Assembly (NCBI GenBank): GCA_035414245.1
Contig: DAONYH010000003.1
Location: 17,630 to 81,629 of the forward strand
Length of the DNA stretch: 64,000 bases
Source of the DNA: a bacterium
Lineage (GTDB): Bacteria; Patescibacteriota; Patescibacteriia; Patescibacteriales; UBA12465
Direction: 5' to 3'
In this document: in pieces, positions 1 through 64,000 of the stretch
How positions within the stretch are numbered: position 1 is the stretch's first letter
How the letters are laid out: the number at the start of each line of letters is the position of its first letter
The notes under the pieces: generated by a model
Databases searched by the model: none
The model's input: the letters and a program-made list of their open reading frames with translations, nothing else
What the model was told of the DNA's origin: nothing
Program-made: the position numbers and the translations under genes

Positions 1-1374
1 AGGAACCACTCCGCATTTGGGACAATGAACTAAAGGAATCGGCTCTCCCCAATAACGTTGGCGAGAGAAAACCCAATCGCGCAAACGATAATTTACTTTT
101 TTAGCGCCCAGTTTATTTTTTTCTAACCAAGCAGTCATTTTTTGTCTTGCCTCCTCAGAGCTCAAGCCATCAAATTCACCTGATGATTGCAAAAAGCCAT
201 CTTCGGCAAAGGCGCTTTTACCATCATAACTATTGTTATTATCAGAAGCCGGAAAAATAACTGGTTTTATTCTTAACGCATATTTTTTGGCAAAATCATA
301 ATCTCGTTCATCATGGGCGGGAACCGCCATCACCGCACCGGTGCCATAAGAAACTAAAACATAATCGGCAATAAAAATCGGCACGGCTTCTTGATTAAAA
401 GGATTGATTGCTTGAATACCTTTTAACAAAACACCGGTTTTTTCGCGATGTAAACTGGTTCTTTCTGTTTCAGAAACATCTTGCAAAGAAGCAATGTATT
501 CTTCCACTTCTGACCAATTGCTAATTTGGGACTTTAATTTTTCCACTAAATTATGTTCCGGCGCTAAAACTACATAGGTACAACCAAAAATCGTATCAAC
601 TCTGGTGGTAAAAACGGTTATTTTTTCTTCTGAAGCAATTGTTTTTTCTTCATCATCAGTTTTATCAGTCGTGATTTTAAAAACTATTTCTGCACCTTCA
701 CTACGCCCTATCCAGTTTTTTTGCATTTCCTTAGTTGATTCTTCCCAAGCAGGTAATTTTTCTAAATCATTTAACAAACGATCCGCATAGGCCGTAATTT
801 TTAAAACCCATTGACGCATTGGCTTTTGTTCAATCTCGCTCCCACAACGTTCACAAAGTCCATCTTCTAAATCCTCATTAGCCAAACCGGTTTTACATGA
901 TGGACACCAATTAATTGGCTCATCTGATTCAAAAGCTAAACCATGTTTAAACATCTGTAAAAAAATCCACTGCGTCCATTTATAATAAGTTGGTTCAGTT
1001 GTATTCACTTCCCTTTCCCAATCATAACTAAAACCAAGAATTTCTAGTTGCTTTTTAAAACGCTTCACACTTTCCGCCACGGAAATTTTGGGATTAACTT
1101 TATTTTTTAGAGCATAGTTTTCAGCTGGTAAACCAAAAGCGTCAAAACCCATGGGATGTAAAACATTATAACCTTGCATTAGTTTATGACGAGCAAAGAT
1201 ATCAGTCGCAATATAGCCCTTGGGATGGCCAACGTGTAAACCAACTCCTGAGGGATAAGGAAACATGTCTAAAATATAGTACTTGGGTTTATTTTTATCC
1301 TCTTTAGTGCGATACAGGGCGGTTTTTTCCCAAATTTTTTGCCATTTTTTTTCAATTGTTTGATGCTTATACAT
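1..1374 (-). CDS. leuS: Leucyl-tRNA synthetase, N-terminal part. The ORF leaves the window at coordinate 1, so the C-terminus is not in the window.
   Basis: Minus-strand ORF starting at ATG 1372-1374 (missed by the ORF track because it runs off the edge). Translation begins MYKHQTIEKKWQKIWEKTALYRTKEDKNKPKYYILDMFPYPSGVGLHVGHPKGY (class I HIGH motif), then a CPSC...CERCG zinc knuckle and an editing-domain-like region. It sits 4 nt downstream of xth on the same strand. Confidence 0.85.
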   Translation of the reverse strand, partial: MYKHQTIEKKWQKIWEKTALYRTKEDKNKPKYYILDMFPYPSGVGLHVGHPKGYIATDIFARHKLMQGYNVLHPMGFDAFGLPAENYALKNKVNPKISVAESVKRFKKQLEILGFSYDWEREVNTTEPTYYKWTQWIFLQMFKHGLAFESDEPINWCPSCKTGLANEDLEDGLCERCGSEIEQKPMRQWVLKITAYADRLLNDLEKLPAWEESTKEMQKNWIGRSEGAEIVFKITTDKTDDEEKTIASEEKITVFTTRVDTIFGCTYVVLAPEHNLVEKLKSQISNWSEVEEYIASLQDVSETERTSLHREKTGVLLKGIQAINPFNQEAVPIFIADYVLVSYGTGAVMAVPAHDERDYDFAKKYALRIKPVIFPASDNNNSYDGKSAFAEDGFLQSSGEFDGLSSEEARQKMTAWLEKNKLGAKKVNYRLRDWVFSRQRYWGEPIPLVHCPKCGVVP

Positions 1375-1378
1375 ATTG

Positions 1379-2149
1379 TTATAAATCTAGTTCTAAAAGC
1401 ACGGGAGCATGATCAGAACCCGTTACTTCCGTTAAAATATCAGCTTTTTTTAGGTATTTTTTAAGTTTATCGGATACACAAAAATAGTCAATCCGCCAAC
1501 CTACATTACGTTCTCGGGCATTAGAACGGAAACTCCACCAAGAATACTTAATTTTATTTCCATTTAAAGCGCGGAAAGTATCTATCAAACCGGATTTTAA
1601 ATATTTATCCATTGACGCTCTTTCTTCAGGGGTAAAACCAGGACTGCCCACATTTTCCTTAGGACGAGCCAAATCAATTTCTTGATGCGCTACATTAAAA
1701 TCACCGGTGATGATAACCGGTTTTTGCTTAACTAACTTTTTAATATATTTTAACAAAGCTTCGTTAAAATTCAGTTTATAGGTTAAACGACTGAGTTCAG
1801 CATTAGCATTAGGAAAATAAGCATTCAAGAGAAAAAAATGATGAGTATCAGCGGTTTGTACTCGTCCTTCATCGTCAAATATACTTTGACCAAAACCATT
1901 AGTCACTTTTTTCAAATACTTAAAACCTTCTTTAACTAAAATAGCTGTGCCACTATAACCGGGTCTTTTAGCGCTGTGCCAATACTCTAAATAACCGGGA
2001 AAATCCAAATCCGCTTCTAAACGGGCTGTCTCTGAAATCTTCACTTCTTGCAAACATAAAATATCCGGTTTTTCACTTTGCAAAAAATCTAAAAAACCTT
2101 TTTTCCTGATGGCTCTTATTCCATTAACATTCCAAGAAATCAATTTCAT
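1379..2149 (-). CDS. xth: Exodeoxyribonuclease III / AP endonuclease (ExoIII-APE1 family)
   Basis: 256 aa. MKLISWNVNGIRA...LCLQEVK...ITGDFNVAH...WRIDYFCVS...GSDHAPV are the typical EEP-fold ExoIII motifs. Confidence 0.85.
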   Translation of the reverse strand: MKLISWNVNGIRAIRKKGFLDFLQSEKPDILCLQEVKISETARLEADLDFPGYLEYWHSAKRPGYSGTAILVKEGFKYLKKVTNGFGQSIFDDEGRVQTADTHHFFLLNAYFPNANAELSRLTYKLNFNEALLKYIKKLVKQKPVIITGDFNVAHQEIDLARPKENVGSPGFTPEERASMDKYLKSGLIDTFRALNGNKIKYSWWSFRSNARERNVGWRIDYFCVSDKLKKYLKKADILTEVTGSDHAPVLLELDL

Positions 2150-2212
2150 ATAATCTAATCTGTGCTATAATATAAGCATACTGGAAAGCAGATATTTTTT
2201 CAATTTATATTT

Positions 2213-2971
2213 ATGAGTTTAGAAGAAAGAATAAAGTATGCCGAGATGAAATCTCGACATCGAAAAAAACTCACTCCTTGGTATAAAAAATGGTGGGGAA
2301 AAATAATGATTACAGTTTTCTTTTTGACGGCGATTTTCTTAGTGGCTGCCAGTATTTATGTTTTTATTGAAGCTAATAGAATTAACGAAGGAAAATCAAC
2401 TCGCTTTTTAGAAGAACAAAGAGAAAAATATTTGGCCGCTATAAATCGCAATAGCGCCAACACTTACGGACCAACAAATGCTAAAGTAACAATTGTTATT
2501 TTCTCTGATTTTGCCTGCCCTTTTTGCCGTGATTCACATGAAGGTTTAAAAAATATTCGGGAAAAATACGGTGATCAAGTAAAAATTGTTTATCGCGACT
2601 ATCCCTTGCATGATAATTCAATTTTTTTAGCTTTATCGGCTCGTTGCGCTGGCGAACAAGGAAAATTTTGGCAAATGCATGATTTATTTTTTGATAATTT
2701 TGATCAATTTAGCGATAAAAGTCAGAGTGAATTAGAAATAGTGATGCCGGAAATTGCTTCTCTTTTAGAAATAGACGCCACTCGATTTAGTTCTTGTATA
2801 AGAAACCAACGTCATTTTCCACAAATTAAACAAGACTATGAAGATGGCTCCTTCTTAGATATTGAAGGCACACCGACTTGGTTTATAAATAACAATCGTT
2901 TGATTGGTTCTATTACCAAAAAAAATCTTGAATCTTTAATTACTGATCTTCTTCATAATATAACAAAATAA
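2213..2971 (+). CDS. DsbA-like thiol:disulfide oxidoreductase with an N-terminal membrane anchor
   Basis: 252 aa. N-terminal TM helix (IMITVFFLTAIFLVAASIYVF), thioredoxin-fold CPFC active site (FSDFACPFCRDSHEGL) and a DsbA-like C-terminal region. Confidence 0.7.
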   Translation: MSLEERIKYAEMKSRHRKKLTPWYKKWWGKIMITVFFLTAIFLVAASIYVFIEANRINEGKSTRFLEEQREKYLAAINRNSANTYGPTNAKVTIVIFSDFACPFCRDSHEGLKNIREKYGDQVKIVYRDYPLHDNSIFLALSARCAGEQGKFWQMHDLFFDNFDQFSDKSQSELEIVMPEIASLLEIDATRFSSCIRNQRHFPQIKQDYEDGSFLDIEGTPTWFINNNRLIGSITKKNLESLITDLLHNITK

Positions 2972-3024
2972 ATTTATAACATAACGGAGTAAAGCGAAAT
3001 AAATTTGATATTTTATAATAATAT

Positions 3025-3570
3025 ATGAAACAAATAAGAATTCATGGACGAGGTGGACAAGGAGTGGTAACAGCCGCGGAAATTATTGCGATTGCCGCTT
3101 TTCATGAAGGTTATTATTCTCAAGCTTTCCCTCATTTTGGTGTGGAAAGAAGCGGTGCACCAATTAGATCTTATGCACGAATCGCTAAACAACCAATTTT
3201 AACCCGAGAACAAGTTGAGCGCCCTGATATTTTAATTATTCAAGATCATACTCTCTTGGACGAACCCGAAGTTTTAGCGGGTATTAACCAAGATACTTTG
3301 TTAATTATTAATGTCCCGAAAAACTTTTTCTTAGAAAAAAATTTACCCACTAAAAAAATATATTATACTCCGGCTACGGAAATTGCTTTAAAAATTATTG
3401 GCAAAAATATTGTTAATACTGTTATTTTAGGCGCCTTTGCCAAACACTCGGGATTAATTAGTCTTTCCTCTCTAAAAAAAGCAATTGCCGAAAAATTTAA
3501 AGAAAAAGGACAAACAATAATTGAAAAAAATATCCAAGCGATTACTACGGCTTATCAAACAAAACTATGA
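3025..3570 (+). CDS. porG: Pyruvate/2-oxoacid:ferredoxin oxidoreductase gamma subunit
   Basis: 181 aa. MKQIRIHGRGGQGVVTAAEIIAIAAFHEGYY is the typical PorG N-terminus. Its end overlaps the porD start by 4 nt. Confidence 0.8.
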   Translation: MKQIRIHGRGGQGVVTAAEIIAIAAFHEGYYSQAFPHFGVERSGAPIRSYARIAKQPILTREQVERPDILIIQDHTLLDEPEVLAGINQDTLLIINVPKNFFLEKNLPTKKIYYTPATEIALKIIGKNIVNTVILGAFAKHSGLISLSSLKKAIAEKFKEKGQTIIEKNIQAITTAYQTKL

Positions 3571-3836
3571 AAAAAAATATAAACAAAACCATTGCTCAGC
3601 CTCTCAGTTCTGTAAATAATAAAACCGGCGCTTGGCGAACTTATCGACCAGTCGCTGATTATCAAAAATGTGTTGGCTGTTCTCTATGCGCCAAACTTTG
3701 TCCTGAAGCATGTATTGAAATGATAAAAATAAACAATGAATTAAAACCACGCCCTGATTATGATTATTGCAAAGGCTGCGGTTTATGCGCTAAAGAATGT
3801 CCGGTTAAGGCAATTAAAATGGAAAAGGAATACTAA
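3567..3836 (+). CDS. porD: Pyruvate:ferredoxin oxidoreductase delta subunit (2x[4Fe-4S] ferredoxin)
   Basis: 89 aa with two CxxCxxCxxxCP motifs (CVGCSLCAKLCP and CKGCGLCAKECP). Confidence 0.8.
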   Translation: MKKNINKTIAQPLSSVNNKTGAWRTYRPVADYQKCVGCSLCAKLCPEACIEMIKINNELKPRPDYDYCKGCGLCAKECPVKAIKMEKEY

Positions 3837-3856
3837 AAGGAGCGTTAATTAAAAAT

Positions 3857-5026
3857 ATGAAAATGTCTAAAAATACTAACAACAAAAAAACTGGCCACCA
3901 AATTTTAGAAGGTTCCCGAGCCATCGCCTTAACAATTAAAAATATTGGTGTCCAAGTTGTTTCCGCTTATCCAATTACTCCTCAAACTCATATTGTTGAA
4001 GATCTGGCGCAATTTAAAGCTGATGGACAAGCTAATTATGAATATGCGCGCGCCGAAAGTGAATTTGCCGCAGCCTCAATTGTCTTAGGAGCAAGTGCCG
4101 CCGGTGTTAGAGCTTACAGTGCCACTAGTTCGCAAGGCTTACTACTAATGACTGAAGTTTTATACAACATTTCCGGTTTACGCTTGCCAGTAGTGATGAC
4201 ATGCGCTAATCGCTCCATTTCTTCACCAATTAATATTTGGAATGATCATGCCGATGTGATGGCTATTAGAGATAGTGGTTGGTTACAATTTTTTGCCGAA
4301 AATCATCAAGAAGCAGTTTATGCTCATTTATTAGCTTATAAAGTCGCCGAGCAAATTGGCTTGCCGGCCATAGTAAATGTTGATGGTTTTATTTTAACCC
4401 ATTCTTATGAACCGGTTTCTATTCCTGATAAAAAATTAATAAAAAAATACTTGCCGGACTATAAACCAGCCAAAGGCACTTTTCTTGACCCAAAAAATCC
4501 AGTTACTTTAGGAGCTCTTTTCGGGCCAGACTCTTATACCGGAGTTAGAAAAGATTTATACCAAGATTTTCAAACTAGCTTATCATTAATTAAAAAAGAA
4601 TACGCTTTACTTAAAAAAATATTTAAAATTAAAAATAACAGTGATGGTTTAATTGAATATACCGGACCAAAAAAACCAAAAACAATTTTAATCACCATGG
4701 GCTCATTAGCGGGCACGATTAAAACTGTCTTAACTCAATATCCGAATGTCGGTTTAATAAAAATCATGACTCTGCGCCCTTTTCCTGAACAAGAACTTAT
4801 TAAAGCAACGGCTTCTGGTTCCAATATTATAATTTTAGAAAAAGCGGTTAGCCCGGGCAGTGGTGGTCCTTTGACTTTAGAAATTAAAGCCGCTTTATCA
4901 GGTCAGAAAAAAAATATTAAAAATTATATTGTTGGTTTAGGGGGAAAAAATATTAGTGAAAAAGAAATAAGAGATATTATTGAAAAGGCGGAACAGAAAA
5001 ATAAAAATTTAATTTTTCAAAAATAA
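3857..5026 (+). CDS. porA: Pyruvate:ferredoxin oxidoreductase alpha subunit
   Basis: 389 aa. The N-terminal pyrimidine-binding domain (GSRAIALTIKNIGVQVVSAYPITPQT) and a transketolase-C-like C-terminus are typical of PorA. Confidence 0.8.
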   Translation: MKMSKNTNNKKTGHQILEGSRAIALTIKNIGVQVVSAYPITPQTHIVEDLAQFKADGQANYEYARAESEFAAASIVLGASAAGVRAYSATSSQGLLLMTEVLYNISGLRLPVVMTCANRSISSPINIWNDHADVMAIRDSGWLQFFAENHQEAVYAHLLAYKVAEQIGLPAIVNVDGFILTHSYEPVSIPDKKLIKKYLPDYKPAKGTFLDPKNPVTLGALFGPDSYTGVRKDLYQDFQTSLSLIKKEYALLKKIFKIKNNSDGLIEYTGPKKPKTILITMGSLAGTIKTVLTQYPNVGLIKIMTLRPFPEQELIKATASGSNIIILEKAVSPGSGGPLTLEIKAALSGQKKNIKNYIVGLGGKNISEKEIRDIIEKAEQKNKNLIFQK

Positions 5027-5039
5027 ATTAAAATAAAGT

Positions 5040-5576
5040 ATGCGTTTTTTAAACAGCAAAAAAAATAAATTCACTTTAATTATTAGTTTATTTATTTTTT
5101 TATTTTTTATTTTAAGTTTTAAAGTTGTTTATAGTGCTGATCTAATTAAATTTACTCCGCAAATACCTATTCCCGGGCCTAATTCTATTCCTGCTAATTC
5201 ACCGATTGGCTCAGAAGCAAACGGAAGTTTTAAAGTTGACTTATTAAGTAGGTACGTTAAATCTATATATGATTATTTAATTATCATTGCCGGTATTTTA
5301 GCGGCTGTGGTAATGATGGGCGGGGGCTTGCTTTGGCTCACTTCCGGTGGCAATGAAAGTCGAGTTACGCAAGCTAAAGATTTAATTTTCGGTAGTATAA
5401 TTGGCTTAGTCTTAGTATTTGCCTCTTACCTTATTTTAAATACGATTAATCCTGATTTATTAAACTTAAGTTCATTAGAAATGGAAACGGTTGCTCCAAA
5501 AAAAATTGAAGCTGGAGGAAGTGGTGGAAGCAGTGGAGGAGGTAGAAGCGGTGGAGGCGGCGGAGGAAGTTGGTAG
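5040..5576 (+). CDS. Pilin-like membrane protein (CPR TrbC/VirB2-like T4SS-pilin-type module) with a Gly/Ser-rich C-terminal tail
   Basis: 178 aa. N-terminal signal/TM (LIISLFIFLFFILSF), then the conserved module YDYLIIIAGILAAVVMMGGGLLWLTSGGNESRVTQAKDLIFGSIIGLVLVFASYLILNTINPDLLNL, and the tail GGSGGSSGGGRSGGGGGGSW. It is a paralog of the N-terminal half of the 6479-7435 product and lies between porA and porB with a 13-nt gap. Confidence 0.5.
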   Translation: MRFLNSKKNKFTLIISLFIFLFFILSFKVVYSADLIKFTPQIPIPGPNSIPANSPIGSEANGSFKVDLLSRYVKSIYDYLIIIAGILAAVVMMGGGLLWLTSGGNESRVTQAKDLIFGSIIGLVLVFASYLILNTINPDLLNLSSLEMETVAPKKIEAGGSGGSSGGGRSGGGGGGSW

Positions 5577-5609
5577 TATGTCAATAAAAATAAAATCCTA
5601 TAATATTTT

Positions 5610-6482
5610 ATGAATAAAAAAACTAATCAATTTCTTGCTCCCGGTCATAACGCTTGTTCTGGTTGTGGCCAATTATCAGCGGTTCAGGCAGTCATGCGCG
5701 CTTTAACTCCGGATACAATTATCGCTAATGCGACCGGTTGTTTAGAAGTAACAACCACTGCTTATCCGCAGAGTGCTTGGGGCTTACCTTGGATACATTC
5801 TTTATTTGAAAATGCAGCTGCGGTTGCTTCAGGAATTAGCGCCGCTTTAAAGCAAAAAAAGGATAAAAAAACCAAAATTTTAGTACAAGCAGGTGATGGC
5901 GGAACTTATGATATTGGCCTTGGTTTAATCAGCGGAATGTGGACTCGCGGTGAAAATATTTTATATGTTTGTTATGACACAGAATCATATTCCAATACCG
6001 GTATTCAAGCGTCCGGCTCTACTCCCTATGGTTCAGCTACCTCCACTACTCCCAGTGGTGACAAATCAATTGGCTCTCAACAAACAAAAAAAGATATGTT
6101 AGGAATTGCTTTGGCTCATGGTTTGAAATATGTAGCTCAAACTGTCTCTGGCTTCCCTGATGATATTACTAACAAAGTTAAAAAAGCACTGGCTATTTCT
6201 GGACCAACTTATATCCAAATTTTAAGTCCTTGTATTCCCGGTTGGAAAATTAATTATGATGAAGCTGCTCAGCTGGGTAAGTTAGCGGTTCAAACTGGTT
6301 TGTATCCGATTTTAGAATATATTGATGGCAATTTAGTTTCTTCCAGTATAAATAAAAATTTTAAACCAAAACCGGTTAGCGAATATTTAAAAAAACAAGG
6401 ACGATTTAAACATTTAAGCAAAAAGGAAATAGAGGCTATTCAAATGTTGGCTAATAAAAATATTGATAAATATCAATTATGA
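5610..6482 (+). CDS. porB: Pyruvate:ferredoxin oxidoreductase beta subunit (TPP-binding)
   Basis: 290 aa. CSGCG cysteine cluster and the TPP-binding region GDGGTYDIGL...CYDTESYSNTG. Confidence 0.8.
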   Translation: MNKKTNQFLAPGHNACSGCGQLSAVQAVMRALTPDTIIANATGCLEVTTTAYPQSAWGLPWIHSLFENAAAVASGISAALKQKKDKKTKILVQAGDGGTYDIGLGLISGMWTRGENILYVCYDTESYSNTGIQASGSTPYGSATSTTPSGDKSIGSQQTKKDMLGIALAHGLKYVAQTVSGFPDDITNKVKKALAISGPTYIQILSPCIPGWKINYDEAAQLGKLAVQTGLYPILEYIDGNLVSSSINKNFKPKPVSEYLKKQGRFKHLSKKEIEAIQMLANKNIDKYQL

Positions 6483-7435
6483 AAAAAATTAAATTCAATT
6501 TAAATTTATTAATATTTTCTATTCTTTTTTTAACTATTTTTTTAACGTCAATTCCTTTTGTTAATGCTGCTAAGCCAAAAATTATTATTCCTGAACCGCA
6601 AGTTAATTTAGGATTTAACTATTCTCCGCCTGATTGTACAACTAATGTTAAAGGGGAAACAGTTTGTAAAGTTAATTGGCTAGGAGAATACGTAAGTGGT
6701 GTCTATAATTTGGCGATTAAAATGGGCGGCTTAATTGCGGCCATTATGTTAATGGTCGGTGGTATTTTATGGCTTGTTTCAGGAGGGGATGTTAGCAAAG
6801 TTAGTCAAGCTAAAGATATTTTAGCAGGCAGTATAATTGGTCTTACCATTCTTCTATCATCTTATCTTTTATTAGCTCTTGTTAATCCTAATTTAGTTAA
6901 TTTTAACGAGTTAGATTTAAACGTGGCTCAAGATAAAAATTTTCCTGATACAGAGGCAACAGAAGGCGGAACTGCTTTACCGGAAGAATTTCGAGATGCT
7001 TGCGCGGCTGCTAAAGCTGGAGATTTGGGGCCATGCCAAGCACTTGGTAAATCAGCGCCAAGTAATTTAGCTAAGGCTCCGGGAGGTATTTTAGTTAATT
7101 CTGATACACTGGCTAAATTTAACCGAGCAATGGCTTGTGTAAGTAGAAAAAATAATGGCGAAGTTTTATTTTCTATTAACGAGGGTTTTCGTTCTGCCCT
7201 TGATCAAATAAAAGTTAAAGAAGAATGGATTGGAAAAGGGGCGCCACAAAACGCTGCCACTCCTTGTTGTTCAAATCACAGTTCTGGAGTAGCCATTGAT
7301 ATTAAAAGAAAAGACGGACAACTGATGAGCAAAAGCTACAATGATAGCACTGGATTAACTGCTTGTATGAATGAGGCCGGATTGTATTCTAATCTTGATA
7401 ACGAACCCTGGCACTGGTCGCCAACCGGAAGATAA
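6479..7435 (+). CDS. Pilin-like membrane protein fused to a Cys-rich C-terminal M15-type (LAS-family, VanY-like) zinc peptidase domain
   Basis: 318 aa. Signal/TM (LNLLIFSILFLTIFLTSIPFVNA). The pilin-like module VYNLAIKMGGLIAAIMLMVGGILWLVSGGDVSKVSQAKDILAGSIIGLTILLSSYLLLALVNPNLVNF is paralogous to that of 5040-5576. The C-terminal domain carries SNHSSGVAID (SxHxxGxAxD) and EPWHW (ExxH) motifs and about 9 Cys. Its ATG overlaps the porB stop (ATGA). Confidence 0.5.
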   Translation: MKKIKFNLNLLIFSILFLTIFLTSIPFVNAAKPKIIIPEPQVNLGFNYSPPDCTTNVKGETVCKVNWLGEYVSGVYNLAIKMGGLIAAIMLMVGGILWLVSGGDVSKVSQAKDILAGSIIGLTILLSSYLLLALVNPNLVNFNELDLNVAQDKNFPDTEATEGGTALPEEFRDACAAAKAGDLGPCQALGKSAPSNLAKAPGGILVNSDTLAKFNRAMACVSRKNNGEVLFSINEGFRSALDQIKVKEEWIGKGAPQNAATPCCSNHSSGVAIDIKRKDGQLMSKSYNDSTGLTACMNEAGLYSNLDNEPWHWSPTGR

Positions 7436-7450
7436 ATAAATTTTGTTTAT

Positions 7451-7486
7451 AAAAACCGACTGGTAATTAATGAGTCGGTTTTTTTA
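7451..7486. terminator. Bidirectional rho-independent terminator between convergent genes
   Basis: aaaaaCCGACTggtaattaatgAGTCGGttttttt: a perfect 6-bp GC-containing stem flanked by an A-run and a T-run. Confidence 0.6.
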
Positions 7487-7536
7487 TTCTTAAACTATAT
7501 TTTTTTATTTCTGAATACTAAAAATATTTCTGTCTT

Positions 7537-7947
7537 CTAAGCGCCTCTGTCCATAGCTTCGTTCGCTAATTGATCTGCAAGCTTATTTCTTTCACGTGGA
7601 ATATGGGTAAAGGTTATTTTTTTAAAACTTAAACTTAAATTATAAATATCTAAAAATAATGGCGCCAAATCTTTGTTTTTAACTTTATATTCTCGATTCA
7701 ACTGACAAACTACCAGTTCACTATCCAAATAACAATTTACTTCTTCAGCCCCAAGCTCTATGGCTTTTTTTAGAGCCAAAATTAAAGCCTGATACTCGGC
7801 TTGATTATTAGTTGCCACTCCTAAATACTTAGATATTTTAGCGAGCACTTCTTGATTTTCATTATATAAAACTGCGCCTACCCCGGCCGGTCCAGGATTA
7901 CCACGCGCCCCGCCATCAGTATAAATAATAATTTTTTTATTTTTCAT
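7537..7947 (-). CDS. rnhA: Ribonuclease HI
   Basis: 136 aa. IYTDGGARGNPGPAGVGAVL...NNQAEYQALILAL...TFTHIPRERNKLADQLA are the canonical RNase H catalytic motifs. Confidence 0.85.
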   Translation of the reverse strand: MKNKKIIIYTDGGARGNPGPAGVGAVLYNENQEVLAKISKYLGVATNNQAEYQALILALKKAIELGAEEVNCYLDSELVVCQLNREYKVKNKDLAPLFLDIYNLSLSFKKITFTHIPRERNKLADQLANEAMDRGA

Positions 7948-7974
7948 ATCGCTTGCCGACTATTTATTAAACGG

Positions 7975-9768
7975 TTATTTACTAAATTTTAAATCAATAA
8001 TTTTTAATTGCGCTTCGCGACGACCATTAAAATCATTTATCTCTAAATAATAAGCTAAATCAACTTGATCGCCTACTTGGAATTGTTTATATTGTTCAGC
8101 TAAACCAAATGCTATCGCCCAAAAACCAGCTACCCGTATTTTAATGTGTTGATTTTCAAAACCCATGAAAACAATATCTTCAATCGTTAAATCATAACTA
8201 ACCAGTTTAGGTTGCAGATTATTTTGACCAAAAGGCGCGAGTTGATTAATTTCTTCCGCTAAATGTAAACTGATTTCTGACATTTTTACTTCTGCTTCTA
8301 TTTCTATTTTAGGCACTAAATTTTGACCAGCTAATTTTTCACTCACCAAACGTTCAATCTTGGTCGTAAATTTAGTTAAATTATCTTCGTTATTGATGGA
8401 AAAACCGCAAGCCATAGGATGTCCGCCATATTTATCTAACTCTTCGGCACAGTCTTCAATAACAGCAATCAAATTCAATTCTGGGATTGAACGTCCCGAA
8501 CCTTTAAAGCTAACTTTTTTAGGAATTAATTTCTTTTTTTCCGGATCAAACTCGGCTGATTCAATTAAACGAGTAATTATTAAAGTGGGCCGATAATATT
8601 TTTCCGCAATTTTTCCCGCTACTAAGCCAATCACCCCTTCATTCCAAATTTCATCTTCGCCCGCAACGCCAATGATGATGTCGGGTAAATTTTCTGAATC
8701 AATTTGTTTCTCAACTTGCGCGATTATTTCTTTAGTGATTTCTTGGCGACTGGCATTACGTCGATTTAATTCCTCGGCTAATTCTTTAGCTTCATTCTCA
8801 TCAGTGGTTGTTAAAAGCGCAAAGGCAGTATTGGCATGACTTAAACGACTGGCCGCATTAAGTCGAGGGGCAATCTGCCAACTAACATTCCAGGCTTCTA
8901 ACTTTTTATCACCATTAGCTTTTGTAGAATTTATTAATTCTTTTAATCCCAACCTGCGATTTTCATTTAAAACTTCCAAACCTTTTTTAACTAACAAACG
9001 ATTTTCACCTAACAAACTAACCATATCAGCAATTGTTCCAACCGCCACTAAATCTAAACATTTTTCGGCAATTAGTTGTTTTTGTTTATCTGATAAATTT
9101 GATTTAAAAAGCAAGGCGCTAATTAACTTAAAGGAAACACCCACACCGGCCAAAAATGGACAGGGATAATTATTGCGTTTATCAGCGGGATTAATTATGG
9201 GACAATCAGGTAAATCTTTTATTTCTTCCGGTAGAACATGATGGTCGGTAATAATTATTTCTAAACCCTTAGCCTTGGCATATTCCACTTCTTCTTTATT
9301 TCTAATACCATTATCAACGGTAATTACTAATTTAAAGCCAGCTTCCAAAATTTGATTAATTGCCATTTTATTTAAACCATAGCCCTCGCTAACACGATCT
9401 GGTAAATAAACTTCCACTTGTGCGTGTAGTAATTTTAAAGTTTCCAGTAAAATGACTGAGGCAGTAACTCCGTCCGCGTCATAATCGCCATAAACCACAA
9501 TTGGATTACCGTCTTTGATGTGTTTAATAATAATATCAACCGCTTGTTCCATATCTTTAAACAAAAACGGATCATAAAAAGCGTAATCAGCTTGACTAGA
9601 AAAAGTGCGCGCCAAATTATCAGCTAATTCTCCATTCAAAAAAGTTTTTATTTCTTCTTCCGACTTTAAGCCACGATTAAAAAGTAATTGCAAAAAAATC
9701 CGACTCATGTTCGGATAAGCCTCGCATTGCTCATCTTTAATTTTTGGCAAAACGCGCCATTCTCTCAT
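7975..9768 (-). CDS. recJ: Single-stranded-DNA-specific exonuclease RecJ (DHH/DHHA1)
   Basis: 597 aa. VVYGDYDADGVTASVILLETL (DHH motifs), ITDHH, and a GGHPMACGFS DHHA1 region. Confidence 0.85.
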   Translation of the reverse strand: MREWRVLPKIKDEQCEAYPNMSRIFLQLLFNRGLKSEEEIKTFLNGELADNLARTFSSQADYAFYDPFLFKDMEQAVDIIIKHIKDGNPIVVYGDYDADGVTASVILLETLKLLHAQVEVYLPDRVSEGYGLNKMAINQILEAGFKLVITVDNGIRNKEEVEYAKAKGLEIIITDHHVLPEEIKDLPDCPIINPADKRNNYPCPFLAGVGVSFKLISALLFKSNLSDKQKQLIAEKCLDLVAVGTIADMVSLLGENRLLVKKGLEVLNENRRLGLKELINSTKANGDKKLEAWNVSWQIAPRLNAASRLSHANTAFALLTTTDENEAKELAEELNRRNASRQEITKEIIAQVEKQIDSENLPDIIIGVAGEDEIWNEGVIGLVAGKIAEKYYRPTLIITRLIESAEFDPEKKKLIPKKVSFKGSGRSIPELNLIAVIEDCAEELDKYGGHPMACGFSINNEDNLTKFTTKIERLVSEKLAGQNLVPKIEIEAEVKMSEISLHLAEEINQLAPFGQNNLQPKLVSYDLTIEDIVFMGFENQHIKIRVAGFWAIAFGLAEQYKQFQVGDQVDLAYYLEINDFNGRREAQLKIIDLKFSK

Positions 9769-9879
9769 AAACTAAAAAACTAAAAACCAAACAACACCGG
9801 TAAAAAAACCATGGAAATGCCGACGATTAAGGAAACAACAATCCAAAAAACTCTGGTTGCCTTTTTTTTCTTCATATTT

Positions 9880-11721
9880 TTATCTTTTTAAAATTTTAAC
9901 AAAAGTATCCGGCGGTATTTCAACACTTCCCTTGCCGGCGACTAACATTTTTTTCTTACCCCTTTTTTGTTTTTCTAATAATTTTCTTTTGCGTGTCACA
10001 TCACCACCATATAATTTAGCGGTCACATCTTTTCTTAAAGCCGATAATTTTTCGGCAGCAATTATTTTACTGCCGATAGCGGCCTGAATTTTAATGGCAA
10101 ACATTTGACGAGGCAAATTCTCCTTTAAAATATCTACCATTTCTCGTCCTTGGCGATAAGCATCATCACGATAAACAATGGTTGCTAATGATTCAATCGG
10201 CTCTTCAGCCACTAAAATATCCATTCTAACCACATCCGCCGGACGATAATCTAAATATTCATAATTAATGGATGCATACCCCGAAGAAACACTTTTAATT
10301 TTATCATAGAAGTCGGTCAAAATAGCTGATAAAGGCATTTCATAATGCAAAATAGCTCTTCCTCCTTCATCACCAACCGAAATATACTGCGTATTTTTAT
10401 AAATACCTCTTTTTTCTTGAGCTAATTTAATAATATTGCCTAAGTATTCTTTAGGACTAATTATATCTAAAGTCACCCAGGGTTCTTCAATTTTTATTAA
10501 ATGATTTTGCTCAGGCAAACGTTGCGGAGTTCTGACAATCATTTCCTCACCATTGGTTTTAAAAACCTTATAGGCAACACTCGGCACAGTAACAATTAAA
10601 TCTAAATTATATTCACGACGTAAACGCTCCTGAAAAACTTCCAAATGCAAAAGACCTAAAAACCCACAACGAAAACCAAAACCAAGAGCGTCTGATCTTT
10701 CCGGTTCATACGATAGGGCCGAGTCATTTAATTTTAATTTTTCCATAGCCTCTCGTAATTCTTTAAAATCATTTCCTTCTTTAGGAAAAATACCGGCAAA
10801 AACCATGGGCTTTACTTCTTTATAGCCGGGCAAAGGTTCAAAATTTTCATCAGCGCTAATATTTGAACCGGAAATAATCGTATCACCGACACGACAATCA
10901 GCCACTTGCTTAAAACCAGTCACCACATAACCAATTTGTCCCGAGCGCAGTTCTTTAGTGGAAACATAGCCGGGATTAAAAATACCACAATCCAAAACTT
11001 CACTTTCTGCTTGAACAGAAACTAACTTTATTTTATCGCCTTTTTTAATCGTGCCATTAAAAACTCGGATATAGGCCACCACGCCGCGATAAGTATCATA
11101 TTTGGAATCAAAAATTAAAGAGCGTGAATAATGATGAGCTACAGGAAACTCTGGTTCACGCGGAGCACCACCGCGACGAATTATCTCTTCCAAAACTTGA
11201 GCTACACCTTCCCCGGTTTTCCCGGAAGTAGCAAAAATTTCTTCCTCGCGACAACCAATTAATTTAATAATTTCATTTTTTGTTTTAACAATATCCGCCG
11301 CGGGTAAATCAATTTTATTGATAATAGGAATAATGGTTAAATCTTGATCAAGGGCTAAATAAAGATTAGCTAGAGTTTGTGCTTGAATGCCTTGTGTTGA
11401 ATCAACTAATAACAAAGCGGTCTCAACCGCCGCTAAAGAACGAGAAACTTCATAAGAAAAATCAACATGTCCGGGCGTATCAATAAGATTTAAATTATAG
11501 CCTTGATACTGCATATTAACTGGCGTCAATTTGATAGTGATACCTCGCTCTCTTTCAATGTCCATACCATCCAACAATTGCTCCTTCATCTTTCTTTTTT
11601 CCACCGTGCCGGTCAATTCCAACATGCGATCAGCCAAAGTTGATTTACCATGGTCAATATGAGCAATAATAGAAAAATTTCTAATTTTTTTTATATCTTT
11701 ATTATCAGACATAATTATCAA
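9880..11721 (-). CDS. lepA: Elongation factor 4 (LepA)
   Basis: 613 aa. IRNFSIIAHIDHGKSTLADRMLELTG G-domain, DTPGHVDF, and the LepA-specific C-terminal domain. Confidence 0.9.
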   Translation of the reverse strand: MIIMSDNKDIKKIRNFSIIAHIDHGKSTLADRMLELTGTVEKRKMKEQLLDGMDIERERGITIKLTPVNMQYQGYNLNLIDTPGHVDFSYEVSRSLAAVETALLLVDSTQGIQAQTLANLYLALDQDLTIIPIINKIDLPAADIVKTKNEIIKLIGCREEEIFATSGKTGEGVAQVLEEIIRRGGAPREPEFPVAHHYSRSLIFDSKYDTYRGVVAYIRVFNGTIKKGDKIKLVSVQAESEVLDCGIFNPGYVSTKELRSGQIGYVVTGFKQVADCRVGDTIISGSNISADENFEPLPGYKEVKPMVFAGIFPKEGNDFKELREAMEKLKLNDSALSYEPERSDALGFGFRCGFLGLLHLEVFQERLRREYNLDLIVTVPSVAYKVFKTNGEEMIVRTPQRLPEQNHLIKIEEPWVTLDIISPKEYLGNIIKLAQEKRGIYKNTQYISVGDEGGRAILHYEMPLSAILTDFYDKIKSVSSGYASINYEYLDYRPADVVRMDILVAEEPIESLATIVYRDDAYRQGREMVDILKENLPRQMFAIKIQAAIGSKIIAAEKLSALRKDVTAKLYGGDVTRKRKLLEKQKRGKKKMLVAGKGSVEIPPDTFVKILKR

Positions 11722-11807
11722 AAATATTTACAATCTGTTTTATTTATAATCTGTTTTACAGTTAATAAATTTCTGCTTCGCTATTTAAACTTCACTAAAT
11801 TACGCTA

Positions 11808-13460
11808 TTAAACTCCACGGGCTTCACCTTGATCACCGACTTTAACTTTTTTAAATGGCCAACGATTTTTAAGTGCATCAATGAACCAAAAAAATTCTTC
11901 ACTATTTAATAAATAACAGAACCAAGCATAAACTAAGACTCCAGAACCAAAGGAAGCGACTAACTGAGTAAATACACCACTAAATTTAGTCATATCAATA
12001 TAAGGCCAAACCACCACTTTCATAATTTGTGCGGTTATGCCCGCAGCAATGGCGGCTGCGATAAATTTCAAGGAAGAAAACATTATCTTATTAAAATCTA
12101 AGGTTCCTACTTTAACATAAAGCCAGAAAGAGAGCAAGATTAAATTTAAAATATTAGCGACGGAAAAAGCTAAAGCTAAACCGGCCACACCCATTAATTT
12201 CCCTAGATAAAAAGACAAAATAATATTAATAACAATTGAAACCAAACCAAAATAAAAAGGAGTGCGTGAATTATGAAGAGCATAAAAAACACGCGTCACT
12301 AAAGGAATCGTAGCTTGAGCAAAAATACTAATCGTAAAAAATCCTAAAGCATCCATGGTCATAAAAGTGGCTCGCCAATCAAAATTACCCGTCCCTAAAA
12401 TAACGCGCACAATCTGAGCGCGTAAAGCAATAATCAAAATCGTAGCGGGAATAATAAAAAATAAAATTTGTCTCATGGTGCTAGAAAAATGTTGCGTCAA
12501 TTTTTCTTTGTTATGAGCATTTTCAGCTAAGGACGGAAAGGCGGCAATGGCAAAAGAAATACCAAAAATTCCTACGGGAAAAGACTGTAAATTATTAGCA
12601 AAATTGAAAGCGGTTAAAGAGCCACTGGGCAAAGTAGAGGCGATAATTGTGATTACTACTAAATTGATTTGGGAAATAGCCAAACTCATGGTTCTAGGAA
12701 CCATCATTTTACCGATTTTTCTCAGCTTTTCATTTTTCCAATTTAAAACAAAAGAATATTTGAATCCTAAATTATAAACTGCGGGAAGTTGAATTAAAAA
12801 GTGTAGAGCAGCGCCTAAAACCACTCCCCAAGCCAAACCTGTGATGCCAAAAATATCAACAAAATAAAGAGCACCAATGATAATACCGATGTTATAGAAA
12901 ATTGGCGCTAATGAATAAACAAAAAACTTTTTAAACGATTGCAAAATACCTCCTAAAATACCGGACATCCCTAAAAAAATCGGCGATAAAAACATTATTC
13001 TAGTTAAGGCGACAGTGCTTTGTTGTTCGCTGACGCCAAAACCGGGAGCAATAATTTTAACTAATTGCGGCGCAAAAATAATTCCGATTAAAGAAAGAGC
13101 AATTAAACTAATCAATAAAGAATTAGCGACATTACTGGCCAACTGCCAAGCTTCCTGATTTTCCTTCTGACCATTTTTTCTATCGCTTGCCTTATTTTTT
13201 ATTAAGCTGCTAAATATAGGGATAAAGCCGGCTGATAAAGCTCCTAAAACAATCAAATTAAAAATCAAATCCGGAATACGAAAAGCGGCATAATAAATAT
13301 CTAAGGTTGTGCCTGCGTTAAAACGACCAGCTAAAATTCTATCTCGAACAACCCCTAAAAGACGAGATGTTAAAGACGACAAAGCAACGAGCGCGGCTGC
13401 GACCGTAATATTATTGATTGATTGATTGAAAAATCTTTTTAGAAAAAATTTTTTAAACAT
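11808..13460 (-). CDS. murJ: Lipid II flippase MurJ (MviN)
   Basis: 550 aa polytopic membrane protein. RLLGVVRDRILAGRFNAGTTLDIYYAAFRIPDLIFNL is the conserved MurJ N-terminus. Confidence 0.8.
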   Translation of the reverse strand: MFKKFFLKRFFNQSINNITVAAALVALSSLTSRLLGVVRDRILAGRFNAGTTLDIYYAAFRIPDLIFNLIVLGALSAGFIPIFSSLIKNKASDRKNGQKENQEAWQLASNVANSLLISLIALSLIGIIFAPQLVKIIAPGFGVSEQQSTVALTRIMFLSPIFLGMSGILGGILQSFKKFFVYSLAPIFYNIGIIIGALYFVDIFGITGLAWGVVLGAALHFLIQLPAVYNLGFKYSFVLNWKNEKLRKIGKMMVPRTMSLAISQINLVVITIIASTLPSGSLTAFNFANNLQSFPVGIFGISFAIAAFPSLAENAHNKEKLTQHFSSTMRQILFFIIPATILIIALRAQIVRVILGTGNFDWRATFMTMDALGFFTISIFAQATIPLVTRVFYALHNSRTPFYFGLVSIVINIILSFYLGKLMGVAGLALAFSVANILNLILLSFWLYVKVGTLDFNKIMFSSLKFIAAAIAAGITAQIMKVVVWPYIDMTKFSGVFTQLVASFGSGVLVYAWFCYLLNSEEFFWFIDALKNRWPFKKVKVGDQGEARGV

Positions 13461-13464
13461 ATTT

Positions 13465-14934
13465 CTATCTTACCTCGTTTTTCAAAATATACAAACGTTG
13501 CAGATTATTTAAGGCTTTATCATAGCCGGGATTTATTTCTAATTCTGCTTTTAGTTCTGCCTCGGCTTCATCTAGTTGACCTTCATCCAAATAAATCACC
13601 GCTAAATTATTGTGTGCCATCACTTCCAAAGGATTAAGCTCTAGGGCTTTTAAAAAATGTTGTCGCGCTTCTTCGGTACGATTATCAAAATAATACATGG
13701 CGCCTAAATTTCGATTAGCCAAAGGCGAAGTAGGAGATTTTTGAACAGCAAATTCCCAAAAAGTAATGCGGTTCTGATAATTTGGTAAATGAAGAGCGGC
13801 TAAAACTAAAAATAAAATAAGCACTAATGCTCCCAAACAAACACTTGCCTTTTCTATTAAAATTTTCCTAGCCAAACCTCGTTCAGGTAATTTAAAACTA
13901 CTAAACATTAAAATTAAACCAATGAACGGTAAATATAAACGATGTTCTAATAATAATAAATAATAAAAATCAACTGGGTTAGGATTAACAAAGGCGGGCA
14001 ACATAAATAAAATAAACCAAACCAAACCAAAAGCAATCCATTTCTTAGCTAAACGTTTGGTGAAAACGAATATTAAAAACAAAACTACCGCGCTTAAACC
14101 ATAATATATATTAACATCTCTTAAAACCGGCATAATTGCCAAGTTAAAGGGCAAGAAAAATTTACCAAAGCCGACAATCAAGGCGGGAGAATTTTCTAAA
14201 ATTGAAATATAAACTTGTTTTAAACCGCCAATCCCTTGATCAATCGCCAAACTACGCATCACATACCATAAAAAAATAACGGCACCCGCTCCCAAAAAAA
14301 ACATGGCCTTATCTTGAACACTAATTTTCTTCTCATTTAAAAATAAATAATAAAATCCTAACAAAAACGGAATAACAATAGCTGCTTCTTTAGTGAAAAT
14401 TGCCAAAAGAAAAAAGATTAAACACCAGACATAATCTTTAGGGCGTGATTTTTCTAAAAACTTCAAGAAAAATAAAAAAGTAGCTAAAACAAAAACCGCT
14501 AACAAGGAATCATTGCGCCCCGGAATCCAAGCGACAGCCTGAACTAAAACCGGATGCACTAAAAAAAATAAAGATAAAAATAAAGAACGTTTTTCAGAAA
14601 CTTTTAAGCGCTTGAGTAAAGCAAACAATAAACTGGCTACTAAAATATGAATAAAAACATTGGTCAAGTGATAGCCCCAAGCATGAAAACCGGAAACTTG
14701 AGCATCAAGCATTAAAGATAAATTTAATAAAGGTCGGTAATAAAAATTTTTGTCCGAAAAAAAGGCGTCTTCTGTAAAAATTTGACCAATATTAGACAAA
14801 TTTCCTATAATAAATTGATTTTCTAAAATTAAACTCTGATCATCTAAATATGAAAAATCAAAAAACACTGTACCTAAATACAATAACAAACCAACGATAA
14901 TAATAATATAAAAAGGTAATCGCTTCGGAGACAT
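13465..14934 (-). CDS. Polytopic GT-C-type membrane glycosyltransferase with C-terminal TPR repeats (PMT/TMTC/ArnT-like)
   Basis: 489 aa. About 11 TM helices, a DD motif in the first loop (FSYLDDQSLI), and C-terminal TPRs (ARQHFLKALELNP...NNLAVIYLDEGQLDEAEAELKAELEINPGYDKALNNLQ). Confidence 0.5.
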   Translation of the reverse strand: MSPKRLPFYIIIIVGLLLYLGTVFFDFSYLDDQSLILENQFIIGNLSNIGQIFTEDAFFSDKNFYYRPLLNLSLMLDAQVSGFHAWGYHLTNVFIHILVASLLFALLKRLKVSEKRSLFLSLFFLVHPVLVQAVAWIPGRNDSLLAVFVLATFLFFLKFLEKSRPKDYVWCLIFFLLAIFTKEAAIVIPFLLGFYYLFLNEKKISVQDKAMFFLGAGAVIFLWYVMRSLAIDQGIGGLKQVYISILENSPALIVGFGKFFLPFNLAIMPVLRDVNIYYGLSAVVLFLIFVFTKRLAKKWIAFGLVWFILFMLPAFVNPNPVDFYYLLLLEHRLYLPFIGLILMFSSFKLPERGLARKILIEKASVCLGALVLILFLVLAALHLPNYQNRITFWEFAVQKSPTSPLANRNLGAMYYFDNRTEEARQHFLKALELNPLEVMAHNNLAVIYLDEGQLDEAEAELKAELEINPGYDKALNNLQRLYILKNEVR

Positions 14935-14939
14935 AGAAA

Positions 14940-15653
14940 TTATTTATAAAAACCAAGCCAGTATTTAAGTCCGGTCCAAACAGTCGCTAAACCATATTTT
15001 AAACTACGCGAAAAATTAATTGATGAAGCTTCTTTAAAATAACGTACTGGCACAGGAATTTCACCAATGCGATAACCCTTAGCAACAATTTTGAATAACA
15101 TCTGACTATCAAAAACAAAATCATCAGAATTATTTTGCCAATCAATTTTTTCTAACACTTCACGTTTATAAGCGCGCATTCCCGTATGCCATTCAGATAA
15201 ATTGCGACCACTAATTAAATTTTGGAAAATTGTTAAGACGCGATTAGAAAAATATTTATATTTGGGCATACCGCCAGCCAAAGCTTCCTGCCGACTTCTA
15301 ATTCTCGTACCCAACATCACCTCAAAATAGTTGTCAGCAATAAATTCAGCAAAATATTTTACCAGCCGCGGATCATATTGATAATCAGGATGAATCATCA
15401 CAATAATATCTCCTCCTCTTTCCAAAGCGAGGCGATAGCAAGTTTTTTGATTTCCACCATAACCTTTGTTGGCTTCATGTTCAAAAACAGAAATCCCTAA
15501 ACGCTTAGCCACTGCCACTGTATCATCACCACTTCTGTCATCAACCAAAATAATCTCATCAACTATTGACGGCAAATCATTAACTGTTTTTTCTAAAGTA
15601 GCGGCCGCATTATAAGCGGGCAAAACTACCACTATTTTTTGATCATGATACAT
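14940..15653 (-). CDS. GT2-family glycosyltransferase, polyprenyl-phosphate sugar synthase (DPM1-like)
   Basis: 237 aa. VVLPAYNAAATLEKTV...ILVDDRSGDDT...DIIVMIHPD is the GT-A fold DxD signature. It is adjacent to the GT-C/TPR gene. Confidence 0.75.
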   Translation of the reverse strand: MYHDQKIVVVLPAYNAAATLEKTVNDLPSIVDEIILVDDRSGDDTVAVAKRLGISVFEHEANKGYGGNQKTCYRLALERGGDIIVMIHPDYQYDPRLVKYFAEFIADNYFEVMLGTRIRSRQEALAGGMPKYKYFSNRVLTIFQNLISGRNLSEWHTGMRAYKREVLEKIDWQNNSDDFVFDSQMLFKIVAKGYRIGEIPVPVRYFKEASSINFSRSLKYGLATVWTGLKYWLGFYK

Positions 15654-15726
15654 ATATTTATAATTCTAACGCAAACCTTTATTTATAATTCTAAGCAAAC
15701 CTTAATTCTGAAATACAAAAATTATT

Positions 15727-17721
15727 TTAAAAAGCGCGCACATCAGCCGCTAAAATTTCCTGAGCTGTTAAAAAGAGGGGGTTAATATCAAATTCTTTTA
15801 TTTGTCTATTTTGATTGGCTAAATGAGAAAAATTAACTAATACTTTAGCCAACTTATGAATATCATATTTAATCCCCCCGCGCGCACCATTTAAAATTGG
15901 AAAAAAGGCTGATTCTTTTATAAATTCCAACGCTCTTTTTTCATCTAAATCAGCAATCGTTAATTTTACTTCCTTTAATATCTCCGCATATATGCCACCT
16001 AAACCAAAAAGTAAAACCGGTCCGAACGAGGCATCTTGTTTAAAGCCTAAAATCAATTCTAACTTATCTTTAATTTGCGGCTGGATAACTAAATAATTGT
16101 CTTGCTTTGAAAAAGCGGTTTTATATTTTTGTTGCAATTTCTCAGCGGCAGTTTTTAATTCAGTTAAATTATTGAGATTTAAAACAATCGCCTTTTTATC
16201 GCTTTTATGATTAAAATCCGGACCAACCGCTTTTAGAACAAGCGGAAAAGTTAATTTTTCTTTTATTCGGGGATTATATTTTAACGTTTTAACGCTCTTA
16301 ATTTTATATTTATTTAAAAGCGCAAAAAGTTCTAAATAGTCATAGTCTTTTTTCTTTTTGATTTCGGCAACTACTTCATAATTAATTGAATTATAAGGAG
16401 TAAATTGAGATAGATTCTGCGCATTTTTTATTAAAGCGCCCAAGGACTTAATTGCTTCTTCTGGATAAGAAAAGAAAGGTAAACCTTCACTGATTAAATA
16501 CTCTCGAGCTTCGGCAATGGTATCACCCCCCAAAAAGCTAGTCATAATTAGGCGTTTTGGATTTTGTTTAGCTAATTTTGCAATCACTTCCGCGGTTCTT
16601 AAAGGTTCAGTGCCTAGTTGAGGGCTGAGCAAAATTAAAATATTAGTTTCTTTATTAGTATTGAGCGATTTTTTTAAAGCTTTCTCATAATCCTCGGGGC
16701 TAGCATTACCAAACAAATCAAAATTGCCAACTAAATTTATATCCTGTTCAGCGGCGGCATCGGCTGATAAAACCGCTAAGCCACCAGCGTTAGTAATAAT
16801 TTGTAATTTATTACTTAATTTATTTTTTACCACTGACGGCGAACGCAAAATAATAACTAAATTAAATAAATCATTGAGATTATCAATTAAAATTGCTCCC
16901 GCTCGCTTTAAACCAATTTTAGTCGCCATTGATTCACCGGCCAAGGCTCCGGTATGAGATTTAGCTAAAGCTTGTCCGCTCGCACTGGTACCGGCTTTTA
17001 AAATAGCGACCGTTTTCTCGGGAACTATTTGAGAAACAATCTGCATAAATTTTTCACCGTCTGCCACTTCTTCTAAATATAAAATAATTGAATCAATATT
17101 TTTATCTTTACCTAAATATTCTAGAAAATCATTTTCATTTAACCCAGCTTTATTTCCTAAGCTGATAAAATATCCTAATCCTAAATTTTGTGCTTTAAGC
17201 CAATCAAGCACTGAACTGCCAATCGCTCCGGATTGAGAAATGAAGGCCACTTTGGAATTAATATTGGCGCGATGAGAGAAACTAGCATTAAAATGATTAA
17301 AATTATTAATAAAACCAAGGCAATTTGGACCTAAAACATTTAAGCCATATTTATTGATTAAAACTTTAAGTTCTGCTTCGCGCTTCTTGCCTTTGGCATC
17401 ACTTTCTTTAAATCCGGCACTGATAATAATAATATTTTTAATTCCCAATCGCCCGCATTTTTCTATTTCCGGTAAAACAAAGGCGGCGGGAATAACTATC
17501 ATTACTAATAAACTTGACCAATCTTTAATCGGTAATTTTTCTAAGTCAGAAAAAACCGGCAAAGAGGCAATAGTTTTTTCCTGTAAATTAATAGGAAAAA
17601 TTTTACCTTGATAACCACTGGAAATAATATTATCTAAAACTTGCCGCCCGACTTTTTTCGGATTTTGAGAAGCGCCCACCACCGCAATGGCAGAAGGAGT
17701 AAAAAAGTTTTTTAAATTCAT
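15727..17721 (-). CDS. Acetyl-CoA synthetase (ADP-forming), fused alpha/beta (NDP-forming acyl-CoA synthetase)
   Basis: 664 aa. N-terminal CoA-binding domain AIAVVGASQNPKKVGRQVLDNI, succinyl-CoA-synthetase-like ligase-CoA domains, and a C-terminal ATP-grasp domain. Confidence 0.75.
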   Translation of the reverse strand: MNLKNFFTPSAIAVVGASQNPKKVGRQVLDNIISSGYQGKIFPINLQEKTIASLPVFSDLEKLPIKDWSSLLVMIVIPAAFVLPEIEKCGRLGIKNIIIISAGFKESDAKGKKREAELKVLINKYGLNVLGPNCLGFINNFNHFNASFSHRANINSKVAFISQSGAIGSSVLDWLKAQNLGLGYFISLGNKAGLNENDFLEYLGKDKNIDSIILYLEEVADGEKFMQIVSQIVPEKTVAILKAGTSASGQALAKSHTGALAGESMATKIGLKRAGAILIDNLNDLFNLVIILRSPSVVKNKLSNKLQIITNAGGLAVLSADAAAEQDINLVGNFDLFGNASPEDYEKALKKSLNTNKETNILILLSPQLGTEPLRTAEVIAKLAKQNPKRLIMTSFLGGDTIAEAREYLISEGLPFFSYPEEAIKSLGALIKNAQNLSQFTPYNSINYEVVAEIKKKKDYDYLELFALLNKYKIKSVKTLKYNPRIKEKLTFPLVLKAVGPDFNHKSDKKAIVLNLNNLTELKTAAEKLQQKYKTAFSKQDNYLVIQPQIKDKLELILGFKQDASFGPVLLFGLGGIYAEILKEVKLTIADLDEKRALEFIKESAFFPILNGARGGIKYDIHKLAKVLVNFSHLANQNRQIKEFDINPLFLTAQEILAADVRAF

Positions 17722-17740
17722 ATATTAAAAATTAAACTAA

Positions 17741-17932
17741 CTAATTATTATTTTTTAAAGTCATTAAACCGGAAAAAATTATTAATAAAAATAAATAGTT
17801 CAAATTAAAATAAGCCAAAATAATATTGGGGGCGATTATTTCCATTATAGTAAAGACAATATACAGACTGACGGAAAAATAAAATAGTTCTTGAAAAAAG
17901 AAAGGTTTAATTGTTTTTAAAAATGTTTTCAT
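17741..17932 (-). CDS. Small hydrophobic protein (2 TM helices), hypothetical
   Basis: 63 aa, highly hydrophobic (FYFSVSLYIVFTIMEIIAPNIILAYF...LFLLIIFSGLM). No similarity recognised. Low coding confidence in AT-rich DNA. Confidence 0.25.
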   Translation of the reverse strand: MKTFLKTIKPFFFQELFYFSVSLYIVFTIMEIIAPNIILAYFNLNYLFLLIIFSGLMTLKNNN

Positions 17933-18016
17933 TGCTTAATTGTTAAATTTAATCGCTAAATTCAATGTCTGTTTTAAATTTAATCGCTTTTACTAAATTT
18001 ATCACCTATTCTAAAT

Positions 18017-19498
18017 TTAATCATCTATCTTAAAAATTTTTTGCCAAAGACTGCGTCCGGTAAATTCTATTTTTATTTCTTTTATTTCTAAATAATCGTC
18101 TTCCCCGTTTTCCGTCTTGAGCCCGGGAATAGACAACATAAAACTATACTTCCCTTTCTCTCGATAAGTTCCCTTAGTTCTAAATTCAGCTGAAGCAATA
18201 TTCAATTGTCTATCTTTTACATCAAGCGACGGTGTTTGATAATCAAAAATTACATATTCTAAATCATCAGCTAAAACAAAATGACGATCAACTTTTTTTA
18301 ACAAGGGATTAAAATAATCTTCAGCAGATAAAGAAAAAACTCCGTTATTTTCTAAAATCAAATCCGCTTTAGCAAATTTAATTTCCTTTAAATCATTACC
18401 AGAAACAACATATTCAAACTGTTCATAGGGCGCGGAAACAGTAAAGCTTTGCTCACCAAAATAAATATCTTGCAAATTAGCCGGATCAAGAGCTTTAACT
18501 TGTAAATAGTTTGCCTCAGTAAAAACTTTTATCTCGTCTGAAGCGCTAACAGGCCAAAATTTATGAGTAAAAACCATCAAACCAGACGAACTATAGATAT
18601 TATCAATAATAACATCATCGCTAATTTTAATTTCCAACTTATATAAACCAGCTGAAAAATTACCTTCTAAATTTAAAGTCTGTGATTTTTGATTTTGCCA
18701 ATCAACTTTTTCGCCCTCAATAATTACTTCTTTTATCACTTCCTGGTCTTTCGTTAAAATTAATTTAAGTGGACTGTTTTTTGTTTCTGGCGAATAAGCA
18801 CTGAAATTAGTTTTAAATTGCCAAGCACCATCGTTTAGATAAAGCCAAAGAACATGATTACCTCGGAGAGCAATATCTAAGTTAGTGGCTGTTGCTTTGC
18901 TTTTAGTCGATTTAAATTGATAATTAGGATTAAAATTATAAGTGGCTAAACAAGTGGTCACTCCGGATGAACAATCTTTTAAGTCATTATTTTCTAAAGC
19001 AATTAAAAATTGATCAAGGCTTTCGTAATTTTTATTTTTTTGTAGCAAAACTAAATTGTCCTGCTCAATTTTAAACCAAGTATTTTTCAAATCGTCTAAA
19101 ATTTGATTTTTGAGTGGTTGTAAATCATAACGCCAAACTTGTTTATCAACTAAAACACCAGCTTCAATAATTGGCGTCTGATCAGTTAAATTAGAATAAT
19201 AACTAAGTGTGAGTTTGGCTTTCGTAAAAGTGCGGGGGGTAAAAACAGAAAAATAAACCGGGTCGCCTATTAAGCGCGGACGATTATTCTCATCAGATAC
19301 TCTTTCCACGGGGGTGAAATTATAAATAAATCCTTTGCCTGATTGTAAAATACGAGTAAAATCTTTTCGGTAGCTGATATGACCAAAAGGAACAATTTTC
19401 AAAAACAAGAAGATGCCAAAAAATAAAAAAATAAGCAACAACCAAAACCGGCGCATTTTTTGTTGAGGCGTCTTTTTCCCTGATAATAAACAAACCAT
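18017..19498 (-). CDS. Membrane-anchored/exported hypothetical protein (N-terminal TM, roughly 450-aa extracytoplasmic region)
   Basis: 493 aa. N-terminal RRFWLLLIFLFFGIFLFL anchor. The remainder is polar and beta-rich-looking with no motif I recognise. It is separated from rpoC by a terminator. Confidence 0.5.
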   Translation of the reverse strand: MVCLLSGKKTPQQKMRRFWLLLIFLFFGIFLFLKIVPFGHISYRKDFTRILQSGKGFIYNFTPVERVSDENNRPRLIGDPVYFSVFTPRTFTKAKLTLSYYSNLTDQTPIIEAGVLVDKQVWRYDLQPLKNQILDDLKNTWFKIEQDNLVLLQKNKNYESLDQFLIALENNDLKDCSSGVTTCLATYNFNPNYQFKSTKSKATATNLDIALRGNHVLWLYLNDGAWQFKTNFSAYSPETKNSPLKLILTKDQEVIKEVIIEGEKVDWQNQKSQTLNLEGNFSAGLYKLEIKISDDVIIDNIYSSSGLMVFTHKFWPVSASDEIKVFTEANYLQVKALDPANLQDIYFGEQSFTVSAPYEQFEYVVSGNDLKEIKFAKADLILENNGVFSLSAEDYFNPLLKKVDRHFVLADDLEYVIFDYQTPSLDVKDRQLNIASAEFRTKGTYREKGKYSFMLSIPGLKTENGEDDYLEIKEIKIEFTGRSLWQKIFKIDD

Positions 19499-19549
19499 AT
19501 ATCTTATATTTTACGTTATTTTGACCAAAAAAACAATGTATAAAAAATT

Positions 19550-19590
19550 AAAAAAATACTCCCACAATTAATAAGTGAGAGTATTTTTAT
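19550..19590. terminator. Rho-independent terminator downstream of rpoC (bidirectional shape)
   Basis: aaaaaaATACTCccacaattaataagtGAGTATtttta: a 6-bp perfect stem with A/T-run flanks, immediately 3' of the rpoC stop on the minus strand. Confidence 0.5.
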
Positions 19591-19613
19591 CTTTAATATA
19601 AGCTAAATTTTAT

Positions 19614-22600
19614 TTATTTTTCATATTCAGCACGTGGTTTCTTGCCTTTATAACCTGTTCCGGCCGGAATTAGACAACCAATGATAACATTTTCCTTCAA
19701 ACCTTCAAGATAATCAATTTTGCCACTCACCGCGGCATCAATTAAGACCCGTGAAGTTTCTTGGAATGAGGCAGCTGATAAAAAGCTATCGGTTGTTAAA
19801 GAAGCTTTGGTAATACCTAAAAGCAAACGATCACCCTTAGATGCATTCTTCACATTTTTATTAGCTTGGTGAAAAACTTCATCTTCCACTGTTTCACCAG
19901 GTAATAAATTAGTGTCTCCGGCTTCGGTAATGAAATAACGGGAAAACATTTGGCGCGCAATAATTTCCACATGTTTATCATTCAAAGGTTGCCCTTGCGA
20001 AGAATAAACGTATTGGATTTCCTTAATGATATACTTCTGAGTTTCCAGTCGTCCTTTTAATTTATAAAGTTCACGCAAATCTAAGCTACCTTCAGTAAGT
20101 TGCGTACCGCGTTCAACAGTATCGCCATCATTAACTAGCAACATAGTACCTTTCAAAATGGAAAATTCTTTACTCTTATCAACTTCTTTAGTAATACTAA
20201 CATATTTTTCCGTTACTTTTACTTTGCCGGCATCTTTCGCTTTAACTGGATCACCATTAACCTGAAACAAATCAGTATTTTTAGCCACTTTATCGCCATC
20301 CTTCACTAAAACTTTAACTTCTAAATTCTTTTTATCTTTAGCAGTTAGCCCGCTTGCTAATTTAACTTCATTAATCTTTTCCGAAAAATAATATTTATCA
20401 CTTTCTTCGCCCCGATAATGAATGCTTAAAATTTTAGACTGAGGATTATCAACTAAGATTTCCTTGCCATCTTCATCACGAATAATTTTTTGTGCGAATT
20501 GAACTTTGACTTTTCCGGCGACATTAGAAATTAAAGCTTTTTTCTTAGGACTGCGTGCTTCAAAAATTTCTTCCACTCTGGGCAAACCTTGGGTAATATC
20601 ATCTTGACCGGCTACACCACCACCATGGAAAGTTCTCATCGTTAACTGCGTACCCGGTTCACCAATTGATTGAGCGGCAATAACACCAACAGTCGCACCA
20701 ATTTTAACCGGTTGATTATAAGCCAAGTCCCAACCATAACATTTAACACAAACTCCTTTATGAATTTTACAACTTAGAATTGAACGAATGCAGACCTGAT
20801 CAACTTGAGCAGCCTTTAAACTAACAATTGCGTCTTCATTAATAATTTCACCTGCCTTAAGAATGGTTTTTTTATCTTTATCTTTTACATCTTTAGCCAA
20901 GTAGCGACCAATTATTTTTTTGAAGAAATCCTCGCCACTTTGTTCGGCTTCTTGACGAGAAATAACAACACCCTCCTTATCACCGCAATCCTCACTGGAA
21001 ACAATCACATCTTGTGAGACATCAACTAAACGACGCGTTAAATAACCGGCGTTTGCCGTTCTAAGAGCGGTATCGGATAAACCTTTACGCACACCATGAG
21101 TGGAAATAAAATATTCCAGCACACCAAAACCTTTTTTGAAATTTCCCTTAACCGGTAATTCCAAAATTGCTCCCGATGGTGAAGTTACTAAGCCTTTCAT
21201 ACCTAAAATTTGTACTGGCTGTGCCCAAGAACCACGCGCTCCTGAATCAATCATGGAGAAAACCGGTAAAATATCAGTCAAACCCTTCTTACAAACACTG
21301 GCAATTTTATCTTTAGTATTATTCCATTCTTCTACTACTTTAGAATAGCGCTCGCTTTCAGTTAATAAACCATCTTCATATTGTTCTTTTATAACATCAA
21401 TTTTTTTATTGGCTTCCTCAATTAAACGATCTTTCTCCGGTAAATCCGGCAAATCACCAAAGCCCCAGGATAAACCTGATTTGGTAATGAAAGCAAAACT
21501 GCGGTTCTTCAAGTCATCAATAAATTTAACTGTTTCCTCTTCATTATAAAGATGTAAACAATCGCGAATTAAATCTTTTAACTTGCCTTTACCTACAACT
21601 TCATTAATGAAACGTAATTTAGGTGGTAAAATTGAATTAAAAATCAAACGACCAACCGTAGTTTTTAACATTTCACCTTCATGCTTAACAAAGATTGGCT
21701 CATGTAAACCAATAAAATTACCATCATAAGCTAAATAAGCTTCGTCTTCATGATAGAAATGTTTAATGTCTTCTTTTTTTCTGGTTTCAAAATCTTTATC
21801 AACTAAAGTTATATAATATGTTCCCCAAACAATATCTTGGGCAGGCGCAATAATCGGATCACCCGTGGCCGGCTTAAGAAGATTATGAGTAGAGAGCATT
21901 AAATTTTCCGCTTCAGCTCTGGCTTCTTTTGTTAAAGGAACATGAACGGCCATTTGGTCGCCATCAAAGTCTGCATTAAAAGCTGTACAAACAAGCGGAT
22001 GAATTTGGATCGCCTTTCCTTCAATCAAAACCGGACGAAAAGCTTGAATGCCTAAACGATGCAAGGTCGGAGCGCGATTTAACAAAACATAGGCGCCTAA
22101 AATAATCTCTTCCAAAATATCCCAAACTTCATCATGGCCTGCTTCAATATAACGAGAAGCGGAACGAACATTATGAACTATTTCCCTTTTGATTAATTGC
22201 GCAATAATGAATGGTTTGAACAATTCTAAAGCCATGATTTTCGGCAAACCACATTGATCAAGATTTAATTTAGGATTAACCACAATAACGGAACGACCGG
22301 AATAATCAACACGCTTACCTAATAAGTTCTGACGAAAACGACCTTGTTTACCTTTCAAAGTATCAGCCAAAGATTTAAGTTGTCTTTTTTGACCGGTAGA
22401 AGCGGTCACGGTTTTAGTATGACGAGCAGAATTATCAATTAAAGCATCAACTGCTTCTTGAAGCATTCTTTTTTCATTGCGACAAATAACTTCCGGCGCG
22501 TTTAAATCAATTAATTGTTTTAAACGATTATTACGATTGATAACGCGACGATATAAATCATTCAAATCAGAAGCGGCAAATCGTCCTCCATCAAGCGCCA

Positions 22601-23531
22601 CCATCGGTCTTAAATCTGGTGGTACAACCGGCAAAACACTAAGAATCATCCATTCCGGTCTTAAATTATTATTTTTAAAACTTTTTAAAAGTCTAAGTCT
22701 TTTAATAATTTTCTCTTTTTTTGATTCAACTGCATCTTTTAGTTTTTCTTCAAGGTTAGCAATACTTTTTTCTAAATCAATTTTACTCAAAAGTTGACGA
22801 ATTGCATCAGCGCCAATCGCCGCTTCAAAAAGATGACCGAATTTTAGACTTAAATCTTGATATTGTTGTTCAGATAAAATAAGCAGTGGTTTTAAGTCTT
22901 TCAATTCCTTCTGTGTCTGAGCATAGTCTTCATCTAAGCGCGCTATTTTATCTTCTTTTATTTTTAAAGCTTCTTTTAAATCAATTTCTTCTTTTTCTTC
23001 CTTGGCTTTTTTAACTTGATTATTATATTCGTTTTCAATGCTTTTTAATTTACTTTTGTATTCCGCCTTAATTTGATTGATGGCTGCGTTTTTCAAATTT
23101 TCGTCTACATCAATCACAATAAAGCTGGCGTAATATATAACTTTTTCCAAAGATTGAATCCCTAAATTCAAAAGTAAACCAATCTTAGATGATAAACCTC
23201 TTAGAAACCAAATGTGTGAAGCCGGAACCTGAAGATTAATATGACCAAAGCGTTCGCGTCTGACAATACTTCTGGTAACTTCAACGCCGCATTTATCACA
23301 AACAATTCCTTTGTATCTGATTTTTTTATATTTACCGCAAGCGCATTCCCAGTCTTTGGTAGGACCAAAAATCTTTTCACAAAACAAACCATCCTTTTCT
23401 GGTTTTTGTGTGCGATAATTAATTGTTTCCGGACGCAAAACTTCACCGTTTGACCAAGACAAAATTTCCTCCGGACTGGCAAGCTTTAGGCGAACAGCGG
23501 AAAAATCGCTGGTTTTAATTGGGTTTAACAT
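19614..23531 (-). CDS. rpoC: DNA-directed RNA polymerase beta' subunit
   Basis: 1305 aa. Zinc-binding CxxC motifs near the N-terminus, the NADFDGD catalytic motif ([13 protein letters not shown]), and trigger-loop and C-terminal regions. Confidence 0.95.
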
Positions 23532-23600
23532 AAATATGTAAATGATTATTTAATAATGGAATAAAAATGGAATTTTTATTCAAAGCTTCAAAAGCCGAAT

Positions 23601-26600
23601 TTATTCTTGATCCGTAACTTCATTTTCATTTAAAGTAGCAATAATCTCCGGCTTATCATAATCTAATTTATTTTCTTCGGTTATTTCTTCATCTAAATCA
23701 GTTAAAACTTCCGAAGACGGCGCATCATCAGGACCGCCTAATAATTCAACATTCAAACTCAAACCTTTTAACTCTCTAATTAAAACATTGAAGGATTCAG
23801 GAACATTTAATTTTTCAATTTCTTCACCTTTAATAATTGATTCATAAGCTTTACTGCGACCGGGGATATCATCAGATTTAATCGTTAAAATTTCTTGAAG
23901 CGTATGAGCAGCTCCATAACCTTCCAACGCCCAAACTTCCATTTCTCCAAATCTTTGTCCACCAAACTGCGCTTTACCACCCAAAGGTTGTTGAGTAATC
24001 AAAGAATAAGGGCCAATTGAACGTTGGTGAATCTTATCTTCAACCATGTGGTTGAGTTTCAACATATACTTATAACCAACGGTAATTTTATTATCATAAG
24101 CTTGGCCGGTTTTACCATCATATAAAGTAATTTTTCCATCTTCAGGCAAGCCCGCTTTAATTAATTCTTCCTTGATTTGTTCTTCGGAAATACCGTTTAG
24201 AGCCGGAGACATGGCACGATAACCTAATTTTTTAGCGGCAAAACCAAGATGGGTTTCTAAAAGCTGACCAAGGTTCATACGAGAAATAATGCCGAGCGGA
24301 GAAAGAATAATATCAACCGGTGTTCCATCTTCCATATAAGGCATATCTTCAATCGGCACAATTTTTGAAATAACACCTTTGTTTCCGTGACGACCAGACA
24401 TTTTATCACCAACTTGAATCTTTCTTAGATTAGCAACTGAAACTTGAATGGATTGCAAAACACCAGCTGAAAGTTTATCACCCTCATCACGAGAAAAAAC
24501 TTTTACATCAACCACCTTACCGTGTTCGCCGTGCTCTAAGTATAAAGATGAATCACGAACATCCTTGGCTTTCTCACCAAAAATAGCGCGCAACAATTTT
24601 TCTTCAGCAGATAAAGTTGTTTCTCCTTTCGGAGTAATTTTACCAACCAAAATATCACCACTGGAAACTTCCGCGCCAATACGAATAATACCTTCTTCAT
24701 CTAAATTTTTTAATTTCTCTTCACTGATATTAGGAATATCATTAGTGACAATTTCCGGACCCAATTTTGTATCACGAACATCAATCGTATAATTTTCAAT
24801 ATGAATTGAAGAATAGATATCGTCTTTTACTAAACGTTCGGAAATAATAATCGCGTCTTCATAGTTAAATCCTTCCCAAGTCATGAAAGCGACCAACACA
24901 TTTCTGCCCAAAGACAATTCCCCATTATCAATTGCCGGTCCATCCGACAAAATTTGTCCCTTCTTTACTTTTTCGCCAACTTCCACAATCGGATGTTGAT
25001 TAATACAAGTTGAAGAATTGGAGCGAACAAATTTATTTAAGTTATAAGAAAGGAATTGGCCTTTTTTGGTTTGCATTTCAATCACAGCCGCATCAACTTT
25101 GGTGATAATGCCATCTTCAGCGGCAATAACTAAATGACCACTATCACGCGCCGCTCTTTCTTCAACCCCGGTACCTACAATTGGTGCTTCATTTTTCACT
25201 AAAGGCACAGCCTGACGTTGCATGTTCGTGCCCATTAGTGATCTTTGTCCATCGTTATGTTCCATGAAAGGAATTAAAGAAGTAGCAATAGAAATAATTT
25301 GATTCGCAGCCACCCCAACAAAATCAATATTTTTCACTTCTTCCATGCCCGGCTCGCCATGATAACGAGCTTCATATTTAGAGACTAAAAATCTTCCCTC
25401 TTTGTCAGTGGGAATGGTGGAATCAACAATCACATATTTTTCTTCTTCAAAAGCATCTAAATAAACTATTTCATCAGTTAACTTCGGTCCTTTTTTATCT
25501 TTAATAACACGACGATAAGGAGTTTCTAAAAAGCCGTAACTATTTAAGCGGGCATAGCTTGATAAGTGACCAACTAAACCAATGTTTGGTCCCTCAGGAG
25601 TAGCAATCGGACAAATACGACCATAGTGAGTAGTATGCACATCACGCACATCAAAGCCGGCTCTTTCTCGAGTTAGACCTCCCGGACCCATGGCTGATAA
25701 ACGTCGTTTATGCTCAAGCTCAGCTAGCGGATTAGTTTGATCCATGAACTGTGATAATTGTGAAGACATAAAAAATTCACGCACCACACCAATCACCGGA
25801 CGAGCATTAATGAGTTTAGAAGGAGTTAAAGTCAAAATATCCGAAGTGGACATTCTATCTTTAATAATTCTTTCCATTCTCGCTAAACCAACGCGAAAAC
25901 GATTTTGAATTAAGCCGCCAATCGCGCGGACACGACGATTACCAAGATGATCAATATCATCTTCCGGGTCTTTAGTAATATTTAAACGAATCACTTCTTT
26001 AATAATGAGAACTAAATCTTCTTTGCGTAAAGTGCGGAATTCTTTTTTATTGGTTGGTAAGTCCAAATTAAAACGACGATTTAATTTATAGCGACCAACC
26101 CGACCAAAATCATAACGATCAAAACGGAAAAACATTGATTCAATAAGTTGGCGCGCATTTTCTACTGAAGCTAAATCACCCGGACGAATACGACGATAGA
26201 CTTCTTGTAATCCTTCTGCTGAATCTTTAGCCGCATCTTTTTCAATGGTCGCTTCAATGAAAGTTTTTTCCTCCTTATCATTTTTATCAATCGGTAAATC
26301 AACGTCTTTAAATAATTTAATTAATTCTTCATCGCTGCTATAACCAAAGGCGCGCAGTAAAGAAGTCACAGCCACTTTTCTTTTGCGATCAATTCTTACC
26401 CACAATACTTTATTGGAATCAGTTTCTATTTCCAACCAAGCGCCGCGATTAGGAATAATTTTCGCGCCATAACATTTTTTGCCTTTCACGAATTCAGCGG
26501 TGAACATCACTCCAGCGGAACGAATTAATTGAGAAACTACAACTCGCTCAATACCGTTGATAATAAAAGTCCCCTTATCGGTCATTAAAGGAAAATCGCC

Positions 26601-26960
26601 CAAGAAAACTTCTTGATTAATTGCTTTTTTTGTTTTCTTGTTCAATAATCTCGCCTTAACACGTATAGGGGCCTCGTAGGTAATATTTTTTTCCCGACTT
26701 TCAATTTCGGAAAATTTTGGTTCATCTAAGTAATAATCATCAAAATATAATTCTAAATCACGACCGATAAAATCAACCACTGGGTTTATTTCATCAAAGA
26801 GTTCGGCTAAACCTTCTTTCAAAAACCAAGTGTAGGAATCTTTTTGAATCTCAATTAAATCCGGCATGGGGAGGATGTCATTGATTTCCGAAAATGATTT
26901 GCGCTTAAACTTAGACATAAATATATAGTAATTTTTTAAAAATATATGAAGGAGAAACAA
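23601..26960 (-). CDS. rpoB: DNA-directed RNA polymerase beta subunit (true start probably Met15 of the ORF, near 26918)
   Basis: 1119 aa. Conserved beta regions ([20 protein letters not shown], rifampicin cluster region). It is directly upstream of rpoC on the same strand. Confidence 0.95.
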
Positions 26961-27157
26961 GGAAAAACTAAAAATGATAAAAAAATGAACAAAAATTTAG
27001 CCAACTTTAAAATAAAAAATTTTAGTAGGATTTAAATAAAAAAACCCCCACCCCAAATAGGCTTGAGTTTTTTAAAATATTTAATTTATTCCTTGTTTAT
27101 ATATCACTTTTTTTATTTAAAAAAGTGTAAGCTGGTATTATAATATTATAATCTTAT

Positions 27158-28597
27158 CTATTTGTCAATACACATTTTGTCCACAATTGCCCGTCTTAGC
27201 TCTTCTCTGTCATCCCAGGGCATTTTTTGCCCTCTGGCTAAACAAATATATTGTTCAGCGCCCTTGCCGGTTAAAAGCACTAAATCATCTTCTTGGGCTA
27301 ATTCTAGAGCTTTTTTAATGGCTTCACGACGATCTAAAATTTTAAATAAATTCTTATCTTTAATTTTCCCAGCCATTTCAGCGCCGGCTGCGACTTGATT
27401 GATAATTTGAGCCGGTTCCTCGTCATAGGGGTCTTCATTGGTAATAATTACGATTTGCGCTCTTTCCGCTGCTAAGCGACCTAAAATTGGACGTCGCGAC
27501 TTATCACGACCACCACCCGTTGAGCCTAAAATATGGATTAAACGACGATACGGAATAGCTTTAATAGTCTCATATAATTTTTCCAACGCTTTTGGTTCAA
27601 AGGAATAATCAACCATAGCAATAAAATTTTGTCCTTCCTTAATTAACTCCATCTTCCCTGCTAAAGATGTTACACTCTCTAAACCTAATTTAATTGTTTC
27701 TTTATTTAAACCATGACTTAAAGCAACACAGTAAGCAGCAAGGGCATTTAAAGCATTAAAATTCCCCAGCAACTGCAAATTAAAATTTTCCGAACCAATG
27801 GCAAATTTTACTCCTGACAAATCTCCTTCCTCTTCATTTTTAAATTCCGCTTTAACTAAAAACATCTCTTTAACTAAAGATTCACTGGATAAATTTTTCG
27901 TTACTTTCTCTAATTCAAGTTCTGGATTAAAAGAATAAATAATTTTTACTTCACTCCAAAAATTTAAAAAATAATCAGCCTGTTCATCATCACCGTTAAC
28001 AATAATAGTTTTTTTAACTCGTTCCCGTTCTAATTTTTTTAAACCATTCTTAACCGCACAAACTTTTTTATTCTCATCAATGTATTTATTTTTAAAATGT
28101 TTTAAATGAGCGAATAACTTTCCTTTCGCTTCTTTATATTTTTCAAAACTACCATGTGCTTCAATATGCTCCGGATAAAGGCCGGTAAAAACCAGGGTGT
28201 CATAATTTATAAATCGATGGCGAAACTGTTTAATGCCTTCCGAAGTTGTTTCCACGATTGCATAACAACAACCGTTCTTTACCATCTGTTTTAATATTTT
28301 TTGAATAAAAAACCGACCCGGCATGGTCATTTTTTTGTCATTCAACCATTCTTTATTGCCATCAGAAAAAATCGCGGTAGAAGTTAAACCGGTTTTATAA
28401 CCAGCCTGCTCAAATACTTTTTTTATTAAATAAGCAGTGGAAGTTTTCCCCGCTGTACCGGTCACACCTACGACAATTAATTTACGACTGGGAAAAAAAT
28501 AAATCACAGCCGCTAAAAAACTTAACAGAAAATGATAAGTCGGTTGAAGCGCTTTAAATATTTTTTTAGGAATTAATTTTTTTATTTTTTCTGTCAT
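27158..28597 (-). CDS. Mur ligase family protein, MurE-like (UDP-MurNAc-dipeptide amino-acid ligase) with an N-terminal hydrophobic segment
   Basis: 479 aa. P-loop VGVTGTAGKTSTAYL of the Mur ligase central domain. C-terminal ITNEDPYDEEP resembles the MurE/MurT TxDNPRxEDP motif. Substrate specificity is not determinable by eye. Confidence 0.55.
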   Translation of the reverse strand: MTEKIKKLIPKKIFKALQPTYHFLLSFLAAVIYFFPSRKLIVVGVTGTAGKTSTAYLIKKVFEQAGYKTGLTSTAIFSDGNKEWLNDKKMTMPGRFFIQKILKQMVKNGCCYAIVETTSEGIKQFRHRFINYDTLVFTGLYPEHIEAHGSFEKYKEAKGKLFAHLKHFKNKYIDENKKVCAVKNGLKKLERERVKKTIIVNGDDEQADYFLNFWSEVKIIYSFNPELELEKVTKNLSSESLVKEMFLVKAEFKNEEEGDLSGVKFAIGSENFNLQLLGNFNALNALAAYCVALSHGLNKETIKLGLESVTSLAGKMELIKEGQNFIAMVDYSFEPKALEKLYETIKAIPYRRLIHILGSTGGGRDKSRRPILGRLAAERAQIVIITNEDPYDEEPAQIINQVAAGAEMAGKIKDKNLFKILDRREAIKKALELAQEDDLVLLTGKGAEQYICLARGQKMPWDDREELRRAIVDKMCIDK

Positions 28598-28683
28598 AAA
28601 ATAGCAATAATCACCTTAACAAAACAATCTGTATTAACAAATAACATTATCAATCGCACTAATATTTATTATTTAGATATTTA

Positions 28684-31302
28684 TTATTTAGAGAAAAACA
28701 TTTCATCGTCATCATCAAGAGGAGTGCTTTTTTTCTTAACAGCAGCATCTTCTTTTTTCTCTCTTATTTCCTCTAAAATTTCATTTTCATCATCAATTAT
28801 TTCCTCCTGTTCTTCTTCGCTTAATTCTAAAGCGGAAGCAATTTCAGAATTATCTTCTTCCTCTTCTTCAACATCTTCTTGTTCTTCTTCAACATCTTCT
28901 TGTTCTTCTTCGTCAGATGAAGAATCATCGTCTTCTAACTCTTCTGATGAATTTTCGTCTCGACTAAAATCTAAAACTTCGTCCTCCTCTTCTTCATCTT
29001 CTTCGTTTTCATCCTCGCCTAAATAAGAACTGGGCGCCACTGATTTGGCACGATCATGAAGCGGAAAGGAACTAAGCGAAGCTTTCCCGGCTTCGTATTG
29101 TTCTTCACTAATCATAACTTCACGCGGTTTTGAGCCATTGGGTGGTCCAACAATGCCGGCTTCCTCCAACATATCTAAAATTTTCGCGGCTCGTCCATAA
29201 CCAATTGACAAACGACGTTGTAACATTGAAGTTGAGGCTTTATTGGCTTTAATAATAATTTCTTTTGCCTCTTCAAATAATTCATCTTCATCGCCATAAT
29301 TACCATCCAAACCAACTCCGGCCACACCTCCGACCTTTTGTCTGTCAGTGATGCCTTCTAAATATTCTGCTTCACCACTCTTCTCTTTAATATAATTAAC
29401 CACATCATTAATTTCATTATCACTCAAATAAGCGCCTTGAATTCTTTTTGGCTTAGCCAATTCGGCCGTGGAAAAAAGCATGTCTCCTTGACCAAGTAAT
29501 TTCTCAGCGCCCGAAGAATCTAAAATTGTTTTTGAATCAACCAGCGAAGCAACAGAGAAAGCGATGCGTGTCGGAATGTTGGCTTTGATTAAACCAGTGA
29601 TAACATCCACACTAGGACGTTGTGTAGCTAAAATTAAATGGATACCAATAGCGCGCGACATTTGCGCTAATCTAATAATAGCTGCTTCCATTTCTTTACC
29701 GGCCGTCATCATAAAGTCAGCTAACTCATCAATAATATAGACAATGAAAGGTAATTTTTCGGTGGCGGTTTGATTATAGGCTTGAATATTTTTCTTGCCC
29801 GACTTATTTAACAAATCATATCGTCTATCCATTTCATTCAAACACCATTTCAAAGAATTAATTGTTTTAGAAACTTCTGTTATTACTGGAGTGAGTAAAT
29901 GTGGAATGCCATTATAGGTTGGCAGTTCCACTCTTTTAGGATCAACCATAATAAATCTAAGGGCATCAGGATTATTTTGATAAAGCAAGCTAACAATAAT
30001 GGCGTTCAAACAAACTGATTTACCAGAATTAGTAGCACCAGCGACTAAAAGATGAGGCATTTTAGTTAAATCATATAACCAAGCCTGACCAGCGACATCT
30101 TTTCCTAAGGCAATGAACATATTATTCTTGCGTGTTTTGAAGGCTTCATCTTCTAAAACTTCTCTTAAACCAACAATCGCCTTGGCTCGATTAGGCACTT
30201 CCACACCCACCAAAGATTTACCCGGAATTGGTGCTTCAATACGAATGGGATGAGCGGCTAGGGCTAAAGATAAATCATTACTTAAAGTAGTAATGCGAGA
30301 TAATTTCACCCCTTCAGCTGGACGAAAAGCATATTGCGTAACAGTTGGTCCAACTTTTGTTTCTCCCATTTCTACTTCAATGCCAAATTTTTCTAAAGTG
30401 TTTTTAATTTTCTGCGCATTAAATTCAATATCTCCACCCACGGCTTTAGAAAATTTATTATTTAAAATTTCAATCGGCAAATCAATTTTTACTGATTGTT
30501 TCGGCCAAGTAATTTTTTCTTGAACCGGTTTTTTATTTTTATATTTAGCGGCTAAGGGCAAGACTGGCTCTTCTTCCTCCTCTTCTTCCTCTTCCTCATC
30601 TTCTGCTTCTTCATCCATATCTCTTTCTCGCCAAGCACTTAAAACTTCTTCGCGGGCAGAAGCAATCAAGCTAGCTCGCTCATCTTCTGTTTCATCATCA
30701 TCTTGTCTTGCTTTTGATCGCGAAAATAATTCTTTGAAAAATAAAGCAAATGGTTTAAAAAATTTGGCCAGAAAACTTTCTCGACCAATAATTTTTTCTA
30801 AAGAAGTATTAAAAAATAAAACGAGCGCAATCAACAACAAAGCGATCAAGACAATCACACCGCCCCAAAAACCAAACACACTAAAAAATAAACGACTTAA
30901 ATAATAACCTAAATAACCGCCACCGACGCCAGCCTGAGCACTGTCTAACCATTTTTCCGGAGCGAGAAAAAAATGAAACAAAGTTTGATAAGAAATAAAT
31001 AGAATCCCTAAACCTAAGTAATCAGTAAATTTCAGAGGGGGACGTTGACGTCTGATAACAATTAAAGCCCAATAAAAGAAGACTAGCGGAATTAACCATT
31101 TACCATAACCAAAAGCCAAAGCTAGCCATTTGGTCAAAAACTTTCCAAAATTACCAGCCAAATCAAAAAGACCCAGCAAACTTATTAAGCCAAAAACTAA
31201 TAAAAATACAAATATAATACTTTTCTTAGCTCTTTCATCTAGCTCAAAATCTGGCCAAGAAACATAGTCAAAGGGATTTTGGTTTTTCTTTTTTCTGCCC
31301 AT
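28684..31302 (-). CDS. ftsK: DNA translocase FtsK/SpoIIIE with a long acidic C-terminal tail
   Basis: 872 aa. N-terminal TM helices, acidic linker, motor domain with Walker A LVAGATNSGKSVCLN, Walker B region, gamma (winged-helix) domain KASTSMLQRRLSIGYGRAAKILDMLEEAGIVGP, then a roughly 150-aa D/E-rich tail. Confidence 0.85.
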   Translation of the reverse strand: MGRKKKNQNPFDYVSWPDFELDERAKKSIIFVFLLVFGLISLLGLFDLAGNFGKFLTKWLALAFGYGKWLIPLVFFYWALIVIRRQRPPLKFTDYLGLGILFISYQTLFHFFLAPEKWLDSAQAGVGGGYLGYYLSRLFFSVFGFWGGVIVLIALLLIALVLFFNTSLEKIIGRESFLAKFFKPFALFFKELFSRSKARQDDDETEDERASLIASAREEVLSAWRERDMDEEAEDEEEEEEEEEEPVLPLAAKYKNKKPVQEKITWPKQSVKIDLPIEILNNKFSKAVGGDIEFNAQKIKNTLEKFGIEVEMGETKVGPTVTQYAFRPAEGVKLSRITTLSNDLSLALAAHPIRIEAPIPGKSLVGVEVPNRAKAIVGLREVLEDEAFKTRKNNMFIALGKDVAGQAWLYDLTKMPHLLVAGATNSGKSVCLNAIIVSLLYQNNPDALRFIMVDPKRVELPTYNGIPHLLTPVITEVSKTINSLKWCLNEMDRRYDLLNKSGKKNIQAYNQTATEKLPFIVYIIDELADFMMTAGKEMEAAIIRLAQMSRAIGIHLILATQRPSVDVITGLIKANIPTRIAFSVASLVDSKTILDSSGAEKLLGQGDMLFSTAELAKPKRIQGAYLSDNEINDVVNYIKEKSGEAEYLEGITDRQKVGGVAGVGLDGNYGDEDELFEEAKEIIIKANKASTSMLQRRLSIGYGRAAKILDMLEEAGIVGPPNGSKPREVMISEEQYEAGKASLSSFPLHDRAKSVAPSSYLGEDENEEDEEEEDEVLDFSRDENSSEELEDDDSSSDEEEQEDVEEEQEDVEEEEEDNSEIASALELSEEEQEEIIDDENEILEEIREKKEDAAVKKKSTPLDDDDEMFFSK

Positions 31303-31455
31303 ATTAGCAAAATTACTAATAATTAAATTAATTCACCTATTTTTTATTATATCACACTTAAAATTATCTTGCTGTAAACTATTTAACCTGCCTTCAATTA
31401 TAAATTAATCTGCCTTAATAAATTAACCTACTCTCAGTTATAAATTAATCTACCT

Positions 31456-32508
31456 TCAGCTTTTGTGAGCTAAGGCTGACTGTAAAAATTTTTCTGTCTT
31501 TTCTTTAATTAATTGTTTTTCACGCTTAAATTTATTTCTATAAACATCTTTTTTACTAAATACCAGCTTCGCTCTTTTTAGCAGAGCGCCGGATTTTAAT
31601 TTTTCTAAATCAACCACTAATTCCTTAGCCTTAATGAATTCGGCAAAACCATAATTGCGAATATCATACGCCACACTTATTTCTGGAGTTAAGGCTCCAA
31701 ATGACATTACCCCGACATGAAGCATCATACCAATCACTAAATCTAATTGAGAATAAACATATTTTTGTTCAGCCGGCGCTAAATCAATTTTGATAATATT
31801 TTTTATGCCCAATTCGTGATAAATATTTTCCTCGCCAGGATGATGTTTTAAATAATAAATTTGTGCCCCTTGTTTCAAAAAATATTCCGCTACTTCTCGA
31901 TAAGCGTTTAAAATATCATCACGCCAATGACCAAAGCCCAGCCAACCAGAATAATTTAAATTTAAACCAATCTTAATTTGTCGCGAATTTAATTTTAATT
32001 TTTTAATCTGAACCGGACTTAACTTTTTTTCTTTTAACAACGCGGCTGGATCACCAATCACTTTAACTTTTTTAGCCGCTAAACCATTTTTAATTAAAAA
32101 TCGTTTAGTATTTAAATCACGAACACCAACCCCGGCTGCCTGTTTTGCCAAAGTTAAAACACTGGCTGTATTTTTTGCGGGCCAAGCCAGAGCATCAACT
32201 TCTTTAATATAACCTAAACCAAAAAGATAAATTGGAGTTTTAATGGCTTTAATAAGACGCTCATTAAAAGGTAGAAAATAAGAATAAAAAATTCCTCCCC
32301 CACCAATAAAAATTAAATCCGCCGAGTTTAATTTCTTTAGGATTAACTCATCATCGGTTTTTAAAACTTCAACCGGAAAATCAATTATTTTAAGAAATTT
32401 AGATTTACTTCTTAATAATTCTTGAACAGCCAAAACTATGGCGTAATCGCCTTTATTTTTTTGATCCCAAACATGAATATGAGCGATAGTTAAAGTTTTT
32501 TTTGCCAT
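31456..32508 (-). CDS. Polysaccharide pyruvyl transferase family protein (CsaB/WcaK-like)
   Basis: 350 aa. HIHVWDQKNKGDYAIVLA and IFIGGGGIF resemble the PS_pyruv_trans family signature. Confidence 0.5.
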   Translation of the reverse strand: MAKKTLTIAHIHVWDQKNKGDYAIVLAVQELLRSKSKFLKIIDFPVEVLKTDDELILKKLNSADLIFIGGGGIFYSYFLPFNERLIKAIKTPIYLFGLGYIKEVDALAWPAKNTASVLTLAKQAAGVGVRDLNTKRFLIKNGLAAKKVKVIGDPAALLKEKKLSPVQIKKLKLNSRQIKIGLNLNYSGWLGFGHWRDDILNAYREVAEYFLKQGAQIYYLKHHPGEENIYHELGIKNIIKIDLAPAEQKYVYSQLDLVIGMMLHVGVMSFGALTPEISVAYDIRNYGFAEFIKAKELVVDLEKLKSGALLKRAKLVFSKKDVYRNKFKREKQLIKEKTEKFLQSALAHKS

Positions 32509-32526
32509 TTTAAAAACCTAAATAAA

Positions 32527-33552
32527 TTAGTTTATGTTTAAATCTTTTTTTACCTTATTAAGAAGCGCTTCTCCCCGCTCTGGGTCACTATCGTGTTTTA
32601 AAAAGAGAAAAACAACTGTTCTAATCGCGGTCCAATTGTAATAAAGTCTGATTCTTTTTTCGAGCTGAGCACTATGTTTAACTTCAGCTAGTTTTAGATA
32701 AGAGTCAAGAAAAATTTTCTTAAATTTTTCCGCCAATTCTTTATCATTTAACTTTATAATTACTTTATATTCCAATTGCTGCAAAAAAGTACCTAAATCA
32801 CGAGCAAAATCACCCAAACAAAAATCAGTAAAATCAATCAAACCAACTCGCCCTTCACCGGTTTTTATAATATTCTCGGTGTGTGCATCGCCATGAATTA
32901 AATTTAAATTTAAATTCTTTTTAAAAAAATAATCTTCTTCAGCAATCAAGTAATCGTAAATTTTTATCAAATCTCTATCAAACTTGCCCTGATAACGCAA
33001 AGAAATCTCGTGCAGAATATTATTTACTCCGGGAACAACGGTTCGAATTCTAGAATTAATTGGATTAAAATTAACGGCTGTGCCAGCTGGTAATTGATGC
33101 AAGCGCACAAATACTTCAGCAGCTAATGGCAATAATTTTTCCACTTCTTGATACTGCGCTTTTTTAATATAGTATAATAAGGTTTCTCCTTCAATTCCAC
33201 GATAAAAAGTCCCCCGAAAATATTCAGAATAAAAAAGTGGGCGTGGAATATTTATGTGCTCCTGATTAAAATTATGCTTCCATAAAAACTCTAAAGCTTT
33301 TAAAACATTATCACGCGGTTCTTCACTATGAGCCGAGCAAACAATAAGCATTTTTTTAGAATTTCTATCTGGTCTTGTGAAATAAACATCATAACTTATT
33401 ACCACATGATAAGTTGTGTTCCAAACCATTTTTTTATATGGTTTGATTTCAATTTTTTCAATACCAGAAAATTTAGGATAAAGTGGTAAAACTTTTTCAG
33501 TAAATAATTCACGCACATAGTTCTCGTCAAATAACGACAATATCTTATTCAT
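32527..33552 (-). CDS. APH/choline-kinase-like phosphotransferase (protein-kinase-like fold), substrate unknown
   Basis: 341 aa. Catalytic loop LIHGDAHTENII (HGDxxxxN) and metal-binding GLIDFTDFCLGD (DF[TG]) motifs. Confidence 0.55.
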   Translation of the reverse strand: MNKILSLFDENYVRELFTEKVLPLYPKFSGIEKIEIKPYKKMVWNTTYHVVISYDVYFTRPDRNSKKMLIVCSAHSEEPRDNVLKALEFLWKHNFNQEHINIPRPLFYSEYFRGTFYRGIEGETLLYYIKKAQYQEVEKLLPLAAEVFVRLHQLPAGTAVNFNPINSRIRTVVPGVNNILHEISLRYQGKFDRDLIKIYDYLIAEEDYFFKKNLNLNLIHGDAHTENIIKTGEGRVGLIDFTDFCLGDFARDLGTFLQQLEYKVIIKLNDKELAEKFKKIFLDSYLKLAEVKHSAQLEKRIRLYYNWTAIRTVVFLFLKHDSDPERGEALLNKVKKDLNIN

Positions 33553-33571
33553 AATTTATAAGAGAAGAAAT

Positions 33572-34759
33572 TTAGGCACTCTTCTGCCAATGCTTGCGCC
33601 AATGCTCTTCCCAAATCAATTTTTTAATTTTTAAATAATATCTTTCCGCTTTCAATTTATCTTTTTTAGTTTTTGGACTATTGAAAGAGCGAACTGATCT
33701 GATTAAATCTTCTAATCCTCGTTCAATTCCATCCGGACTCCAAGCAAATGGTCCAAATATTTTCGAAAAATCGTGCGCGCTCGCCCACCAAAAAGTACAA
33801 CTGGCTATTCCTCGCACCAAATGCCAACGATACCATTTATAATTTTTATCTTTTTTATATTTTTCACCTAAGTCCAAAGCTAAATAAGTTAGTCGCCATA
33901 ATAATTTATGAATTTTATTATTCCGGCCAGACCAGAGAGCAAAAGGTTGGCCACTTGAAACCTCCTGACGACTTGATTCCCAAGAACAAGAAATTAATTT
34001 TATTTTTTCCGCTTTTAATTTGGCTTTTTCTTGTTCACTAATAAATTTGGAAATAGTTTTAGTTTTTAAATTAGTTTCTTTAACAATTTTTTCCAACTCT
34101 GCCGTTGGATCTTCATGTCTTAAACCATAAAGCTCAGCATCAGTAGCGGTAATTATCACTTGCTTCTCTTTATTTTCTTTTTTTAATAATTCAAATAAAT
34201 TATGAGGCGGATAAGAGCTGGAAAAATCTCTGTCTCGAAAAACAATTTTTAAACCGCTCGCGGCGTCTAAATAATATTTTTTAAAATCAGGCCTTTTCTT
34301 TCCGCCGGCAAAAGCTAATTCATCCAAAATAAGCCATTTATACCCCAAACTTTTGATAATTTTAGCGACAGCACTTGAATAAGCCATCTCCGGAAGAAAA
34401 AAACCGGCGGGCTTAAAATTGACGCCAAAAAAATCTTTCAGAATCTTTTCATTTTCTTTTATCTGACGAACAATTTCAGCTTTAGTTAAAAGCGGAAGAA
34501 AAGCATGATAAGCAGCGGATGAAGTTAATTCTAAGCGCCCGGTTTTTACTAAAGCTTGTAGTCGTGTTAGAAAATCATTTTCGCCTTCAACTTTAAGTCT
34601 GACCAGTAGACAGCCGGAAATATTCCAAGTCATTTTCAAAGCACTATTTTCTTCCATCAAACGCAAAAGACGATAGTAACTTTTATTAAGCGCTAACTTA
34701 ATATTATAAGAATCAATATTAGCTGGTTGATAGAGATGCAAAAAATTAATCCACAACAT
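33572..34759 (-). CDS. Glycoside hydrolase family 57-like protein (alpha-glucan branching/amylase-type), tentative
   Basis: 395 aa. N-terminal MLWINFLHLYQPAN resembles the GH57 (beta/alpha)7 barrel start. It is adjacent to glgA. The assignment is tentative. Confidence 0.45.
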   Translation of the reverse strand: MLWINFLHLYQPANIDSYNIKLALNKSYYRLLRLMEENSALKMTWNISGCLLVRLKVEGENDFLTRLQALVKTGRLELTSSAAYHAFLPLLTKAEIVRQIKENEKILKDFFGVNFKPAGFFLPEMAYSSAVAKIIKSLGYKWLILDELAFAGGKKRPDFKKYYLDAASGLKIVFRDRDFSSSYPPHNLFELLKKENKEKQVIITATDAELYGLRHEDPTAELEKIVKETNLKTKTISKFISEQEKAKLKAEKIKLISCSWESSRQEVSSGQPFALWSGRNNKIHKLLWRLTYLALDLGEKYKKDKNYKWYRWHLVRGIASCTFWWASAHDFSKIFGPFAWSPDGIERGLEDLIRSVRSFNSPKTKKDKLKAERYYLKIKKLIWEEHWRKHWQKSA

Positions 34760-34763
34760 AATG

Positions 34764-36227
34764 TTATTTTTTTAACACCTTTTGATAAAGCTCCACGTAT
34801 TTTGAGGCTGGGATTTCCCAGCTATTAGATTGACGCATTACTTTTTTTACTAAACTCGTCCAAATTCTTTTATGCTTTCGATTCTCTAAAGCGCGCACGA
34901 TGGCTGAGTAAAACATGTATGGATCTTCGGCTTTAAAAGTAAAACCATTTCCCTCTTTATTAACCGGATTAAAATTTTCTACTGTATCATGAAGACCGCC
35001 AATTTCTCTCACCACCGGAATACAACCATAGCGCATCGCAATTAACTGATTAATGCCGCATGGCTCATGATTGGACGGCAAAAGAAATAAATCACTGGCC
35101 GCATAAAGTAAAGTCTCACGATTTTGATCAAAGGGCAACCAAATAATTTTTTCCGGAAACTTTCGTTGTAATTTTTTTATGGGCTTAATATATTCTTCGC
35201 TGCCGTCACCCATAAAAACTAATTGTAAATCCATTTTCAAAAGCGGCTCTATTACTTTAACAATTAAATTAAAACCTTTTTGAAAAGTTACGCGCGAAGT
35301 CGTACATAACATTGGAATTTGACCGTTAACGGGCAAACCGATCTTCTTCTGCAAAAATGTTTTGTTATTTACTTTAGCTTCAGGATTATTATGAGTATAA
35401 GTTTTATGCAGCTTCTGATCGTTTTCTGGATTATAGGTATTATAATCAATGCCGTTGATGATACCAAAAAGTCGCTTGGAACGATTTTTTAAAATACGAT
35501 GTAAATCCTGCCCAAACTTTTTAGTCATAATTTCATCGCGATATTGTTCACTAACCGTATTAATAATATCAGCTGACAAAATGGCGCGTTTAGCAAAATT
35601 TATATTTTCAATCTCGGGATTATCAATATGAGGTAAACGGCTGCGACCATAATCTTTTTTCTTAAGCGGCACCTCCCACCAATTATGACCAAATTGAAAA
35701 ATTAAATTATGAATGGTAAAAACCGTTTTAGCTTTTTTTAAAGTTTTTGAATAACGAAAATCATTTTTTAAATAATAAGGAATAAGACCGGTTTGCCAAT
35801 CATGACAATGAATAATATCAACTTGTTTTTTTAAAATTGTTAATAATTTTAAAGCCGCTACATTAAAAACCAAGAAGCGAGCGTTTTCTCTGCCTGAACC
35901 GTATATTTTTTTATGTTTAGAAAAAAACTTTTTACACTCAACAAAATATACCGGCAAATCTTCCATTAAAAAACCTTGCCAATAATTAACCGTAATACTT
36001 TCTTTGCTATTTAAAGATAAATTAACATCAGAAAAAATCAATTTTAGATCTTTTTCTTCTTTATCAATCAAACGCCCATAAAGAGGAGTAATAATTGAAA
36101 CATCATGTCCTAATCTTTTCAAAGCTTTAGGTAAACTTCTCGTTACATCTCCCAACCCGCCGGTTTTAGAAAAAGGCGCTACTTCCGAAGCAATATGAAC
36201 TATTTTTAATTTTTTGGTTTTAGACAT
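34764..36227 (-). CDS. glgA: Glycogen/starch synthase (GT5)
   Basis: 487 aa. KIVHIASEVAPFSKTGGLGDVTRSLPKAL is the canonical GlgA N-terminus (K-T-G-G-L). The C-terminal GT-B domain is present. Confidence 0.8.
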   Translation of the reverse strand: MSKTKKLKIVHIASEVAPFSKTGGLGDVTRSLPKALKRLGHDVSIITPLYGRLIDKEEKDLKLIFSDVNLSLNSKESITVNYWQGFLMEDLPVYFVECKKFFSKHKKIYGSGRENARFLVFNVAALKLLTILKKQVDIIHCHDWQTGLIPYYLKNDFRYSKTLKKAKTVFTIHNLIFQFGHNWWEVPLKKKDYGRSRLPHIDNPEIENINFAKRAILSADIINTVSEQYRDEIMTKKFGQDLHRILKNRSKRLFGIINGIDYNTYNPENDQKLHKTYTHNNPEAKVNNKTFLQKKIGLPVNGQIPMLCTTSRVTFQKGFNLIVKVIEPLLKMDLQLVFMGDGSEEYIKPIKKLQRKFPEKIIWLPFDQNRETLLYAASDLFLLPSNHEPCGINQLIAMRYGCIPVVREIGGLHDTVENFNPVNKEGNGFTFKAEDPYMFYSAIVRALENRKHKRIWTSLVKKVMRQSNSWEIPASKYVELYQKVLKK

Positions 36228-36700
36228 AAATTAGAATTTAAAGCACAAATCGCAATCGCCAAGGCATCGGCGGCATCATCTGGTTTGGGCAACTCTTTCA
36301 AGCCTAAAATTAGTTTAACCATTTTTTGTACTTGGAGTTTGCTCGCTTGGCCATAAGAAGAAACCGCCTGCTTTACTTGCGAAGGTGTATATTCAAGCAC
36401 GGGTAATAATCCTTGTTTTAAAGTTAGAATAGCCACACCGCGCGCCTGACCAACTATCAAAGCCGTTTTAACATTTTTATTGAAAAAAAGTTGCTCAACA
36501 GCGGCGGCCTGAGGTTGATACTTTTTTATAATCTTACTTAATTCTTTATGAAGAAAAAATAAACGATCAGCTAAATTATCTTTAGCTGAAGTTTTAATAG
36601 TTCCATAACAAAGACAACTTAATTTACCTCTTTCTTCTTTAATAACTCCAAAGCCGGTGTCAGCAATGCCGGGGTCAATTCCTAAAATAACCTTAGTCAT
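36206..36700 (-). CDS. ruvC: Holliday junction resolvase RuvC
   Basis: 164 aa. ILGIDPGIADTGFGVI with the catalytic D and later acidic residues. Its start overlaps the glgA end. Confidence 0.85.
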   Translation of the reverse strand: MTKVILGIDPGIADTGFGVIKEERGKLSCLCYGTIKTSAKDNLADRLFFLHKELSKIIKKYQPQAAAVEQLFFNKNVKTALIVGQARGVAILTLKQGLLPVLEYTPSQVKQAVSSYGQASKLQVQKMVKLILGLKELPKPDDAADALAIAICALNSNLCLKPKN

Positions 36701-36707
36701 TTAATTA

Positions 36708-37427
36708 TTAGTTTAGGTTTGTATAATAATCATTTACATCTTCATTATCTTCCAGTTCTTCAATAAATTTTTCTATTTTTTGTAAATCCTCATCATTAAG
36801 AGTAATCTTTTCTTTTGGTACATAATCTATTTCCGCTCTTTCTAATTTCAAACCTTTGCCTTCTAAAAATTCTTTAATTATTTGCAAATCTTTCATTTCT
36901 GTATAAACACTAACTCCCTCTTCTTCTTTTTCAAAATCAACAATACCTTGATCAATTAATTCTAATTCCAGTTCTTCATTATTTATATGTTTGTCTTTTA
37001 TTTCACTTTTAGAAATCTGAATAACTCCTAATTGAGAAAAATTCCACATTACCGATCCAAAAGCGCCACCATTTTTAGTAAATAAATGACGCACGGTTGA
37101 ACCACTGCGATTACGATTATCGGTTATACATTTAACAATCACTTGTACTCCGGGTGGAATAAGACCTTCATAATATAGTTCCTCAACTTGATCGCCAGCT
37201 AATTCACCAGTTCCTTTTTTTATTGCTCTTTCAATATTATCCTTAGGCATGTTAACACTCTTGGCCTTTTCAATTGCGGAACGTAAAGCGGAATTAGTTT
37301 CCGGGTCACCACCTTTTTTAGCGGCAATCGTAATCACGTTAGCTATTTTCGTAAAAACTGCGCCTCTTTTAGCATCAACCAATTCTTTTTGTCGATGAGT
37401 GGTTGCCCACTTAGAATGTCCGGACAT
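36708..37427 (-). CDS. yebC: YebC/PmpR family transcriptional regulator
   Basis: 239 aa. MSGHSKWATTHRQKELVDAKRGAVFTKI is the signature N-terminus. Confidence 0.85.
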   Translation of the reverse strand: MSGHSKWATTHRQKELVDAKRGAVFTKIANVITIAAKKGGDPETNSALRSAIEKAKSVNMPKDNIERAIKKGTGELAGDQVEELYYEGLIPPGVQVIVKCITDNRNRSGSTVRHLFTKNGGAFGSVMWNFSQLGVIQISKSEIKDKHINNEELELELIDQGIVDFEKEEEGVSVYTEMKDLQIIKEFLEGKGLKLERAEIDYVPKEKITLNDEDLQKIEKFIEELEDNEDVNDYYTNLN

Positions 37428-37553
37428 AAACTTTTATTTAATTAATGATAAAACACCGAAAAATACTGTTTTCCAGCTAAGAAAACTTTAACTTAAATTG
37501 AAATAAAAATCAAGATGAATTATAATGAAAATATAATAAAATAACATAAAAAT

Positions 37554-38471
37554 ATGGATACCAAGCAACTTCCTAATTTAGATGAAAGCGTCATGTCCGC
37601 CCTAAATTTTTTTAGCAAAAATACCCCACCTAAATTTAATCTCAAAATCACTGATTTGCCTTTTATAATCGGCAGTGGCAATGCTTATAATACTGGCAAA
37701 ATAATTTTTTCTCAGCAACCAGCTGTTTTTGCTAATGAAAGTAATCTAAAAACCAAATTAAAAGCTCATAAAAAATTAATTAATGCGGGTGTAATTAAGC
37801 AAGCGATTATTATTTCTGCCTCCGGAGAAAAGGATGCAGTTTGGGAAATAGCAGAAGCCAAAAAATATGGTCTAAAAACTATTTTAATGACTTGTGGAGC
37901 TGATTCTTCAGGCGCAAAAGTAGCTGACCGAGTTTTAGTTTATAGAAAAATTGCTGAACCGCAAACTTACAATATCTCCACTTACTTAGGGATGATTATT
38001 TCGGTTAGCAAAGAAAAACCAGAGGCAATCAAAAAATTCTTGCAAAAAATAAAACTGCCCAAAAAGTTTGCTGATTACAACGCCTATTCATTTATTGTTC
38101 CTGATGAAATGGCTGAAATAACACCGATGTTAGACATAAAAAAACATGAACTTTTTGGTCCATATCTATCAATTCGTTCTTTTAGCTTTGGTGATGCTCG
38201 GCATGCTAAATTTGTTATGCCCTGGGAAAAAGAGTTAGTAATTAGTTTGGGAAAAAATAATTATTTTGGCTTTAAAAATCAGCGCTTGGAAATTAACTTG
38301 CCGAAAAATTATGGTCCAGGATTGGTGATGGCTTTAACTTATTATTTAATTGGCAAAATTCAAGCGAGTAAAAAACCTTATTACAAACAAAACATTGCTA
38401 AATATTGTTTAGAAGGGCCTAAGGCTTATGGGCGAAAAAAACCTTTTGCAATAATAGTCCCAGGTAATTAA
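37554..38471 (+). CDS. Hypothetical protein, possibly a SIS-domain sugar-phosphate isomerase (archaeal-type bifunctional PGI/PMI-like)
   Basis: 305 aa. GSGNAYNTG and IIISASGEKDAVWEIAEAKKYGLKTILMTCG resemble SIS-domain glycine/serine loops. The size matches PGI/PMI. The assignment is weak. Confidence 0.3.
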   Translation: MDTKQLPNLDESVMSALNFFSKNTPPKFNLKITDLPFIIGSGNAYNTGKIIFSQQPAVFANESNLKTKLKAHKKLINAGVIKQAIIISASGEKDAVWEIAEAKKYGLKTILMTCGADSSGAKVADRVLVYRKIAEPQTYNISTYLGMIISVSKEKPEAIKKFLQKIKLPKKFADYNAYSFIVPDEMAEITPMLDIKKHELFGPYLSIRSFSFGDARHAKFVMPWEKELVISLGKNNYFGFKNQRLEINLPKNYGPGLVMALTYYLIGKIQASKKPYYKQNIAKYCLEGPKAYGRKKPFAIIVPGN

Positions 38472-38508
38472 AATACAATCATTTTTATATAAGCAGTATT
38501 CATATAAT

Positions 38509-38540
38509 AAAAAATACGCGAGAGAAAGCGTATTTTTTTA
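38509..38540. terminator. Bidirectional terminator between convergent genes
   Basis: aaaaATACGCGagagaaaGCGTATtttttt: a 6-7-bp stem with A/T flanks. Confidence 0.5.
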
Positions 38541-38589
38541 TATAAATCTAGATAAACAAAGTAAGGTGTATTTTTTTCTTCGCTCCTGC

Positions 38590-39324
38590 TTATTTCTTGC
38601 CCTGATTTTTTACCTTCTTCATCTCCATCTGCAAAATTTTTTTATCCGCTAAATAATAATGGCGCAAAGGTTTAAATTTATTATCTAATTCATAAACCAA
38701 AGGAATACCAGTCGGAACATTGACTTCTAAAATTTCTTTAGCTGACATTTTGTCTAAATATTTAATTAAGGCTCTTAAACTATTACCGCTGCCAGTGATC
38801 AAAATTCTTTCCTGATTTTTTAAACGAGGAATAATTTGTTCTCGCCAAAAAGGAATGATGCGTCCTACTACGTCTTTCAAACTTTCGGCTTTGGGTACGG
38901 GAATATTTTTATATTTTAATTCACCTAGTTGATTATACTTATTATTTTTAGAAATTTCTGGTGGTCGCACCGAATAGCTCCGCCGCCAAATTAAAACCTG
39001 TTTCTCACCAAACTTAGCAGCCATTTCTTTTTTATTTAAACCCTGAAGATTGCCATAATGTCTTTCGTTTAAACGCCAATCAGTAATTTTTTTAATATTT
39101 GCTAAACCCATTTCTTTAAGAGTGATGTTCATTGTGAGTGAAGCTCTTTTTAATAAAGAAGTAAAGGCAACATCAAAATTAATATTAGCTTTCTTCAAAG
39201 ATTGACCAGCTTTTTTTGCTTCTTGTTTGCCCTTCTCAGTTAAACCCACATCCACCCAACCAGTAAACAACCCTTTTTTATTCCAAGTACTCTCTCCGTG
39301 GCGCAATAAAACAATTTTTATCAT
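38590..39324 (-). CDS. gpmA: 2,3-bisphosphoglycerate-dependent phosphoglycerate mutase
   Basis: 244 aa. LLRHGESTWNKKGLFTGWVDVGLTEKG (RHGE catalytic His motif). Confidence 0.85.
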   Translation of the reverse strand: MIKIVLLRHGESTWNKKGLFTGWVDVGLTEKGKQEAKKAGQSLKKANINFDVAFTSLLKRASLTMNITLKEMGLANIKKITDWRLNERHYGNLQGLNKKEMAAKFGEKQVLIWRRSYSVRPPEISKNNKYNQLGELKYKNIPVPKAESLKDVVGRIIPFWREQIIPRLKNQERILITGSGNSLRALIKYLDKMSAKEILEVNVPTGIPLVYELDNKFKPLRHYYLADKKILQMEMKKVKNQGKK

Positions 39325-39474
39325 ATATTTTTTTATAAATTAACTTTATTTTGATTATATCATAAATTGACGACAAAAGTTGAAAAATGATAGTATAAAC
39401 ATAAGTTTAAACAAACTGATATAAAAACATCTAAAGCTAGCCAATTTAAGAAAATAGCCGTAGAAATCGGCTTA

Positions 39475-40824
39475 ATGACGATAAAGGTGCTCCATTTTTT
39501 AGGAGATCTTATAGTCAAATTGGTCCGGCTGGTAGCCGGCTTTTTTAGTCTACTCTTTAAATTTTTATTTTCTCGAATTTTAGTAAAAATTTATTTTGGT
39601 ATTTTTCGTTTTAAAAACAATATTTTAAAAGAAAAAAGTTCTTCTCAATTATTGAATAAAAACTTAGCTTATTTCTTTATTTTTTTCTTAGCCGCCTTTT
39701 TTATTTATAACAATGTAAAAACACGCAACGAGGTTAGCGCGGCTACCGTAAATAATGTATCAAAAACAGTGATGGCTAATTTGGTAAAAAATGAATTTAG
39801 TATTTTAAATGATGAAGAGTTAATTGAAGAAGGTTATACTCCCGGTAGTTTGAAAACAGCTGGCCAAGAAAAATACGATACTGATATTTTAGTCGCCATT
39901 AAAAAAACTCCAAACTTAGAAAACATTAGCTCAACTACTGGATCGCAACAAACTGAATATAATCCTTTGGTTTTAGTAAATGAAGAGGCGGTAGCAGTAA
40001 AACCACTGGCTGTTTCAGATGATGTTTTAGCTGATGATGGCATAATTCCAGAAAGAAAAGAAATTGTTTATTACACTGTTCAAGCGGGTGACACAGTTAG
40101 CACCATTGCCCGCAAATTTGATATTACCATCAACACAATTTTATGGGCCAACAATTTGAGTTCATACAGTTTAATTAGACCCGGGGATTCACTAACAATT
40201 TTGCCCAAAAGCGGTGTGATGCATACGGTAAAAAGTGGTGATACGATTTCTAAAATCGCAAAATTATATGGAGTAGATGAAAATGAAATAACTAGTAGCA
40301 ATAATCTAGGCAACACTTTGAAAATTGGAGATAAAATAATGGTGCCGGGCGGTAGAAAAATTGTCACAATTGCCAAAACAACTTCGGCGCCCAGCAATAC
40401 TACCGGTCTCTCAATTATTCGTGATTTAGTAAAAACTCCCGCTGCTACAGCTGCCAGTTCTGAAGGGGGAAAAATGTTATGGCCAACCGAGGGACAAAGA
40501 ATTACACAATATTATTCTTGGCGTCACACTGGTTTAGATATTGCTAATAAAACCGGTACTCCTTTATACGCTGCCGAAGATGGAACAGTTGAATTTGCCG
40601 GTTGGAACAAGGGATATGGTTATAATATTTTGATTGATCACGGGGGTGGCAAAAAAACTCGCTATGCTCATGCCAGCAAACTTCATGTATCAGCGGGTGA
40701 TGTGGTAACCAGAGGTGATACGATTGCAGATATGGGTTCAACCGGTTGGTCAACTGGACCACACATTCATTTTGAGGTTATAATTAATGGGACAAAACAA
40801 AATCCTTTAAATTATATAAAATAA
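39475..40824 (+). CDS. LysM-domain M23 (lysostaphin-type) peptidoglycan endopeptidase, membrane anchored
   Basis: 449 aa. N-terminal TM, two LysM repeats (YYTVQAGDTVSTIARKF; HTVKSGDTISKIAKLYG), and an M23 domain (HTGLDIA...IDHGGG...HIHFEV). Confidence 0.8.
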   Translation: MTIKVLHFLGDLIVKLVRLVAGFFSLLFKFLFSRILVKIYFGIFRFKNNILKEKSSSQLLNKNLAYFFIFFLAAFFIYNNVKTRNEVSAATVNNVSKTVMANLVKNEFSILNDEELIEEGYTPGSLKTAGQEKYDTDILVAIKKTPNLENISSTTGSQQTEYNPLVLVNEEAVAVKPLAVSDDVLADDGIIPERKEIVYYTVQAGDTVSTIARKFDITINTILWANNLSSYSLIRPGDSLTILPKSGVMHTVKSGDTISKIAKLYGVDENEITSSNNLGNTLKIGDKIMVPGGRKIVTIAKTTSAPSNTTGLSIIRDLVKTPAATAASSEGGKMLWPTEGQRITQYYSWRHTGLDIANKTGTPLYAAEDGTVEFAGWNKGYGYNILIDHGGGKKTRYAHASKLHVSAGDVVTRGDTIADMGSTGWSTGPHIHFEVIINGTKQNPLNYIK

Positions 40825-40825
40825 T

Positions 40826-41077
40826 ATGGTGGAAATTTTGATTGGCATCGCCTTAGTGGCTGCCGGCGCAGTTTTAGTAATGAAAACCGAATGGTTTATA
40901 AATAATTTTGGTCGCTTGGCTTGGTTTGAAGCTAAACTCGGTTTTGAAGGTGGCTCTCGTTTAGGATATAAGCTGATTGGCGTTCTATTATTAATTGTCG
41001 GCATAATATTTATGACTGGGAGTGGTGAAAGTTTTGCTGCCTGGTTGCTTTCCCCTTTTATTAAGAGGAGAATGTAA
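40826..41077 (+). CDS. Small 2-TM membrane protein, hypothetical
   Basis: 83 aa with two clear hydrophobic helices. It starts 2 nt after the M23 gene. Confidence 0.35.
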   Translation: MVEILIGIALVAAGAVLVMKTEWFINNFGRLAWFEAKLGFEGGSRLGYKLIGVLLLIVGIIFMTGSGESFAAWLLSPFIKRRM

Positions 41078-41217
41078 AAATTTGAAAGTGAGGGTAATTA
41101 AAAGAAGTTGAAGTGGAAAAAAAATAGAGGAAGTAAACAATTTTACTTGACCAAAATAATACTAGTTGCTAATCTTTTTACAGTTTACTAGATTTTAATG
41201 TATAAATAAAAAATCAT

Positions 41218-41293
41218 GGGCCCTTAGCTCAGCTGGCTAGAGCACCTGCTTTGCAAGCAGGGGGTCAAGGGTTCGAATCCCTTAGGGTCCACC
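41218..41293 (+). tRNA. tRNA-Ala (anticodon TGC)
   Basis: GGGCCCTTAGCTCAGCTGGCTAGAGCACCTGCTTTGCAAGCAGGGGGTCAAGGGTTCGAATCCCTTAGGGTCCACC. Cloverleaf with a G3:U70 alanine identity pair. The anticodon loop CTTTGCAAG gives UGC. Confidence 0.85.
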
Positions 41294-41306
41294 TTAATCT
41301 GTACCT

Positions 41307-41349
41307 AAAAACGCCCCTAAACAGCTTGTTTATTAGGGCGTTTTTATTT
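41307..41349 (+). terminator. Rho-independent terminator after tRNA-Ala
   Basis: aaaaaCGCCCCTAAACAGcttgTTTATTAGGGCGtttttattt: a long imperfect stem followed by a T-run. Confidence 0.55.
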
Positions 41350-41383
41350 AGCCAAAAATCTTGAAAAATGATAAAATAAACTC

Positions 41384-44122
41384 ATGTCTAAAACAAAACC
41401 AAAACTACTAATAATTGATGGTAATGCGATAATTCACCGCAGTTTTCATGCTTTGCCACCAACTTTAAGAACTAAAGATGGAACCTTGGTAAATGCGGTC
41501 TATGGTTTTACCTCCTTTCTTTTAACTGCTCTTAATGAATTTCATCCTGAATATATTATTTTAGCTCTAGATAAAAAGGGGGCAACTTTCCGTCATGAAA
41601 CTTTTGCTGATTACAAGGCAACGCGTATCAAAGCGCCGGATGAATTATATGAACAAATTCCTTTGGTTAAACAAATTGCGCGCGTTTTTGCGATTCCAAT
41701 TTTTGAAAAAACCGGTTTTGAAGCGGATGATTTAATCGGCACTCTTTGTCTTCAAGCGGAAAAAGAAAAAAATTTAGAAACCATTATTATTACCGGCGAT
41801 CTTGATACTCTGCAACTCGTTAGTCATAAAACCAAGGTTTATACGACTAGTCGCGGTTTATCAGAAAGTGTTCTCTATGATGTAGAAAAAATTAAAACCC
41901 GCTTCAACTTAAACCCCAAACAAATTATTGACTTAAAAGCTTTGGCCGGCGATCAAAGTGATAATATTCCTGGCGCTAAAGGCATAGGTCTTAAAACCGC
42001 CACTGATCTCTTAGTTAATTTCAAAAATATTGAAGGTGTTTATCAAGCGGTTGATAAAAAAGATAAAAAAATAAAAGAACGTACCTTGGAATTATTAAAG
42101 GCCTCAAGAGATGATGTTTTCTTAAGCAAATCTTTGGCAACCATAAATTGCAACGCACCAATTGAACTGTCTTTAAAAGAAGCGGCTTTTGCGGGTTTTA
42201 ATTTAGATGAGATTTTAGAATTATTTAGAAAATTAGAATTTAGATCCTTGCTTGATAAAGCGAAATCTCTCAGAGATTATCACCAAAAAAAACAAAGTGA
42301 TAGCCTAGAAATTAAAGAACAAAAAATTAGCGCTAAAAAAGAAAAAAATGATTATCATTTTTTAAAAACAGAAAAAGAGTTTGCTAATTTTTTAAAGACA
42401 CTAAAGAAAAGAAAAGAATTTGCCATTAATTTAAAACTGGAGACCATTAATAATTTTGAAACATCCTTAACCGGCCTATCTTTTTCTTGGTTGAAAAATC
42501 AAGCATTTTTTGTTTTGGTGGATGATAAAAAAATAAAAGCTTTAAAACCGATTTTAGAAAACAAACAAATTCTAAAAACCGGCCACGATTTAAAAACCAC
42601 TTGGCAGGTCTTTAAAAATCTCAACATAGATTTTCAAGGATTAGGATTTGATGTAATGTTAGCCTCATATTTACTTAATCCGGGTGAAAGACGTCATGAT
42701 TTAGACGCGCTGGCTTTTTTAGAACTAGGAATAGACAAATTAACCAATAAAGATATTGCCCCAACCGATAAAACGCAATTAAGTTTTGACTTCTCAAAAC
42801 CTGACCAAGAAAAAATAGCTCTTTTAACTAACGAGGGGGCGGATTTAATTGGACAATTAAAAAAATCTTTGGAAAAAAAGTTAATTAATTTAAAACTCAA
42901 AGAAATTTTTACCACGATTGAGATGCCACTGATAAAAGTTTTGGCTAAAATGGAATACACAGGAATAAAAATTGATCTTGAACCAATTAAAAAATTCCAT
43001 AAAGAAGTAATTGCAAAAATAAAAAAATTAGAAACAGAAATTTATTTTTTAGCGGGCAAAAAATTTAATATTAATTCAACCAAACAACTAAAAGAAATTT
43101 TATTTATTGATTTGGAAATTCCCACTTTTGGCATTAAAAAAACTAAAACCGGTTTCTCTACTGCTGAAGAAGAACTGATAAAATTAAAAGATTTGCATCC
43201 CATAATTCCCTATTTGCAAGATTATCGTGAACTGACAAAATTAGAAACAACTTATTTGAGCGCGCTACCAAAAATTATTAATACGAAAACCGGAAAAATT
43301 CACACTCATTTTAATCAAGCTGTTACGGCTACTGGTCGTCTTTCTTCCAACGATCCGAATTTACAAAATATTCCCGCTCGTACCGAAGAGGGACGAAAAA
43401 TTAGAGAGGCCTTTGTGGCGGAAAAAGGGTTTAAATTACTTGGTCTGGATTATTCACAAATTGAATTACGTTTAGCAGCACACATGTCTCAAGATAAAAA
43501 CATGATTAAGGCTTTCAATGATGGCGAAGATATTCATGCGGCTACTGCAGCTAAAATAAACGACATTCCGCTTGAAAAAGTTTCTAAACAACAAAGACGT
43601 GAAGCTAAGGCAACAAACTTTGGTATTCTTTATGGACAAGGACCTCATGGCCTAAGTCAAGCAGCGGGCATTAATTTTTTTAATGCCAAGGAATTTATAA
43701 AAAAATATTTTGCTAGTTATCCTGGTATTAAAAAAATGGTTGATCATTTTATAAAAGAAGCAGAAAAAAATAATTACGCGATTACTCTTTTTGGTCGCAA
43801 ACGTCCTCTGCCGGATATCAATTCTAGTTTACCGATGGTGAAAAAAGCGGCAGAACGCATGGCTATAAACACTCCTATTCAAGGGACAGCAGCGGATTTG
43901 ATTAAGTTGGCGATGATAAAAATTGGTGATTTAATTGAGCCTAAAAGTGACGAGATTCATTTATTACTCCAAGTTCATGATGAATTAATTTTTGAAGTAA
44001 AAGAAGAAAAGTTGGATTACTATGCCAAAAAAATTAAAAAAGTAATGGAAGAAATTATGAAACTGAAAGTGCCAATTGTGGTTGATGTTTCATGGGGAAA
44101 AAATTGGGGTGAGTTAAAATAA
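41384..44122 (+). CDS. polA: DNA polymerase I (5'-3' exonuclease, 3'-5' exo-like and polymerase domains)
   Basis: 912 aa. LLIIDGNAIIHRSFHAL 5'-nuclease N-terminus; pol motif A DYSQIELR, motif B RREAKATNFGILYG, motif C QVHDEL. Confidence 0.9.
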   Translation: MSKTKPKLLIIDGNAIIHRSFHALPPTLRTKDGTLVNAVYGFTSFLLTALNEFHPEYIILALDKKGATFRHETFADYKATRIKAPDELYEQIPLVKQIARVFAIPIFEKTGFEADDLIGTLCLQAEKEKNLETIIITGDLDTLQLVSHKTKVYTTSRGLSESVLYDVEKIKTRFNLNPKQIIDLKALAGDQSDNIPGAKGIGLKTATDLLVNFKNIEGVYQAVDKKDKKIKERTLELLKASRDDVFLSKSLATINCNAPIELSLKEAAFAGFNLDEILELFRKLEFRSLLDKAKSLRDYHQKKQSDSLEIKEQKISAKKEKNDYHFLKTEKEFANFLKTLKKRKEFAINLKLETINNFETSLTGLSFSWLKNQAFFVLVDDKKIKALKPILENKQILKTGHDLKTTWQVFKNLNIDFQGLGFDVMLASYLLNPGERRHDLDALAFLELGIDKLTNKDIAPTDKTQLSFDFSKPDQEKIALLTNEGADLIGQLKKSLEKKLINLKLKEIFTTIEMPLIKVLAKMEYTGIKIDLEPIKKFHKEVIAKIKKLETEIYFLAGKKFNINSTKQLKEILFIDLEIPTFGIKKTKTGFSTAEEELIKLKDLHPIIPYLQDYRELTKLETTYLSALPKIINTKTGKIHTHFNQAVTATGRLSSNDPNLQNIPARTEEGRKIREAFVAEKGFKLLGLDYSQIELRLAAHMSQDKNMIKAFNDGEDIHAATAAKINDIPLEKVSKQQRREAKATNFGILYGQGPHGLSQAAGINFFNAKEFIKKYFASYPGIKKMVDHFIKEAEKNNYAITLFGRKRPLPDINSSLPMVKKAAERMAINTPIQGTAADLIKLAMIKIGDLIEPKSDEIHLLLQVHDELIFEVKEEKLDYYAKKIKKVMEEIMKLKVPIVVDVSWGKNWGELK

Positions 44123-44140
44123 ATATTTAATTTCAATATA

Positions 44141-45514
44141 ATGACAACTAAAAAACAAAAAACAAAAAATTCAAAAATTGCCTTATTGGGACTTGGACTT
44201 GATAACCTTGCTCTTTTAAATTTATTAGACAAGCATCGCGCTCCAGTTGAAATTACGGTTTGTGATTTTCGCGCCAAAGCACAACTGCCGATCATAAAAA
44301 CAAAAAACTTGAAAATAAATTATCGCCTTGGCGCTCAATTCAACCAAAATTTATCTGATTTTTCTTTACTTTTTCGCTCTCCGGGCTGGCCCATAGCCTG
44401 CCCCGGCATTCAAGCGGCCTTAAAAAATAAAAACACCAAGCTGAGCAGTCCACTAAATTTATTTTTTGAACTTTGTCCAAGTAAAAATATAATTGGCGTG
44501 ACTGGCACTAAAGGCAAAGGAACAACCGCTAGTTTAATTTTTAAAATTTTAGAAGCAAAAAATAAATTGACTAATAAAAAATCGCTTGTTAAACGCCAGG
44601 TCTTTTTAGGCGGAAACATTGGCGTTGCTCCGCTTTCATTTTTAGAAAAAATTAATCCCACTGACTTTGTTGTCTTGGAGTTATCTAGTTTTCAGTTAGA
44701 AGATTTAAAATATTCACCCAAAATTGCTGTAATCACCAATTTATTTAAAGAACATTTGGCGCCGGCTGACCCTAATAATCCGAATTATCATTCTTCATTA
44801 CAAAAATATTGGCAAGCTAAACTTAATATCGCTAAACACAAAGCTAATAAGTTTTTAGTAATCAACCAAAGTCTGAAAGCAAAAATAAAAAGCAGTAAAC
44901 TTGATACGAAAATTATTTTCTTTTCCGCTAATAATTTAAAATCAAAATTAAGTGGTGCTTACAATCAAGAAAATGTGGGCGCTGCGGTAGCTGTGGCGAA
45001 AATACTAAAAATTAAAACTTCAATTTATCAAAAAGTGATTGCTAATTTTTCTAATCTTGAACATCGTTTAGAATTAGTAAAGGAGACAAACAATATTAAA
45101 TATTTTGATAATAGTTTTTCCACTACTCCGGAAAGTACTATTTTGGATTTAAAATCTTTTCCTGAAACAATTATTCAGATTGCGGGTGGAGCTGACAAGG
45201 GCGCTGATTTTTCTGCTTTAGCAAAAACTATCAAACAAAAACAAGTTTTTTTAATTATGCTGCCGGGCAAAGGCTCTAATCGTATTATTAATGAATTGAC
45301 GAAAATTAATTTTCCCGCTAAAAATATTATCCGTGTTAATAATATGGAAGAAGCGGTTAAACTGGCACAAAAAAAAGCCAAACATATCCAAAAAGAAAAT
45401 CCAAAAACAAAAATTGTGGTTTTACTTTCAACCGCTTGCGCTAGTTTTGGAATTTTTAAAAACTACAAAGAAAGAGGCAATTTGTTTAAAGAGTATGTTA
45501 AAAAACATACTTAA
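44141..45514 (+). CDS. murD: UDP-N-acetylmuramoylalanine--D-glutamate ligase
   Basis: 457 aa. N-terminal Rossmann-like domain (IALLGLGLDN), P-loop IGVTGTKGKGTTASLI, and a Mur ligase C-terminal domain. Confidence 0.65.
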   Translation: MTTKKQKTKNSKIALLGLGLDNLALLNLLDKHRAPVEITVCDFRAKAQLPIIKTKNLKINYRLGAQFNQNLSDFSLLFRSPGWPIACPGIQAALKNKNTKLSSPLNLFFELCPSKNIIGVTGTKGKGTTASLIFKILEAKNKLTNKKSLVKRQVFLGGNIGVAPLSFLEKINPTDFVVLELSSFQLEDLKYSPKIAVITNLFKEHLAPADPNNPNYHSSLQKYWQAKLNIAKHKANKFLVINQSLKAKIKSSKLDTKIIFFSANNLKSKLSGAYNQENVGAAVAVAKILKIKTSIYQKVIANFSNLEHRLELVKETNNIKYFDNSFSTTPESTILDLKSFPETIIQIAGGADKGADFSALAKTIKQKQVFLIMLPGKGSNRIINELTKINFPAKNIIRVNNMEEAVKLAQKKAKHIQKENPKTKIVVLLSTACASFGIFKNYKERGNLFKEYVKKHT

Positions 45515-45569
45515 AATATACTAAAAATATAAATAACTAAACGCACAGGACACTAAACGGTACTAAACT

Positions 45570-46538
45570 ATGATAATTTTTTTCTACGGTCCGGAGTCTT
45601 TCTTGAAAAAAAGAAAGCTCCAAGAATTAAAAGATAGATTTATTAAAGAAATCGATGTTGAATCGAATAGTTTAGAAGTGCTTGATGGACAAACGATTGA
45701 TTTAAAAACTTTAAACGAAAAAATTAATACTGGTTCTTTGTTTACTGCTAAGCGAATGATTATTATTAACCAAATTTTTAAAAATAAAAAGAGTAAAATT
45801 TTTTCTGAGCTAGCTACTTATTTAGCAAAAATCGCCAATGAAGATGATAAAATAATAGTTTTTGTTGATGATGAATTAAATACTAAAAAAACACCTCTGA
45901 CAACAGAGCAAAAAAAATTATTTAATTTTTTGGCAAAACAAAAATTCATTCAAGAATTTAAGCCCCTAACTAATGCGGGTTTAATGAATTTTATAAAAAA
46001 AGAAGCTAACAGTTATCATAAAGAAATAAGTCCTTCGGCCGCTTTAGAATTAATTAAAAAAACCGGATCTGATTTATGGCTTATTAGTCAGAGCATTAAA
46101 AAAGCCGCTTTAAGCCAAGAAGAAAAAATTATTTCCCTAGAAACAATAAACGCAACTGCTACCGAAATATTTAATGAAGATATTTTTTCTTTAACGGATG
46201 CGATTAGCGCTAAAAATAAAAAGTTAGCTTTAAAAATACTTGAAGAACAATATGCGGCTGGAAGTGGTGATGAATATTTATTAACAATATTAGTCAGGCA
46301 ATTTAAAAATTTACTGATGATAAAAGATGCTGTAGAAAATAAGGTAAAACCTGACCAAACAGCTAAACAACTCGGCCTTCATCCCTTTGTTGTTAAAAAA
46401 GGATTATTGCAAACACGTAATTTTAAAAAAGAAGAATTAAAATATTTCTTGAATCGTTTGCTTTTTTTAGATTACGCCAACAAGACTGGTCAAAGTGAAA
46501 TTAGAACGGAATTATCTCTATTAATCGCTCAAATTTAA
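45570..46538 (+). CDS. holA: DNA polymerase III delta subunit
   Basis: 322 aa. MIIFFYGPESFLKKRKLQEL is the typical HolA start. The helical C-terminal domains are present. Confidence 0.6.
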   Translation: MIIFFYGPESFLKKRKLQELKDRFIKEIDVESNSLEVLDGQTIDLKTLNEKINTGSLFTAKRMIIINQIFKNKKSKIFSELATYLAKIANEDDKIIVFVDDELNTKKTPLTTEQKKLFNFLAKQKFIQEFKPLTNAGLMNFIKKEANSYHKEISPSAALELIKKTGSDLWLISQSIKKAALSQEEKIISLETINATATEIFNEDIFSLTDAISAKNKKLALKILEEQYAAGSGDEYLLTILVRQFKNLLMIKDAVENKVKPDQTAKQLGLHPFVVKKGLLQTRNFKKEELKYFLNRLLFLDYANKTGQSEIRTELSLLIAQI

Positions 46539-46629
46539 TTTTATCTAACACTTGCTTTTTTATTTAATGTCTGTTATATTTTTACTCAGAATTTTAGCAA
46601 TGAAAAATTAGTTTTTTTATTTTAAAAAA

Positions 46630-46703
46630 GGGCAATTAGCTCAGTTGGTTAGAGCGCAACACTGATAATGTTGAGGTCGGAGGTTCGAATCCTCCATTGC
46701 CCA
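46630..46703 (+). tRNA. tRNA-Ile (anticodon GAT)
   Basis: GGGCAATTAGCTCAGTTGGTTAGAGCGCAACACTGATAATGTTGAGGTCGGAGGTTCGAATCCTCCATTGCCCA. Anticodon loop CTGATAA. CCA is not encoded. Confidence 0.85.
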
Positions 46704-46759
46704 CTTTAACCGCCTTGGAGTGTAAATCACTTTTGAATCACTTTGAAGTGTGTTTGTGA

Positions 46760-46832
46760 CGCGGGATAGAGCAGTTGGCAGCTCGCCAGGCCCATAACCT
46801 GGAGGTCGTCGGTTCGAGTCCGACTCCCGCAA
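46760..46832 (+). tRNA. tRNA-Met (anticodon CAT), initiator-like (C1:A72 mismatch, A73)
   Basis: CGCGGGATAGAGCAGTTGGCAGCTCGCCAGGCCCATAACCTGGAGGTCGTCGGTTCGAGTCCGACTCCCGCAA. Anticodon loop CCCATAA. The 5' C opposite A at the acceptor end is a bacterial initiator hallmark. Confidence 0.75.
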
Positions 46833-46863
46833 CTAATAAAACGATTGAAAATTAAAAATATAT

Positions 46864-46938
46864 GCCTCGGTAGCTCAGTGGTAGAGCAAAGGACTGAAAA
46901 TCCTTGTGTCGTCAGTTCGATTCTGACCCGAGGCACCA
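46864..46938 (+). tRNA. tRNA-Phe (anticodon GAA), CCA encoded
   Basis: GCCTCGGTAGCTCAGTGGTAGAGCAAAGGACTGAAAATCCTTGTGTCGTCAGTTCGATTCTGACCCGAGGCACCA. Confidence 0.85.
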
Positions 46939-46981
46939 AAATAAAAATAAGTTCGATTTTTTAACGAACTATTTTTATATA

Positions 46982-47059
46982 CGGGGTGTGGCCCAGTTGG
47001 TCTAAGGCGTCTGGTTTGGGACCAGAAGATCGTGAGTTCAAATCTCGCCACCCCGACCA
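46982..47059 (+). tRNA. tRNA-Pro (anticodon TGG), CCA encoded
   Basis: CGGGGTGTGGCCCAGTTGGTCTAAGGCGTCTGGTTTGGGACCAGAAGATCGTGAGTTCAAATCTCGCCACCCCGACCA. C1:G72 is typical of bacterial tRNA-Pro. G37 is present. Confidence 0.85.
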
Positions 47060-47064
47060 AATAA

Positions 47065-47100
47065 AAAATCAAGTTTGGCCTTTAGCCACTTGATTTTTAT
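47065..47100 (+). terminator. Rho-independent terminator after the tRNA cluster
   Basis: AAATCAAGTTTGGCctttaGCCACTTGATTTttat: stem followed by a T-run. Confidence 0.55.
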
Positions 47101-47184
47101 TTATTATTATGATACTCTCGTTCTAGTGAGCCTGAGGGCTCTCTTCTTAATAATTAATTAAAAATTGTTAAATTTTAACCCCTT

Positions 47185-47445
47185 ATGCCAAATAAGAAGT
47201 CTGCGGAAAAAGAATTACGCAAAAATATTAAAAGAAAAGCAGCTAATAAAACCTTTGCTGACAAATTAAAAGCAACTGTTAAGGCTAATATTAAACAAAT
47301 TAACGCTGGTGATAAAAGTGTAATTGAAAAAATACCTTTAACCATTAAAGCGATTGATAAGGCGGCTAAAAAAGGTGTTATTAAAAAAAATACCGCTAGC
47401 CGTAAAAAATCTCGCTTAATGAAACGCATTAATTCCCTGAAATAA
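47185..47445 (+). CDS. rpsT: 30S ribosomal protein S20
   Basis: 86 aa, very basic. MPNKKSAEKELRKNIKRKAANKTFADKLKAT is S20-like. Confidence 0.75.
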   Translation: MPNKKSAEKELRKNIKRKAANKTFADKLKATVKANIKQINAGDKSVIEKIPLTIKAIDKAAKKGVIKKNTASRKKSRLMKRINSLK

Positions 47446-47530
47446 TTTTTTTAATTCCTTAAAATAAATTTAATAAGTCACTCTTTCTTGGATACGGATT
47501 GGAACCCGTTTCTCGGTTAGAAGTAAATCT

Positions 47531-47896
47531 ATGTTAGATAAAAAAATCAAAGAAAAAATCATTAAAAAATTTCGTGTGCATGACACCGACACTGGTTCTT
47601 CGCAAGTTCAAATTGCTATTTTGACCGAAGAAATTAAACAGTTAACCGACCATTTAAAAAAACATAAACATGACTTCTCTTCTCGTCGTGGTTTGCTTAA
47701 AAAAGTGGGCGAGAGACGAAAATTATTAAAATACTTACAAAAAGAAAGCGCTGAACAATTTAAAGATTTGGCTGATAAACTAAAATTAAAAATAGCGCAA
47801 AAATTAGAAGAAGAGGAAGAAGAGGAAAAGAAAAAAGAAAAGAAATATATTAATCCTGATGAAGCTGAAGAAATTAAAGAAGATGAGTTAGAATAA
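47531..47896 (+). CDS. rpsO: 30S ribosomal protein S15 with a Lys/Glu-rich C-terminal extension
   Basis: 121 aa. [56 protein letters not shown] is the S15 core. An extra tail of about 30 aa ends [29 protein letters not shown]. Confidence 0.8.
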
Positions 47897-47901
47897 TAAT
47901 T

Positions 47902-48429
47902 ATGATAAAACATACCGAACAACGAGTGGGAATTTTAGTGGATGTTTCTAATATGTATCATTCCGCTAAAAATCTCTATGGACGAAAAGTGAATTTTAAA
48001 GAAATCTTACTAAAAGCAGTGGCTAACCGTAAGCTTATTCGGGCCACTGCTTATGCTATAAAGACCGAAAATCAAGAAGAGCTTCCCTTCACAGAGGCCT
48101 TAGAACAACAAGGATTTGAGGTCAAAATGAAAGATCTGCAAATTTTTGCCGGCGGCGTGAAAAAAGCTGACTGGGATGTTGGCATTGCTATTGATGCGAT
48201 TAAGCTAGCTGACAAGTTAGACGTGATTGTGCTTGTTTCTGGTGACGGAGATTATGTGCCTTTAGTTTCCTATCTGCAAAACAATAAAGGTTGCTTAGTT
48301 GAAATTATGGCTTTTAGAAAAACCTGTTCTGCAAAATTAATTGAGGAAGCAGATGATTTTATTGATCTTAGTTCTAGTCGTAAATTTTTGATTTATTCTA
48401 AATCTAAAGTAAACAAAACAAAAAAATAA
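47902..48429 (+). CDS. NYN-domain protein (LabA/DUF88-like predicted PIN-type RNase)
   Basis: 175 aa. VGILVDVSNMYHSAKNLYGRKVNFKEIL...IRATAYA...VLVSGDGDYVPLV is the NYN signature. It starts 6 nt after rpsO and lies before pnp. Confidence 0.65.
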   Translation: MIKHTEQRVGILVDVSNMYHSAKNLYGRKVNFKEILLKAVANRKLIRATAYAIKTENQEELPFTEALEQQGFEVKMKDLQIFAGGVKKADWDVGIAIDAIKLADKLDVIVLVSGDGDYVPLVSYLQNNKGCLVEIMAFRKTCSAKLIEEADDFIDLSSSRKFLIYSKSKVNKTKK

Positions 48430-48450
48430 TTAAAATATTAATAATTAATA

Positions 48451-48511
48451 GCCTGACCGGTAAATAGATAGTGCTGTAATAATTTACAGTCCTGTAATTT
48501 AGCGGCCAGGC
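48451..48511 (+). promoter_or_regulatory. Structured leader hairpin upstream of pnp (candidate RNase processing / autoregulatory element)
   Basis: GCCTGACCGgtaaatagatagtgCTGTAAtaatTTACAGtcctgtaatttagCGGCCAGGC: an outer roughly 9-bp stem (one A/C mismatch) enclosing a perfect inner 6-bp stem-loop. It lies 13 nt before the pnp ATG. Confidence 0.4.
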
Positions 48512-48523
48512 ACTAACAAACTT

Positions 48524-50794
48524 ATGGAAAAAATATTTAAAGCGGAGTGGCTTGGTCGCCCTCTCATTATCAAAACCGGAAAGGTTGCCAAACAAGCCGA
48601 TGCGGCGGTTTGGGTTCAATACGGTGAAACAGTTGTGCAAGCAACGGTTGTTCAAGCTAAAACTGAAAGAGAAGGAATTGATTTCTTTCCCCTAATGGTT
48701 GAGTTTGAGGAAAAACTTTACGCAGCAGGTATTATTAAAGGTTCGCGCTGGGTAAAACGCGAAGGTCGTCCAACTGATCAATCAATTTTAACTGGACGCA
48801 TGATTGATCGTTCAATCAGACCTTTATTTGGCAAAGAAGATAATCGTGACGTTCAAGTTATTATTACGGTGTTAGCGCTTGATCAAGAAAATGATTATGA
48901 CATTGTTTCTTTGTTGGCTGCTTCAGCTGCCCTATCAATTGCCGGTCTTGATTGGCAAGGACCGATTGGCGGAATTAGAGTTGGTTTGATTGAAGATAAA
49001 TTTATCTTTAATCCAACTTATGAAGAACAAACTAAAAGCGCGCTTGATTTAATTGTGGCGGGAACAGAAAAAAAAGTGATTATGATTGAAGCAGGAGCTA
49101 ATGAAGTTCAAGAAGATATAATGTTGCAAGCGATTATGGCTGGTCAAAAAGAAATGCAAGGAGCAATTAATTTAATCAAAGAATTACAAGCTGGAGTTGA
49201 AATTAAAAAAACTCCTCGTTTAGTAGCGGAAAAAACCGCTACTGAACTGGAAGCTGACCAAGAAAAAGAAAATCTCTTAAACTTAGGGAAGGCTTGGTTG
49301 GAAAAAAATATCAAAAATATTTTATTTGATAAAATTTACTATACAAAAGGCGAACGCAAAGCCGCTGTTTCCGCTATTAAAGAAGGTTTAGATGCTCATT
49401 TAAGTCAAGAAGGTTTGAGTACGGAAAAGCGTAATTTTATCATTAATAAATTAGTTGAAAAAATGGTAGAAGCAGAAGTAACACGTGCTATCATTGAAGA
49501 AAAAAAACGTGTTGATGGTCGTGCTCTAGATGAAATTAGAAATCTAAGCGCGGAAGTAGCAATTTTGCCTCGCGATCATGGTACTTCTCTTTTTTCACGC
49601 GGCGAAACTCAGGTGATGTCGATAGTCACTTTAGGCGCTCCCGGTTTAGAACAGTCTTTAGAAGGAATTGAAGGACAAAGCAAAAAAAGATTCATGCATC
49701 ATTATAATTTTCCTCCTTACTGTGTTGGTGAGGCCTCTCCTCTACGTGGGACAGGTCGTCGTGAAATCGGTCATGGTGCTTTAGCGGAAAAAGCTTTACT
49801 CCCAGTTATTCCAAACAAAGAAGAGTTTGCTTACGCAATCCGAGTAGTTAGTGAAACCATGGGTTCTAATGGTTCTTCATCCATGGCTTCCACTTGCGCC
49901 ACTACTTTAGCTTTAATGGATGCTGGCGTGCCAATCAAAAAACCGGTAGCGGGGATTGCCATGGGTCTTGCCTCCAATGCTGACATGAGTCGCTATGAAG
50001 TTTTAACTGATATTCAAGACCTAGAAGATGGCGAAGGCGGAATGGACTTTAAAATTACTGGAACTGATGCTGGTCTAACCGCTATCCAACTTGATACTAA
50101 AACTAATGGTTTAACTGAAGAAATAATTGCTAAAACTTTAACTCAAGGCAGAGCGGCTCTAAATCAAATTCTTCAAGTCATCACTGCTGCCCTTCCTGCT
50201 CCCCGAGCCGAGTTATCTAAATATGCGCCCCGCATTATCAGTTTTCATGTTGATCCGGAAAAAATCGGTTCAATTATTGGACCTGGAGGAAAAGTTATTA
50301 ATAAAATAATTGATGAGACCGGTGTTAGTATTGATATTGAAGATGATGGTTTAGTAATCATTTGTGGCGCTAACGTGGAAATGGTTGAAGAGGCTGTTCG
50401 CCAAGTGAAAGATATTGTTCATGTCTTTACGGTTGATGAAGTAATAAAAGGCAAGGTGGTAAGACTTTTGGACTTCGGCGCCTTTGTTGCTTTAAATGCT
50501 AATCAAGATGGTATGATTCATGTTAGTGAATTAGCTCCCTATCGCATTGATAAACCAGGCGACTTCCTTAGCATAGGTGATGAAGTAACAGTTAGAATTA
50601 AGGAAATTGATGAACAAGGTAGAATTAACTTAACCATGAAAAATTTAGCAGAAAACGCTCATCTTTACAAAGATGAAAGAGGTAAATCAAGCGGTCAAGC
50701 TAATTCGGGTGGTTTTGGTCGTTCTAGTCGATTTAATAATAATCGCTTGGGTGGTTCTCGCGGTGGCTTTAGAAGACAAATTAATAATAAATAA
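48524..50794 (+). CDS. pnp: Polyribonucleotide nucleotidyltransferase (PNPase)
   Basis: 756 aa. Two RNase PH domains, KH (IGPGGKVINKIIDETG), S1 (KGKVVRLLDFGAFVAL), and an RGG-like C-terminus. Confidence 0.9.
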   Translation: MEKIFKAEWLGRPLIIKTGKVAKQADAAVWVQYGETVVQATVVQAKTEREGIDFFPLMVEFEEKLYAAGIIKGSRWVKREGRPTDQSILTGRMIDRSIRPLFGKEDNRDVQVIITVLALDQENDYDIVSLLAASAALSIAGLDWQGPIGGIRVGLIEDKFIFNPTYEEQTKSALDLIVAGTEKKVIMIEAGANEVQEDIMLQAIMAGQKEMQGAINLIKELQAGVEIKKTPRLVAEKTATELEADQEKENLLNLGKAWLEKNIKNILFDKIYYTKGERKAAVSAIKEGLDAHLSQEGLSTEKRNFIINKLVEKMVEAEVTRAIIEEKKRVDGRALDEIRNLSAEVAILPRDHGTSLFSRGETQVMSIVTLGAPGLEQSLEGIEGQSKKRFMHHYNFPPYCVGEASPLRGTGRREIGHGALAEKALLPVIPNKEEFAYAIRVVSETMGSNGSSSMASTCATTLALMDAGVPIKKPVAGIAMGLASNADMSRYEVLTDIQDLEDGEGGMDFKITGTDAGLTAIQLDTKTNGLTEEIIAKTLTQGRAALNQILQVITAALPAPRAELSKYAPRIISFHVDPEKIGSIIGPGGKVINKIIDETGVSIDIEDDGLVIICGANVEMVEEAVRQVKDIVHVFTVDEVIKGKVVRLLDFGAFVALNANQDGMIHVSELAPYRIDKPGDFLSIGDEVTVRIKEIDEQGRINLTMKNLAENAHLYKDERGKSSGQANSGGFGRSSRFNNNRLGGSRGGFRRQINNK

Positions 50795-50870
50795 TAGAGA
50801 AAGGCTAAATCTTGACTTTTACTCAATATTTAGCTATTATTTCTCAATATAAATTAATTCAGAAAATACT

Positions 50871-51335
50871 ATGTTAGTGATTAAATTATCAAAAGTAGGA
50901 AAAACAAACAAAAAAATGTTTCGCCTAATTGTTTCCGAAAAAAGCCGTGATCCTTATGGTCATGTTTTGGAAATCTTAGGTTCTTATAATCCCTATTCTA
51001 AGGAATTACAGGTTAAAGAAGAACGTGTTAATTATTGGCTAGGAAAAGGCGCGCAGATGACCGCCACAGTTAATAATCTTTTGGTTGGGAAAAAAGTAGT
51101 AGCTGGTGAAAAAGTGGTCGCCTCTAAAGCTAAACCAAAAAGTGAAAAACGTTTAGCGCAACTAAAAGTTAAAGCTGATAAGAAAGAAGCTACTGCTCCA
51201 GAACCAGCTCCTGCTGAAGAGGCGAGACCTGCTGAAGAGGCGAAACCTGTTGAAGAGGTAAAGTCCAGTGAACCTGAAATTAAAGCTGAAGAGACAACCG
51301 CTCCGGCCGAAAATAATGAAACAAGTGCTAACTAA
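50871..51335 (+). CDS. rpsP: 30S ribosomal protein S16 with an acidic Ala/Glu/Pro repeat C-terminal extension
   Basis: 154 aa. MLVIKLSKVGKTNKKMFRLIVSEKSRDPYGHVLEILGSYNP is the S16 core. The tail is APEPAPAEEARPAEEAKPVEEVK. Confidence 0.8.
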   Translation: MLVIKLSKVGKTNKKMFRLIVSEKSRDPYGHVLEILGSYNPYSKELQVKEERVNYWLGKGAQMTATVNNLLVGKKVVAGEKVVASKAKPKSEKRLAQLKVKADKKEATAPEPAPAEEARPAEEAKPVEEVKSSEPEIKAEETTAPAENNETSAN

Positions 51336-51382
51336 TATTGTTTTTAGTCATTATTACAACATAACTTACCAATATTAGTAAA

Positions 51383-51410
51383 TTGACAAATTGATAAAGT
51401 ATGTTAGAAT
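51383..51410 (+). promoter_or_regulatory. Candidate sigma70-type promoter between rpsP and the KH-domain gene
   Basis: TTGACA(51383-51388), 16-nt spacer, TAGAAT(51405-51410). This was read by eye and not scored. Confidence 0.3.
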
Positions 51411-51457
51411 AATTTATAAGACTGTTAATCTACAGTTATTTAATAAATCTTTCTGTT

Positions 51458-51826
51458 TTGAACAATTTATTGATCAATAACAAAAGAGTAAGAAAAAATA
51501 TGGAAGAACAAGACAAGAAGTTTCTTGAAATTATCGTCAAGAACATCGTGGGCAATCCTAATGATGTTGCCGTGGAAAGAACGATTGATGAAAGAGGTGT
51601 ACTTTTAACCCTCAAAATCAATCCCGCTGACATGGGTTATGTCATTGGACGTAAAGGTCAAACCGCACAAGCGATTAGAACTTTACTCAAAATTGTCGGT
51701 GCGAAAAACAACTCTCGCGTCAATTTAAAAATTTATGACCCAGAGGGTGGCAATCGTCGTTCAAATGAACGCCATGATCGTCGCGATGATATTGATACTT
51801 CAGCAATTGATGATTTAAAAATCTAA
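51458..51826 (+). CDS. KH-domain RNA-binding protein (KhpA/YlqC, UPF0109). The true start is probably the internal ATG at 51500.
   Basis: FLEIIVKNIVGNPNDVAVE...GYVIGRKGQTAQAIRTLLKIVGA is the KH GxxG loop. It has the typical position after rpsP. Confidence 0.65.
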   Translation: MNNLLINNKRVRKNMEEQDKKFLEIIVKNIVGNPNDVAVERTIDERGVLLTLKINPADMGYVIGRKGQTAQAIRTLLKIVGAKNNSRVNLKIYDPEGGNRRSNERHDRRDDIDTSAIDDLKI

Positions 51827-51844
51827 AAAATTGTATAAACAAAA

Positions 51845-51871
51845 AGACCCTGTCAAAACAGGGTTTTTTTG
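51845..51871 (+). terminator. Rho-independent terminator after the KH gene
   Basis: aaaagACCCTGtcaaaaCAGGGTttttttt. Confidence 0.6.
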
Positions 51872-51893
51872 TTATACTGATTACATAAGATAA

Positions 51894-52571
51894 ATGTTTA
51901 TGAAATTTCAAATAATTAGCATCTTTCCGGAAATATTTAAGTCTTATTTAGACGAAAGTATTTTAAAAAGAGCACAAGCAAAAAAAATTATTAGTGTTAA
52001 AACTCATGATTTACGTTTTTACACTACAGACAAACACAAAACGGTTGATGATGCTCCTTATGGAGGTGGGGCGGGTATGCTCATGAAAATTGAACCGCTT
52101 TATAAAGCAATTACCGCTTTACAAAAAAAGAGCAAGACTCCAAAAAACAAAAGAAAAATAGTGCTTTTGTCGGCCAGCGGAAAAAAATGGAATCAAACAC
52201 TGGCGACTAAATATTCTAAATTAGCCGAAGTAATTTTTATTTGTGGTCGCTACGAAGGAGTTGACGCTCGTTTAAAAAATTTTATTGATGAAGAGATTTC
52301 TATTGGTGATTATGTTTTGACTGGCGGTGAATTACCCGCTTTAGTAATGATAGATTCAATCACCCGACTTTTACCCGGAGTATTGGGAAATAAAGACAGT
52401 GCTTTAGAAGAATCACATTCACAACTTGGCTTAGGAGAATACCCACAATACACGCGACCAGAAATATTTATCGCCCAAAATAAAAAATATCGTGTTCCCA
52501 AAGTTCTGCTCTCTGGTAATCATCAAAAAATTAATGAATGGCGAAAAAAGAAAACGAAAAAATTAAAATAA
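51894..52571 (+). CDS. trmD: tRNA (guanine37-N1)-methyltransferase (likely start MKFQ at 51900)
   Basis: 225 aa. FQIISIFPEIF...YGGGAGMLMKIEPL...ICGRYEGVDAR...GDYVLTGGELPALVMIDSI is the SPOUT TrmD signature. Confidence 0.85.
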   Translation: MFMKFQIISIFPEIFKSYLDESILKRAQAKKIISVKTHDLRFYTTDKHKTVDDAPYGGGAGMLMKIEPLYKAITALQKKSKTPKNKRKIVLLSASGKKWNQTLATKYSKLAEVIFICGRYEGVDARLKNFIDEEISIGDYVLTGGELPALVMIDSITRLLPGVLGNKDSALEESHSQLGLGEYPQYTRPEIFIAQNKKYRVPKVLLSGNHQKINEWRKKKTKKLK

Positions 52572-52619
52572 TTAAAAGAGGAAAGCTGACATAATTAAAA
52601 AGCAAAAAATCAACATAAC

Positions 52620-52650
52620 AAAACACCCGAAAAAATCGGGTGTTTTTAAA
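52620..52650. terminator. Bidirectional terminator between trmD and the convergent DHH gene
   Basis: aaaACACCCGAaaaaaTCGGGTGTttttaaa: a perfect 8-bp stem. Confidence 0.65.
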
Positions 52651-52666
52651 ATAATAACTTATATTT

Positions 52667-53668
52667 TTATTCTTTAGATTTAACTACCGACCAACCAGTA
52701 GCTGTTTCCTTTAAACGACCAATAATAGAAAAACCAGCTGCTCGTCGATGTCCCCCGCCATTAAATTGACGTGCCAACAAAGCTACATCAATCTCATCAG
52801 TATTAGTTCTTAAACTACCCTTCACTTTTCCCTCTTCTTCTCGTAAAAATAAAGCGACTTTAACTCCTGATAAATAACTAATAAAAGATGCAATGTCGCC
52901 AAAAATATCAGTCGCAGCCGCTCTTTCTTCAGCACTCAATAATTCTTTGAGTTCTTCATTAGTTAAGGCGGTATAAGCAAAACCGGTTTGCGGATTGAAT
53001 TTTAATTTTTCCAGAGCCCGACCCCAAACTTTGAGCGTGGACAAACTACTACTCCCTCTAACCTTACTACTTAATTTATTTAAAGAAGCGCCTTTAAGTA
53101 ACATCTTGGAAGCAATCGCCAATGCTTGGTGCGTAGCGTTAGCGTGAAGAAAATGACCAGTATCAGAAATTAAACCAATTAAAATACACTCCGCAACCGT
53201 TTTATTAATAGCTAAAGAATTAGCCACAAAAAAATCATAAATCACTTCCGTGGTAGAAGCTTTTTTCGGTAGCCTGATTTCTAAATCAGCAAATTTATCT
53301 TGAGGTTGATGATGATCAAATTCAATAATATAAGGTCGCTCTGGTAAAAGCAGTAAGTTATTAATTTCCTCAAGTAAACCCGTCCGCGCCAAAGAACCGC
53401 AATCTAAAATAATAATCAGGGAAAAATCTTCTAACTTGCCGGATATTGTTCCGGAAACTAGTTGTGAATGCGGAATGAAGTCATAAATACCAACTGGTTT
53501 ATTTTGCGCATAAGCGCTTTTTTTAATCTTTAAAGAATCTAAAAGCTCGCTCAAAGCGCCGATTGAAGCTAAAGCATCAGGGTCAGGATAATTATGCCCA
53601 ACCAGTAAAATTGATTGGGCATTTTTTATTTTTTGATAAGCTAATTGTAGTTTTTCACGCTCAGTCAT
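52667..53668 (-). CDS. DHH/DHHA1 phosphoesterase (NrnA-like oligoribonuclease / pAp phosphatase)
   Basis: 333 aa. LLVGHNYPDPDALASIGAL (DHH motif I), IILDCGS, DHHQP, and a DHHA1 GGGH motif (FNGGGHRRAAG). Confidence 0.7.
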   Translation of the reverse strand: MTEREKLQLAYQKIKNAQSILLVGHNYPDPDALASIGALSELLDSLKIKKSAYAQNKPVGIYDFIPHSQLVSGTISGKLEDFSLIIILDCGSLARTGLLEEINNLLLLPERPYIIEFDHHQPQDKFADLEIRLPKKASTTEVIYDFFVANSLAINKTVAECILIGLISDTGHFLHANATHQALAIASKMLLKGASLNKLSSKVRGSSSLSTLKVWGRALEKLKFNPQTGFAYTALTNEELKELLSAEERAAATDIFGDIASFISYLSGVKVALFLREEEGKVKGSLRTNTDEIDVALLARQFNGGGHRRAAGFSIIGRLKETATGWSVVKSKE

Positions 53669-53711
53669 AATCTTTTTCCATCTACTTATAACCTATTATC
53701 TTATGCTAAAT

Positions 53712-53742
53712 TTAAAAAAAAGTCCAGTCCGAAAGACTGAAT
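53712..53742 (-). terminator. Candidate terminator downstream of rbfA
   Basis: Minus-strand CAGTCtttcgGACTG followed by a T-run (plus strand aaaaaaaagtccagtccgaaagactg). Confidence 0.4.
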
Positions 53743-53805
53743 TTTTCCTTTATTTTATGGGGTTTTTACGGTTATTAATTAGTTAGGACTAAAACATTAT
53801 TTTAA

Positions 53806-54147
53806 TTATTTATCTTTATTTTCATTGGCCTGACGAATAATCTCTTCTAATTCGCTGGCTTCTTTTTCAGTCGCGTCAAATTCCCAAACTAATTTAGGTA
53901 GTTGACGCAAATTAGTTCTTTTTTTCAAAATCTCCACAATATTTTTAGTGCTGGCAATTAATTTTCTGAAAGCTGTTCCCGCTAATCTGTCTGGCAAAAC
54001 TGAAAAACCGACTTTAGCACGTTTTAAATCAGTTGAACAATCAACATAAGTAATAGTAATCAATGCTTCAGGCATTACTAATTCACGATTAACTGCTGAG
54101 GCTAATTCACTGAGTAACAAATCATTGATTTTATCAATCTTGGACAT
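53806..54147 (-). CDS. rbfA: Ribosome-binding factor A
   Basis: 113 aa. KH-like fold sequence (ITITYVDCSTDLKRAKVGFSVL...LRQLPKLVWEFD). It is immediately downstream of infB. Confidence 0.8.
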   Translation of the reverse strand: MSKIDKINDLLLSELASAVNRELVMPEALITITYVDCSTDLKRAKVGFSVLPDRLAGTAFRKLIASTKNIVEILKKRTNLRQLPKLVWEFDATEKEASELEEIIRQANENKDK

Positions 54148-54171
54148 GCTGGTTAATCCGATAATTTAAAT

Positions 54172-56145
54172 TTAAATTTTCTCCATTGATCGCTCTTCAA
54201 TATAAAAAGATAAAATATCACCTTCTTCAATTACTGGCTTGCCTTCAAACATCAATCCGGCCTCTGAATCTTTTTCCACTAAATCTACATCTTGTTTCCC
54301 GCTTTGCAGTTTAGTTAAGCGGCCAGTGGTTATTAAATTATCGCCACGATAAACTTCAACTAGACTATTATTTTTTATTTCTCCGTCTAAAACTTTACCA
54401 CCCACAATTTGACGGTGATTTTCCGTTCTAAAAATTGCTAATACTTTTAATCTGCCTAAATCAACACGCTTAATATCTGGTTTAACTAAAAGTTGCATCT
54501 CTTCTTTTACATATTCAATTAAATCATAGATAATAGAAAAAGTTTTGACGGTTACTTGTTTTTCGCGCAGTAAATTTTCCACCATCGGTGAAACTTTAAC
54601 ATTGAAACCTAAAATTTTTGCCTCTGAATCTTCAGCGCGCTTAATATCACCTTCGGTAATATAGCCCAAATTTTTGGCAATGACTTTTACTTTTACTTTT
54701 TCATTATTTAATTTCAAAAGTGATTCTTCAATAGCTTCGGCTGAACCCAAATAATCAGCTTTAATTATCACATTAACTTTTGGCGTTTGGTCATCAATAC
54801 TTTCCTCATTGCCAACTATTACATTTTCTTGAATGGAAGCAGATTTAATTTTTTTCACCCTCACCTTCTCTCCCTCACCCACAGTTAAAATATCACCCAC
54901 AGCCGGTGAAATCTTTAAACCAATTATTTTTGCCGGTACTGATGGACCGGCTGAATCAATATCTTCACCCTTATAGTTTTTCAAAGCTTTAACTTTTCCG
55001 TAAACAATATTATTAAAACATAACTGATCGCCAACATACAAAGTGCCATTTTGGATTAAAATAGTTGCTAAAGGACCGGCGCCTTTATCAACATTCGATT
55101 CAACCACTGTGCCGGCGGCGGCCGCTTCGGGATTAGCTTTTAAATTATTGGACTCTGTTTCCGCCACTAACAAAACCATATCCAATAATTCTTCAATGCC
55201 TGTACCTTCTTTAGCGGAAATCGGTGAACAAATTGTTTTTCCACCCCAATCCTCGGGAGTAATATTTAATTTAGTAGATAATTCTTGTTTAGTTTTATTG
55301 ATATCGGCCGTTGGTTTATCAATTTTATTGATAGCGACCAAATAAGGAATTTTAGCGGCTTCAATAATGCGAAAAGCTTCTACGGTTTGGGGCATGACAC
55401 CATCATCAGCGGCCACTACTAAAATAGCAATGTCCGCCACCTTAGCGCCTCGACTACGCATGGCGGTAAAAGCTTCGTGCCCGGGAGTATCAATAAAAGT
55501 TAACACTTGCCCTTTACGATGAACTTGATAAGCGCCAATATGTTGAGTAATTCCCCCTGCTTCACCAGCCGCCACATCGGTTTGACGAATGGAATCTAGT
55601 AATTTAGTTTTACCATGATCAACATGGCCCATAACTACAATGACCGGTGGTCGGGCAATTAAAGAATCTTCTTTTTCCAGTGCTAAAATTTCTTCTAACT
55701 TCTTATCTTCTTTTTCTGATTCCTCTAAATTACTTTCTTCAGCCAATCTAACATCTAAATTTAAATTTTCACCAATAATTATAGCTGTATCAAGGTCAAT
55801 TTTTTCATTGATTGAGGTAAAAACACCGTTTTTCATTAATTCCGCCAACACTCGATTAACCGGAATACCGGCAATCTCGGCATAAGCCCTGACTGTTAAC
55901 ACTGCCGGCACAAAAATGGTCTTTTTTTCCTTGGGTAAAACTTCATCTTGTTTCTTTATTGTTTCTGCCATTTTCTTTTGCTCCCATTCCCTTCTTAAAA
56001 CTGACCAATTTTTAATAATTTTCTTGGCCGTATTATTATCAACCTTAATCGCTTTTTGACCAATTGAAAAACCGAGTTCCGGCAATAAATCGCGTAACTC
56101 TTGAGGACTGATTCGTAAAATTCTAGCTAATTCAGTAATATTCAT
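54172..56145 (-). CDS. infB: Translation initiation factor IF-2
   Basis: 657 aa. G-domain [30 protein letters not shown], and C-terminal beta-barrel domains. Confidence 0.9.
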
Positions 56146-56535
56146 GAAAAAAATGTAAAATATAATTAAAAAAGACTAAAAATAGCGTCTTATTTCTTAA
56201 TATTACTTTAATTTTTCCTTTTAGTCAACTAAAATAGGCCTAAATTCAAATATTTACAAACTAAAAAACTAGTGCTAAAATAGAAATAGATATTATTATT
56301 TAATTACCTGTTTTTGGAAAATCGGGAGAAAATAGCCGTTGTTTACGGAAAAACATTATTTTTTGAAGATAAATTAATATTATGCATTATCACAGATTTT
56401 CGCTGACATTAAACAAAAAAATTAAAAAATTAACTAATCTTCTCAAAGTAACGCTTTAAAAAAGCGGTTGTTTTATATTAAAATTGAATATTTTTCTCAG
56501 ATCTCCCAACCGTTCCAAAAACGGCCAAACATTAT

Positions 56536-58059
56536 ATGCAATTTTTAAATTATGCTCTGTACCTGGTTTTGGCTATTGGCGGTTTTTTTATTGGATATTT
56601 ATTCTACAAAAAATCAGCTGATACAAAAATCAATAGCGCCAAAGAAAGAGCTGACAAAATCGTTAATGAGGCGCGCATGAAGGAAAAAGAATTACTCTTG
56701 AAAGCTCAGGATAAGGCAATCAAAGTAATTGAAGAATCAAAACGTGAAGAATCACGAAGACGTAATGAAATTCAACAAATGCAAAAACGTCTAGAGCAAA
56801 GAGAAAATTCCTTTTCCCAAAAACTCTTAGAGTTACAAGACAAACAACAAAAACTTTACGACAAAGTGACAGAAGTCCAAGAAATTAAAGAGAAAATTAA
56901 AAGTATTCAAGAAGAACAATCAGCTAAGTTGGAAGAAGTATCTAAATTGAGTCGTGAAGAAGCAAAAGAGCTGCTAATAAAAGAAGTGGAGGAAAAATCA
57001 GCTGAAGATTTAATGATTCGTATCAGAAAACTGGAGCAAGAAAGTGAAGATAAAATTGAAGAGAAGTCACGAGATTTATTGGCTTCAGCTATGCAAAGAA
57101 TGGTTTCCTCTTACACAGTTGAACTTACCACTACTACTATTGATTTACCCAATGATGAAATGAAAGGGCGTATTATTGGTCGTGAAGGACGAAATATTAA
57201 AGCGATTGAGAACATGACTGGCGTGGAAATTATTGTTGATGACACCCCTAACGCTATTACTGTATCCGGTTTTTCCTTAATTAGACGTCATATTGCGAAA
57301 AAAACTCTGGAATATTTAATAAAAGACGGGCGTATCCATCCCACTAAAATTGAAGAAGCAGTGGAAAATGCTAAAAAAGATATTGCGATTGACATTAAAA
57401 AAGCAGGTGAAGAGGCGATGTATGAAGTTGGCGTCACCGGCTTTGATCCGAAATTAATTCAAATTTTAGGACGTTTAAAATACCGCACTAGTTATGGCCA
57501 AAATGCTTTACGCCATTCAATTGAGGTCGCTCATTTATCCGCTATGTTAGCTAACCAACTTGGAGCTGATGTTACCTTAGCTAAAAAAGGCGGCTTACTT
57601 CATGACATTGGCAAAGCGGTTGATCATGAAGTTCAGGGTAACCATACTGAAATTGGCCGTGACATAGCCAAGAAATTTAACTTGCCACCGGAAATAATTG
57701 CTCCTATTGAAACTCATCATGAAGATCATCCTGCTTCTTTAATCTCGGTCATTGTTAAAGTAGCTGATGCCATCTCTTCTGCTCGTCCGGGTGCGCGCAG
57801 TGATAGCTTTGAAAACTATTTACAACGCTTAGAGGAGTTAGAAAAGATTGCTTTAAGCTTTGAAGGCATAGAAAAAGCCTATGCCATTCAAGCTGGGCGC
57901 GAAGTGCGCATCTTTGTTCACCCTGAGGAAATAAATGACCTCAAAGCACATAATTTGGCTAGAGATATTGCAAAAAAGATAGAAAATGAGTTAAAATACC
58001 CAGGGGAGATTAAAATCAATGTAATTCGGGAAATGCGAGTCACTGAATATGCCCGCTAA
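56536..58059 (+). CDS. rny: Ribonuclease Y
   Basis: 507 aa. N-terminal TM, long coiled coil, KH domain (IIGREGRNIKAIENMTGV), and HD domain (LLHDIGKAVDHE). Confidence 0.85.
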   Translation: MQFLNYALYLVLAIGGFFIGYLFYKKSADTKINSAKERADKIVNEARMKEKELLLKAQDKAIKVIEESKREESRRRNEIQQMQKRLEQRENSFSQKLLELQDKQQKLYDKVTEVQEIKEKIKSIQEEQSAKLEEVSKLSREEAKELLIKEVEEKSAEDLMIRIRKLEQESEDKIEEKSRDLLASAMQRMVSSYTVELTTTTIDLPNDEMKGRIIGREGRNIKAIENMTGVEIIVDDTPNAITVSGFSLIRRHIAKKTLEYLIKDGRIHPTKIEEAVENAKKDIAIDIKKAGEEAMYEVGVTGFDPKLIQILGRLKYRTSYGQNALRHSIEVAHLSAMLANQLGADVTLAKKGGLLHDIGKAVDHEVQGNHTEIGRDIAKKFNLPPEIIAPIETHHEDHPASLISVIVKVADAISSARPGARSDSFENYLQRLEELEKIALSFEGIEKAYAIQAGREVRIFVHPEEINDLKAHNLARDIAKKIENELKYPGEIKINVIREMRVTEYAR

Positions 58060-58098
58060 CTTGCCAATTATAATTAAACTAGCTAAAATCATAACAAT

Positions 58099-58386
58099 AT
58101 GAACAAAGCGCAACTCATCGACAAAATCTATCGTGAAGTCGAGGGCTTGAATAAAAAACAGGCCGAAAAAATGATTGATGTCTTAACCAACACCATCATT
58201 GAAGAGTTAAAAAACGATCGTGAAGTAACTATCGCTGGTTTTGGAACATTTTTATCCCGAGTTCGCTACGCGCGAGGCGGTGTAAATCCCCAAAAACCAA
58301 ACGAGAGAATTACTATTCCTGAAGTAAAGGTGGCTAAATTTAAGACTGGCTATCATTTGAAGCAGGCCTTAAAAGGTCGCCGATAA
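58099..58386 (+). CDS. hup: DNA-binding protein HU
   Basis: 95 aa. MNKAQLIDKI...GFGTF...RNPQ-like arm (ARGGVNPQKPNERITIPEVKVAKFKTG). Confidence 0.85.
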   Translation: MNKAQLIDKIYREVEGLNKKQAEKMIDVLTNTIIEELKNDREVTIAGFGTFLSRVRYARGGVNPQKPNERITIPEVKVAKFKTGYHLKQALKGRR

Positions 58387-58441
58387 TTTGCCGCCCTTAA
58401 ACGCTAGACAACCCCTCTAATTGCTAAGGGCGTGTTGTTGT

Positions 58442-58515
58442 GCGCTCGTAGCTCAACTGGATAGAGTACTTGGCTTCGGACCAAGGGGTTGCAGGTTCGA
58501 GTCCTGCCGGGCGCA
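58442..58515 (+). tRNA. tRNA-Arg (anticodon TCG)
   Basis: GCGCTCGTAGCTCAACTGGATAGAGTACTTGGCTTCGGACCAAGGGGTTGCAGGTTCGAGTCCTGCCGGGCGCA. Anticodon loop CTTCGGA. Confidence 0.8.
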
Positions 58516-58536
58516 CCTTTTTCATTACAATTATTG

Positions 58537-58610
58537 GGCTGGGTAGCTCAGCTGGTTAGAGCGCGGCACTCATAACGCCGAGGTCGCGGGTTCAATCCCC
58601 GCCCCCGCCA
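58537..58610 (+). tRNA. tRNA-Met (anticodon CAT), elongator-type (tRNA-Ile2/lysidine not excluded)
   Basis: GGCTGGGTAGCTCAGCTGGTTAGAGCGCGGCACTCATAACGCCGAGGTCGCGGGTTCAATCCCCGCCCCCGCCA. Anticodon loop CTCATAA. G1:C72 with a U4/C69 mismatch. Confidence 0.7.
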
Positions 58611-58640
58611 CTTTTTATTTAAAAAATTAAATACCAAACT

Positions 58641-58750
58641 GACTTACGGAAACCGGCTGTAAAAAAATTTTCTGTATTGATTTACGGAAACTGGTGATAA
58701 AGAATTTTCTGTATTGATTTACGGAAACTGTTTATAAAAAAATTTCCGTT
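58641..58750 (+). repeat. Three tandem roughly 37-nt direct repeats between tRNA-Met and tRNA-Lys, each with a TTACGGAAAC core, plus an inverted partial copy
   Basis: Copies of TTTTCTGTATTGATTTACGGAAACTG at 58668-58693 and 58705-58730 (period 37). A degenerate copy GACTTACGGAAACCGG is at 58641. The inverted TTTCCGT at 58744 could pair with the last ACGGAAA. Confidence 0.7.
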
Positions 58751-58756
58751 AGATAG

Positions 58757-58832
58757 GCGCTCATAGCTCAGCTGGTAGAGCAGTTGCCTCTTAAGCAAAC
58801 GGTCGTAGGTTCGAATCCTACTGGGCGCACCA
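58757..58832 (+). tRNA. tRNA-Lys (anticodon CTT), CCA encoded
   Basis: GCGCTCATAGCTCAGCTGGTAGAGCAGTTGCCTCTTAAGCAAACGGTCGTAGGTTCGAATCCTACTGGGCGCACCA. Confidence 0.85.
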
Positions 58833-58834
58833 AG

Positions 58835-58856
58835 AGCAGGCCAAATGCCTGTTTTA
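58835..58856 (+). terminator. Rho-independent terminator after tRNA-Lys
   Basis: agCAGGCcaaatGCCTGtttt. Confidence 0.5.
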
Positions 58857-58872
58857 ATTTGTTAAAATAATT

Positions 58873-59478
58873 ATGATAAATCTTATCATCTTTGGTTCTC
58901 CGGGTGCAGGCAAAGGAACACAAGCCGAGTTAATTGCTGAAAAACATCATCTTTATCATATTTCTTCCGGTGAAATTTTACGAGCCGAATCAAGTTCAAA
59001 AAAATATAAAGAAAGTATTACTAAATTTATTAACCAAGGCTCTTTGGTTCCTGATGATTTAATAATTGGAATTATTGAAAAAAAAGTCAAAGAAAAAATA
59101 AAAGAACCAGGGTTAATTTTTGATGGCTATCCCCGAACCATTAGGCAAGCTTCATCTTTAAATAAATTACTTAAAAAACTAAAATCACCTTTAACAGCAG
59201 TAATTAATCTTCAGCTTGAAGAAGAAGCGGCCGTAGAAAGAATTCTTAGTCGCGGCTTATCCTCGGGACGAAAAGATGATAATTTAAAAGTGATAAAAAA
59301 TAGATTTAAAATTTACGAACAAGAAACCAAACCTTTATTAAAATATTACGCTAAACAAGGAAAACTAATTACTATTGATGGTCGCCCCAGTATCGCTTTA
59401 GTCAATAAAAAAATAAATGCGCTGATTAAAGATTTACAAAAAAATCAAATAAAAACCGAAACAAAAATTAAAAAATAA
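58873..59478 (+). CDS. adk: Adenylate kinase (short, no zinc lid)
   Basis: 201 aa. IIFGSPGAGKGTQAELIAEKHHLYHISSGEILR P-loop and NMP-binding region. Confidence 0.85.
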   Translation: MINLIIFGSPGAGKGTQAELIAEKHHLYHISSGEILRAESSSKKYKESITKFINQGSLVPDDLIIGIIEKKVKEKIKEPGLIFDGYPRTIRQASSLNKLLKKLKSPLTAVINLQLEEEAAVERILSRGLSSGRKDDNLKVIKNRFKIYEQETKPLLKYYAKQGKLITIDGRPSIALVNKKINALIKDLQKNQIKTETKIKK

Positions 59479-59494
59479 ATTATTAGAAATAAAA

Positions 59495-59530
59495 AAAATC
59501 GGACCTAAACTACAGGCCCGATTTTTTATT
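59495..59530 (+). terminator. Rho-independent terminator after adk
   Basis: aaaaaaaATCGGACCtaaactacaGGCCCGATtttttatt. Confidence 0.6.
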
Positions 59531-59655
59531 GAATTAATTATACTTGCTTTATTGAAGCAATTATTTTCCCGAAGCAATCAACCAAACAACCAAGGCGACT
59601 ACAAATAATGACAATTGCAACTGATGACAATCACAACTGATGACATCGCATTCAG

Positions 59656-60717
59656 CTATTTATCCTCTTTCGCTTGTTCAACTTCCTTGCTTTTGATTTC
59701 CGCTAAAATTGCTTTTCTAATCTCAGCCATTAATTTTTTATCATCTTTTATTGTCTTTTTAGCCACTTCTCGTCCAGTACCTAACTTAATCTCACCAAAA
59801 GAATAGGAATTGCCACTCTTTTTAATTACGCCATATTCGGTTCCTAAATCAACCAAATCACCGGCCACTGAAATACCTTCGTTATACATAATATCAAATT
59901 CACAGGTTTTGAAAGGAGCAGCTACTTTATTTTTTACAATCTTAACTTTAACGCGATTACCAATTATTTTGTCACCCTGTTTAATCTGTGCGGCGCGTCT
60001 CACTTCAACGCGCACTGAGCAATAAAACTTCAAAGCATTACCGCCGGTAGTAGTTTCAGGATTACCGAAGAAAACACCAATTTTATTTCTAATTTGGTTA
60101 ATAAAAATAACCACGGTTTTAGTTTTGGCAATGATGGCGGTTAATTTTCTTAAAGCCTGACTCATTAGTCGCGCTTGTAGACCCATGTGTTGGTCGCCCA
60201 TATCACCTTCAATTTCTTTTTGTGGTACTAAAGCAGCCACACTATCAACCACAATTACATCTACGGCATTGGAGCGAACCAAAGTCTCAACAATTTCCAG
60301 TGCTTGTTCACCACTGTCTGGTTGTGAGAGCAACATCTCTTTGACATTGACTCCAATTTTAGCCGCGTAATCCGGATCAAGAGCATGCTCTGCGTCAACG
60401 AAGGCGGCAATCCCACCAGTTTTTTGTACTTCAGCTACAATGTGTTGTGCCAAAGTAGTTTTACCGGAGGATTCAGGCCCATAAATTTCAATAATTCTTC
60501 CCCGAGGCACGCCACCAATCCCAAACGCGATATCCAAAGACAAACAACCAGTAGAAATAGTATCCACATTAGTTTTACGCGCTTCACCAAAACGCATAAT
60601 AGCTCCTTCGCCAAATTTATTTTTTATTTGTTCAATGGCGCTTAAAGCAGCGGCTTGCTTACTGCTAATATCTTCGCCCTTCTCGCTTAGGGTTTTCTTT
60701 GTTTTTTCTTTAGCCAT
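59656..60717 (-). CDS. recA: Recombinase RecA
   Basis: 353 aa. [23 protein letters not shown] (Walker A), VVDSVAAL, and L1/L2 loop regions. Confidence 0.9.
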
Positions 60718-60887
60718 AAAATTATTTCTAAAATTATTAATTAATTATTTGATATTACCATTATTCTATATTATCAAGTAACAGCTGAATCTTTTTTAAA
60801 AAAATTATTATCTATTTTTAAATGTCGTTTGATGCTTATCTGCTTAACTTGCGGTCGTTTAATTCAACTTTCTTATTTTTCTCACGT

Positions 60888-61346
60888 TTACTCCTCTTTT
60901 TCATTATTATTTTCTCCTAAACTGCTTTCTCCCGAATTATTTTCTCTTGAACCACTTTCTCTTGAGCTATTTTCTTTTGACTTAGGAAAAAGTCGCCAAG
61001 TTCTTTGCCAAAAAATTCCTTCTGAATTTTCTAATATTAAAGTTAACCCCTCCTCATCTCTTTCAAATCTGATATATTTTTTAAATTTTTCTTTTAAACC
61101 TTGAGGTTTATTATCAATGTTTCCACTCTCAGTAGTAGTTGCCGACTCAGTTACTTCTGAGTGGCTACCAAAAATTTTTTCTCCTTGTTTAACACCCCAA
61201 TCAGCACCACGATACCAAATTGACTGACGAATTTTTTCTCTTCCCTCTTCATTATTACTATAACGATAGCTAACCATCAGCGTTAAAGCAAAAAATAATG
61301 CCAAAAGAATGATGATTACTAGTGGTTTGTTTAAATATTTACTCAT
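60888..61346 (-). CDS. Small membrane-anchored protein with a C-terminal low-complexity Ser/Glu/Asn/Gly repeat region, hypothetical
   Basis: 152 aa. N-terminal anchor KPLVIIILLALFFALTLMV. C-terminus SRESGSRENNSGESSLGENNNEKEE, encoded by about 5 degenerate 15-nt DNA repeats (TTTCTCYNNNNNNNN) at 60900-60990. The opposite-strand ORF looks like an artefact. Confidence 0.4.
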   Translation of the reverse strand: MSKYLNKPLVIIILLALFFALTLMVSYRYSNNEEGREKIRQSIWYRGADWGVKQGEKIFGSHSEVTESATTTESGNIDNKPQGLKEKFKKYIRFERDEEGLTLILENSEGIFWQRTWRLFPKSKENSSRESGSRENNSGESSLGENNNEKEE

Positions 61347-61365
61347 ATTAAACTACCAAAATGGC

Positions 61366-62637
61366 TTACTGCCAAAGTGACTTAGTGGTAAAGGGACGAT
61401 TTTCATTATTAAATAATTTTATTTCTCCGTATTGTCCATCAAACCCGGGTGTAATTAATAAATCTTGATTTCTCATTTTTTCAATTCCCAAAATTATTCT
61501 AGCATCAATTTCTTTTTTTACTGATTCTAAATCTAAATCCAATAAAATATGTAATTCATTGCCAAAATCTCTGATTAAACGTTCATATTCCTGTCTCACT
61601 TTCAAGGCACCGCGGCTTTTAATCCCTAAAGCCTCCTTTATTATTTTATCTAATTCTATCAGCTTTTTAAAGGGAACAGCTTTTTGCGGCTTATATCCTT
61701 CAGGTCGGTCAGCTAAGGACTCAACCCGATTTAAAACTCCGATTACCAAGGGTTTATGGCAAACCGGACAAAGATTATTTAACTTTTTACTTTCTTGAGG
61801 CGCGCAGGAAAAATTACAATCGCGATGGCCATCAAAATGGTACATACCCTCTTCAGGATAAAATTCAATTGTATAAGCTAACCCTTGCTCCACGGTTTGT
61901 TTTTTCTCTTTTATAATCTCATAAATTTGCTCGTAAGTAATTGGCTCAAGCAAATTCATTACTGTTGCTTCGCGACCAATGTTAACCGGGCTATGAGCAT
62001 CTGAACTAGATAAAACTGTTAGTTTATCTAGGGCGGATAAGCGCCAATTCATGGCGGGATCACTAGATAGGCCGGTTTCATAAGCAAAAATATTTTTTGT
62101 TTCTTCTTTAAAACATTCCTCTAAGGTATCAAAGCCAGACTTAGAGCCAAAAACCGCAAACCAAGGTGTCCAAATATGAGCTGGATAAATTAAAAACTGG
62201 GGATGAATATTTAAAAGTAAACGAACAAAATCCGGTGCCTTAATTCCTAAAATCGGTCGCCCGTCTGAACGAATATTATATTTTTTATCTAAAAAATTAT
62301 TTAATTCCCGAGCCGCTTTCAAATTAGGGGCATGAATCACTAAATGGATGCGCCGCGTTTTTTCATTATCTTTATAAATTAAAGCTACTTCGGTAGAAAA
62401 AATAAATTTAACTAAATCATCGGTGGCTGATTTTAATTTGTATAATCCACTACCCGCAAATGTTTCTTCCAGTTCTTGATTAATCGCTCTAAACCAATCC
62501 GGATAAGTAAAATCTCCAGTGGCAATTATGTTAACTCCTTTTTCGCGACAGGTTTTATCAATATTAGCTAAGGTTAACTGCGGCGAACAAGCGCGAGAAT
62601 AAGGAGAGTGAATATGAAGATCCAAAACTTGTTTCAT
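61366..62637 (-). CDS. Endonuclease Q-like protein (PHP-domain nuclease with C-terminal Cys4 zinc ribbon)
   Basis: 423 aa. DLHIHSPYS, GTGDFTYPDW, RRIHLVIHAP, PAHIWTPW, SSSDAHSP, Cys4 CNFSC...CPVCHKP, and C-terminal TPGFDGQYGEIKLF. Motif order and spacing are as in archaeal EndoQ, recalled from memory. Confidence 0.6.
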   Translation of the reverse strand: MKQVLDLHIHSPYSRACSPQLTLANIDKTCREKGVNIIATGDFTYPDWFRAINQELEETFAGSGLYKLKSATDDLVKFIFSTEVALIYKDNEKTRRIHLVIHAPNLKAARELNNFLDKKYNIRSDGRPILGIKAPDFVRLLLNIHPQFLIYPAHIWTPWFAVFGSKSGFDTLEECFKEETKNIFAYETGLSSDPAMNWRLSALDKLTVLSSSDAHSPVNIGREATVMNLLEPITYEQIYEIIKEKKQTVEQGLAYTIEFYPEEGMYHFDGHRDCNFSCAPQESKKLNNLCPVCHKPLVIGVLNRVESLADRPEGYKPQKAVPFKKLIELDKIIKEALGIKSRGALKVRQEYERLIRDFGNELHILLDLDLESVKKEIDARIILGIEKMRNQDLLITPGFDGQYGEIKLFNNENRPFTTKSLWQ

Positions 62638-62659
62638 TTATTTTAAGATTTCATTTATT

Positions 62660-63400
62660 TTAAGAATTGATTAAATTTTCCGCGATTTTTAACTCATCAG
62701 GACTATTAATTCCCATTGCTTCTCGAGGTTCAATAGTCACGGAGCCGACTTTATAGCCCTCTTTAAAAGCAATACCAACCATATCAGTTAAATAAAACTC
62801 TTTGGCTTTATTTTCATTTTTTAATTTATTAATATTGGCAAACAACCAATCTTTATTAAAACACATAAAACCGGGATTAACTTCGGTTATTTGTTTTTCA
62901 ACTTCACTCGCATCCTTGGCTTCAATAATTGCTTTGATTTCTCCTTTTTCATTTCTCACAAAACGTCCCCAGCCATAAAAATTGTGATGCCAGCCAGAAA
63001 AATCCGGTAAAATCGTAGGCATAACTGTAACTGCTTCTGGTTCAAGAGCAGCAAATTTTTTAATTGAATTGGCAGTTAAAAATGGATGGTCGCCATACAA
63101 AACAATAATCTTTTTTGTTTCTGGTTTTATCTTGGGCTGCGCGCAAGAAACAGCATGACCAGTACCTAGTTGTTGGTCTTGAATAGCGTATTCAGCCTTA
63201 TAATTACTTAAAGCTTGTTTGATAATTTCTTTATTTTCCGGTGAAACAATGACAATTGGTTGAGGATCAACCGCTGCTTCTTTAACTTGTTCCATTAAAT
63301 ATTGAATCATGGGCTTACCATTTAAAGGCACCAGCACTTTAGGAATGTCTTGCCCCATGCGCGTTCCCTTGCCAGCTGCTAAAATAACAATTTGTGTCAT
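62660..63400 (-). CDS. Sugar-1-phosphate nucleotidyltransferase (GlmU N-terminal-domain-like / NTP_transferase)
   Basis: 246 aa. IVILAAGKGTRMGQDIPKVLVPLNGKPMIQY is the G-x-G-T-R-(M/L) nucleotidyltransferase signature. There is no left-handed beta-helix acetyltransferase domain. Confidence 0.7.
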   Translation of the reverse strand: MTQIVILAAGKGTRMGQDIPKVLVPLNGKPMIQYLMEQVKEAAVDPQPIVIVSPENKEIIKQALSNYKAEYAIQDQQLGTGHAVSCAQPKIKPETKKIIVLYGDHPFLTANSIKKFAALEPEAVTVMPTILPDFSGWHHNFYGWGRFVRNEKGEIKAIIEAKDASEVEKQITEVNPGFMCFNKDWLFANINKLKNENKAKEFYLTDMVGIAFKEGYKVGSVTIEPREAMGINSPDELKIAENLINS

Positions 63401-63496
63401 ATTAATTTAGTAAAAATAAAAGGAAAATCTCAAAAGAAATTCCCTTATATTTTATCATTTTTTAAATTTTCAAGCAAATCACTTCTTTGACAAAAT

Positions 63497-64000
63497 TTAC
63501 CTTATATAAGCCAAAATTTTGTCTTTTAATGCCTTAACTTGAGCGGCTGCCAAGGCCTGACTTTTAGCTTCAGCATATATTCTAATAATTGGTTCAGTAT
63601 TAGAAGCTCGTAAATGAACCCAGGAATCTTCAAAATCAATTTTCAAACCATCAATCTCGGTAATTTTTTCCGTTTGATAATCATTTTTAATTTTTTCCAA
63701 AATTTCATTTAATTTAATTTTAGTGATTTCAGCGGTTAATTCTATTTTGTCTTTAATCATAAAATATTCCGGCAATGTCTTTCTTAAAGCCGAAGCTTTT
63801 TGTTTTGCTTGCGCTAGGGCGCTTAAAAATAAAGCAGTACCCACTAAAGCATCACGTCCATAATGAAGCGCCGGAAAAATTATTCCACCATTTCCCTCAC
63901 CGCCAATAACCGCCTTAATTTCTTTCATCTTATTAACGACATGCACTTCACCCACAGCCGCGGCTTCGTAATGAGCATTATGCTTGGTGCTAATATCTTT
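63497..64000 (-). CDS. Phosphohexomutase (GlmM/ManB family), C-terminal part. The ORF continues past the window end, so the N-terminus is not in the window.
   Basis: The minus-strand reading frame is open through 64000 (...KDISTKHNAHYEAAAVGEVHVVNKMKEIKAVIGGEGNGGIIFP...). The GGE-x-xG-G loop and C-terminal domain are typical of alpha-D-phosphohexomutases. The ORF track's start at 63955 is a GTG within the longer frame. Confidence 0.55.
   Translation of the reverse strand, partial: KDISTKHNAHYEAAAVGEVHVVNKMKEIKAVIGGEGNGGIIFPALHYGRDALVGTALFLSALAQAKQKASALRKTLPEYFMIKDKIELTAEITKIKLNEILEKIKNDYQTEKITEIDGLKIDFEDSWVHLRASNTEPIIRIYAEAKSQALAAAQVKALKDKILAYIR

Follow-up and report, generated by a model that had tools for sequence, protein, structure and literature searches.

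The standard four-subunit por operon, as found for example in Thermotoga maritima, Helicobacter pylori and Pyrococcus furiosus, has the order porG/C-porD-porA-porB. The PFOR operon of the window, i.e. the whole 64-kb stretch of DNA that was analysed, has the same subunit set, order and cofactor motifs. It differs from the standard operon in that porA and porB are split by one or, in some relatives, two genes for unrelated exported proteins, and in that it is flanked by a dsbA-like gene and by a gene that joins a membrane module to a peptidase domain (Table 1). The proteins encoded between porA and porB (insert1, 178 aa) and after porB (insert2, 318 aa) belong to the Pfam family PF18895 (T4SS_pilin), which includes the VirB2-like pilins of Patescibacteria. 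In Southlakia epibionticum, arrays of VirB2-like pilins located in the T4SS cluster are essential (PMC10633639; PMC12857230). The pilin genes are distant from virB4 in ~40% of CPR assemblies, and a non-pilin gene may interrupt the CPR pilin arrays (PMC12102498).

The inserts share with the pilins of the Southlakia epibionticum and Nanosynbacter T4SS the signal peptide and the two-helix hairpin, and likewise occur as several divergent paralogs per genome, possibly far from virB4 (PMC12102498). However, they are conserved within a central-metabolism operon, are partnered by a dsbA-like gene and have no T4SS genes nearby, and large Cys-rich ectodomains, or else a peptidoglycan-hydrolase domain, are found in most members. 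None of these features of PF18895 pilins (por-embedded, DsbA-partnered, Cys-rich or hydrolase-bearing) is described in the papers found. Similarly, VirB2, TrbC and TraA (PF04956) resemble the inserts in their long signal peptide, two hydrophobic helices, short polar loop and termini predicted outside, whereas the inserts are larger, have an extra small beta cap in addition to the ectodomains, and lack virB3/virB4 neighbours.

Table 1. Genes and sequence features of the por unit; nucleotide positions refer to the window and residues to the encoded protein
Feature	Position (nt)	Strand	Residues	Evidence or remark
dsbA-like gene	2213..2971	+		First gene of unit; Pfam Thioredoxin_4 E 5.6e-26, DSBA E 7.8e-14
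porG, PFOR gamma subunit	3025..3570	+		PF01558 POR, E 3.6e-43
porD, PFOR delta subunit, 2x[4Fe-4S] ferredoxin-like	3567..3836	+		Pfam Fer4 + Fer4_21 (Fer4 x2)
porA, PFOR alpha subunit	3857..5026	+		POR_N E 2.7e-68; PFOR_II E 2.9e-20
insert1 gene, PF18895 (VirB2-like)	5040..5576	+		PF18895 33.7 bits
insert1 signal peptide	5040-5138		~1-33	
insert1 conserved P-Q-I-x-I-P-G motif			40-46	
insert1 helical hairpin module	5244-5447		69-136	
insert1 Gly/Ser low-complexity tail	5505-5573		156-178	
porB, PFOR beta subunit, TPP-binding	5610..6482	+		TPP_enzyme_C E 1.4e-18
insert2 gene, module + peptidase	6479..7435	+		PF18895 29.6 bits; VanY 20 bits, below GA
insert2 signal peptide			~1-30	
insert2 PF18895 hairpin module	6671-6871		65-131	
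insert2 disordered linker			~150-164	
insert2 VanY/LdcB-type (MEROPS M15, LAS-fold) zinc peptidase domain	6971-7432		~165-318	
Intrinsic terminator-like hairpin + U-tract	7451..7490	+		End of unit; RNA fold
RNase H gene	7537-7947	-		Convergent; separated from insert2 by the terminator-like hairpin

The PFOR is complete, as the domains of all four subunits were recovered by Pfam search. PorD has two CxxCxxCxxxCP motifs and its start overlaps the porG stop, while the GDG motif and the cluster cysteines C44 and C208 of PorB are invariant. The insert genes lie as originally predicted: insert1 follows the porA stop after a 13-nt spacer and precedes porB, and the ATG of insert2 overlaps the TGA of porB (ATGA). 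The terminal hairpin (-16.1 kcal/mol, z -4.3) was matched in stability by 0 of 200 shuffles and is followed by U7. Inside the unit, no comparable structure was seen on the + strand other than one within coding sequence, nor was there an excess of promoter-like sites. Positions 2213-7490 are thus most likely, judging from sequence, a single transcription unit of seven genes: dsbA-like, porG, porD, porA, module gene 1, porB and module gene 2. Their co-transcription is suggested by the tight spacing and the one terminator, and the same spacing would allow translational coupling or co-regulation of the inserts with por.

Both inserts exceed the PF18895 gathering score of 26.6 bits, and their paralogy was upheld by BLASTP (38% identity over 157 aa, E 4e-25). 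The two hydrophobic stretches on which the paralogy had been based are present verbatim in insert1 and insert2, and a signal peptide followed by a two-helix hydrophobic module is predicted in both, as expected for the proposed N-terminal signal/TM. The suggested TrbC/VirB2 match failed, since PF04956 reached 17.3 bits where 27.9 are required, and searches by sequence or fold gave no significant match to a solved pilin. Hence, of the T4SS-pilin reading, the Pfam family stands, but with PF04956 below threshold and no T4SS machinery within the 64-kb window, ‘pilin’ is to be taken as a family name. The window also has no third copy of the module gene. In the AF2 model of insert1 the hairpin comprises helices 68-101 and 106-136 (pLDDT ~90), with hydrophobic segments at 12-30, 80-98 and 115-133. 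Each insert is predicted to form a membrane hairpin with both termini outside and a short cytoplasmic loop of ~12 residues, the only predicted cytoplasmic part. A class III signal peptide was considered for insert1 and rejected: its FTLI string has neither a Gly before it nor the Glu5, and orthologs do not share it. The inserts are not chance ORFs, as each has dozens of orthologs at the same position. Both are under purifying selection (dN/dS 0.17-0.35, versus 0.01-0.13 for the por genes and 0.02-0.11 for porG), at rates nearer the dsbA-like gene than the por genes, and evolve 3-10 times faster than the latter.

The description of insert2 as a pilin-like gene is right as to its PF18895 module but missed the fused C-terminal VanY/LdcB-type peptidoglycan peptidase. 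This domain (AF2 pLDDT ~90) matched VanXYc, VanY and LdcB in Foldseek (E 1e-6 to 4e-4, probability 1.0), and its catalytic set (R238, H267-x6-D274, E309-x2-H312) is invariant across 24 insert2 orthologs. The orthologs pass the thresholds of VanY, Peptidase_M15 or M15_4, whereas the window protein stays below the VanY threshold of 25 bits. Compared with LdcB, DacB, VanY and VanXY (MEROPS M15B, LAS fold), insert2 shares the fold (best E 1e-6) and keeps the zinc ligands H-x6-D and H, the catalytic E and the substrate-binding R; it differs in being anchored by an N-terminal VirB2-like hairpin rather than a simple signal/TM, and in its extra conserved cysteines (PCCSNH motif). As the hairpin termini are predicted outside, the zinc peptidase would sit on the outer face, where it may cut peptidoglycan stem peptides as a carboxypeptidase or endopeptidase. 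Its target may be the cell's own wall, for example in opening it for surface machinery, or the wall of a host bacterium. The former would be a VirB1-like role. VirB1-type hydrolases from Gram-positive T4SSs that degrade the wall while anchored in the membrane, such as PrgK (pCF10), TraG (pIP501) and CD419/TrsG, likewise have an N-terminal anchor followed by one or more external peptidoglycan-degrading domains (PMC12102498). The domain repertoire of PrgK, TraG and CD419/TrsG (SLT, NlpC/P60/CHAP-like, lysozyme) overlaps with that of the module proteins, but insert2 has a PF18895 hairpin instead of a single TM helix, an M15 enzyme and no adjacent T4SS.

The dsbA-like gene, which the original prediction overlooked, is likely a functional partner of the module proteins. 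It encodes a DsbA-like thiol:disulfide oxidoreductase with one N-terminal TM helix (residues 33-51) and a CPFC active-site motif. Wherever a context look-up extended beyond the start of porG, the gene was its immediate 5' neighbour, at 1-21 nt in relatives. DsbA also adjoins module genes without por in five loci of other lineages, and another locus has two DsbA genes and VKOR beside a module homolog. The ectodomains of the family are extremely Cys-rich (8.8% and 7.3% against a background of 0.61%), with a median of 18 Cys per member and an even Cys count in 70 of 90, making a membrane-anchored DsbA-like enzyme their natural folding partner; the module proteins may therefore depend on it. The argument is weaker in the genome at hand because both of its inserts lack the Cys-rich regions of their orthologs. 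The family has median lengths of ~355 and ~405 aa against 178 and 318 aa in the window. No member shorter than insert1 was found, and among 90 members it alone is free of Cys, its tail being a derived replacement of the lost Cys-rich domain; insert2 is without the Cys-rich N-region that its orthologs have.

The layout is not a strain-specific accident. Among species-level por loci of ultra-small bacteria, the Falkowbacteria-type Patescibacteria (PorB 56-82% identical), porA is separated from porB by one or two module genes in 62 of the 63 evaluable loci (two of them in 11 loci), and the two por genes are contiguous in a single locus. PorB identity did not fall below 56% among the por loci sampled, and the phylogenetic boundary of the trait lies beyond this sample. 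Every context look-up of insert1 and insert2 homologs, down to ~43-48% identity, returned the same layout. Another module gene is directly 3' of porB in 44 of 69 loci, the porB stop is overlapped in 28 of 48, and the median spacings are 5.5, 25 and -4 nt. The C-terminal domains in the slot after porB include VanY/M15 (19), NlpC_P60 (6), 3D (6), C39-like (6) and Amidase_5 (1). The nearest neighbour of a module belongs to the same positional class (‘between’ or ‘after’) in 134 of 138 cases, and module divergence follows PorB divergence (Spearman 0.47 and 0.32), which together point to mainly vertical inheritance. In agreement with the original prediction, no account of such an arrangement was found in the literature that could be searched, to which the conserved por/envelope arrangement appears to be new.

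A different reading would make the porA-porB junction a recombination hot-spot that captures mobile, fast-evolving genes of secreted proteins as selfish or accessory cargo, the species resembling one another by repeated insertion and not by descent. In its favour, loci differ in the number of copies (0 to 3) and in the length of the gap (89 to more than 4000 nt), the C-terminal domain has been exchanged, and duplicates as well as a toxin-antitoxin-like pair are found in the gap. Modules are also homogenised inside single genomes (tandem copies 67-100% identical; ‘between’/‘after’ identity 0.56 in the same genome versus 0.49 across genomes). However, the gaps showed neither an integrase or transposase nor a repeat boundary, the wider synteny is constant, and the positional classes, co-divergence with PorB and purifying selection run against repeated capture, which is hence very improbable. 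It is also rather unlikely, though to a far lesser degree, that the module proteins build a real T4SS pilus, of conjugative type, after a VirB3/VirB4 machine elsewhere in the genome has pulled their hairpins out of the membrane and polymerised them. On this view, insert2 and the orthologs with other C-terminal domains would count as ‘modular pilins’ that carry an enzyme for cutting the wall, on the pilus or at its tip, and so breach the wall of a host bacterium, and the por placement would provide high constitutive expression of a major structural subunit. PF18895 membership, the essential Southlakia arrays and the frequent distance of CPR pilin genes from virB4 all favour it. Moreover, homologs at 33-55% identity adjoin PrgI/VirB3, TraC-like and VirB4 genes in four genuine T4SS loci, so that the hairpin may polymerise as a pilin and not simply serve as a fixed anchor. 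With their constant module and exchangeable C-terminal enzyme, the proteins also resemble modular type IV pilins such as Streptococcus sanguinis PilB (PMC8179133) in the common design of a small filament or anchor module, a linker and a swappable functional module; the resemblance is only one of analogy, as the module is unrelated and there is no class III signal peptide.

The retained porA-porB slot, with its tight spacing and gene overlaps on both sides and PorB divergence down to 56%, would be accounted for if the inserts served PFOR itself, for example by tethering or organising it at the membrane or by tuning porA:porB expression. Such a role is improbable given the ~12-residue cytoplasmic loop, the one locus with contiguous porA-porB, the lineages carrying module genes with DsbA but without por, the faster evolution of the inserts, and the duplicates and toxin-antitoxin-like pair typical of a permissive site. 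In addition, the equivalent slot of gatCAB, an unrelated enzyme, holds a relative in three loci (gatC-gatA-PF18895-gatB). This relative, placed in another lineage between gatA and gatB, is also why operon hitch-hiking, one of the options originally raised, fits best. With moderate confidence, PFOR is interleaved in one transcription unit with an envelope gene set (DsbA and two exported hairpin proteins), most likely through hitch-hiking. The two gene sets would have been interleaved once, early in the Falkowbacteria-type lineage, and co-inherited ever since, the envelope genes most likely riding along with a por operon that is essential and constitutively expressed, with probably no biochemical link to PFOR. 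A Sec-type signal peptide would export each insert, which would then be seated in the membrane as a two-helix hairpin, while the slot after porB swaps its enzymatic domain and the porA-porB gap gathers the duplicates and the toxin-antitoxin-like pair. The specific tie to energy metabolism proposed originally was not borne out beyond the conserved gene adjacency itself. Nevertheless, for so deep a divergence, retention in 62 of 63 loci exceeds what neutral hitch-hiking usually yields, and the inserts may have a direct functional connection with the expression or stoichiometry of PFOR.

The genes for pyruvate:ferredoxin oxidoreductase (PFOR) usually form an operon in which porA and porB are contiguous. 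The four-subunit PFOR set in the window (pyruvate/2-oxoacid:ferredoxin oxidoreductase) is complete by Pfam (POR, two Fer4 domains, POR_N with PFOR_II, and TPP_enzyme_C), and in the alignment the GDG motif, C44, and C208 of PorB are invariant. Here porA and porB are not contiguous, and the 583-nt interval from the porA stop to the porB start contains a gene, insert1, while a second gene, insert2, comes directly after porB. The original prediction had placed the one just behind porA and ahead of porB and the other across the porB stop, and both positions are borne out by the ORF list and the sequence.

Coordinates of the genes, ORFs, and loci discussed; positions without an L number count from the window start, and L numbers denote loci of other genomes
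Feature	Position	Strand	Basis or remark
DsbA-like gene	2213-2971	+	53 nt 5' of porG; downstream of a divergently transcribed gene
porG	3025-3570	+	ORF list and raw sequence; Pfam subunit domain
porD	3567-3836	+	ORF list and raw sequence; Pfam subunit domain
porA	3857-5026	+	ORF list and raw sequence; Pfam subunit domain
insert1	5040-5576	+	178-aa ORF; start 13 nt past the porA stop
porB	5610-6482	+	ORF list and raw sequence; Pfam subunit domain
insert2	6479-7435	+	318-aa ORF; ATG overlapping the porB TGA
Gly/Ser-rich tail of insert1	5505-5576		also GC-rich
Poly-Pro ORF	5426-5584	-	rejected as a gene
Acetyl-CoA synthetase, ADP-forming	15727-17721	-	CoA_binding, Succ_CoA_lig, ATP-grasp_5
Wall hydrolase	39475-40824	+	LysM x2, Peptidase_M23
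Four ORFs without Pfam match	18017-19498; 37554-38471; 60888-62637	-; +; -	
PorA-module fusion ORF	L052:4392-5963		523 aa
Pairs of ~71-aa ORFs	L012:3149-3671; L049:5541-5971; L075:5510-5944; L082:5319-5829		
PF18895 array	L095:7001-11540		Colwellbacteria
gatCAB locus with module gene	L096:5269-9072		module gene of 164 aa
DsbA-like genes with module+M15	L117:2933-7834; L126:2722-6154		no por at the locus
insert1 homolog with VKOR homolog	L128:4196-9239		155-aa homolog

A terminator-like hairpin with a U-tract lies 15 nt 3' of insert2 (-16.1 kcal/mol, z -4.3 by RNA folding), followed by a convergent RNase H gene. This hairpin was detected by direct folding, as the loop limit of the promoter/terminator scan had missed it. 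Promoter-like sites in the unit numbered 17 against 20.8 expected from shuffling, which is no enrichment and, in this AT-rich DNA, speaks neither for nor against internal promoters. The simplest reading of positions 2213-7490 is one transcription unit of seven genes, and the co-transcription of all seven is, judged from the DNA, probable. Both inserts are under purifying selection, with dN/dS values against two relatives of 0.17-0.35, compared with 0.01-0.13 for the por genes and 0.14-0.17 for the DsbA-like gene; they thus evolve faster than the por genes and nearer in rate to the DsbA-like gene. The idea that the insert ORFs are spurious was rejected because they are plus-strand genes with orthologs and dN/dS below 1.

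The arrangement is conserved well beyond this genome. At every context look-up the layout was identical, whether reached from insert1 homologs (80, 58, 48, 48, and 45% identity) or from insert2 homologs (48 and 43%), and consists on the left of Exo_endo_phos(-), the DsbA-like gene, porG, porD, porA, a module gene, and porB, and to the right of porB of a variable part followed by RNase H(-), RecJ(-), LepA(-), and MurJ(-). A module gene is here one that encodes the two-helix hydrophobic hairpin of PF18895 (VirB2-like) common to insert1, insert2, and their relatives. A scan by PorB alignment with one genome per GTDB species gave at least 592 relatives, the best 80 of which were used (PorB 56-82% identical); these are labelled Patescibacteria group or Candidatus Falkowbacteria, NCBI phylum Candidatus Falkowiibacteriota. 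In a separate PorB homolog search, all the matches listed, among 7670, had at least 74% identity. Within the best 80 of the at least 592, porA and porB were both visible at 63 loci, and 62 of these carry at least one module gene in the porA-porB gap (two in 11 of the 63). The single locus with contiguous porA and porB, L068, still has a module gene after porB, a position occupied directly in 44 of 69 evaluable loci. The inserts are therefore not a strain-specific accident, as the original prediction had allowed they might be, and the lineage-wide conservation of the arrangement is stated with high confidence. The spacing is tight as well, with medians of 5.5 nt from porA to the module gene, 25 nt from the module gene to porB, and -4 nt from porB to the next gene, the last junction being an overlap in 28 of 48 loci. 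For annotation, this means that separation of porA from porB is the rule in this clade and should not be read as a broken operon.

The nearest neighbor of a module belongs to the same class, that is, ‘between’ (porA-porB gap) or ‘after’ (directly 3' of porB), in 134 of 138 cases, and the divergence of the modules follows that of PorB (Spearman 0.47 and 0.32). Such position-specific grouping, together with the tracking of PorB, indicates that the duplication is old and descent mainly vertical. Some within-genome homogenization is also suggested, as ‘between’ and ‘after’ modules of the same genome share 0.56 identity vs 0.49 overall. In loci with two tandem module genes in the porA-porB gap (L026 and L029, also L033, L047, L049, L060, L081, and L082), the hairpin modules are 67-100% identical with their other regions differing, which suggests recent duplication or gene conversion restricted to the module. 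At one locus (L052), the N-terminal half of PorA (residues 13-204, 79% identical) runs on in frame into a pilin-like module within a single ORF, either through a porA-destroying deletion in that MAG or through misassembly. Dozens of TPA MAGs, many of them among the 80 loci used, carry the title ‘uncultured Gammaproteobacteria bacterium isolate binchicken_/SRP...’ (L016, L017, L020-L022, and others). Their PorB is 56-78% identical to that of the window and their module-gene layout is that of the Patescibacteria-titled records, and because of this match the label looks unreliable and like a deposit artefact.

The assignment of both insert products to the T4SS_pilin family PF18895, proposed at the outset, was borne out by the HMM (insert1 33.7 bits, insert2 29.6 bits; gathering threshold 26.6 bits), and the family is matched by 89/91 ‘between’ and 47/48 ‘after’ orthologs (E <= 0.01). 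It can be said with high confidence that the inserts are real genes and members of PF18895. The related family TrbC/VirB2 (PF04956), also named at the outset, fell short in both proteins, with 17.3 bits for insert1 against a gathering threshold of 27.9 and no match for insert2; one of 91 ‘between’ and one of 48 ‘after’ orthologs match it weakly. The paralogous module claimed for the two products is real, with 38% identity over 157 residues (E 4e-25), and no further copy of it lies within the 64-kb window. Each protein has a positively charged N-terminus and three hydrophobic segments, the first being the signal segment, with the likely cleavage sites following YSA33 (insert1) and VNA30 (insert2). 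The conserved P-Q-I-x-I-P-G lies in a short stretch ahead of two long hydrophobic helices, between which runs a polar loop of ~12 residues. In AF2 models, computed from alignments of homologs, the helices span residues 68-101/106-136 and 67-100/105-135 (pLDDT 80-94), and the residues preceding helix 1 and following helix 2 form a small beta cap. This geometry fits a hairpin whose two ends lie outside the membrane. The signal-peptide and topology calls, which agree with the expected N-terminal signal and two-helix hairpin in both proteins, come from hydropathy and models rather than dedicated predictors.

insert2 carries more than the hairpin. Past it a disordered linker is followed by a C-terminal domain modelled at pLDDT 88-96 (AF2), for which the top 22 Foldseek matches in the PDB are all VanXY, VanY, LdcB, or DacB (VanXYc, VanY, LdcB/DacB: E 1.3e-6 to 3.7e-4, probability 1.0, TM (target) ~0.5). 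The fold search was needed for this identification because the LdcB/DacB matches of insert2 in a phmmer search of the PDB were all sub-threshold. The VanY score of insert2 itself is 20.0 bits vs a cut-off of 25; orthologs in the same slot reach E 2.4e-10 for VanY, 4.6e-9 for Peptidase_M15, and 2.5e-17 for M15_4, and in the VanY / Peptidase_M15 test the L117 protein scores 31.7 and 39.6 bits. The LAS catalytic set is present as H267-x6-D274 (zinc ligands), E309-x2-H312 (catalytic Glu), and the substrate-binding R238; in 24 orthologs R238, H267, and D274 are invariant and E309 and H312 at least 90% conserved. Fold matches and catalytic residues together argue strongly that insert2 joins a VirB2-like hairpin to a zinc peptidase of the peptidoglycan type (M15B / VanY-LdcB, LAS fold). 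The pilin-like module that had been recognized in it stands, and the fused peptidase domain had been overlooked.

Among the ‘after’ proteins (median ~405 aa) the C-terminal domain varies by species, with VanY/Peptidase_M15/M15_4 in 19, NlpC/P60 in 6, 3D in 6, C39-like in 6, and Amidase_5 in 1, and a Cys-rich region (7.3% Cys) stands ahead of the module. The ‘between’ proteins (median ~355 aa) consist of the module and a C-terminal extension with 8.8% Cys that gave no Pfam match. The background in the window is 0.61% Cys. Module proteins have a median total of 18 Cys each, and the count is even in 70/90 ‘between’ and 33/48 ‘after’ proteins, which suggests extracellular disulfide-bonded domains. 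This pattern would explain the DsbA-like partner, a protein with thioredoxin-fold matches (Thioredoxin_4 92 bits, DSBA 52 bits), a CPFC motif as its CxxC, and a single TM helix (residues 33-51) as its membrane/export signal. The DsbA-module partnership is also seen independently of por. A Thioredoxin_4/DSBA gene lies directly 5' of one or two module genes, with no por, in L106, L116, L117, L124, and L126, and these pairs include a module+M15 protein. The order at L117 and L126 (DsbA-like, module+M15, in part a further module, RadA) agrees with what has been published of ABY1-class T4SS-related loci, which frequently contain radA, recG, or comF. At L128 the insert1 homolog adjoins two DsbA-like genes and a VKOR homolog, with an SLT_2-like protein also next to it; here a module gene is accompanied by a complete system for forming disulfides.

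insert1 of the window departs from this pattern, being the shortest of the 91 slot proteins and the sole one of 90 analysed without cysteine. By DNA comparison with the 80%-identical ortholog, its Gly/Ser low-complexity tail substitutes for the ancestral Cys-rich C-terminal domain, and the ancestral stop region persists 3' of the new stop. The database protein P0001 is 99% identical to insert1 and differs at the extreme C-terminus only (187 vs 178 aa), consistent with indel slippage in the repeat. A reverse-strand poly-Pro ORF here was rejected as a gene, as it is merely the complement of the Gly-rich tail.

Much of bacterial diversity belongs to the Patescibacteria, which live on other bacteria through mechanisms that are hardly understood. 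Their VirB2-like pilins are already described (PMC12102498), and such ‘pilins’ are essential in the sole species tested, Southlakia epibionticum (PMC10633639). The main rival reading is that the inserts are polymerizing pilins, perhaps enzyme-displaying ‘modular pilins’ assembled by a T4SS encoded elsewhere. The essentiality of the pilin arrays in Southlakia speaks for it, and so does the occurrence of relatives in true T4SS loci, where distant homologs follow the order PrgI/VirB3 - TraC-like - VirB4 - x - x - module gene (L097, L127; T4SS loci also at L115 and L122). However, bulky ectodomains favor an anchor or carrier, at least for the por-embedded paralogs, and so does the partnership with DsbA. 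Moreover, Pfam scans of 30 ORFs outside the por unit revealed no T4SS domain; the 30 include every window ORF of at least 450 aa except those of 1305, 1119, and 550 aa (11808-13460), with three smaller ORFs also left out. A setting in or next to a T4SS cluster (virB3/virB4/virB6), as for conjugative pilins, is thus not seen among the scanned ORFs of the window. A profile of 43 family members met no pilin and no meaningful match among all PDB sequences, and in fold searches a VirB2-type hairpin is indistinguishable from other helical hairpins. A type IV pilin with class III signal peptide was rejected for insert1, since its K-FTLII has neither the Gly nor the Glu5 of the G|F-T-L-x-E prepilin motif; the N-termini of its orthologs differ, and insert2 is without the motif. 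Overall, polymerizing pilins are considered unlikely.

The embedding of a module gene in the operon of an essential enzyme is not unique to por, because a 164-aa PF18895 gene lies between gatA and gatB of gatCAB in L096, overlapping the gatA stop, and the gatA-module-gatB order recurs in two metagenomic relatives that are 58-65% identical (L098, L099). A PFOR-specific role of the inserts is considered very improbable, and their repeated capture by a hot-spot hardly to be expected; hitch-hiking, rather than a role specific to PFOR, is moderately probable. The reading that is favored with reasonable, not strong, confidence joins several steps. The seven genes would be co-transcribed; both module proteins would be exported and lodge in the membrane as hairpins whose ends lie outside; the DsbA-like enzyme would oxidize module-protein ectodomains where these exist; the M15 domain of insert2 would trim peptidoglycan stem peptides outside the membrane; and the link with PFOR would be a piggy-backing on an essential, steadily expressed operon, fixed early in the lineage and kept since. 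A wider proposal is that PF18895 genes in Patescibacteria go beyond T4SS parts and form a versatile surface-carrier module, lodged as a rule inside essential multi-subunit enzyme operons, and taken jointly this is a tentative idea, possible but doubtful. The module would bring ectodomains to the surface of the cell, whether DsbA-folded and Cys-rich or wall-degrading, and its host operons would be por in a phylum-level Falkowbacteria-type lineage and gatCAB in another. If true, expression and retention of the host-interaction/cell-wall apparatus would be hard-wired to core metabolism and translation, a previously unrecognized principle of genome organization in reduced epibionts, and the module would also supply the ‘missing VirB1’ of the Patescibacteria T4SS.

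Most genomes with VirB2 homologs have no recognizable VirB1 (PMC12102498). The PF18895 family and the kind of peptidase are already known, and what is new is the arrangement and the modular architecture. The literature searched contained no description of the conserved interleaving with the por operon, in line with the original claim that the arrangement had not been described, nor of the hairpin-hydrolase fusions or the DsbA partnership of module genes. In its widespread modular form the family combines a hairpin with exchangeable wall-cutting enzymes or Cys-rich domains, and a DsbA-like oxidoreductase is its regular partner in the genome. One entire lineage has kept it locked inside the operon of the main fermentative enzyme throughout the radiation, with a parallel in gatCAB. 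The depth of conservation and this parallel would surprise a CPR or T4SS specialist; hitch-hiking itself would be undramatic. Instead of a filament subunit, the hairpin may be a carrier or anchor at the surface; the fusions may give a VirB1-like wall opening, seemingly absent from most CPR genomes; and embedding in essential operons may be how reduced genomes ensure that surface machinery is expressed.

Other settings of the family include the Colwellbacteria array of L095, in which PF18895 genes alternate with ~195-aa ORFs. One gene of this array is PF18895+Peptidase_M23, and a 461-aa one seems to carry three hairpin modules in tandem (tblastn matches 10278-10511, 10578-10829, and 10902-11141). 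In the more distant por subclade, a conserved pair of ~71-aa ORFs lies just 5' of porB in the porA-porB gap, one being DUF2283 and its partner having a faint PBECR3/RelE/barnase-like match, so that the pair looks like a toxin-antitoxin module; similar-sized pairs occur in L060, L061, L063, L079-L081, and L092.

Elsewhere in the window, four ORFs of 493, 305, 152, and 423 aa had no Pfam match at the thresholds used. A separate wall hydrolase is encoded without the PF18895 module. An ADP-forming acetyl-CoA synthetase, the enzyme that converts the acetyl-CoA from PFOR to acetate with formation of ATP, is encoded on the other strand at a distance of 8 kb from the por unit.

What the first reader, a model, noticed from the sequence alone, without database searches (positions are those of the whole stretch)
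47902..48523. NYN-domain predicted RNase inserted into the rpsO-pnp operon, followed by a 61-nt nested hairpin leader before pnp
rpsO and pnp are classically adjacent, with an RNase III-processed autoregulatory leader between them. Here a 175-aa NYN/LabA-like (PIN-fold) protein starts 6 nt after rpsO. The pnp leader that follows folds into a long nested hairpin (GCCTGACCG...CGGCCAGGC around CTGTAAtaatTTACAG). A dedicated predicted nuclease co-transcribed with PNPase and S15 suggests an alternative mRNA-decay or leader-processing module, perhaps substituting for RNase III control in this lineage.
Basis: partly seen in the sequence, partly recalled or inferred. Interest (0 to 1): 0.55.

Follow-up and report, generated by a model that had tools for sequence, protein, structure and literature searches.

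The report
Conserved rpsO–NYN nuclease–pnp operon, Patescibacteria
A small predicted RNA-cutting enzyme sits between the ribosomal protein S15 gene and the PNPase gene; this layout, and a structured RNA hairpin in front of PNPase, are conserved across many ultra-small Patescibacteria, which points to an unstudied core RNA-processing module rather than a local insertion.

Summary
rpsO is at 47531-47896. A 175-aa full-length NYN (PF01936) protein is at 47902-48429. A 61-nt hairpin is at 48451-48511, and pnp is at 48524-50794.

The interpretation needs revising in three ways.

1. The NYN gene is not a local insertion. All 80 species-level relatives fetched have S15, then NYN, then PNPase. NYN is as conserved as S15 (71-90% identity) and more conserved than PNPase. 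More distant Patescibacteria (55-65% identity) keep S15-NYN or NYN-PNPase adjacency.

2. The hairpin is a real conserved RNA motif. It has 25 base pairs, 92% of cells are paired, and 17 pairs show compensatory changes. There is one copy in the window and no Rfam match. It stays with pnp (median 12 nt before the ATG), not with NYN.

3. Replacement of RNase III is unlikely. A 2025 survey reports rnc among the genes retained in at least 90% of CPR genomes.

Best reading: an S15-operator-like leader, rpsO, a translationally coupled and catalytically intact LabA-type NYN endoribonuclease that probably supplies PNPase with 3' ends, then a pnp leader hairpin analogous to the RNase III-processed leaders of E. 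coli and Streptomyces. No bacterial member of this NYN group has been tested for nuclease activity, so the substrates are inferred. Verdict: a new variant of a known kind, of moderate to high interest.

The parts
47481..47522 (+). Conserved rpsO leader element resembling an S15 operator. An inner hairpin is flanked by invariant CUUGG and CUCGG, which form C-G, U.G, G.U and G-C pairs, i.e. a G.U/G-C motif.
   Evidence: Alignment A4 of 50 relatives: pairs 19-53, 22-50 and 23-49 are invariant in all 50 and pair 20-52 is U.G in 48 of 50; the outer and inner helices covary (7 of 11 pairs have compensatory changes). There is a weak sub-threshold Rfam S15-leader hit at 47479-47584 (16.3 bits against 39.5). 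The sequences are visible.
47531..47896 (+). rpsO, ribosomal protein S15 (121 aa), with a roughly 35-aa Glu-rich C-terminal extension.
   Evidence: Pfam and TIGR00952 hits. The acidic tail is present in all relatives examined.
47902..48429 (+). NYN-domain protein (175 aa) of the LabA/COG1432 type: a predicted metal-dependent endoribonuclease with a short basic tail.
   Evidence: PF01936 E 4e-35. PDB 2QIP E 3e-25. AF2 pLDDT 92 and Foldseek matches to 2QIP and MARF1. D14, N17, D115 and D117 are invariant. The spacer after rpsO is 5 nt, and 1-10 nt in most relatives.
48451..48511 (+). Conserved pnp-leader hairpin of 25 pairs. It has an internal loop with invariant A48466 and A48496, a 1x1 mismatch, and a variable apical loop.
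   Evidence: Fold z = -5. Covariation. Covariance model R1 scores 80.4 bits here and at most 16 bits elsewhere on the + strand of the window. G.U pairs and the lower score on the reverse strand (39 bits) indicate a + strand RNA. No Rfam family matches.
48512..48523 (+). 12-nt A-rich spacer without a Shine-Dalgarno sequence, between the hairpin and the pnp start codon.
   Evidence: Sequence. The distance is constrained in relatives (median 12 nt, IQR 10-16). Almost no gene in the window has an SD sequence.
48524..50794 (+). pnp, polynucleotide phosphorylase (756 aa), with an Arg/Gly-rich basic C-terminal tail.
   Evidence: NF008805 at 854 bits. Pfam RNase_PH x2, KH and S1. The tail is conserved in relatives.

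Best explanation
This is the Patescibacteria (CPR) version of the rpsO-pnp operon. It has four conserved parts: an S15-operator-like leader, rpsO, a tightly coupled gene for a LabA/COG1432-type NYN endoribonuclease, and pnp preceded by a conserved leader hairpin.

Shown here: the gene order, the tight rpsO-NYN spacing, the very high conservation of NYN, the intact acidic active site and PIN-like fold, and the covarying hairpin anchored about 12 nt upstream of the pnp start codon.

Inferred:
(1) NYN is made together with S15 and falls under the same S15 feedback, because the 5-nt spacer in a genome without Shine-Dalgarno sequences implies translational coupling.
(2) NYN is an active Mg2+/Mn2+-dependent endonuclease for single-stranded RNA, like MARF1 NYN. 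If it cuts as metal-dependent PIN-like nucleases generally do, its cuts leave 3'-OH ends, the entry sites that PNPase needs, and 5'-monophosphate ends for RNase J. NYN plus PNPase would then form a minimal housekeeping module for RNA decay or processing (mRNA turnover, and possibly trimming of rRNA precursors).
(3) The hairpin is a cis-regulatory element of pnp that works like the long leader stem-loops of E. coli and Streptomyces pnp. It would be a double-stranded processing and stability site, most likely for RNase III, which CPR genomes retain, and it would let PNPase control its own mRNA. It is not primarily the target of NYN.
For: Synteny: all 77 loci where downstream sequence was available have S15, NYN and PNPase on one strand; three more loci end before pnp. 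S15-NYN gaps are mostly 1-10 nt.

Conservation: NYN is 71-90% identical across these loci, against 53-82% for PNPase and 64-95% for S15. At least 8000 clusters at 90% identity were returned for each of two queries, and the named hits are Patescibacteria.

Deeper lineages keep the association: P0310 (65% identity) has S15-NYN-PNPase; P0127 has S15-NYN-x-PNPase; P0137 has NYN overlapping PNPase by 13 nt; P0122, P0359 and P0325 have S15-NYN.

Enzyme: PF01936 matched over its full length, four invariant catalytic-type residues, an AF2 model at pLDDT 92 that matches 2QIP and the proven nuclease MARF1 NYN. MARF1 NYN is a metal-dependent ssRNA endonuclease (PMC6294520).

Hairpin: covariation; one copy per locus, always in the pnp leader on the + strand. 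The distance to the ATG is median 12 nt, while the distance from the NYN stop ranges from 3 to 955 nt. The hairpin persists next to pnp when other ORFs are inserted after NYN. It is also found in the 65%-identity lineage L090 (37 bits, E 3e-8), and it is absent where pnp is not downstream.

Precedent: RNase III-cleaved stem-loops in the pnp leader of E. coli and S. coelicolor (PMC5029454, PMC5872136). RNase III, RNase J and PNPase are retained in at least 90% of CPR genomes (PMC12641178). RNase Y is also encoded in the window. There is no terminator-like site and no strong promoter-like site between NYN and pnp.
Against: No bacterial COG1432/LabA-type NYN protein has been shown to be a nuclease (PMC5499597; still described as unclear in 2024-2025 papers).

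Gene adjacency shows co-expression, not a shared pathway.

In several lineages NYN stays with S15 while pnp is elsewhere. The more basic link may therefore be to S15 and the ribosome rather than to PNPase.

Cleavage of the hairpin by RNase III is argued by analogy only. Its invariant unpaired adenines and conserved sequence suggest a more sequence-specific partner than RNase III. I could not confirm rnc in this genome.

In 15 of 74 loci the hairpin lies more than 50 nt from the pnp start, so a strict translational-operator geometry is not universal.
Confidence: 0.5

Rival explanations
1. NYN is a ribosome-linked nuclease. It would be made with S15 and act on 16S rRNA precursors or on ribosome-bound RNA, either as an unrecognised CPR ribosome-biogenesis factor or as a Rae1-like nuclease acting at the ribosome. 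PNPase would only be a neighbour or the 3'-trimming partner.
For: The S15-NYN pair is the most persistent linkage: 7 of 9 deeper CPR contexts, sometimes with start and stop overlapping. NYN is conserved at the level of a ribosomal protein. Many homologues carry long Lys/Ser-rich basic disordered tails like the extensions of ribosomal proteins. NYN would be co-regulated through an S15-operator-like leader. CPR genomes lack about half of the known biogenesis factors, including RimM, RimP and mostly Era (PMC12641178). LabA/NYN proteins co-purify with ribosomes and Rbp3 in Synechocystis (PMC12232666).
Against: There is no direct evidence of ribosome binding. One lineage has NYN overlapping pnp with no S15 upstream. 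The protein is not of the YacP/Rae1 type (no NYN_YacP hit). This reading overlaps with the best explanation and does not exclude it.
Confidence: 0.25
2. One reading: NYN is the dedicated enzyme that cleaves the pnp leader, at or next to the hairpin. It would uncouple pnp from rpsO-NYN and set PNPase levels, doing the job of RNase III.
For: The enzyme and the RNA are encoded side by side in at least 74 species-level loci. The hairpin has invariant unpaired A residues and conserved sequence, which suggests a specific protein partner. Single-stranded AU-rich flanks and an apical loop are available to an ssRNA nuclease.
Against: The hairpin follows pnp and not NYN. NYN is just as conserved where no hairpin is found and pnp is not adjacent (L081, L087, L091, L092), and where NYN overlaps pnp with no spacer (L088). 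RNase III is retained in CPR. A single cis target would not explain conservation at the level of a ribosomal protein.
Confidence: 0.15
3. The hairpin acts without RNase III. It could be a 5'-proximal stabiliser or a guide structure (for example positioning an RNase Y cut in the upstream AU-rich spacer and then blocking RNase J). Or it could be a translational operator bound by PNPase itself, next to a start site without a Shine-Dalgarno sequence.
For: The 3' end of the hairpin is 10-16 nt from the ATG in most loci. The genome lacks SD sequences, so access to an unstructured start region should govern initiation. RNase Y is encoded in the window. E. coli PNPase can repress its own translation without RNase III (PMC5029454).
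Against: Fifteen of 74 loci have the hairpin 50-190 nt upstream. No binding data exist. At 25 bp or more, the helix is an adequate RNase III substrate by length.
Confidence: 0.2
4. The NYN protein is not a housekeeping enzyme. It would be a defence or toxin-type PIN-like nuclease, or a non-catalytic LabA-like regulator, that happens to sit in this operon.
For: There is a partial match to the PADLOC 'NYN, LabA-like' model (E 3e-13, covering only residues 62-158). LabA was originally described as a regulator of circadian clock output.
Against: The gene has a fixed position inside a ribosomal-protein/PNPase operon in every relative. It is extremely conserved, with intact catalytic residues. It has no partner antitoxin or defence genes and no mobile-element context.
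Confidence: 0.04

Closest known systems
E. coli and Streptomyces rpsO-pnp operon, with an RNase III-processed stem-loop in the pnp leader and PNPase autoregulation
   Same: rpsO lies upstream of pnp on one strand. A long, stable stem-loop sits in the pnp 5' leader. An S15-operator-like element precedes rpsO.
   Different: A third, highly conserved gene (NYN) lies between rpsO and pnp and is translationally coupled to rpsO. The hairpin has no sequence or Rfam relationship to the enterobacterial one, lies about 12 nt from the start codon, and carries invariant unpaired adenines. The genome does not use Shine-Dalgarno sequences. Cleavage by RNase III is untested.
NYN.COG1432 / LabA-like group of PF01936 (representative structure 2QIP, VPA0982 of Vibrio parahaemolyticus; cyanobacterial LabA)
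   Same: Full-length PF01936 match, about 33-45% identity to 2QIP, the same fold, and the same conserved Asp residues.
   Different: The group has no defined biochemical function. Members described so far are stand-alone genes, fused to OST-HTH domains, or next to tRNA/rRNA-modification genes. The fixed rpsO-NYN-pnp context and the very slow evolution of this clade were not found in the literature I searched.
MARF1 NYN domain (eukaryotic; PDB 5YAA, 6FDL)
   Same: Same Pfam family and fold (Foldseek E about 5e-7). It has an acidic metal-binding pocket and is a proven Mg/Mn-dependent ssRNA endonuclease acting in mRNA decay.
   Different: Only 14-17% identity. MARF1 is a large multidomain protein recruited through RRM and LOTUS domains. 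The window protein is a bare domain with a 10-residue basic tail.
Rae1/YacP (B. subtilis ribosome-dependent NYN endonuclease)
   Same: A small bacterial NYN-superfamily nuclease functionally tied to the ribosome and to mRNA decay.
   Different: It belongs to a different family (NYN_YacP, PF05991), which was not hit here. It also has a different gene neighbourhood.

Membership tests
NYN domain, PF01936 (LabA/COG1432 group) | Match to the family HMM above the curated threshold over the full domain | tested here: met
   121.8 bits against a cutoff of 24.2, model positions 1-144 of 145. 2QIP E 3e-25.
NYN domain, PF01936 (LabA/COG1432 group) | Conserved acidic residues predicted to bind the catalytic metal | tested here: met
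   D14, N17, D115 and D117 are invariant, and D90, D92 and D98 are kept in at least 90% of 85 homologues down to 38% identity.
NYN domain, PF01936 (LabA/COG1432 group) | PIN-like alpha/beta fold | tested here: met
   AF2 pLDDT 92. Foldseek 2QIP TM 0.84/0.91; MARF1 NYN TM 0.60-0.75.
NYN domain, PF01936 (LabA/COG1432 group) | Ribonuclease activity | not testable with these tools
   Shown only for eukaryotic MARF1. Not shown for any bacterial COG1432 member.
TIGR00288 (archaeal-type NYN hypothetical equivalog) | Score above the NCBIfam cutoff | tested here: not met
   28.5 bits against a cutoff of 178.
NYN_YacP / Rae1 (PF05991) | Match to the family HMM | tested here: not met
   No hit at E <= 0.01; only NYN and a weak PIN7 hit were reported.
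RNase III-processed pnp leader (E. coli / Streptomyces type) | Long stem-loop within the pnp 5' leader, downstream of rpsO | tested here: met
   A helix of 25 pairs at 48451-48511, conserved and covarying.
RNase III-processed pnp leader (E. coli / Streptomyces type) | Cleavage by RNase III and PNPase-dependent autoregulation | not testable with these tools
   Only indirect: rnc is retained in at least 90% of CPR genomes according to PMC12641178. No rnc was found in the 64-kb window.
Any Rfam 15 family (including the S15 leader RF00114) | Score at or above the gathering threshold | tested here: not met
   Only tRNAs pass. The hairpin gets no hit even at E <= 10. The S15 leader scores 16.3 against 39.5 bits upstream of rpsO.
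Intrinsic (rho-independent) terminator | GC-rich stem followed by a U tract | tested here: not met
   No terminator-like site in 48430-48523. The hairpin is followed by ACUAACAAACUU.
S15 translational operator (mimic of 16S rRNA helix 22) | G.U/G-C motif in a helix upstream of, or overlapping, the rpsO start | tested here: met
   G.U followed by G-C is invariant in all 50 sequences (columns 22-50 and 23-49 of A4). This applies to the rpsO leader at 47481-47522, not to the pnp hairpin. S15 binding itself is untested.
Anti-phage defence NYN (PADLOC PDLC01154) | Full-length match and a defence-island context | tested here: not met
   The match is partial (residues 62-158 against profile positions 202-297 of 310). 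The context is a housekeeping operon.

The most novel reading that the evidence does not exclude
The NYN protein is a so-far unrecognised core endoribonuclease of Patescibacteria, with close homologues (about 55% identity) in DPANN archaea. It would be produced in step with S15 and would work with PNPase as a minimal 'endonuclease plus 3' exonuclease' machine for mRNA decay and/or 16S rRNA maturation, compensating for the missing RNase E and biogenesis factors of these reduced cells. The acidic S15 tail, the basic PNPase tail and the pnp leader hairpin (a new RNA motif) would be co-evolved parts of the same module.
Probability: 0.35. Interest if true: 0.8.

Novelty: new variant of a known kind. 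Interest (0 to 1): 0.6.

Why it matters
Patescibacteria make up a large share of bacterial diversity. They have tiny genomes and lack many RNases and ribosome-biogenesis factors, and how they process and degrade RNA is largely unknown. A 175-aa nuclease-fold protein that evolves as slowly as a ribosomal protein, and that is locked between S15 and PNPase, is a strong candidate for a missing housekeeping RNase. It would also be the first functional handle on the large bacterial LabA/COG1432 NYN group, which has no assigned biochemistry. The hairpin adds a well-supported candidate cis-regulatory RNA family (the pnp leader of Patescibacteria) that is not in Rfam. Both can be tested directly with recombinant protein and in vitro transcripts.

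Tried and rejected
- Rfam at gathering and at E <= 10: nothing for the hairpin.
- Hairpin as a repeat or mobile element: rejected. It occurs once in 64 kb with filters off, and the next best hit is 16 bits.
- Hairpin as a terminator: rejected, because there is no U tract.
- Hairpin as a mimic of the S15 site or as a K-turn: rejected by inspection. It has no tandem G.U/G-C pair and no G.A pairs. The S15-like motif is instead in the rpsO leader.
- Internal promoter for pnp: no strong candidate. The AT-rich sequence makes weak matches uninformative.
- RNase III in the window or in the 89 fetched loci, by signature motif: none found.
- First AF2 run with a shallow alignment (all sequences at least 81% identical): poor, pLDDT 58. 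Repeated with a diverse alignment: pLDDT 92.
- Looked for the conserved unknown membrane protein that follows NYN (or follows pnp) in other CPR lineages. It is absent from the window and from the 80 close loci.
- Literature searches for NYN with Patescibacteria, CPR, Saccharibacteria, rpsO or PNPase found no description of this arrangement.

Full report
OBSERVATION. The window is AT-rich (34% GC). Around the finding, reading on the + strand, it carries four tRNAs (46630-47059), rpsT (47185-47445), rpsO (47531-47896), a 175-aa ORF (47902-48429), a 94-nt spacer, and pnp (48524-50794), followed by rpsP, a KhpA-type KH protein and trmD. The 175-aa ORF matches Pfam NYN (PF01936) over the whole model (E 4e-35).

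THE GENE ORDER IS ANCESTRAL. A scan of one genome per species returned at least 570 relatives, and the best 80 loci were kept (NYN 71-90% identical). They are annotated as Falkowbacteria, Parcubacteria, Buchananbacteria or 'Patescibacteria group'. tblastn with the window's proteins shows S15, NYN and PNPase on one strand in every locus that extends far enough. The S15-NYN gap is 1-10 nt in most loci, and the NYN-pnp gap is usually 75-150 nt. NYN (71-90% identity) is as conserved as S15 (64-95%) and more conserved than PNPase (53-82%), S20 or S16. A search of 5.8 billion proteins hit the 8000-candidate ceiling, and all of the top 120 hits were at least 81% identical.

An exhaustive search of 50%-identity representatives found 160 clusters at E <= 1e-30. 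Many relatives at 50-60% identity carry long Lys/Ser/Asn-rich disordered tails, with no second Pfam domain. Their gene contexts are as follows.
- P0310 (65% identity, 'Pacebacteria'): S15-NYN-PNPase.
- P0127: S15-NYN-unknown-PNPase.
- P0137: NYN overlapping PNPase by 13 nt, with no S15 upstream.
- P0122, P0359, P0325: S15-NYN followed by an unknown membrane protein.
- P0121: S15-NYN-acetyltransferase.
- P0125 (a recoded, 23% GC lineage): NYN followed by the same membrane protein.
- P0162: from a Nanoarchaeota (DPANN) MAG, next to PolB.
- P0131: next to Fe-S assembly genes.

The association with rpsO and with pnp is therefore old and recurrent within Patescibacteria. The rpsO-NYN pair is the most persistent element.

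THE PROTEIN. The closest solved structure is 2QIP (VPA0982, 'unknown function'; E 3e-25). With a diverse 85-sequence alignment, AlphaFold2 gives pLDDT 92. Foldseek finds 2QIP (TM 0.84/0.91) and then the MARF1 NYN domains (E about 5e-7). D14, N17, D115 and D117 are invariant, and D90, W91, D92 and D98 are kept in at least 90% of homologues down to 38% identity. These are residues of the kind that bind the catalytic metal in PIN-like nucleases. MARF1 NYN is a proven Mg/Mn-dependent endonuclease for single-stranded RNA (PMC6294520). The bacterial LabA/COG1432 group to which this protein belongs had 'function unknown' and no nuclease study in the 2017 PIN-superfamily classification (PMC5499597), and its role is still described as unclear in 2024-2025 papers. 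It is not of the YacP/Rae1 type, does not reach the TIGR00288 cutoff, and matches a PADLOC defence model only in part.

THE HAIRPIN. Iterated nhmmer and then a covariance model found the element in 74 of the 80 loci. It is always in the NYN-pnp spacer and always on the + strand. On a 60-sequence alignment, the 25-pair structure has 92.1% of cells paired, against 32-42% for slid partners. Seventeen pairs have compensatory changes, and the covariation score is 0.425 against 0.207 for shuffles (0 of 500 shuffles reach it). Many G.U pairs, and a much lower score on the reverse strand (80 against 39 bits), show that it works as + strand RNA.

The apical loop tolerates insertions of up to 43 nt. The lower and middle stem, an internal loop with invariant adenines (48466 and 48496) and a 1x1 mismatch are conserved. 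There is one copy in the window, the next best hit scores 16 bits with filters off, and no Rfam family matches.

The distance from the end of the hairpin to the pnp ATG has a median of 12 nt (IQR 10-16; 59 of 74 loci at 20 nt or less). The distance from the NYN stop ranges from 3 to 955 nt. Where extra ORFs or sequence are inserted after NYN, the hairpin usually stays beside pnp. The motif is also present in the NYN-pnp spacer of the 65%-identity lineage L090 (37 bits, E 3e-8). It is absent where pnp is not downstream, and absent where NYN overlaps pnp. It is therefore a pnp leader element, not an appendage of NYN.

HOW IT MOST LIKELY WORKS. Upstream of rpsO there is a second conserved RNA (about 47481-47522). 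Its invariant CUUGG/CUCGG arms form a G.U/G-C motif, the known S15 recognition signature (established knowledge), around a covarying hairpin. Almost none of the 52 genes examined in the window has a Shine-Dalgarno sequence. The 5-nt rpsO-NYN junction therefore implies that NYN is translated by ribosomes coming off rpsO, which places NYN under the same S15 feedback (inference).

NYN has an intact active site and belongs to a family whose tested member cuts ssRNA. If it cuts as metal-dependent PIN-like nucleases generally do, such cuts leave 3'-OH ends, the substrate PNPase needs, and 5'-P ends for RNase J (inference from general enzymology). The window also encodes RNase Y and an NrnA-like DHH protein.

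The pnp hairpin resembles in role the long leader stem-loops that RNase III cleaves to start PNPase autoregulation in E. coli and Streptomyces (PMC5029454, PMC5872136). [quoted passage not shown] The idea that NYN stands in for a missing RNase III is therefore unlikely, although I could not inspect the rest of this genome.

The main alternatives are three. NYN may act chiefly at the ribosome or on rRNA precursors. NYN may itself process the leader. The hairpin may act as a 5' stabiliser or as an operator bound by PNPase, without RNase III. These are listed with their evidence in the rival explanations.

NOVELTY. The rpsO-pnp operon with a leader stem-loop, and the NYN domain family, are both known. 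Four things were not found in the open literature searched or in Rfam: the fixed three-gene arrangement, the ribosomal-protein-level conservation of this NYN clade in Patescibacteria, its DPANN relatives, and the covarying pnp-leader motif. I rate it a new variant of a known kind, with interest 0.6.

Noticed in passing
window 47481-47522 (+): A conserved structured leader upstream of rpsO. Its invariant CUUGG...CUCGG arms form a G.U/G-C motif around a covarying hairpin, so it is probably an S15 autoregulatory operator of a type not in Rfam (RF00114 scores only 16 bits).
   Followed up: partly
window 47531-47896, about residues 88-121 of S15: S15 carries a roughly 35-aa Glu/Lys-rich acidic C-terminal extension (…[16 protein letters not shown]…). 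It is conserved in all 80 close relatives but absent from more distant CPR S15 proteins (87-92 aa).
   Followed up: partly
window about 50650-50791, C-terminus of PNPase: PNPase ends in a roughly 45-aa Arg/Gly/Ser-rich basic disordered tail (…GGFGRSSRFNNNRLGGSRGGFRRQINNK). It is conserved in kind across the clade and is opposite in charge to the S15 tail.
   Followed up: partly
whole window: Almost no gene has a Shine-Dalgarno sequence. The regions upstream of start codons are AT-rich and unstructured, so translation initiation appears to be SD-independent.
   Followed up: partly
window 56536-58059 (+); 52667-53668 (-); 53806-54147 (-): RNase Y, an NrnA-like DHH/DHHA1 phosphoesterase and RbfA are encoded nearby. 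The presence of RbfA is consistent with what the 2025 survey reports for class ABY1.
   Followed up: partly
L081 4771-5775; L087 4802-5602; L091 4136-4999; L092 4217-5341; L090 6251-7204: In other Patescibacteria lineages, a conserved unknown protein (266-374 aa; charged N-terminus, one predicted transmembrane helix, conserved C-terminal domain; no Pfam match on record) directly follows NYN, or follows pnp in L090. It is absent from the window and its close relatives.
   Followed up: partly
L087 4001-4789 (NYN gene, codon 93): In a recoded lineage with 23% GC, the codon for the nearly invariant Trp of the ADWDVG motif is UGA. Under genetic code 25 this reads as Gly, whereas the conserved residue would suggest Trp.
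   Followed up: no
L084 (GCA_018815145.1, Nanoarchaeota MAG), gene 4001-5242: DPANN archaea encode NYN proteins about 55% identical to the Patescibacteria ones, with long basic tails. This suggests sharing or transfer between the two groups of ultra-small cells.
   Followed up: no
L081, L090, L091, L092 and the P0127 locus, upstream of rpsO: A XerC/D-type tyrosine recombinase gene lies divergently just upstream of rpsO in several distant Patescibacteria lineages. In the window, rpsT and a tRNA cluster occupy that place instead.
   Followed up: no
L013, L021, L035 (spacer after NYN): Some relatives have an additional GC-rich hairpin followed by a T run, which looks like a terminator, between the NYN stop and the conserved pnp hairpin. 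This suggests that pnp is expressed by read-through, as in E. coli.
   Followed up: no
window 48284-48329 (-): A sub-threshold Rfam 'Histone3 stem-loop' hit (22.7 against 34 bits) lies inside the NYN coding region on the opposite strand. It is almost certainly a chance match.
   Followed up: no

Follow-up and report, generated by a model that had tools for sequence, protein, structure and literature searches.

The locus studied here raises two linked questions: whether a protein encoded close to recA in a bacterial genome is a true endonuclease Q (EndoQ), and whether its position near recA has any bearing on its function. The stretch of DNA that was analysed, referred to as the window, is 64 kb long and has a GC content of about 35% throughout. 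An earlier note on this DNA had described a 423-amino acid ORF as encoding an EndoQ-like endonuclease acting on deaminated bases, and an ORF listing returned the same frame exactly, on the minus strand.

61366..62637, minus strand: endoQ ORF, with an ATG start and 423 amino acids plus a stop codon

Every motif of the EndoQ series listed in that note was found in the translation: DLHIHSPYS (residues 6–14), ATGDFTYPDW (39–48), RRIH (95–98), PAHIWTPW (152–159), SSSDAHSP (210–217) and GQYGEI (401–406), with cysteines 274, 278, 290, and 293 lying in DCNFSC...CPVC. When the protein was searched with phmmer against all PDB sequences, EndoQ from Pyrococcus furiosus (PfuEndoQ; 5zb8, 7k30-7k33) was the sole significant match (E 4.9e-45). 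Alignment with this enzyme, which had been proposed as a check on the assignment, was full-length and ran from residue 6 to 408 of the query and from 6 to 382 of the PfuEndoQ chain, the Zn-binding and C-terminal helical domains included. The note had held that its assignment would fall if generic PHP esterases, without the zinc ribbon and C-terminal domain, proved to be the best homologues; instead, the best matches were to EndoQ itself.

Among NCBIfam models, TIGR00375 matched best (E 1.9e-41, 142.7 bits), with a score that did not reach the trusted cut-off of 326.6. Scores of other bacterial relatives likewise lay below the cut-off (183 bits for P0121 and 174 bits for P0225), so this model is apparently tuned to another EndoQ branch. 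Pfam returned a weak, sub-threshold match to PHP_C alone (E 0.029); EndoQ homologues carry the precomputed label PF27218, an entry absent from the Pfam copy used. Both the PHP_C match and the low TIGR00375 score could be taken in favour of a generic PHP-family phosphoesterase, hydrolysing nucleotides or other phosphate esters, rather than a lesion-specific endonuclease, and this alternative was weighed against domain composition, key residues, and predicted fold.

PfuEndoQ residues 6–382 were rebuilt from the phmmer alignment, and their numbering was checked by means of the residues that the structure paper names. The multiple alignment then combined this sequence, the window protein, and 261 relatives, made up of 120 close homologues and the EndoQ portions of 141 of 150 more distant representatives. 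Three domains could be delimited by comparison with PfuEndoQ.

61858..62637, minus strand: PHP catalytic domain, residues 1–260, equivalent to Pfu 1–238
61657..61857, minus strand: Zn-binding domain, residues 261–327, equivalent to Pfu 239–303
61408..61656, minus strand: C-terminal helical domain, residues 328–410, equivalent to Pfu 304–382 and beyond, ending in PGFDGQYGEIKLF (placed by alignment, secondary structure, and Foldseek)

The roles of the catalytic and pocket residues of PfuEndoQ have been established by mutagenesis and structures (PMC5961232). All six ligands of its two-Zn catalytic centre, which the earlier note had singled out for inspection, are present in the window protein, Pfu H8, H10, E76, H84, H139, and D193 corresponding to H8, H10, E83, H98, H154, and D213. 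The essential residues Pfu R114 and H195 are identical as well, at R127 and H215. Across the 261 relatives, H8 is His in 260, and H10, E83, H98, H154, D213, R127, and H215 are invariant. Residues of the lesion pocket and wedge (Pfu T142, W144, E167, G169, L170, and S171) are also identical in the window protein, as T157, W159, E187, G189, L190, and S191, and among the same relatives they vary little or not at all. In PfuEndoQ, H139, G169, and S171 keep thymine and adenine out by steric hindrance (summarized in PMC8307549). Judged by sequence, the catalytic centre and lesion pocket are intact, and catalysis and the range of substrates can be predicted from them.

An AlphaFold2 model of the protein, built from 51 sequences, had a mean pLDDT of 87.9 and a pTM of 0.89; confidence was low for the Trp-wedge loop (158–160) and the last seven residues, as is expected of flexible elements. 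Foldseek comparison with the PDB placed the model on 5zb8/7k30 (TMq 0.78–0.82, TMt 0.83–0.87, 412–414 columns, about 30% identity), and the next matches were generic PHP esterases (2anu, 3o0f, and 7rty) with TMq values of 0.31–0.37. The predicted three-domain fold is distinct from that of the generic esterases. A generic PHP phosphoesterase is an extremely improbable reading of these data: the EndoQ match spans all three domains, whereas generic PHP esterases are without the Zn-binding and helical domains and their structures align at the low TMq values only, and the base-discriminating residues H154, G189, and S191 are conserved together with the wedge W159. The full-length phmmer match, the conserved residues, and the predicted fold uphold the EndoQ-like identity, and the ORF is, by homology, a stand-alone EndoQ-family protein with predicted activity as a lesion-specific endonuclease.

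The zinc site, described in the note as a Cys4 zinc ribbon, required a closer definition. Four cysteines are literally present, but the first ligand position is occupied by His271, which is in register with Pfu Cys249, while C274, C290, and C293 correspond to Pfu C252, C268, and C271; Cys278 (+4) is an extra, clade-specific cysteine. The first Zn-ligand position is His in 269 of 270 bacterial sequences, and the other three ligands are invariant. Cys278 was found in 119 of 120 close relatives and in 6 of 150 more distant representatives. Because Cys278 is nearly confined to close relatives and His is near-universal at the first position, the zinc site of the family as a whole is most likely His-Cys3, and the predicted ligands in the window protein are probably H271, C274, C290, and C293. 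Cys278 could substitute as a zinc ligand in the window clade.

Basic DNA-contact residues are another point of divergence. Pfu R201, K243, R251, and K276 align with N219, M265, D273, and V298, respectively, the alignment around R201 being gapped and the equivalence of R201 and N219 correspondingly uncertain. Mutants R201A and K243A of PfuEndoQ are strongly impaired, and mutation of K276 impaired activity too (PMC5961232). In the multiple alignment, relatives fused to a helicase (described below) keep Lys at the positions of Pfu R201 and K243. As the basic DNA-contact residues vary among homologues, they are not family-defining.

Beyond the helical domain lies a short C-terminal tail.

61369..61407, minus strand: predicted disordered tail, residues 411–423, NNENRPFTTKSLWQ, with pLDDT below 50 for residues 417–423

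The C-terminus of archaeal EndoQ is a PIP box, with PCNA binding and stimulation of cleavage, and a β-clamp-binding consensus has been reported at the C-termini of bacterial homologues (PMC4858679). Nicking by TkoEndoQ is among the activities that PCNA stimulates. The published definition of the clamp-binding motif is Q-φ-x-[LM]-[FL] (PMC11139829); here, the final 8 residues of each protein were scored for Q-x-x-[LMIF]-[FLWYI]. Matches were obtained for 75 of the 104 close homologues with a tail of at least 12 residues and for 16 of 22 stand-alone representatives, where about 1% would be expected by chance in either set. The usual endings among relatives are RQKSLL, QNKLF, and QISLW, which share the form Q-x-x-L-[LFW]. 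TKSLWQ, the tail of the window protein, is a degenerate form of the motif, with Thr for Gln, Lys at position 2, and Trp at position 5, and in its nearest relatives the motif is likewise degenerate or truncated. Given this degeneracy, binding of the β-clamp by the window EndoQ appears doubtful.

With the identity of the protein settled by homology, the second question concerns its surroundings.

63497..63955, minus strand: C-terminal part of a phosphoglucosamine/phosphohexose mutase (glmM)
62660..63400, minus strand: glmU-like sugar-1-phosphate nucleotidyltransferase (Pfam NTP_transf_3 and NTP_transferase), upstream of endoQ
60888..61346, minus strand: small ORF of 152 amino acids, between endoQ and recA
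59656..60717, minus strand: recA (Pfam RecA, E 5.7e-136), downstream of endoQ

The glmU-like gene matches the N-terminal half of GlmU alone (TIGR01173 positions 2–236 of 452). Its stop codon is separated from the endoQ start by 22 bp, endoQ is followed after 19 bp by the small ORF, and a further 170 bp separate the small ORF from recA. The two genes share a strand, and the statement that endoQ is encoded next to recA holds as to closeness, but recA is not the immediate neighbour, because the 152-amino acid ORF intervenes. This small ORF has no match in Pfam, NCBIfam, or PADLOC; read by eye, it has a hydrophobic, membrane-helix-like N-terminal segment. Of 32 related loci in which recA follows endoQ, 28 have an ORF of 117–229 amino acids with a similar hydrophobic N-terminus at this place. 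The spacer between the two genes measures 350–1000 bp, and the rest of its small ORF is fast-evolving. A terminator scan placed terminator-like hairpins after recA only, with none between endoQ and recA. The AT-rich 170-bp gap ahead of recA contains a promoter-like hexamer pair (60799-60770). The promoter and terminator scans serve as a hint only, since signals were weak and promoter-like sites were fewer than in shuffled sequence.

To follow this gene order across species, 134 EndoQ candidates were confirmed in a species-level genome collection and 80 loci were kept, against which the neighbour proteins of the window were searched by tblastn. Almost all of these loci belong to Falkowbacteria, Magasanikbacteria, Kuenenbacteria, Parcubacteria, or unclassified Patescibacteria MAGs; the related loci are nearly all from Patescibacteria, and most of the named ones are from Falkowbacteria. 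In the closest relatives the block glmM, glmU-like gene, endoQ, spacer, and recA, followed by convergent adk, HU, and rny, is kept. Where EndoQ is at least 70% identical to the window protein, recA lies directly downstream in 10 of 10 informative loci; the counts are 18 of 22 at 64–70% identity, 4 of 15 at 60–64%, and 0 of 16 at 50–60%. The order from glmM to recA is lost at EndoQ identities of 62% and below. In four loci, one in the 64–70% band and three in the 50–60% band, recA was found 3–4 kb from endoQ.

A functional repair operon, in which nicks or gaps made by EndoQ are handed to RecA, is one reading of this arrangement, and it can draw on the shared strand, on the lack of a terminator-like site between the two genes, and on their adjacency in the 32 related loci. 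That adjacency, however, fades with divergence until it disappears in the 50–60% band; an unrelated, membrane protein-like small gene intervenes in 28 of the 32 loci, and the gap before recA carries a promoter-like site, so that recA likely has a promoter of its own. The conserved block also holds the cell-wall precursor genes glmM and glmU-like, and neither the fusion relatives nor the stand-alone representatives show linkage to recA or a helicase in the loci examined. We consider such an operon quite unlikely. The decay of recA adjacency with EndoQ divergence points to gene order inherited within one clade, and the position of endoQ near recA is best explained in this way and not by functional coupling. 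Nor does the description of a recA-proximal DNA-repair neighbourhood fit, as the cell-wall precursor genes lie on the other flank of endoQ and the order is kept among close relatives only. The note had also spoken of a minimal repair repertoire, but the 64 kb alone encode xth, polA, recJ, ruvC, and rnhA. Genes of DNA metabolism in the window (xth, rnhA, recJ, ruvC, polA, and holA) are scattered among housekeeping genes.

The same synteny data bear on whether the main role of the enzyme could be defence against uracil-containing or modified phage DNA in place of genome maintenance. Such a role has been suggested for EndoQ of Bacillus pumilus and B. subtilis (review PMC8307549), and the chemistry of the enzyme would permit it. 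PADLOC, however, returned no match for EndoQ or for the small neighbouring ORF, and the defence-system reading was dropped on that ground; moreover, instead of a variable defence island the gene has stable housekeeping surroundings that are shared between species, and the clamp-binding motifs and helicase fusions of its relatives are typical of repair proteins. Phage defence as the main role is very unlikely.

Two further repair genes of the window are relevant to how a nick made by EndoQ might be processed.

41384..44122, plus strand: polA, DNA polymerase I (DNA_pol_A, E 1e-152; 5_3_exonuc_N, E 7e-52)
1379..2149, minus strand: xth, exodeoxyribonuclease III (TIGR00633, 308.8 bits against a cut-off of 99.05; Exo_endo_phos)

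The xth assignment agrees with that made in the earlier note. By homology to PfuEndoQ, the window enzyme would hold duplex DNA in a cleft to which all three domains (PHP, Zn-binding, and C-terminal helical) contribute. Where a base is deaminated or missing, the uracil, hypoxanthine, or AP site would be flipped into a small pocket whose walls are H154, T157, E187, G189, L190, S191, and D213, with W159 acting as the wedge. Zn ions bound by H8, H10, E83, H98, H154, and D213 would then hydrolyse the phosphodiester bond directly 5′ to the lesion. The most likely next step is nick translation by Pol I, whose 5′-3′ exonuclease would remove the lesion, followed by ligation. Xth would act in parallel as a conventional AP endonuclease. 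Taken together, a stand-alone bacterial EndoQ that acts like PfuEndoQ, passes its nick to Pol I for nick translation, and owes its position near recA to inheritance is, in our view, very probably the correct account of the locus.

EndoQ is described in the literature as mainly euryarchaeal, with few bacterial cases (PMC4858679 and PMC8307549), and the earlier note had accordingly presented it as occurring in only scattered bacteria. This is true of published work but is contradicted by the databases. A word-indexed search, in which 8000 candidates were scored, gave at least 7999 EndoQ clusters at 90% identity, the best 120 of these matches being 64–93% identical to the window protein. In an exhaustive search of 1.84 billion representatives at 50% identity, 3110 matches were obtained at E≤1e-3, 893 of them at E≤1e-30. 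Proteins 67–75% identical to the window EndoQ already carry the NCBI name "endonuclease Q family protein" [Patescibacteria group / Saccharimonadales], and some close relatives are named "TIGR00375 family" by JGI. The literature search gave no paper linking endonuclease Q with Patescibacteria. The window endoQ is an ordinary member of an abundant family already named in this group.

Among the 150 nearest representatives at 50% identity (41–59% identical to the window EndoQ), 107 are longer than 900 amino acids. In these, residues 1 to about 415 make up the EndoQ part, and the roughly 700 amino acids behind it form a complete UvrD/PcrA-type SF1 helicase. Pfam matches to UvrD-helicase (E 1e-68 to 1e-73) and UvrD_C were obtained for the fusions, and for P0225 the NCBIfam matches were pcrA/uvrD together with TIGR00375. 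Existing annotations name the helicase alone: the EndoQ-UvrD fusion of Neomoorella glycerini (WP_156272870.1) is entered as "ATP-dependent DNA helicase Rep" and that of a member of the Desulfosarcinaceae (MDJ0782777.1) as "UvrD-helicase domain-containing protein." In 85 of 121 fusions (about 8% expected by chance) the linker carries a clamp-binding motif some 15 residues beyond the EndoQ domain, and a second, with the consensus Q-L-[SEK]-L-F, stands at the extreme C-terminus in 82 of 103; both occur together in 62 of 103. Several EndoQ homologues are interrupted by LAGLIDADG inteins.

Neighbour-joining with PfuEndoQ as the root brought the fusions together in a single cluster, and the stand-alone forms, the window clade among them, branch outside it. 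The tree covers the 150 representatives nearest the query and uses rough BLOSUM distances and a single outgroup, which makes a basal placement of the stand-alone forms tentative. A tblastn search with the helicase halves of two fusions gave no UvrD-like helicase gene, either within the window or flanking the 80 related loci, which rules out a split fusion with a separate UvrD partner gene there. Papers naming both EndoQ and UvrD were general repair reviews, whose titles and abstracts suggest no fusion.

For the window itself, little is gained: it encodes a recognisable EndoQ homologue of a type already named in public annotation. The more interesting lead lies outside it, in the helicase fusion and double clamp motif of the relatives. 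Set against the literature, the database picture is one of thousands of bacterial clusters, a conserved, probably His-Cys3 zinc site, C-terminal clamp motifs, and a dominant EndoQ-UvrD architecture. An abundant bacterial EndoQ with these features suggests that glycosylase-independent repair of deaminated bases may be a mainstream, so far uncharacterised bacterial pathway. In a wider reading, the window enzyme would belong to a basal stand-alone grade, from which a large derived branch fused to a UvrD/PcrA helicase, with two β-clamp-binding motifs, is set apart; the fusions indicate a possible downstream step, in which a helicase would unwind the DNA from the EndoQ nick on the sliding clamp. 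Those Patescibacteria that have few repair genes might remove uracil and hypoxanthine mainly through EndoQ, Pol I, and Xth. That bacterial EndoQ as a whole serves such clamp-tethered, glycosylase-independent "nick-and-unwind" repair, with stand-alone forms basal, UvrD-fused forms derived, and EndoQ with Pol I and Xth as the main Patescibacterial route, is a speculative proposal that we think somewhat unlikely to hold in full; no description of it was found in the literature searched.

Among the closest known systems, EndoQ from P. furiosus (PF1551; 5ZB8, 7K30-7K33) has the same three domains and about 30% identity over about 400 residues. Its metal ligands, the equivalents of R114 and H195, the pocket residues, and the Trp wedge are all identical in the window enzyme. 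The window enzyme differs in having His271 for Cys249 and the extra Cys278, a β-hairpin insertion of about 7 residues between E83 and H98, and N, M, and V at the equivalents of R201, K243, and K276. In place of the PIP box of PfuEndoQ (QRTLLQYI), its tail is a degenerate remnant of the bacterial clamp motif, and its host is a mesophilic, low-GC bacterium. The characterised enzymes of B. pumilus and B. subtilis (Shiraishi et al. 2017, as cited in PMC8307549) resemble it, by description, as stand-alone bacterial forms. Compared with the bacterial EndoQ consensus and most Patescibacterial relatives, in which the clamp motif is present, the window protein has lost the motif Gln (TKSLWQ). The fusion proteins share with it an N-terminal region of about 415 residues at 41–50% identity, in which the catalytic, pocket, and His-Cys3 residues are unchanged; they differ in carrying a C-terminal SF1 helicase and usually two QLxLF motifs, whereas the window EndoQ stands alone. 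Endonuclease V (Nfi) and nucleases of the ExoIII/Mth212 type also begin the repair of deaminated bases by glycosylase-independent nicking, but their folds (RNase H-like and EEP, respectively) are unrelated to that of EndoQ. The cut made by EndoV falls at the second bond on the 3′ side of the lesion (PMC8307549), and the ExoIII-type nuclease of the window, Xth, is encoded by a gene separate from endoQ.

Among the 150 homologues nearest to the EndoQ of the window, taken from 50%-identity representatives, 107 were found to be fusions of ∼1000–1250 amino acids, in which an N-terminal EndoQ is followed by a complete UvrD/PcrA-type helicase. These examples lie outside the window, among homologues P0127–P0270 of the search, and include proteins from Neomoorella glycerini (P0225, WP_156272870.1) and the Desulfosarcinaceae (P0143, MDJ0782777.1). 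Their public names are only "UvrD-helicase domain-containing protein" or "Rep", and, judged by title and abstract, the three papers naming both "EndoQ" and "UvrD" contain no apparent description of such a fusion. Two canonical β-clamp-binding motifs (QLxLF) could be observed in most fusions, the first in the linker behind the EndoQ domain (85/121) and the second at the extreme C terminus (82/103).

A clamp-binding-like motif of the form Q-x-x-L-[LFW] is likewise present at the C terminus of ∼72% of close homologues. The equivalent region of the window is as follows.
61369–61407, minus strand: C-terminal tail of EndoQ (residues 411–423)
In this protein and its nearest relatives the motif is degenerate (TKSLWQ in the window), and the tail is wholly absent from some relatives. 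Degeneration of the motif together with loss of the tail suggests that clamp tethering is under relaxed selection in this subclade.

The surroundings of endoQ were described from the following features.
62660–63400, minus strand: glmU-like neighbor upstream of endoQ, N-terminal half of GlmU only
62638–62675, minus strand: glmU-like/endoQ junction (22 bp) and the bases just upstream
60888–61346, minus strand: small gene in the endoQ–recA spacer
When compared with bifunctional GlmU, the glmU-like product matched the uridyltransferase half alone (model positions 2–236 of 452), and the acetyltransferase domain is therefore missing from the window protein. A tandem duplication of taaaataaatgaaa lies within the junction and adjoining upstream bases, yielding a three-codon mini-ORF (ATG AAA TCT TAA) immediately ahead of the endoQ start codon. 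On the other side, the endoQ–recA spacer is filled by a small, fast-evolving gene (117–229 amino acids) in 28 of 32 related loci, with equivalent ORFs in L001–L024, L032, L033, L037, L051, and L068. The hydrophobic, membrane-helix-like N-terminal segment is alike between loci, the remainder being poorly conserved, and searches of Pfam, NCBIfam, and PADLOC found nothing that matches the gene.

Many TPA MAG records labeled "uncultured Gammaproteobacteria bacterium" hold a Patescibacteria-type endoQ–recA block (65–73% identity). Planctomycetota, Flavobacteriaceae, and Nanoarchaeia labels were seen at one locus each. The loci concerned include L002, L004–L007, L012, and L013, among others, and all four labels look like placeholder or mis-binned taxonomy.

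The earlier note had placed EndoQ within a minimal repair repertoire. Further genes of DNA metabolism are encoded in the 64-kb window.
7537–9768 (minus strand), 36206–36700 (minus strand), and 41384–46538 (plus strand): DNA-metabolism genes
Because these include RNase H, RecJ, RuvC, the Pol III delta subunit, and a DNA polymerase I with both 5′–3′ and 3′–5′ exonuclease domains, the local complement is not obviously minimal.

Some EndoQ homologues (P0126, P0128, P0161, and P0203) are split by at least one intein, with LAGLIDADG homing-endonuclease domains and insertion inside the PHP domain. The zinc site was compared with that of Pyrococcus furiosus EndoQ (PfuEndoQ).
61759–61827, minus strand: predicted zinc site of EndoQ (residues 271–293)
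An additional Cys lies 4 residues past the second zinc ligand in the window's clade and 3 residues past it in 38 of 128 fusion proteins. In bacterial EndoQ homologues, Cys249 of PfuEndoQ is replaced by His in 269 of 270 sequences.
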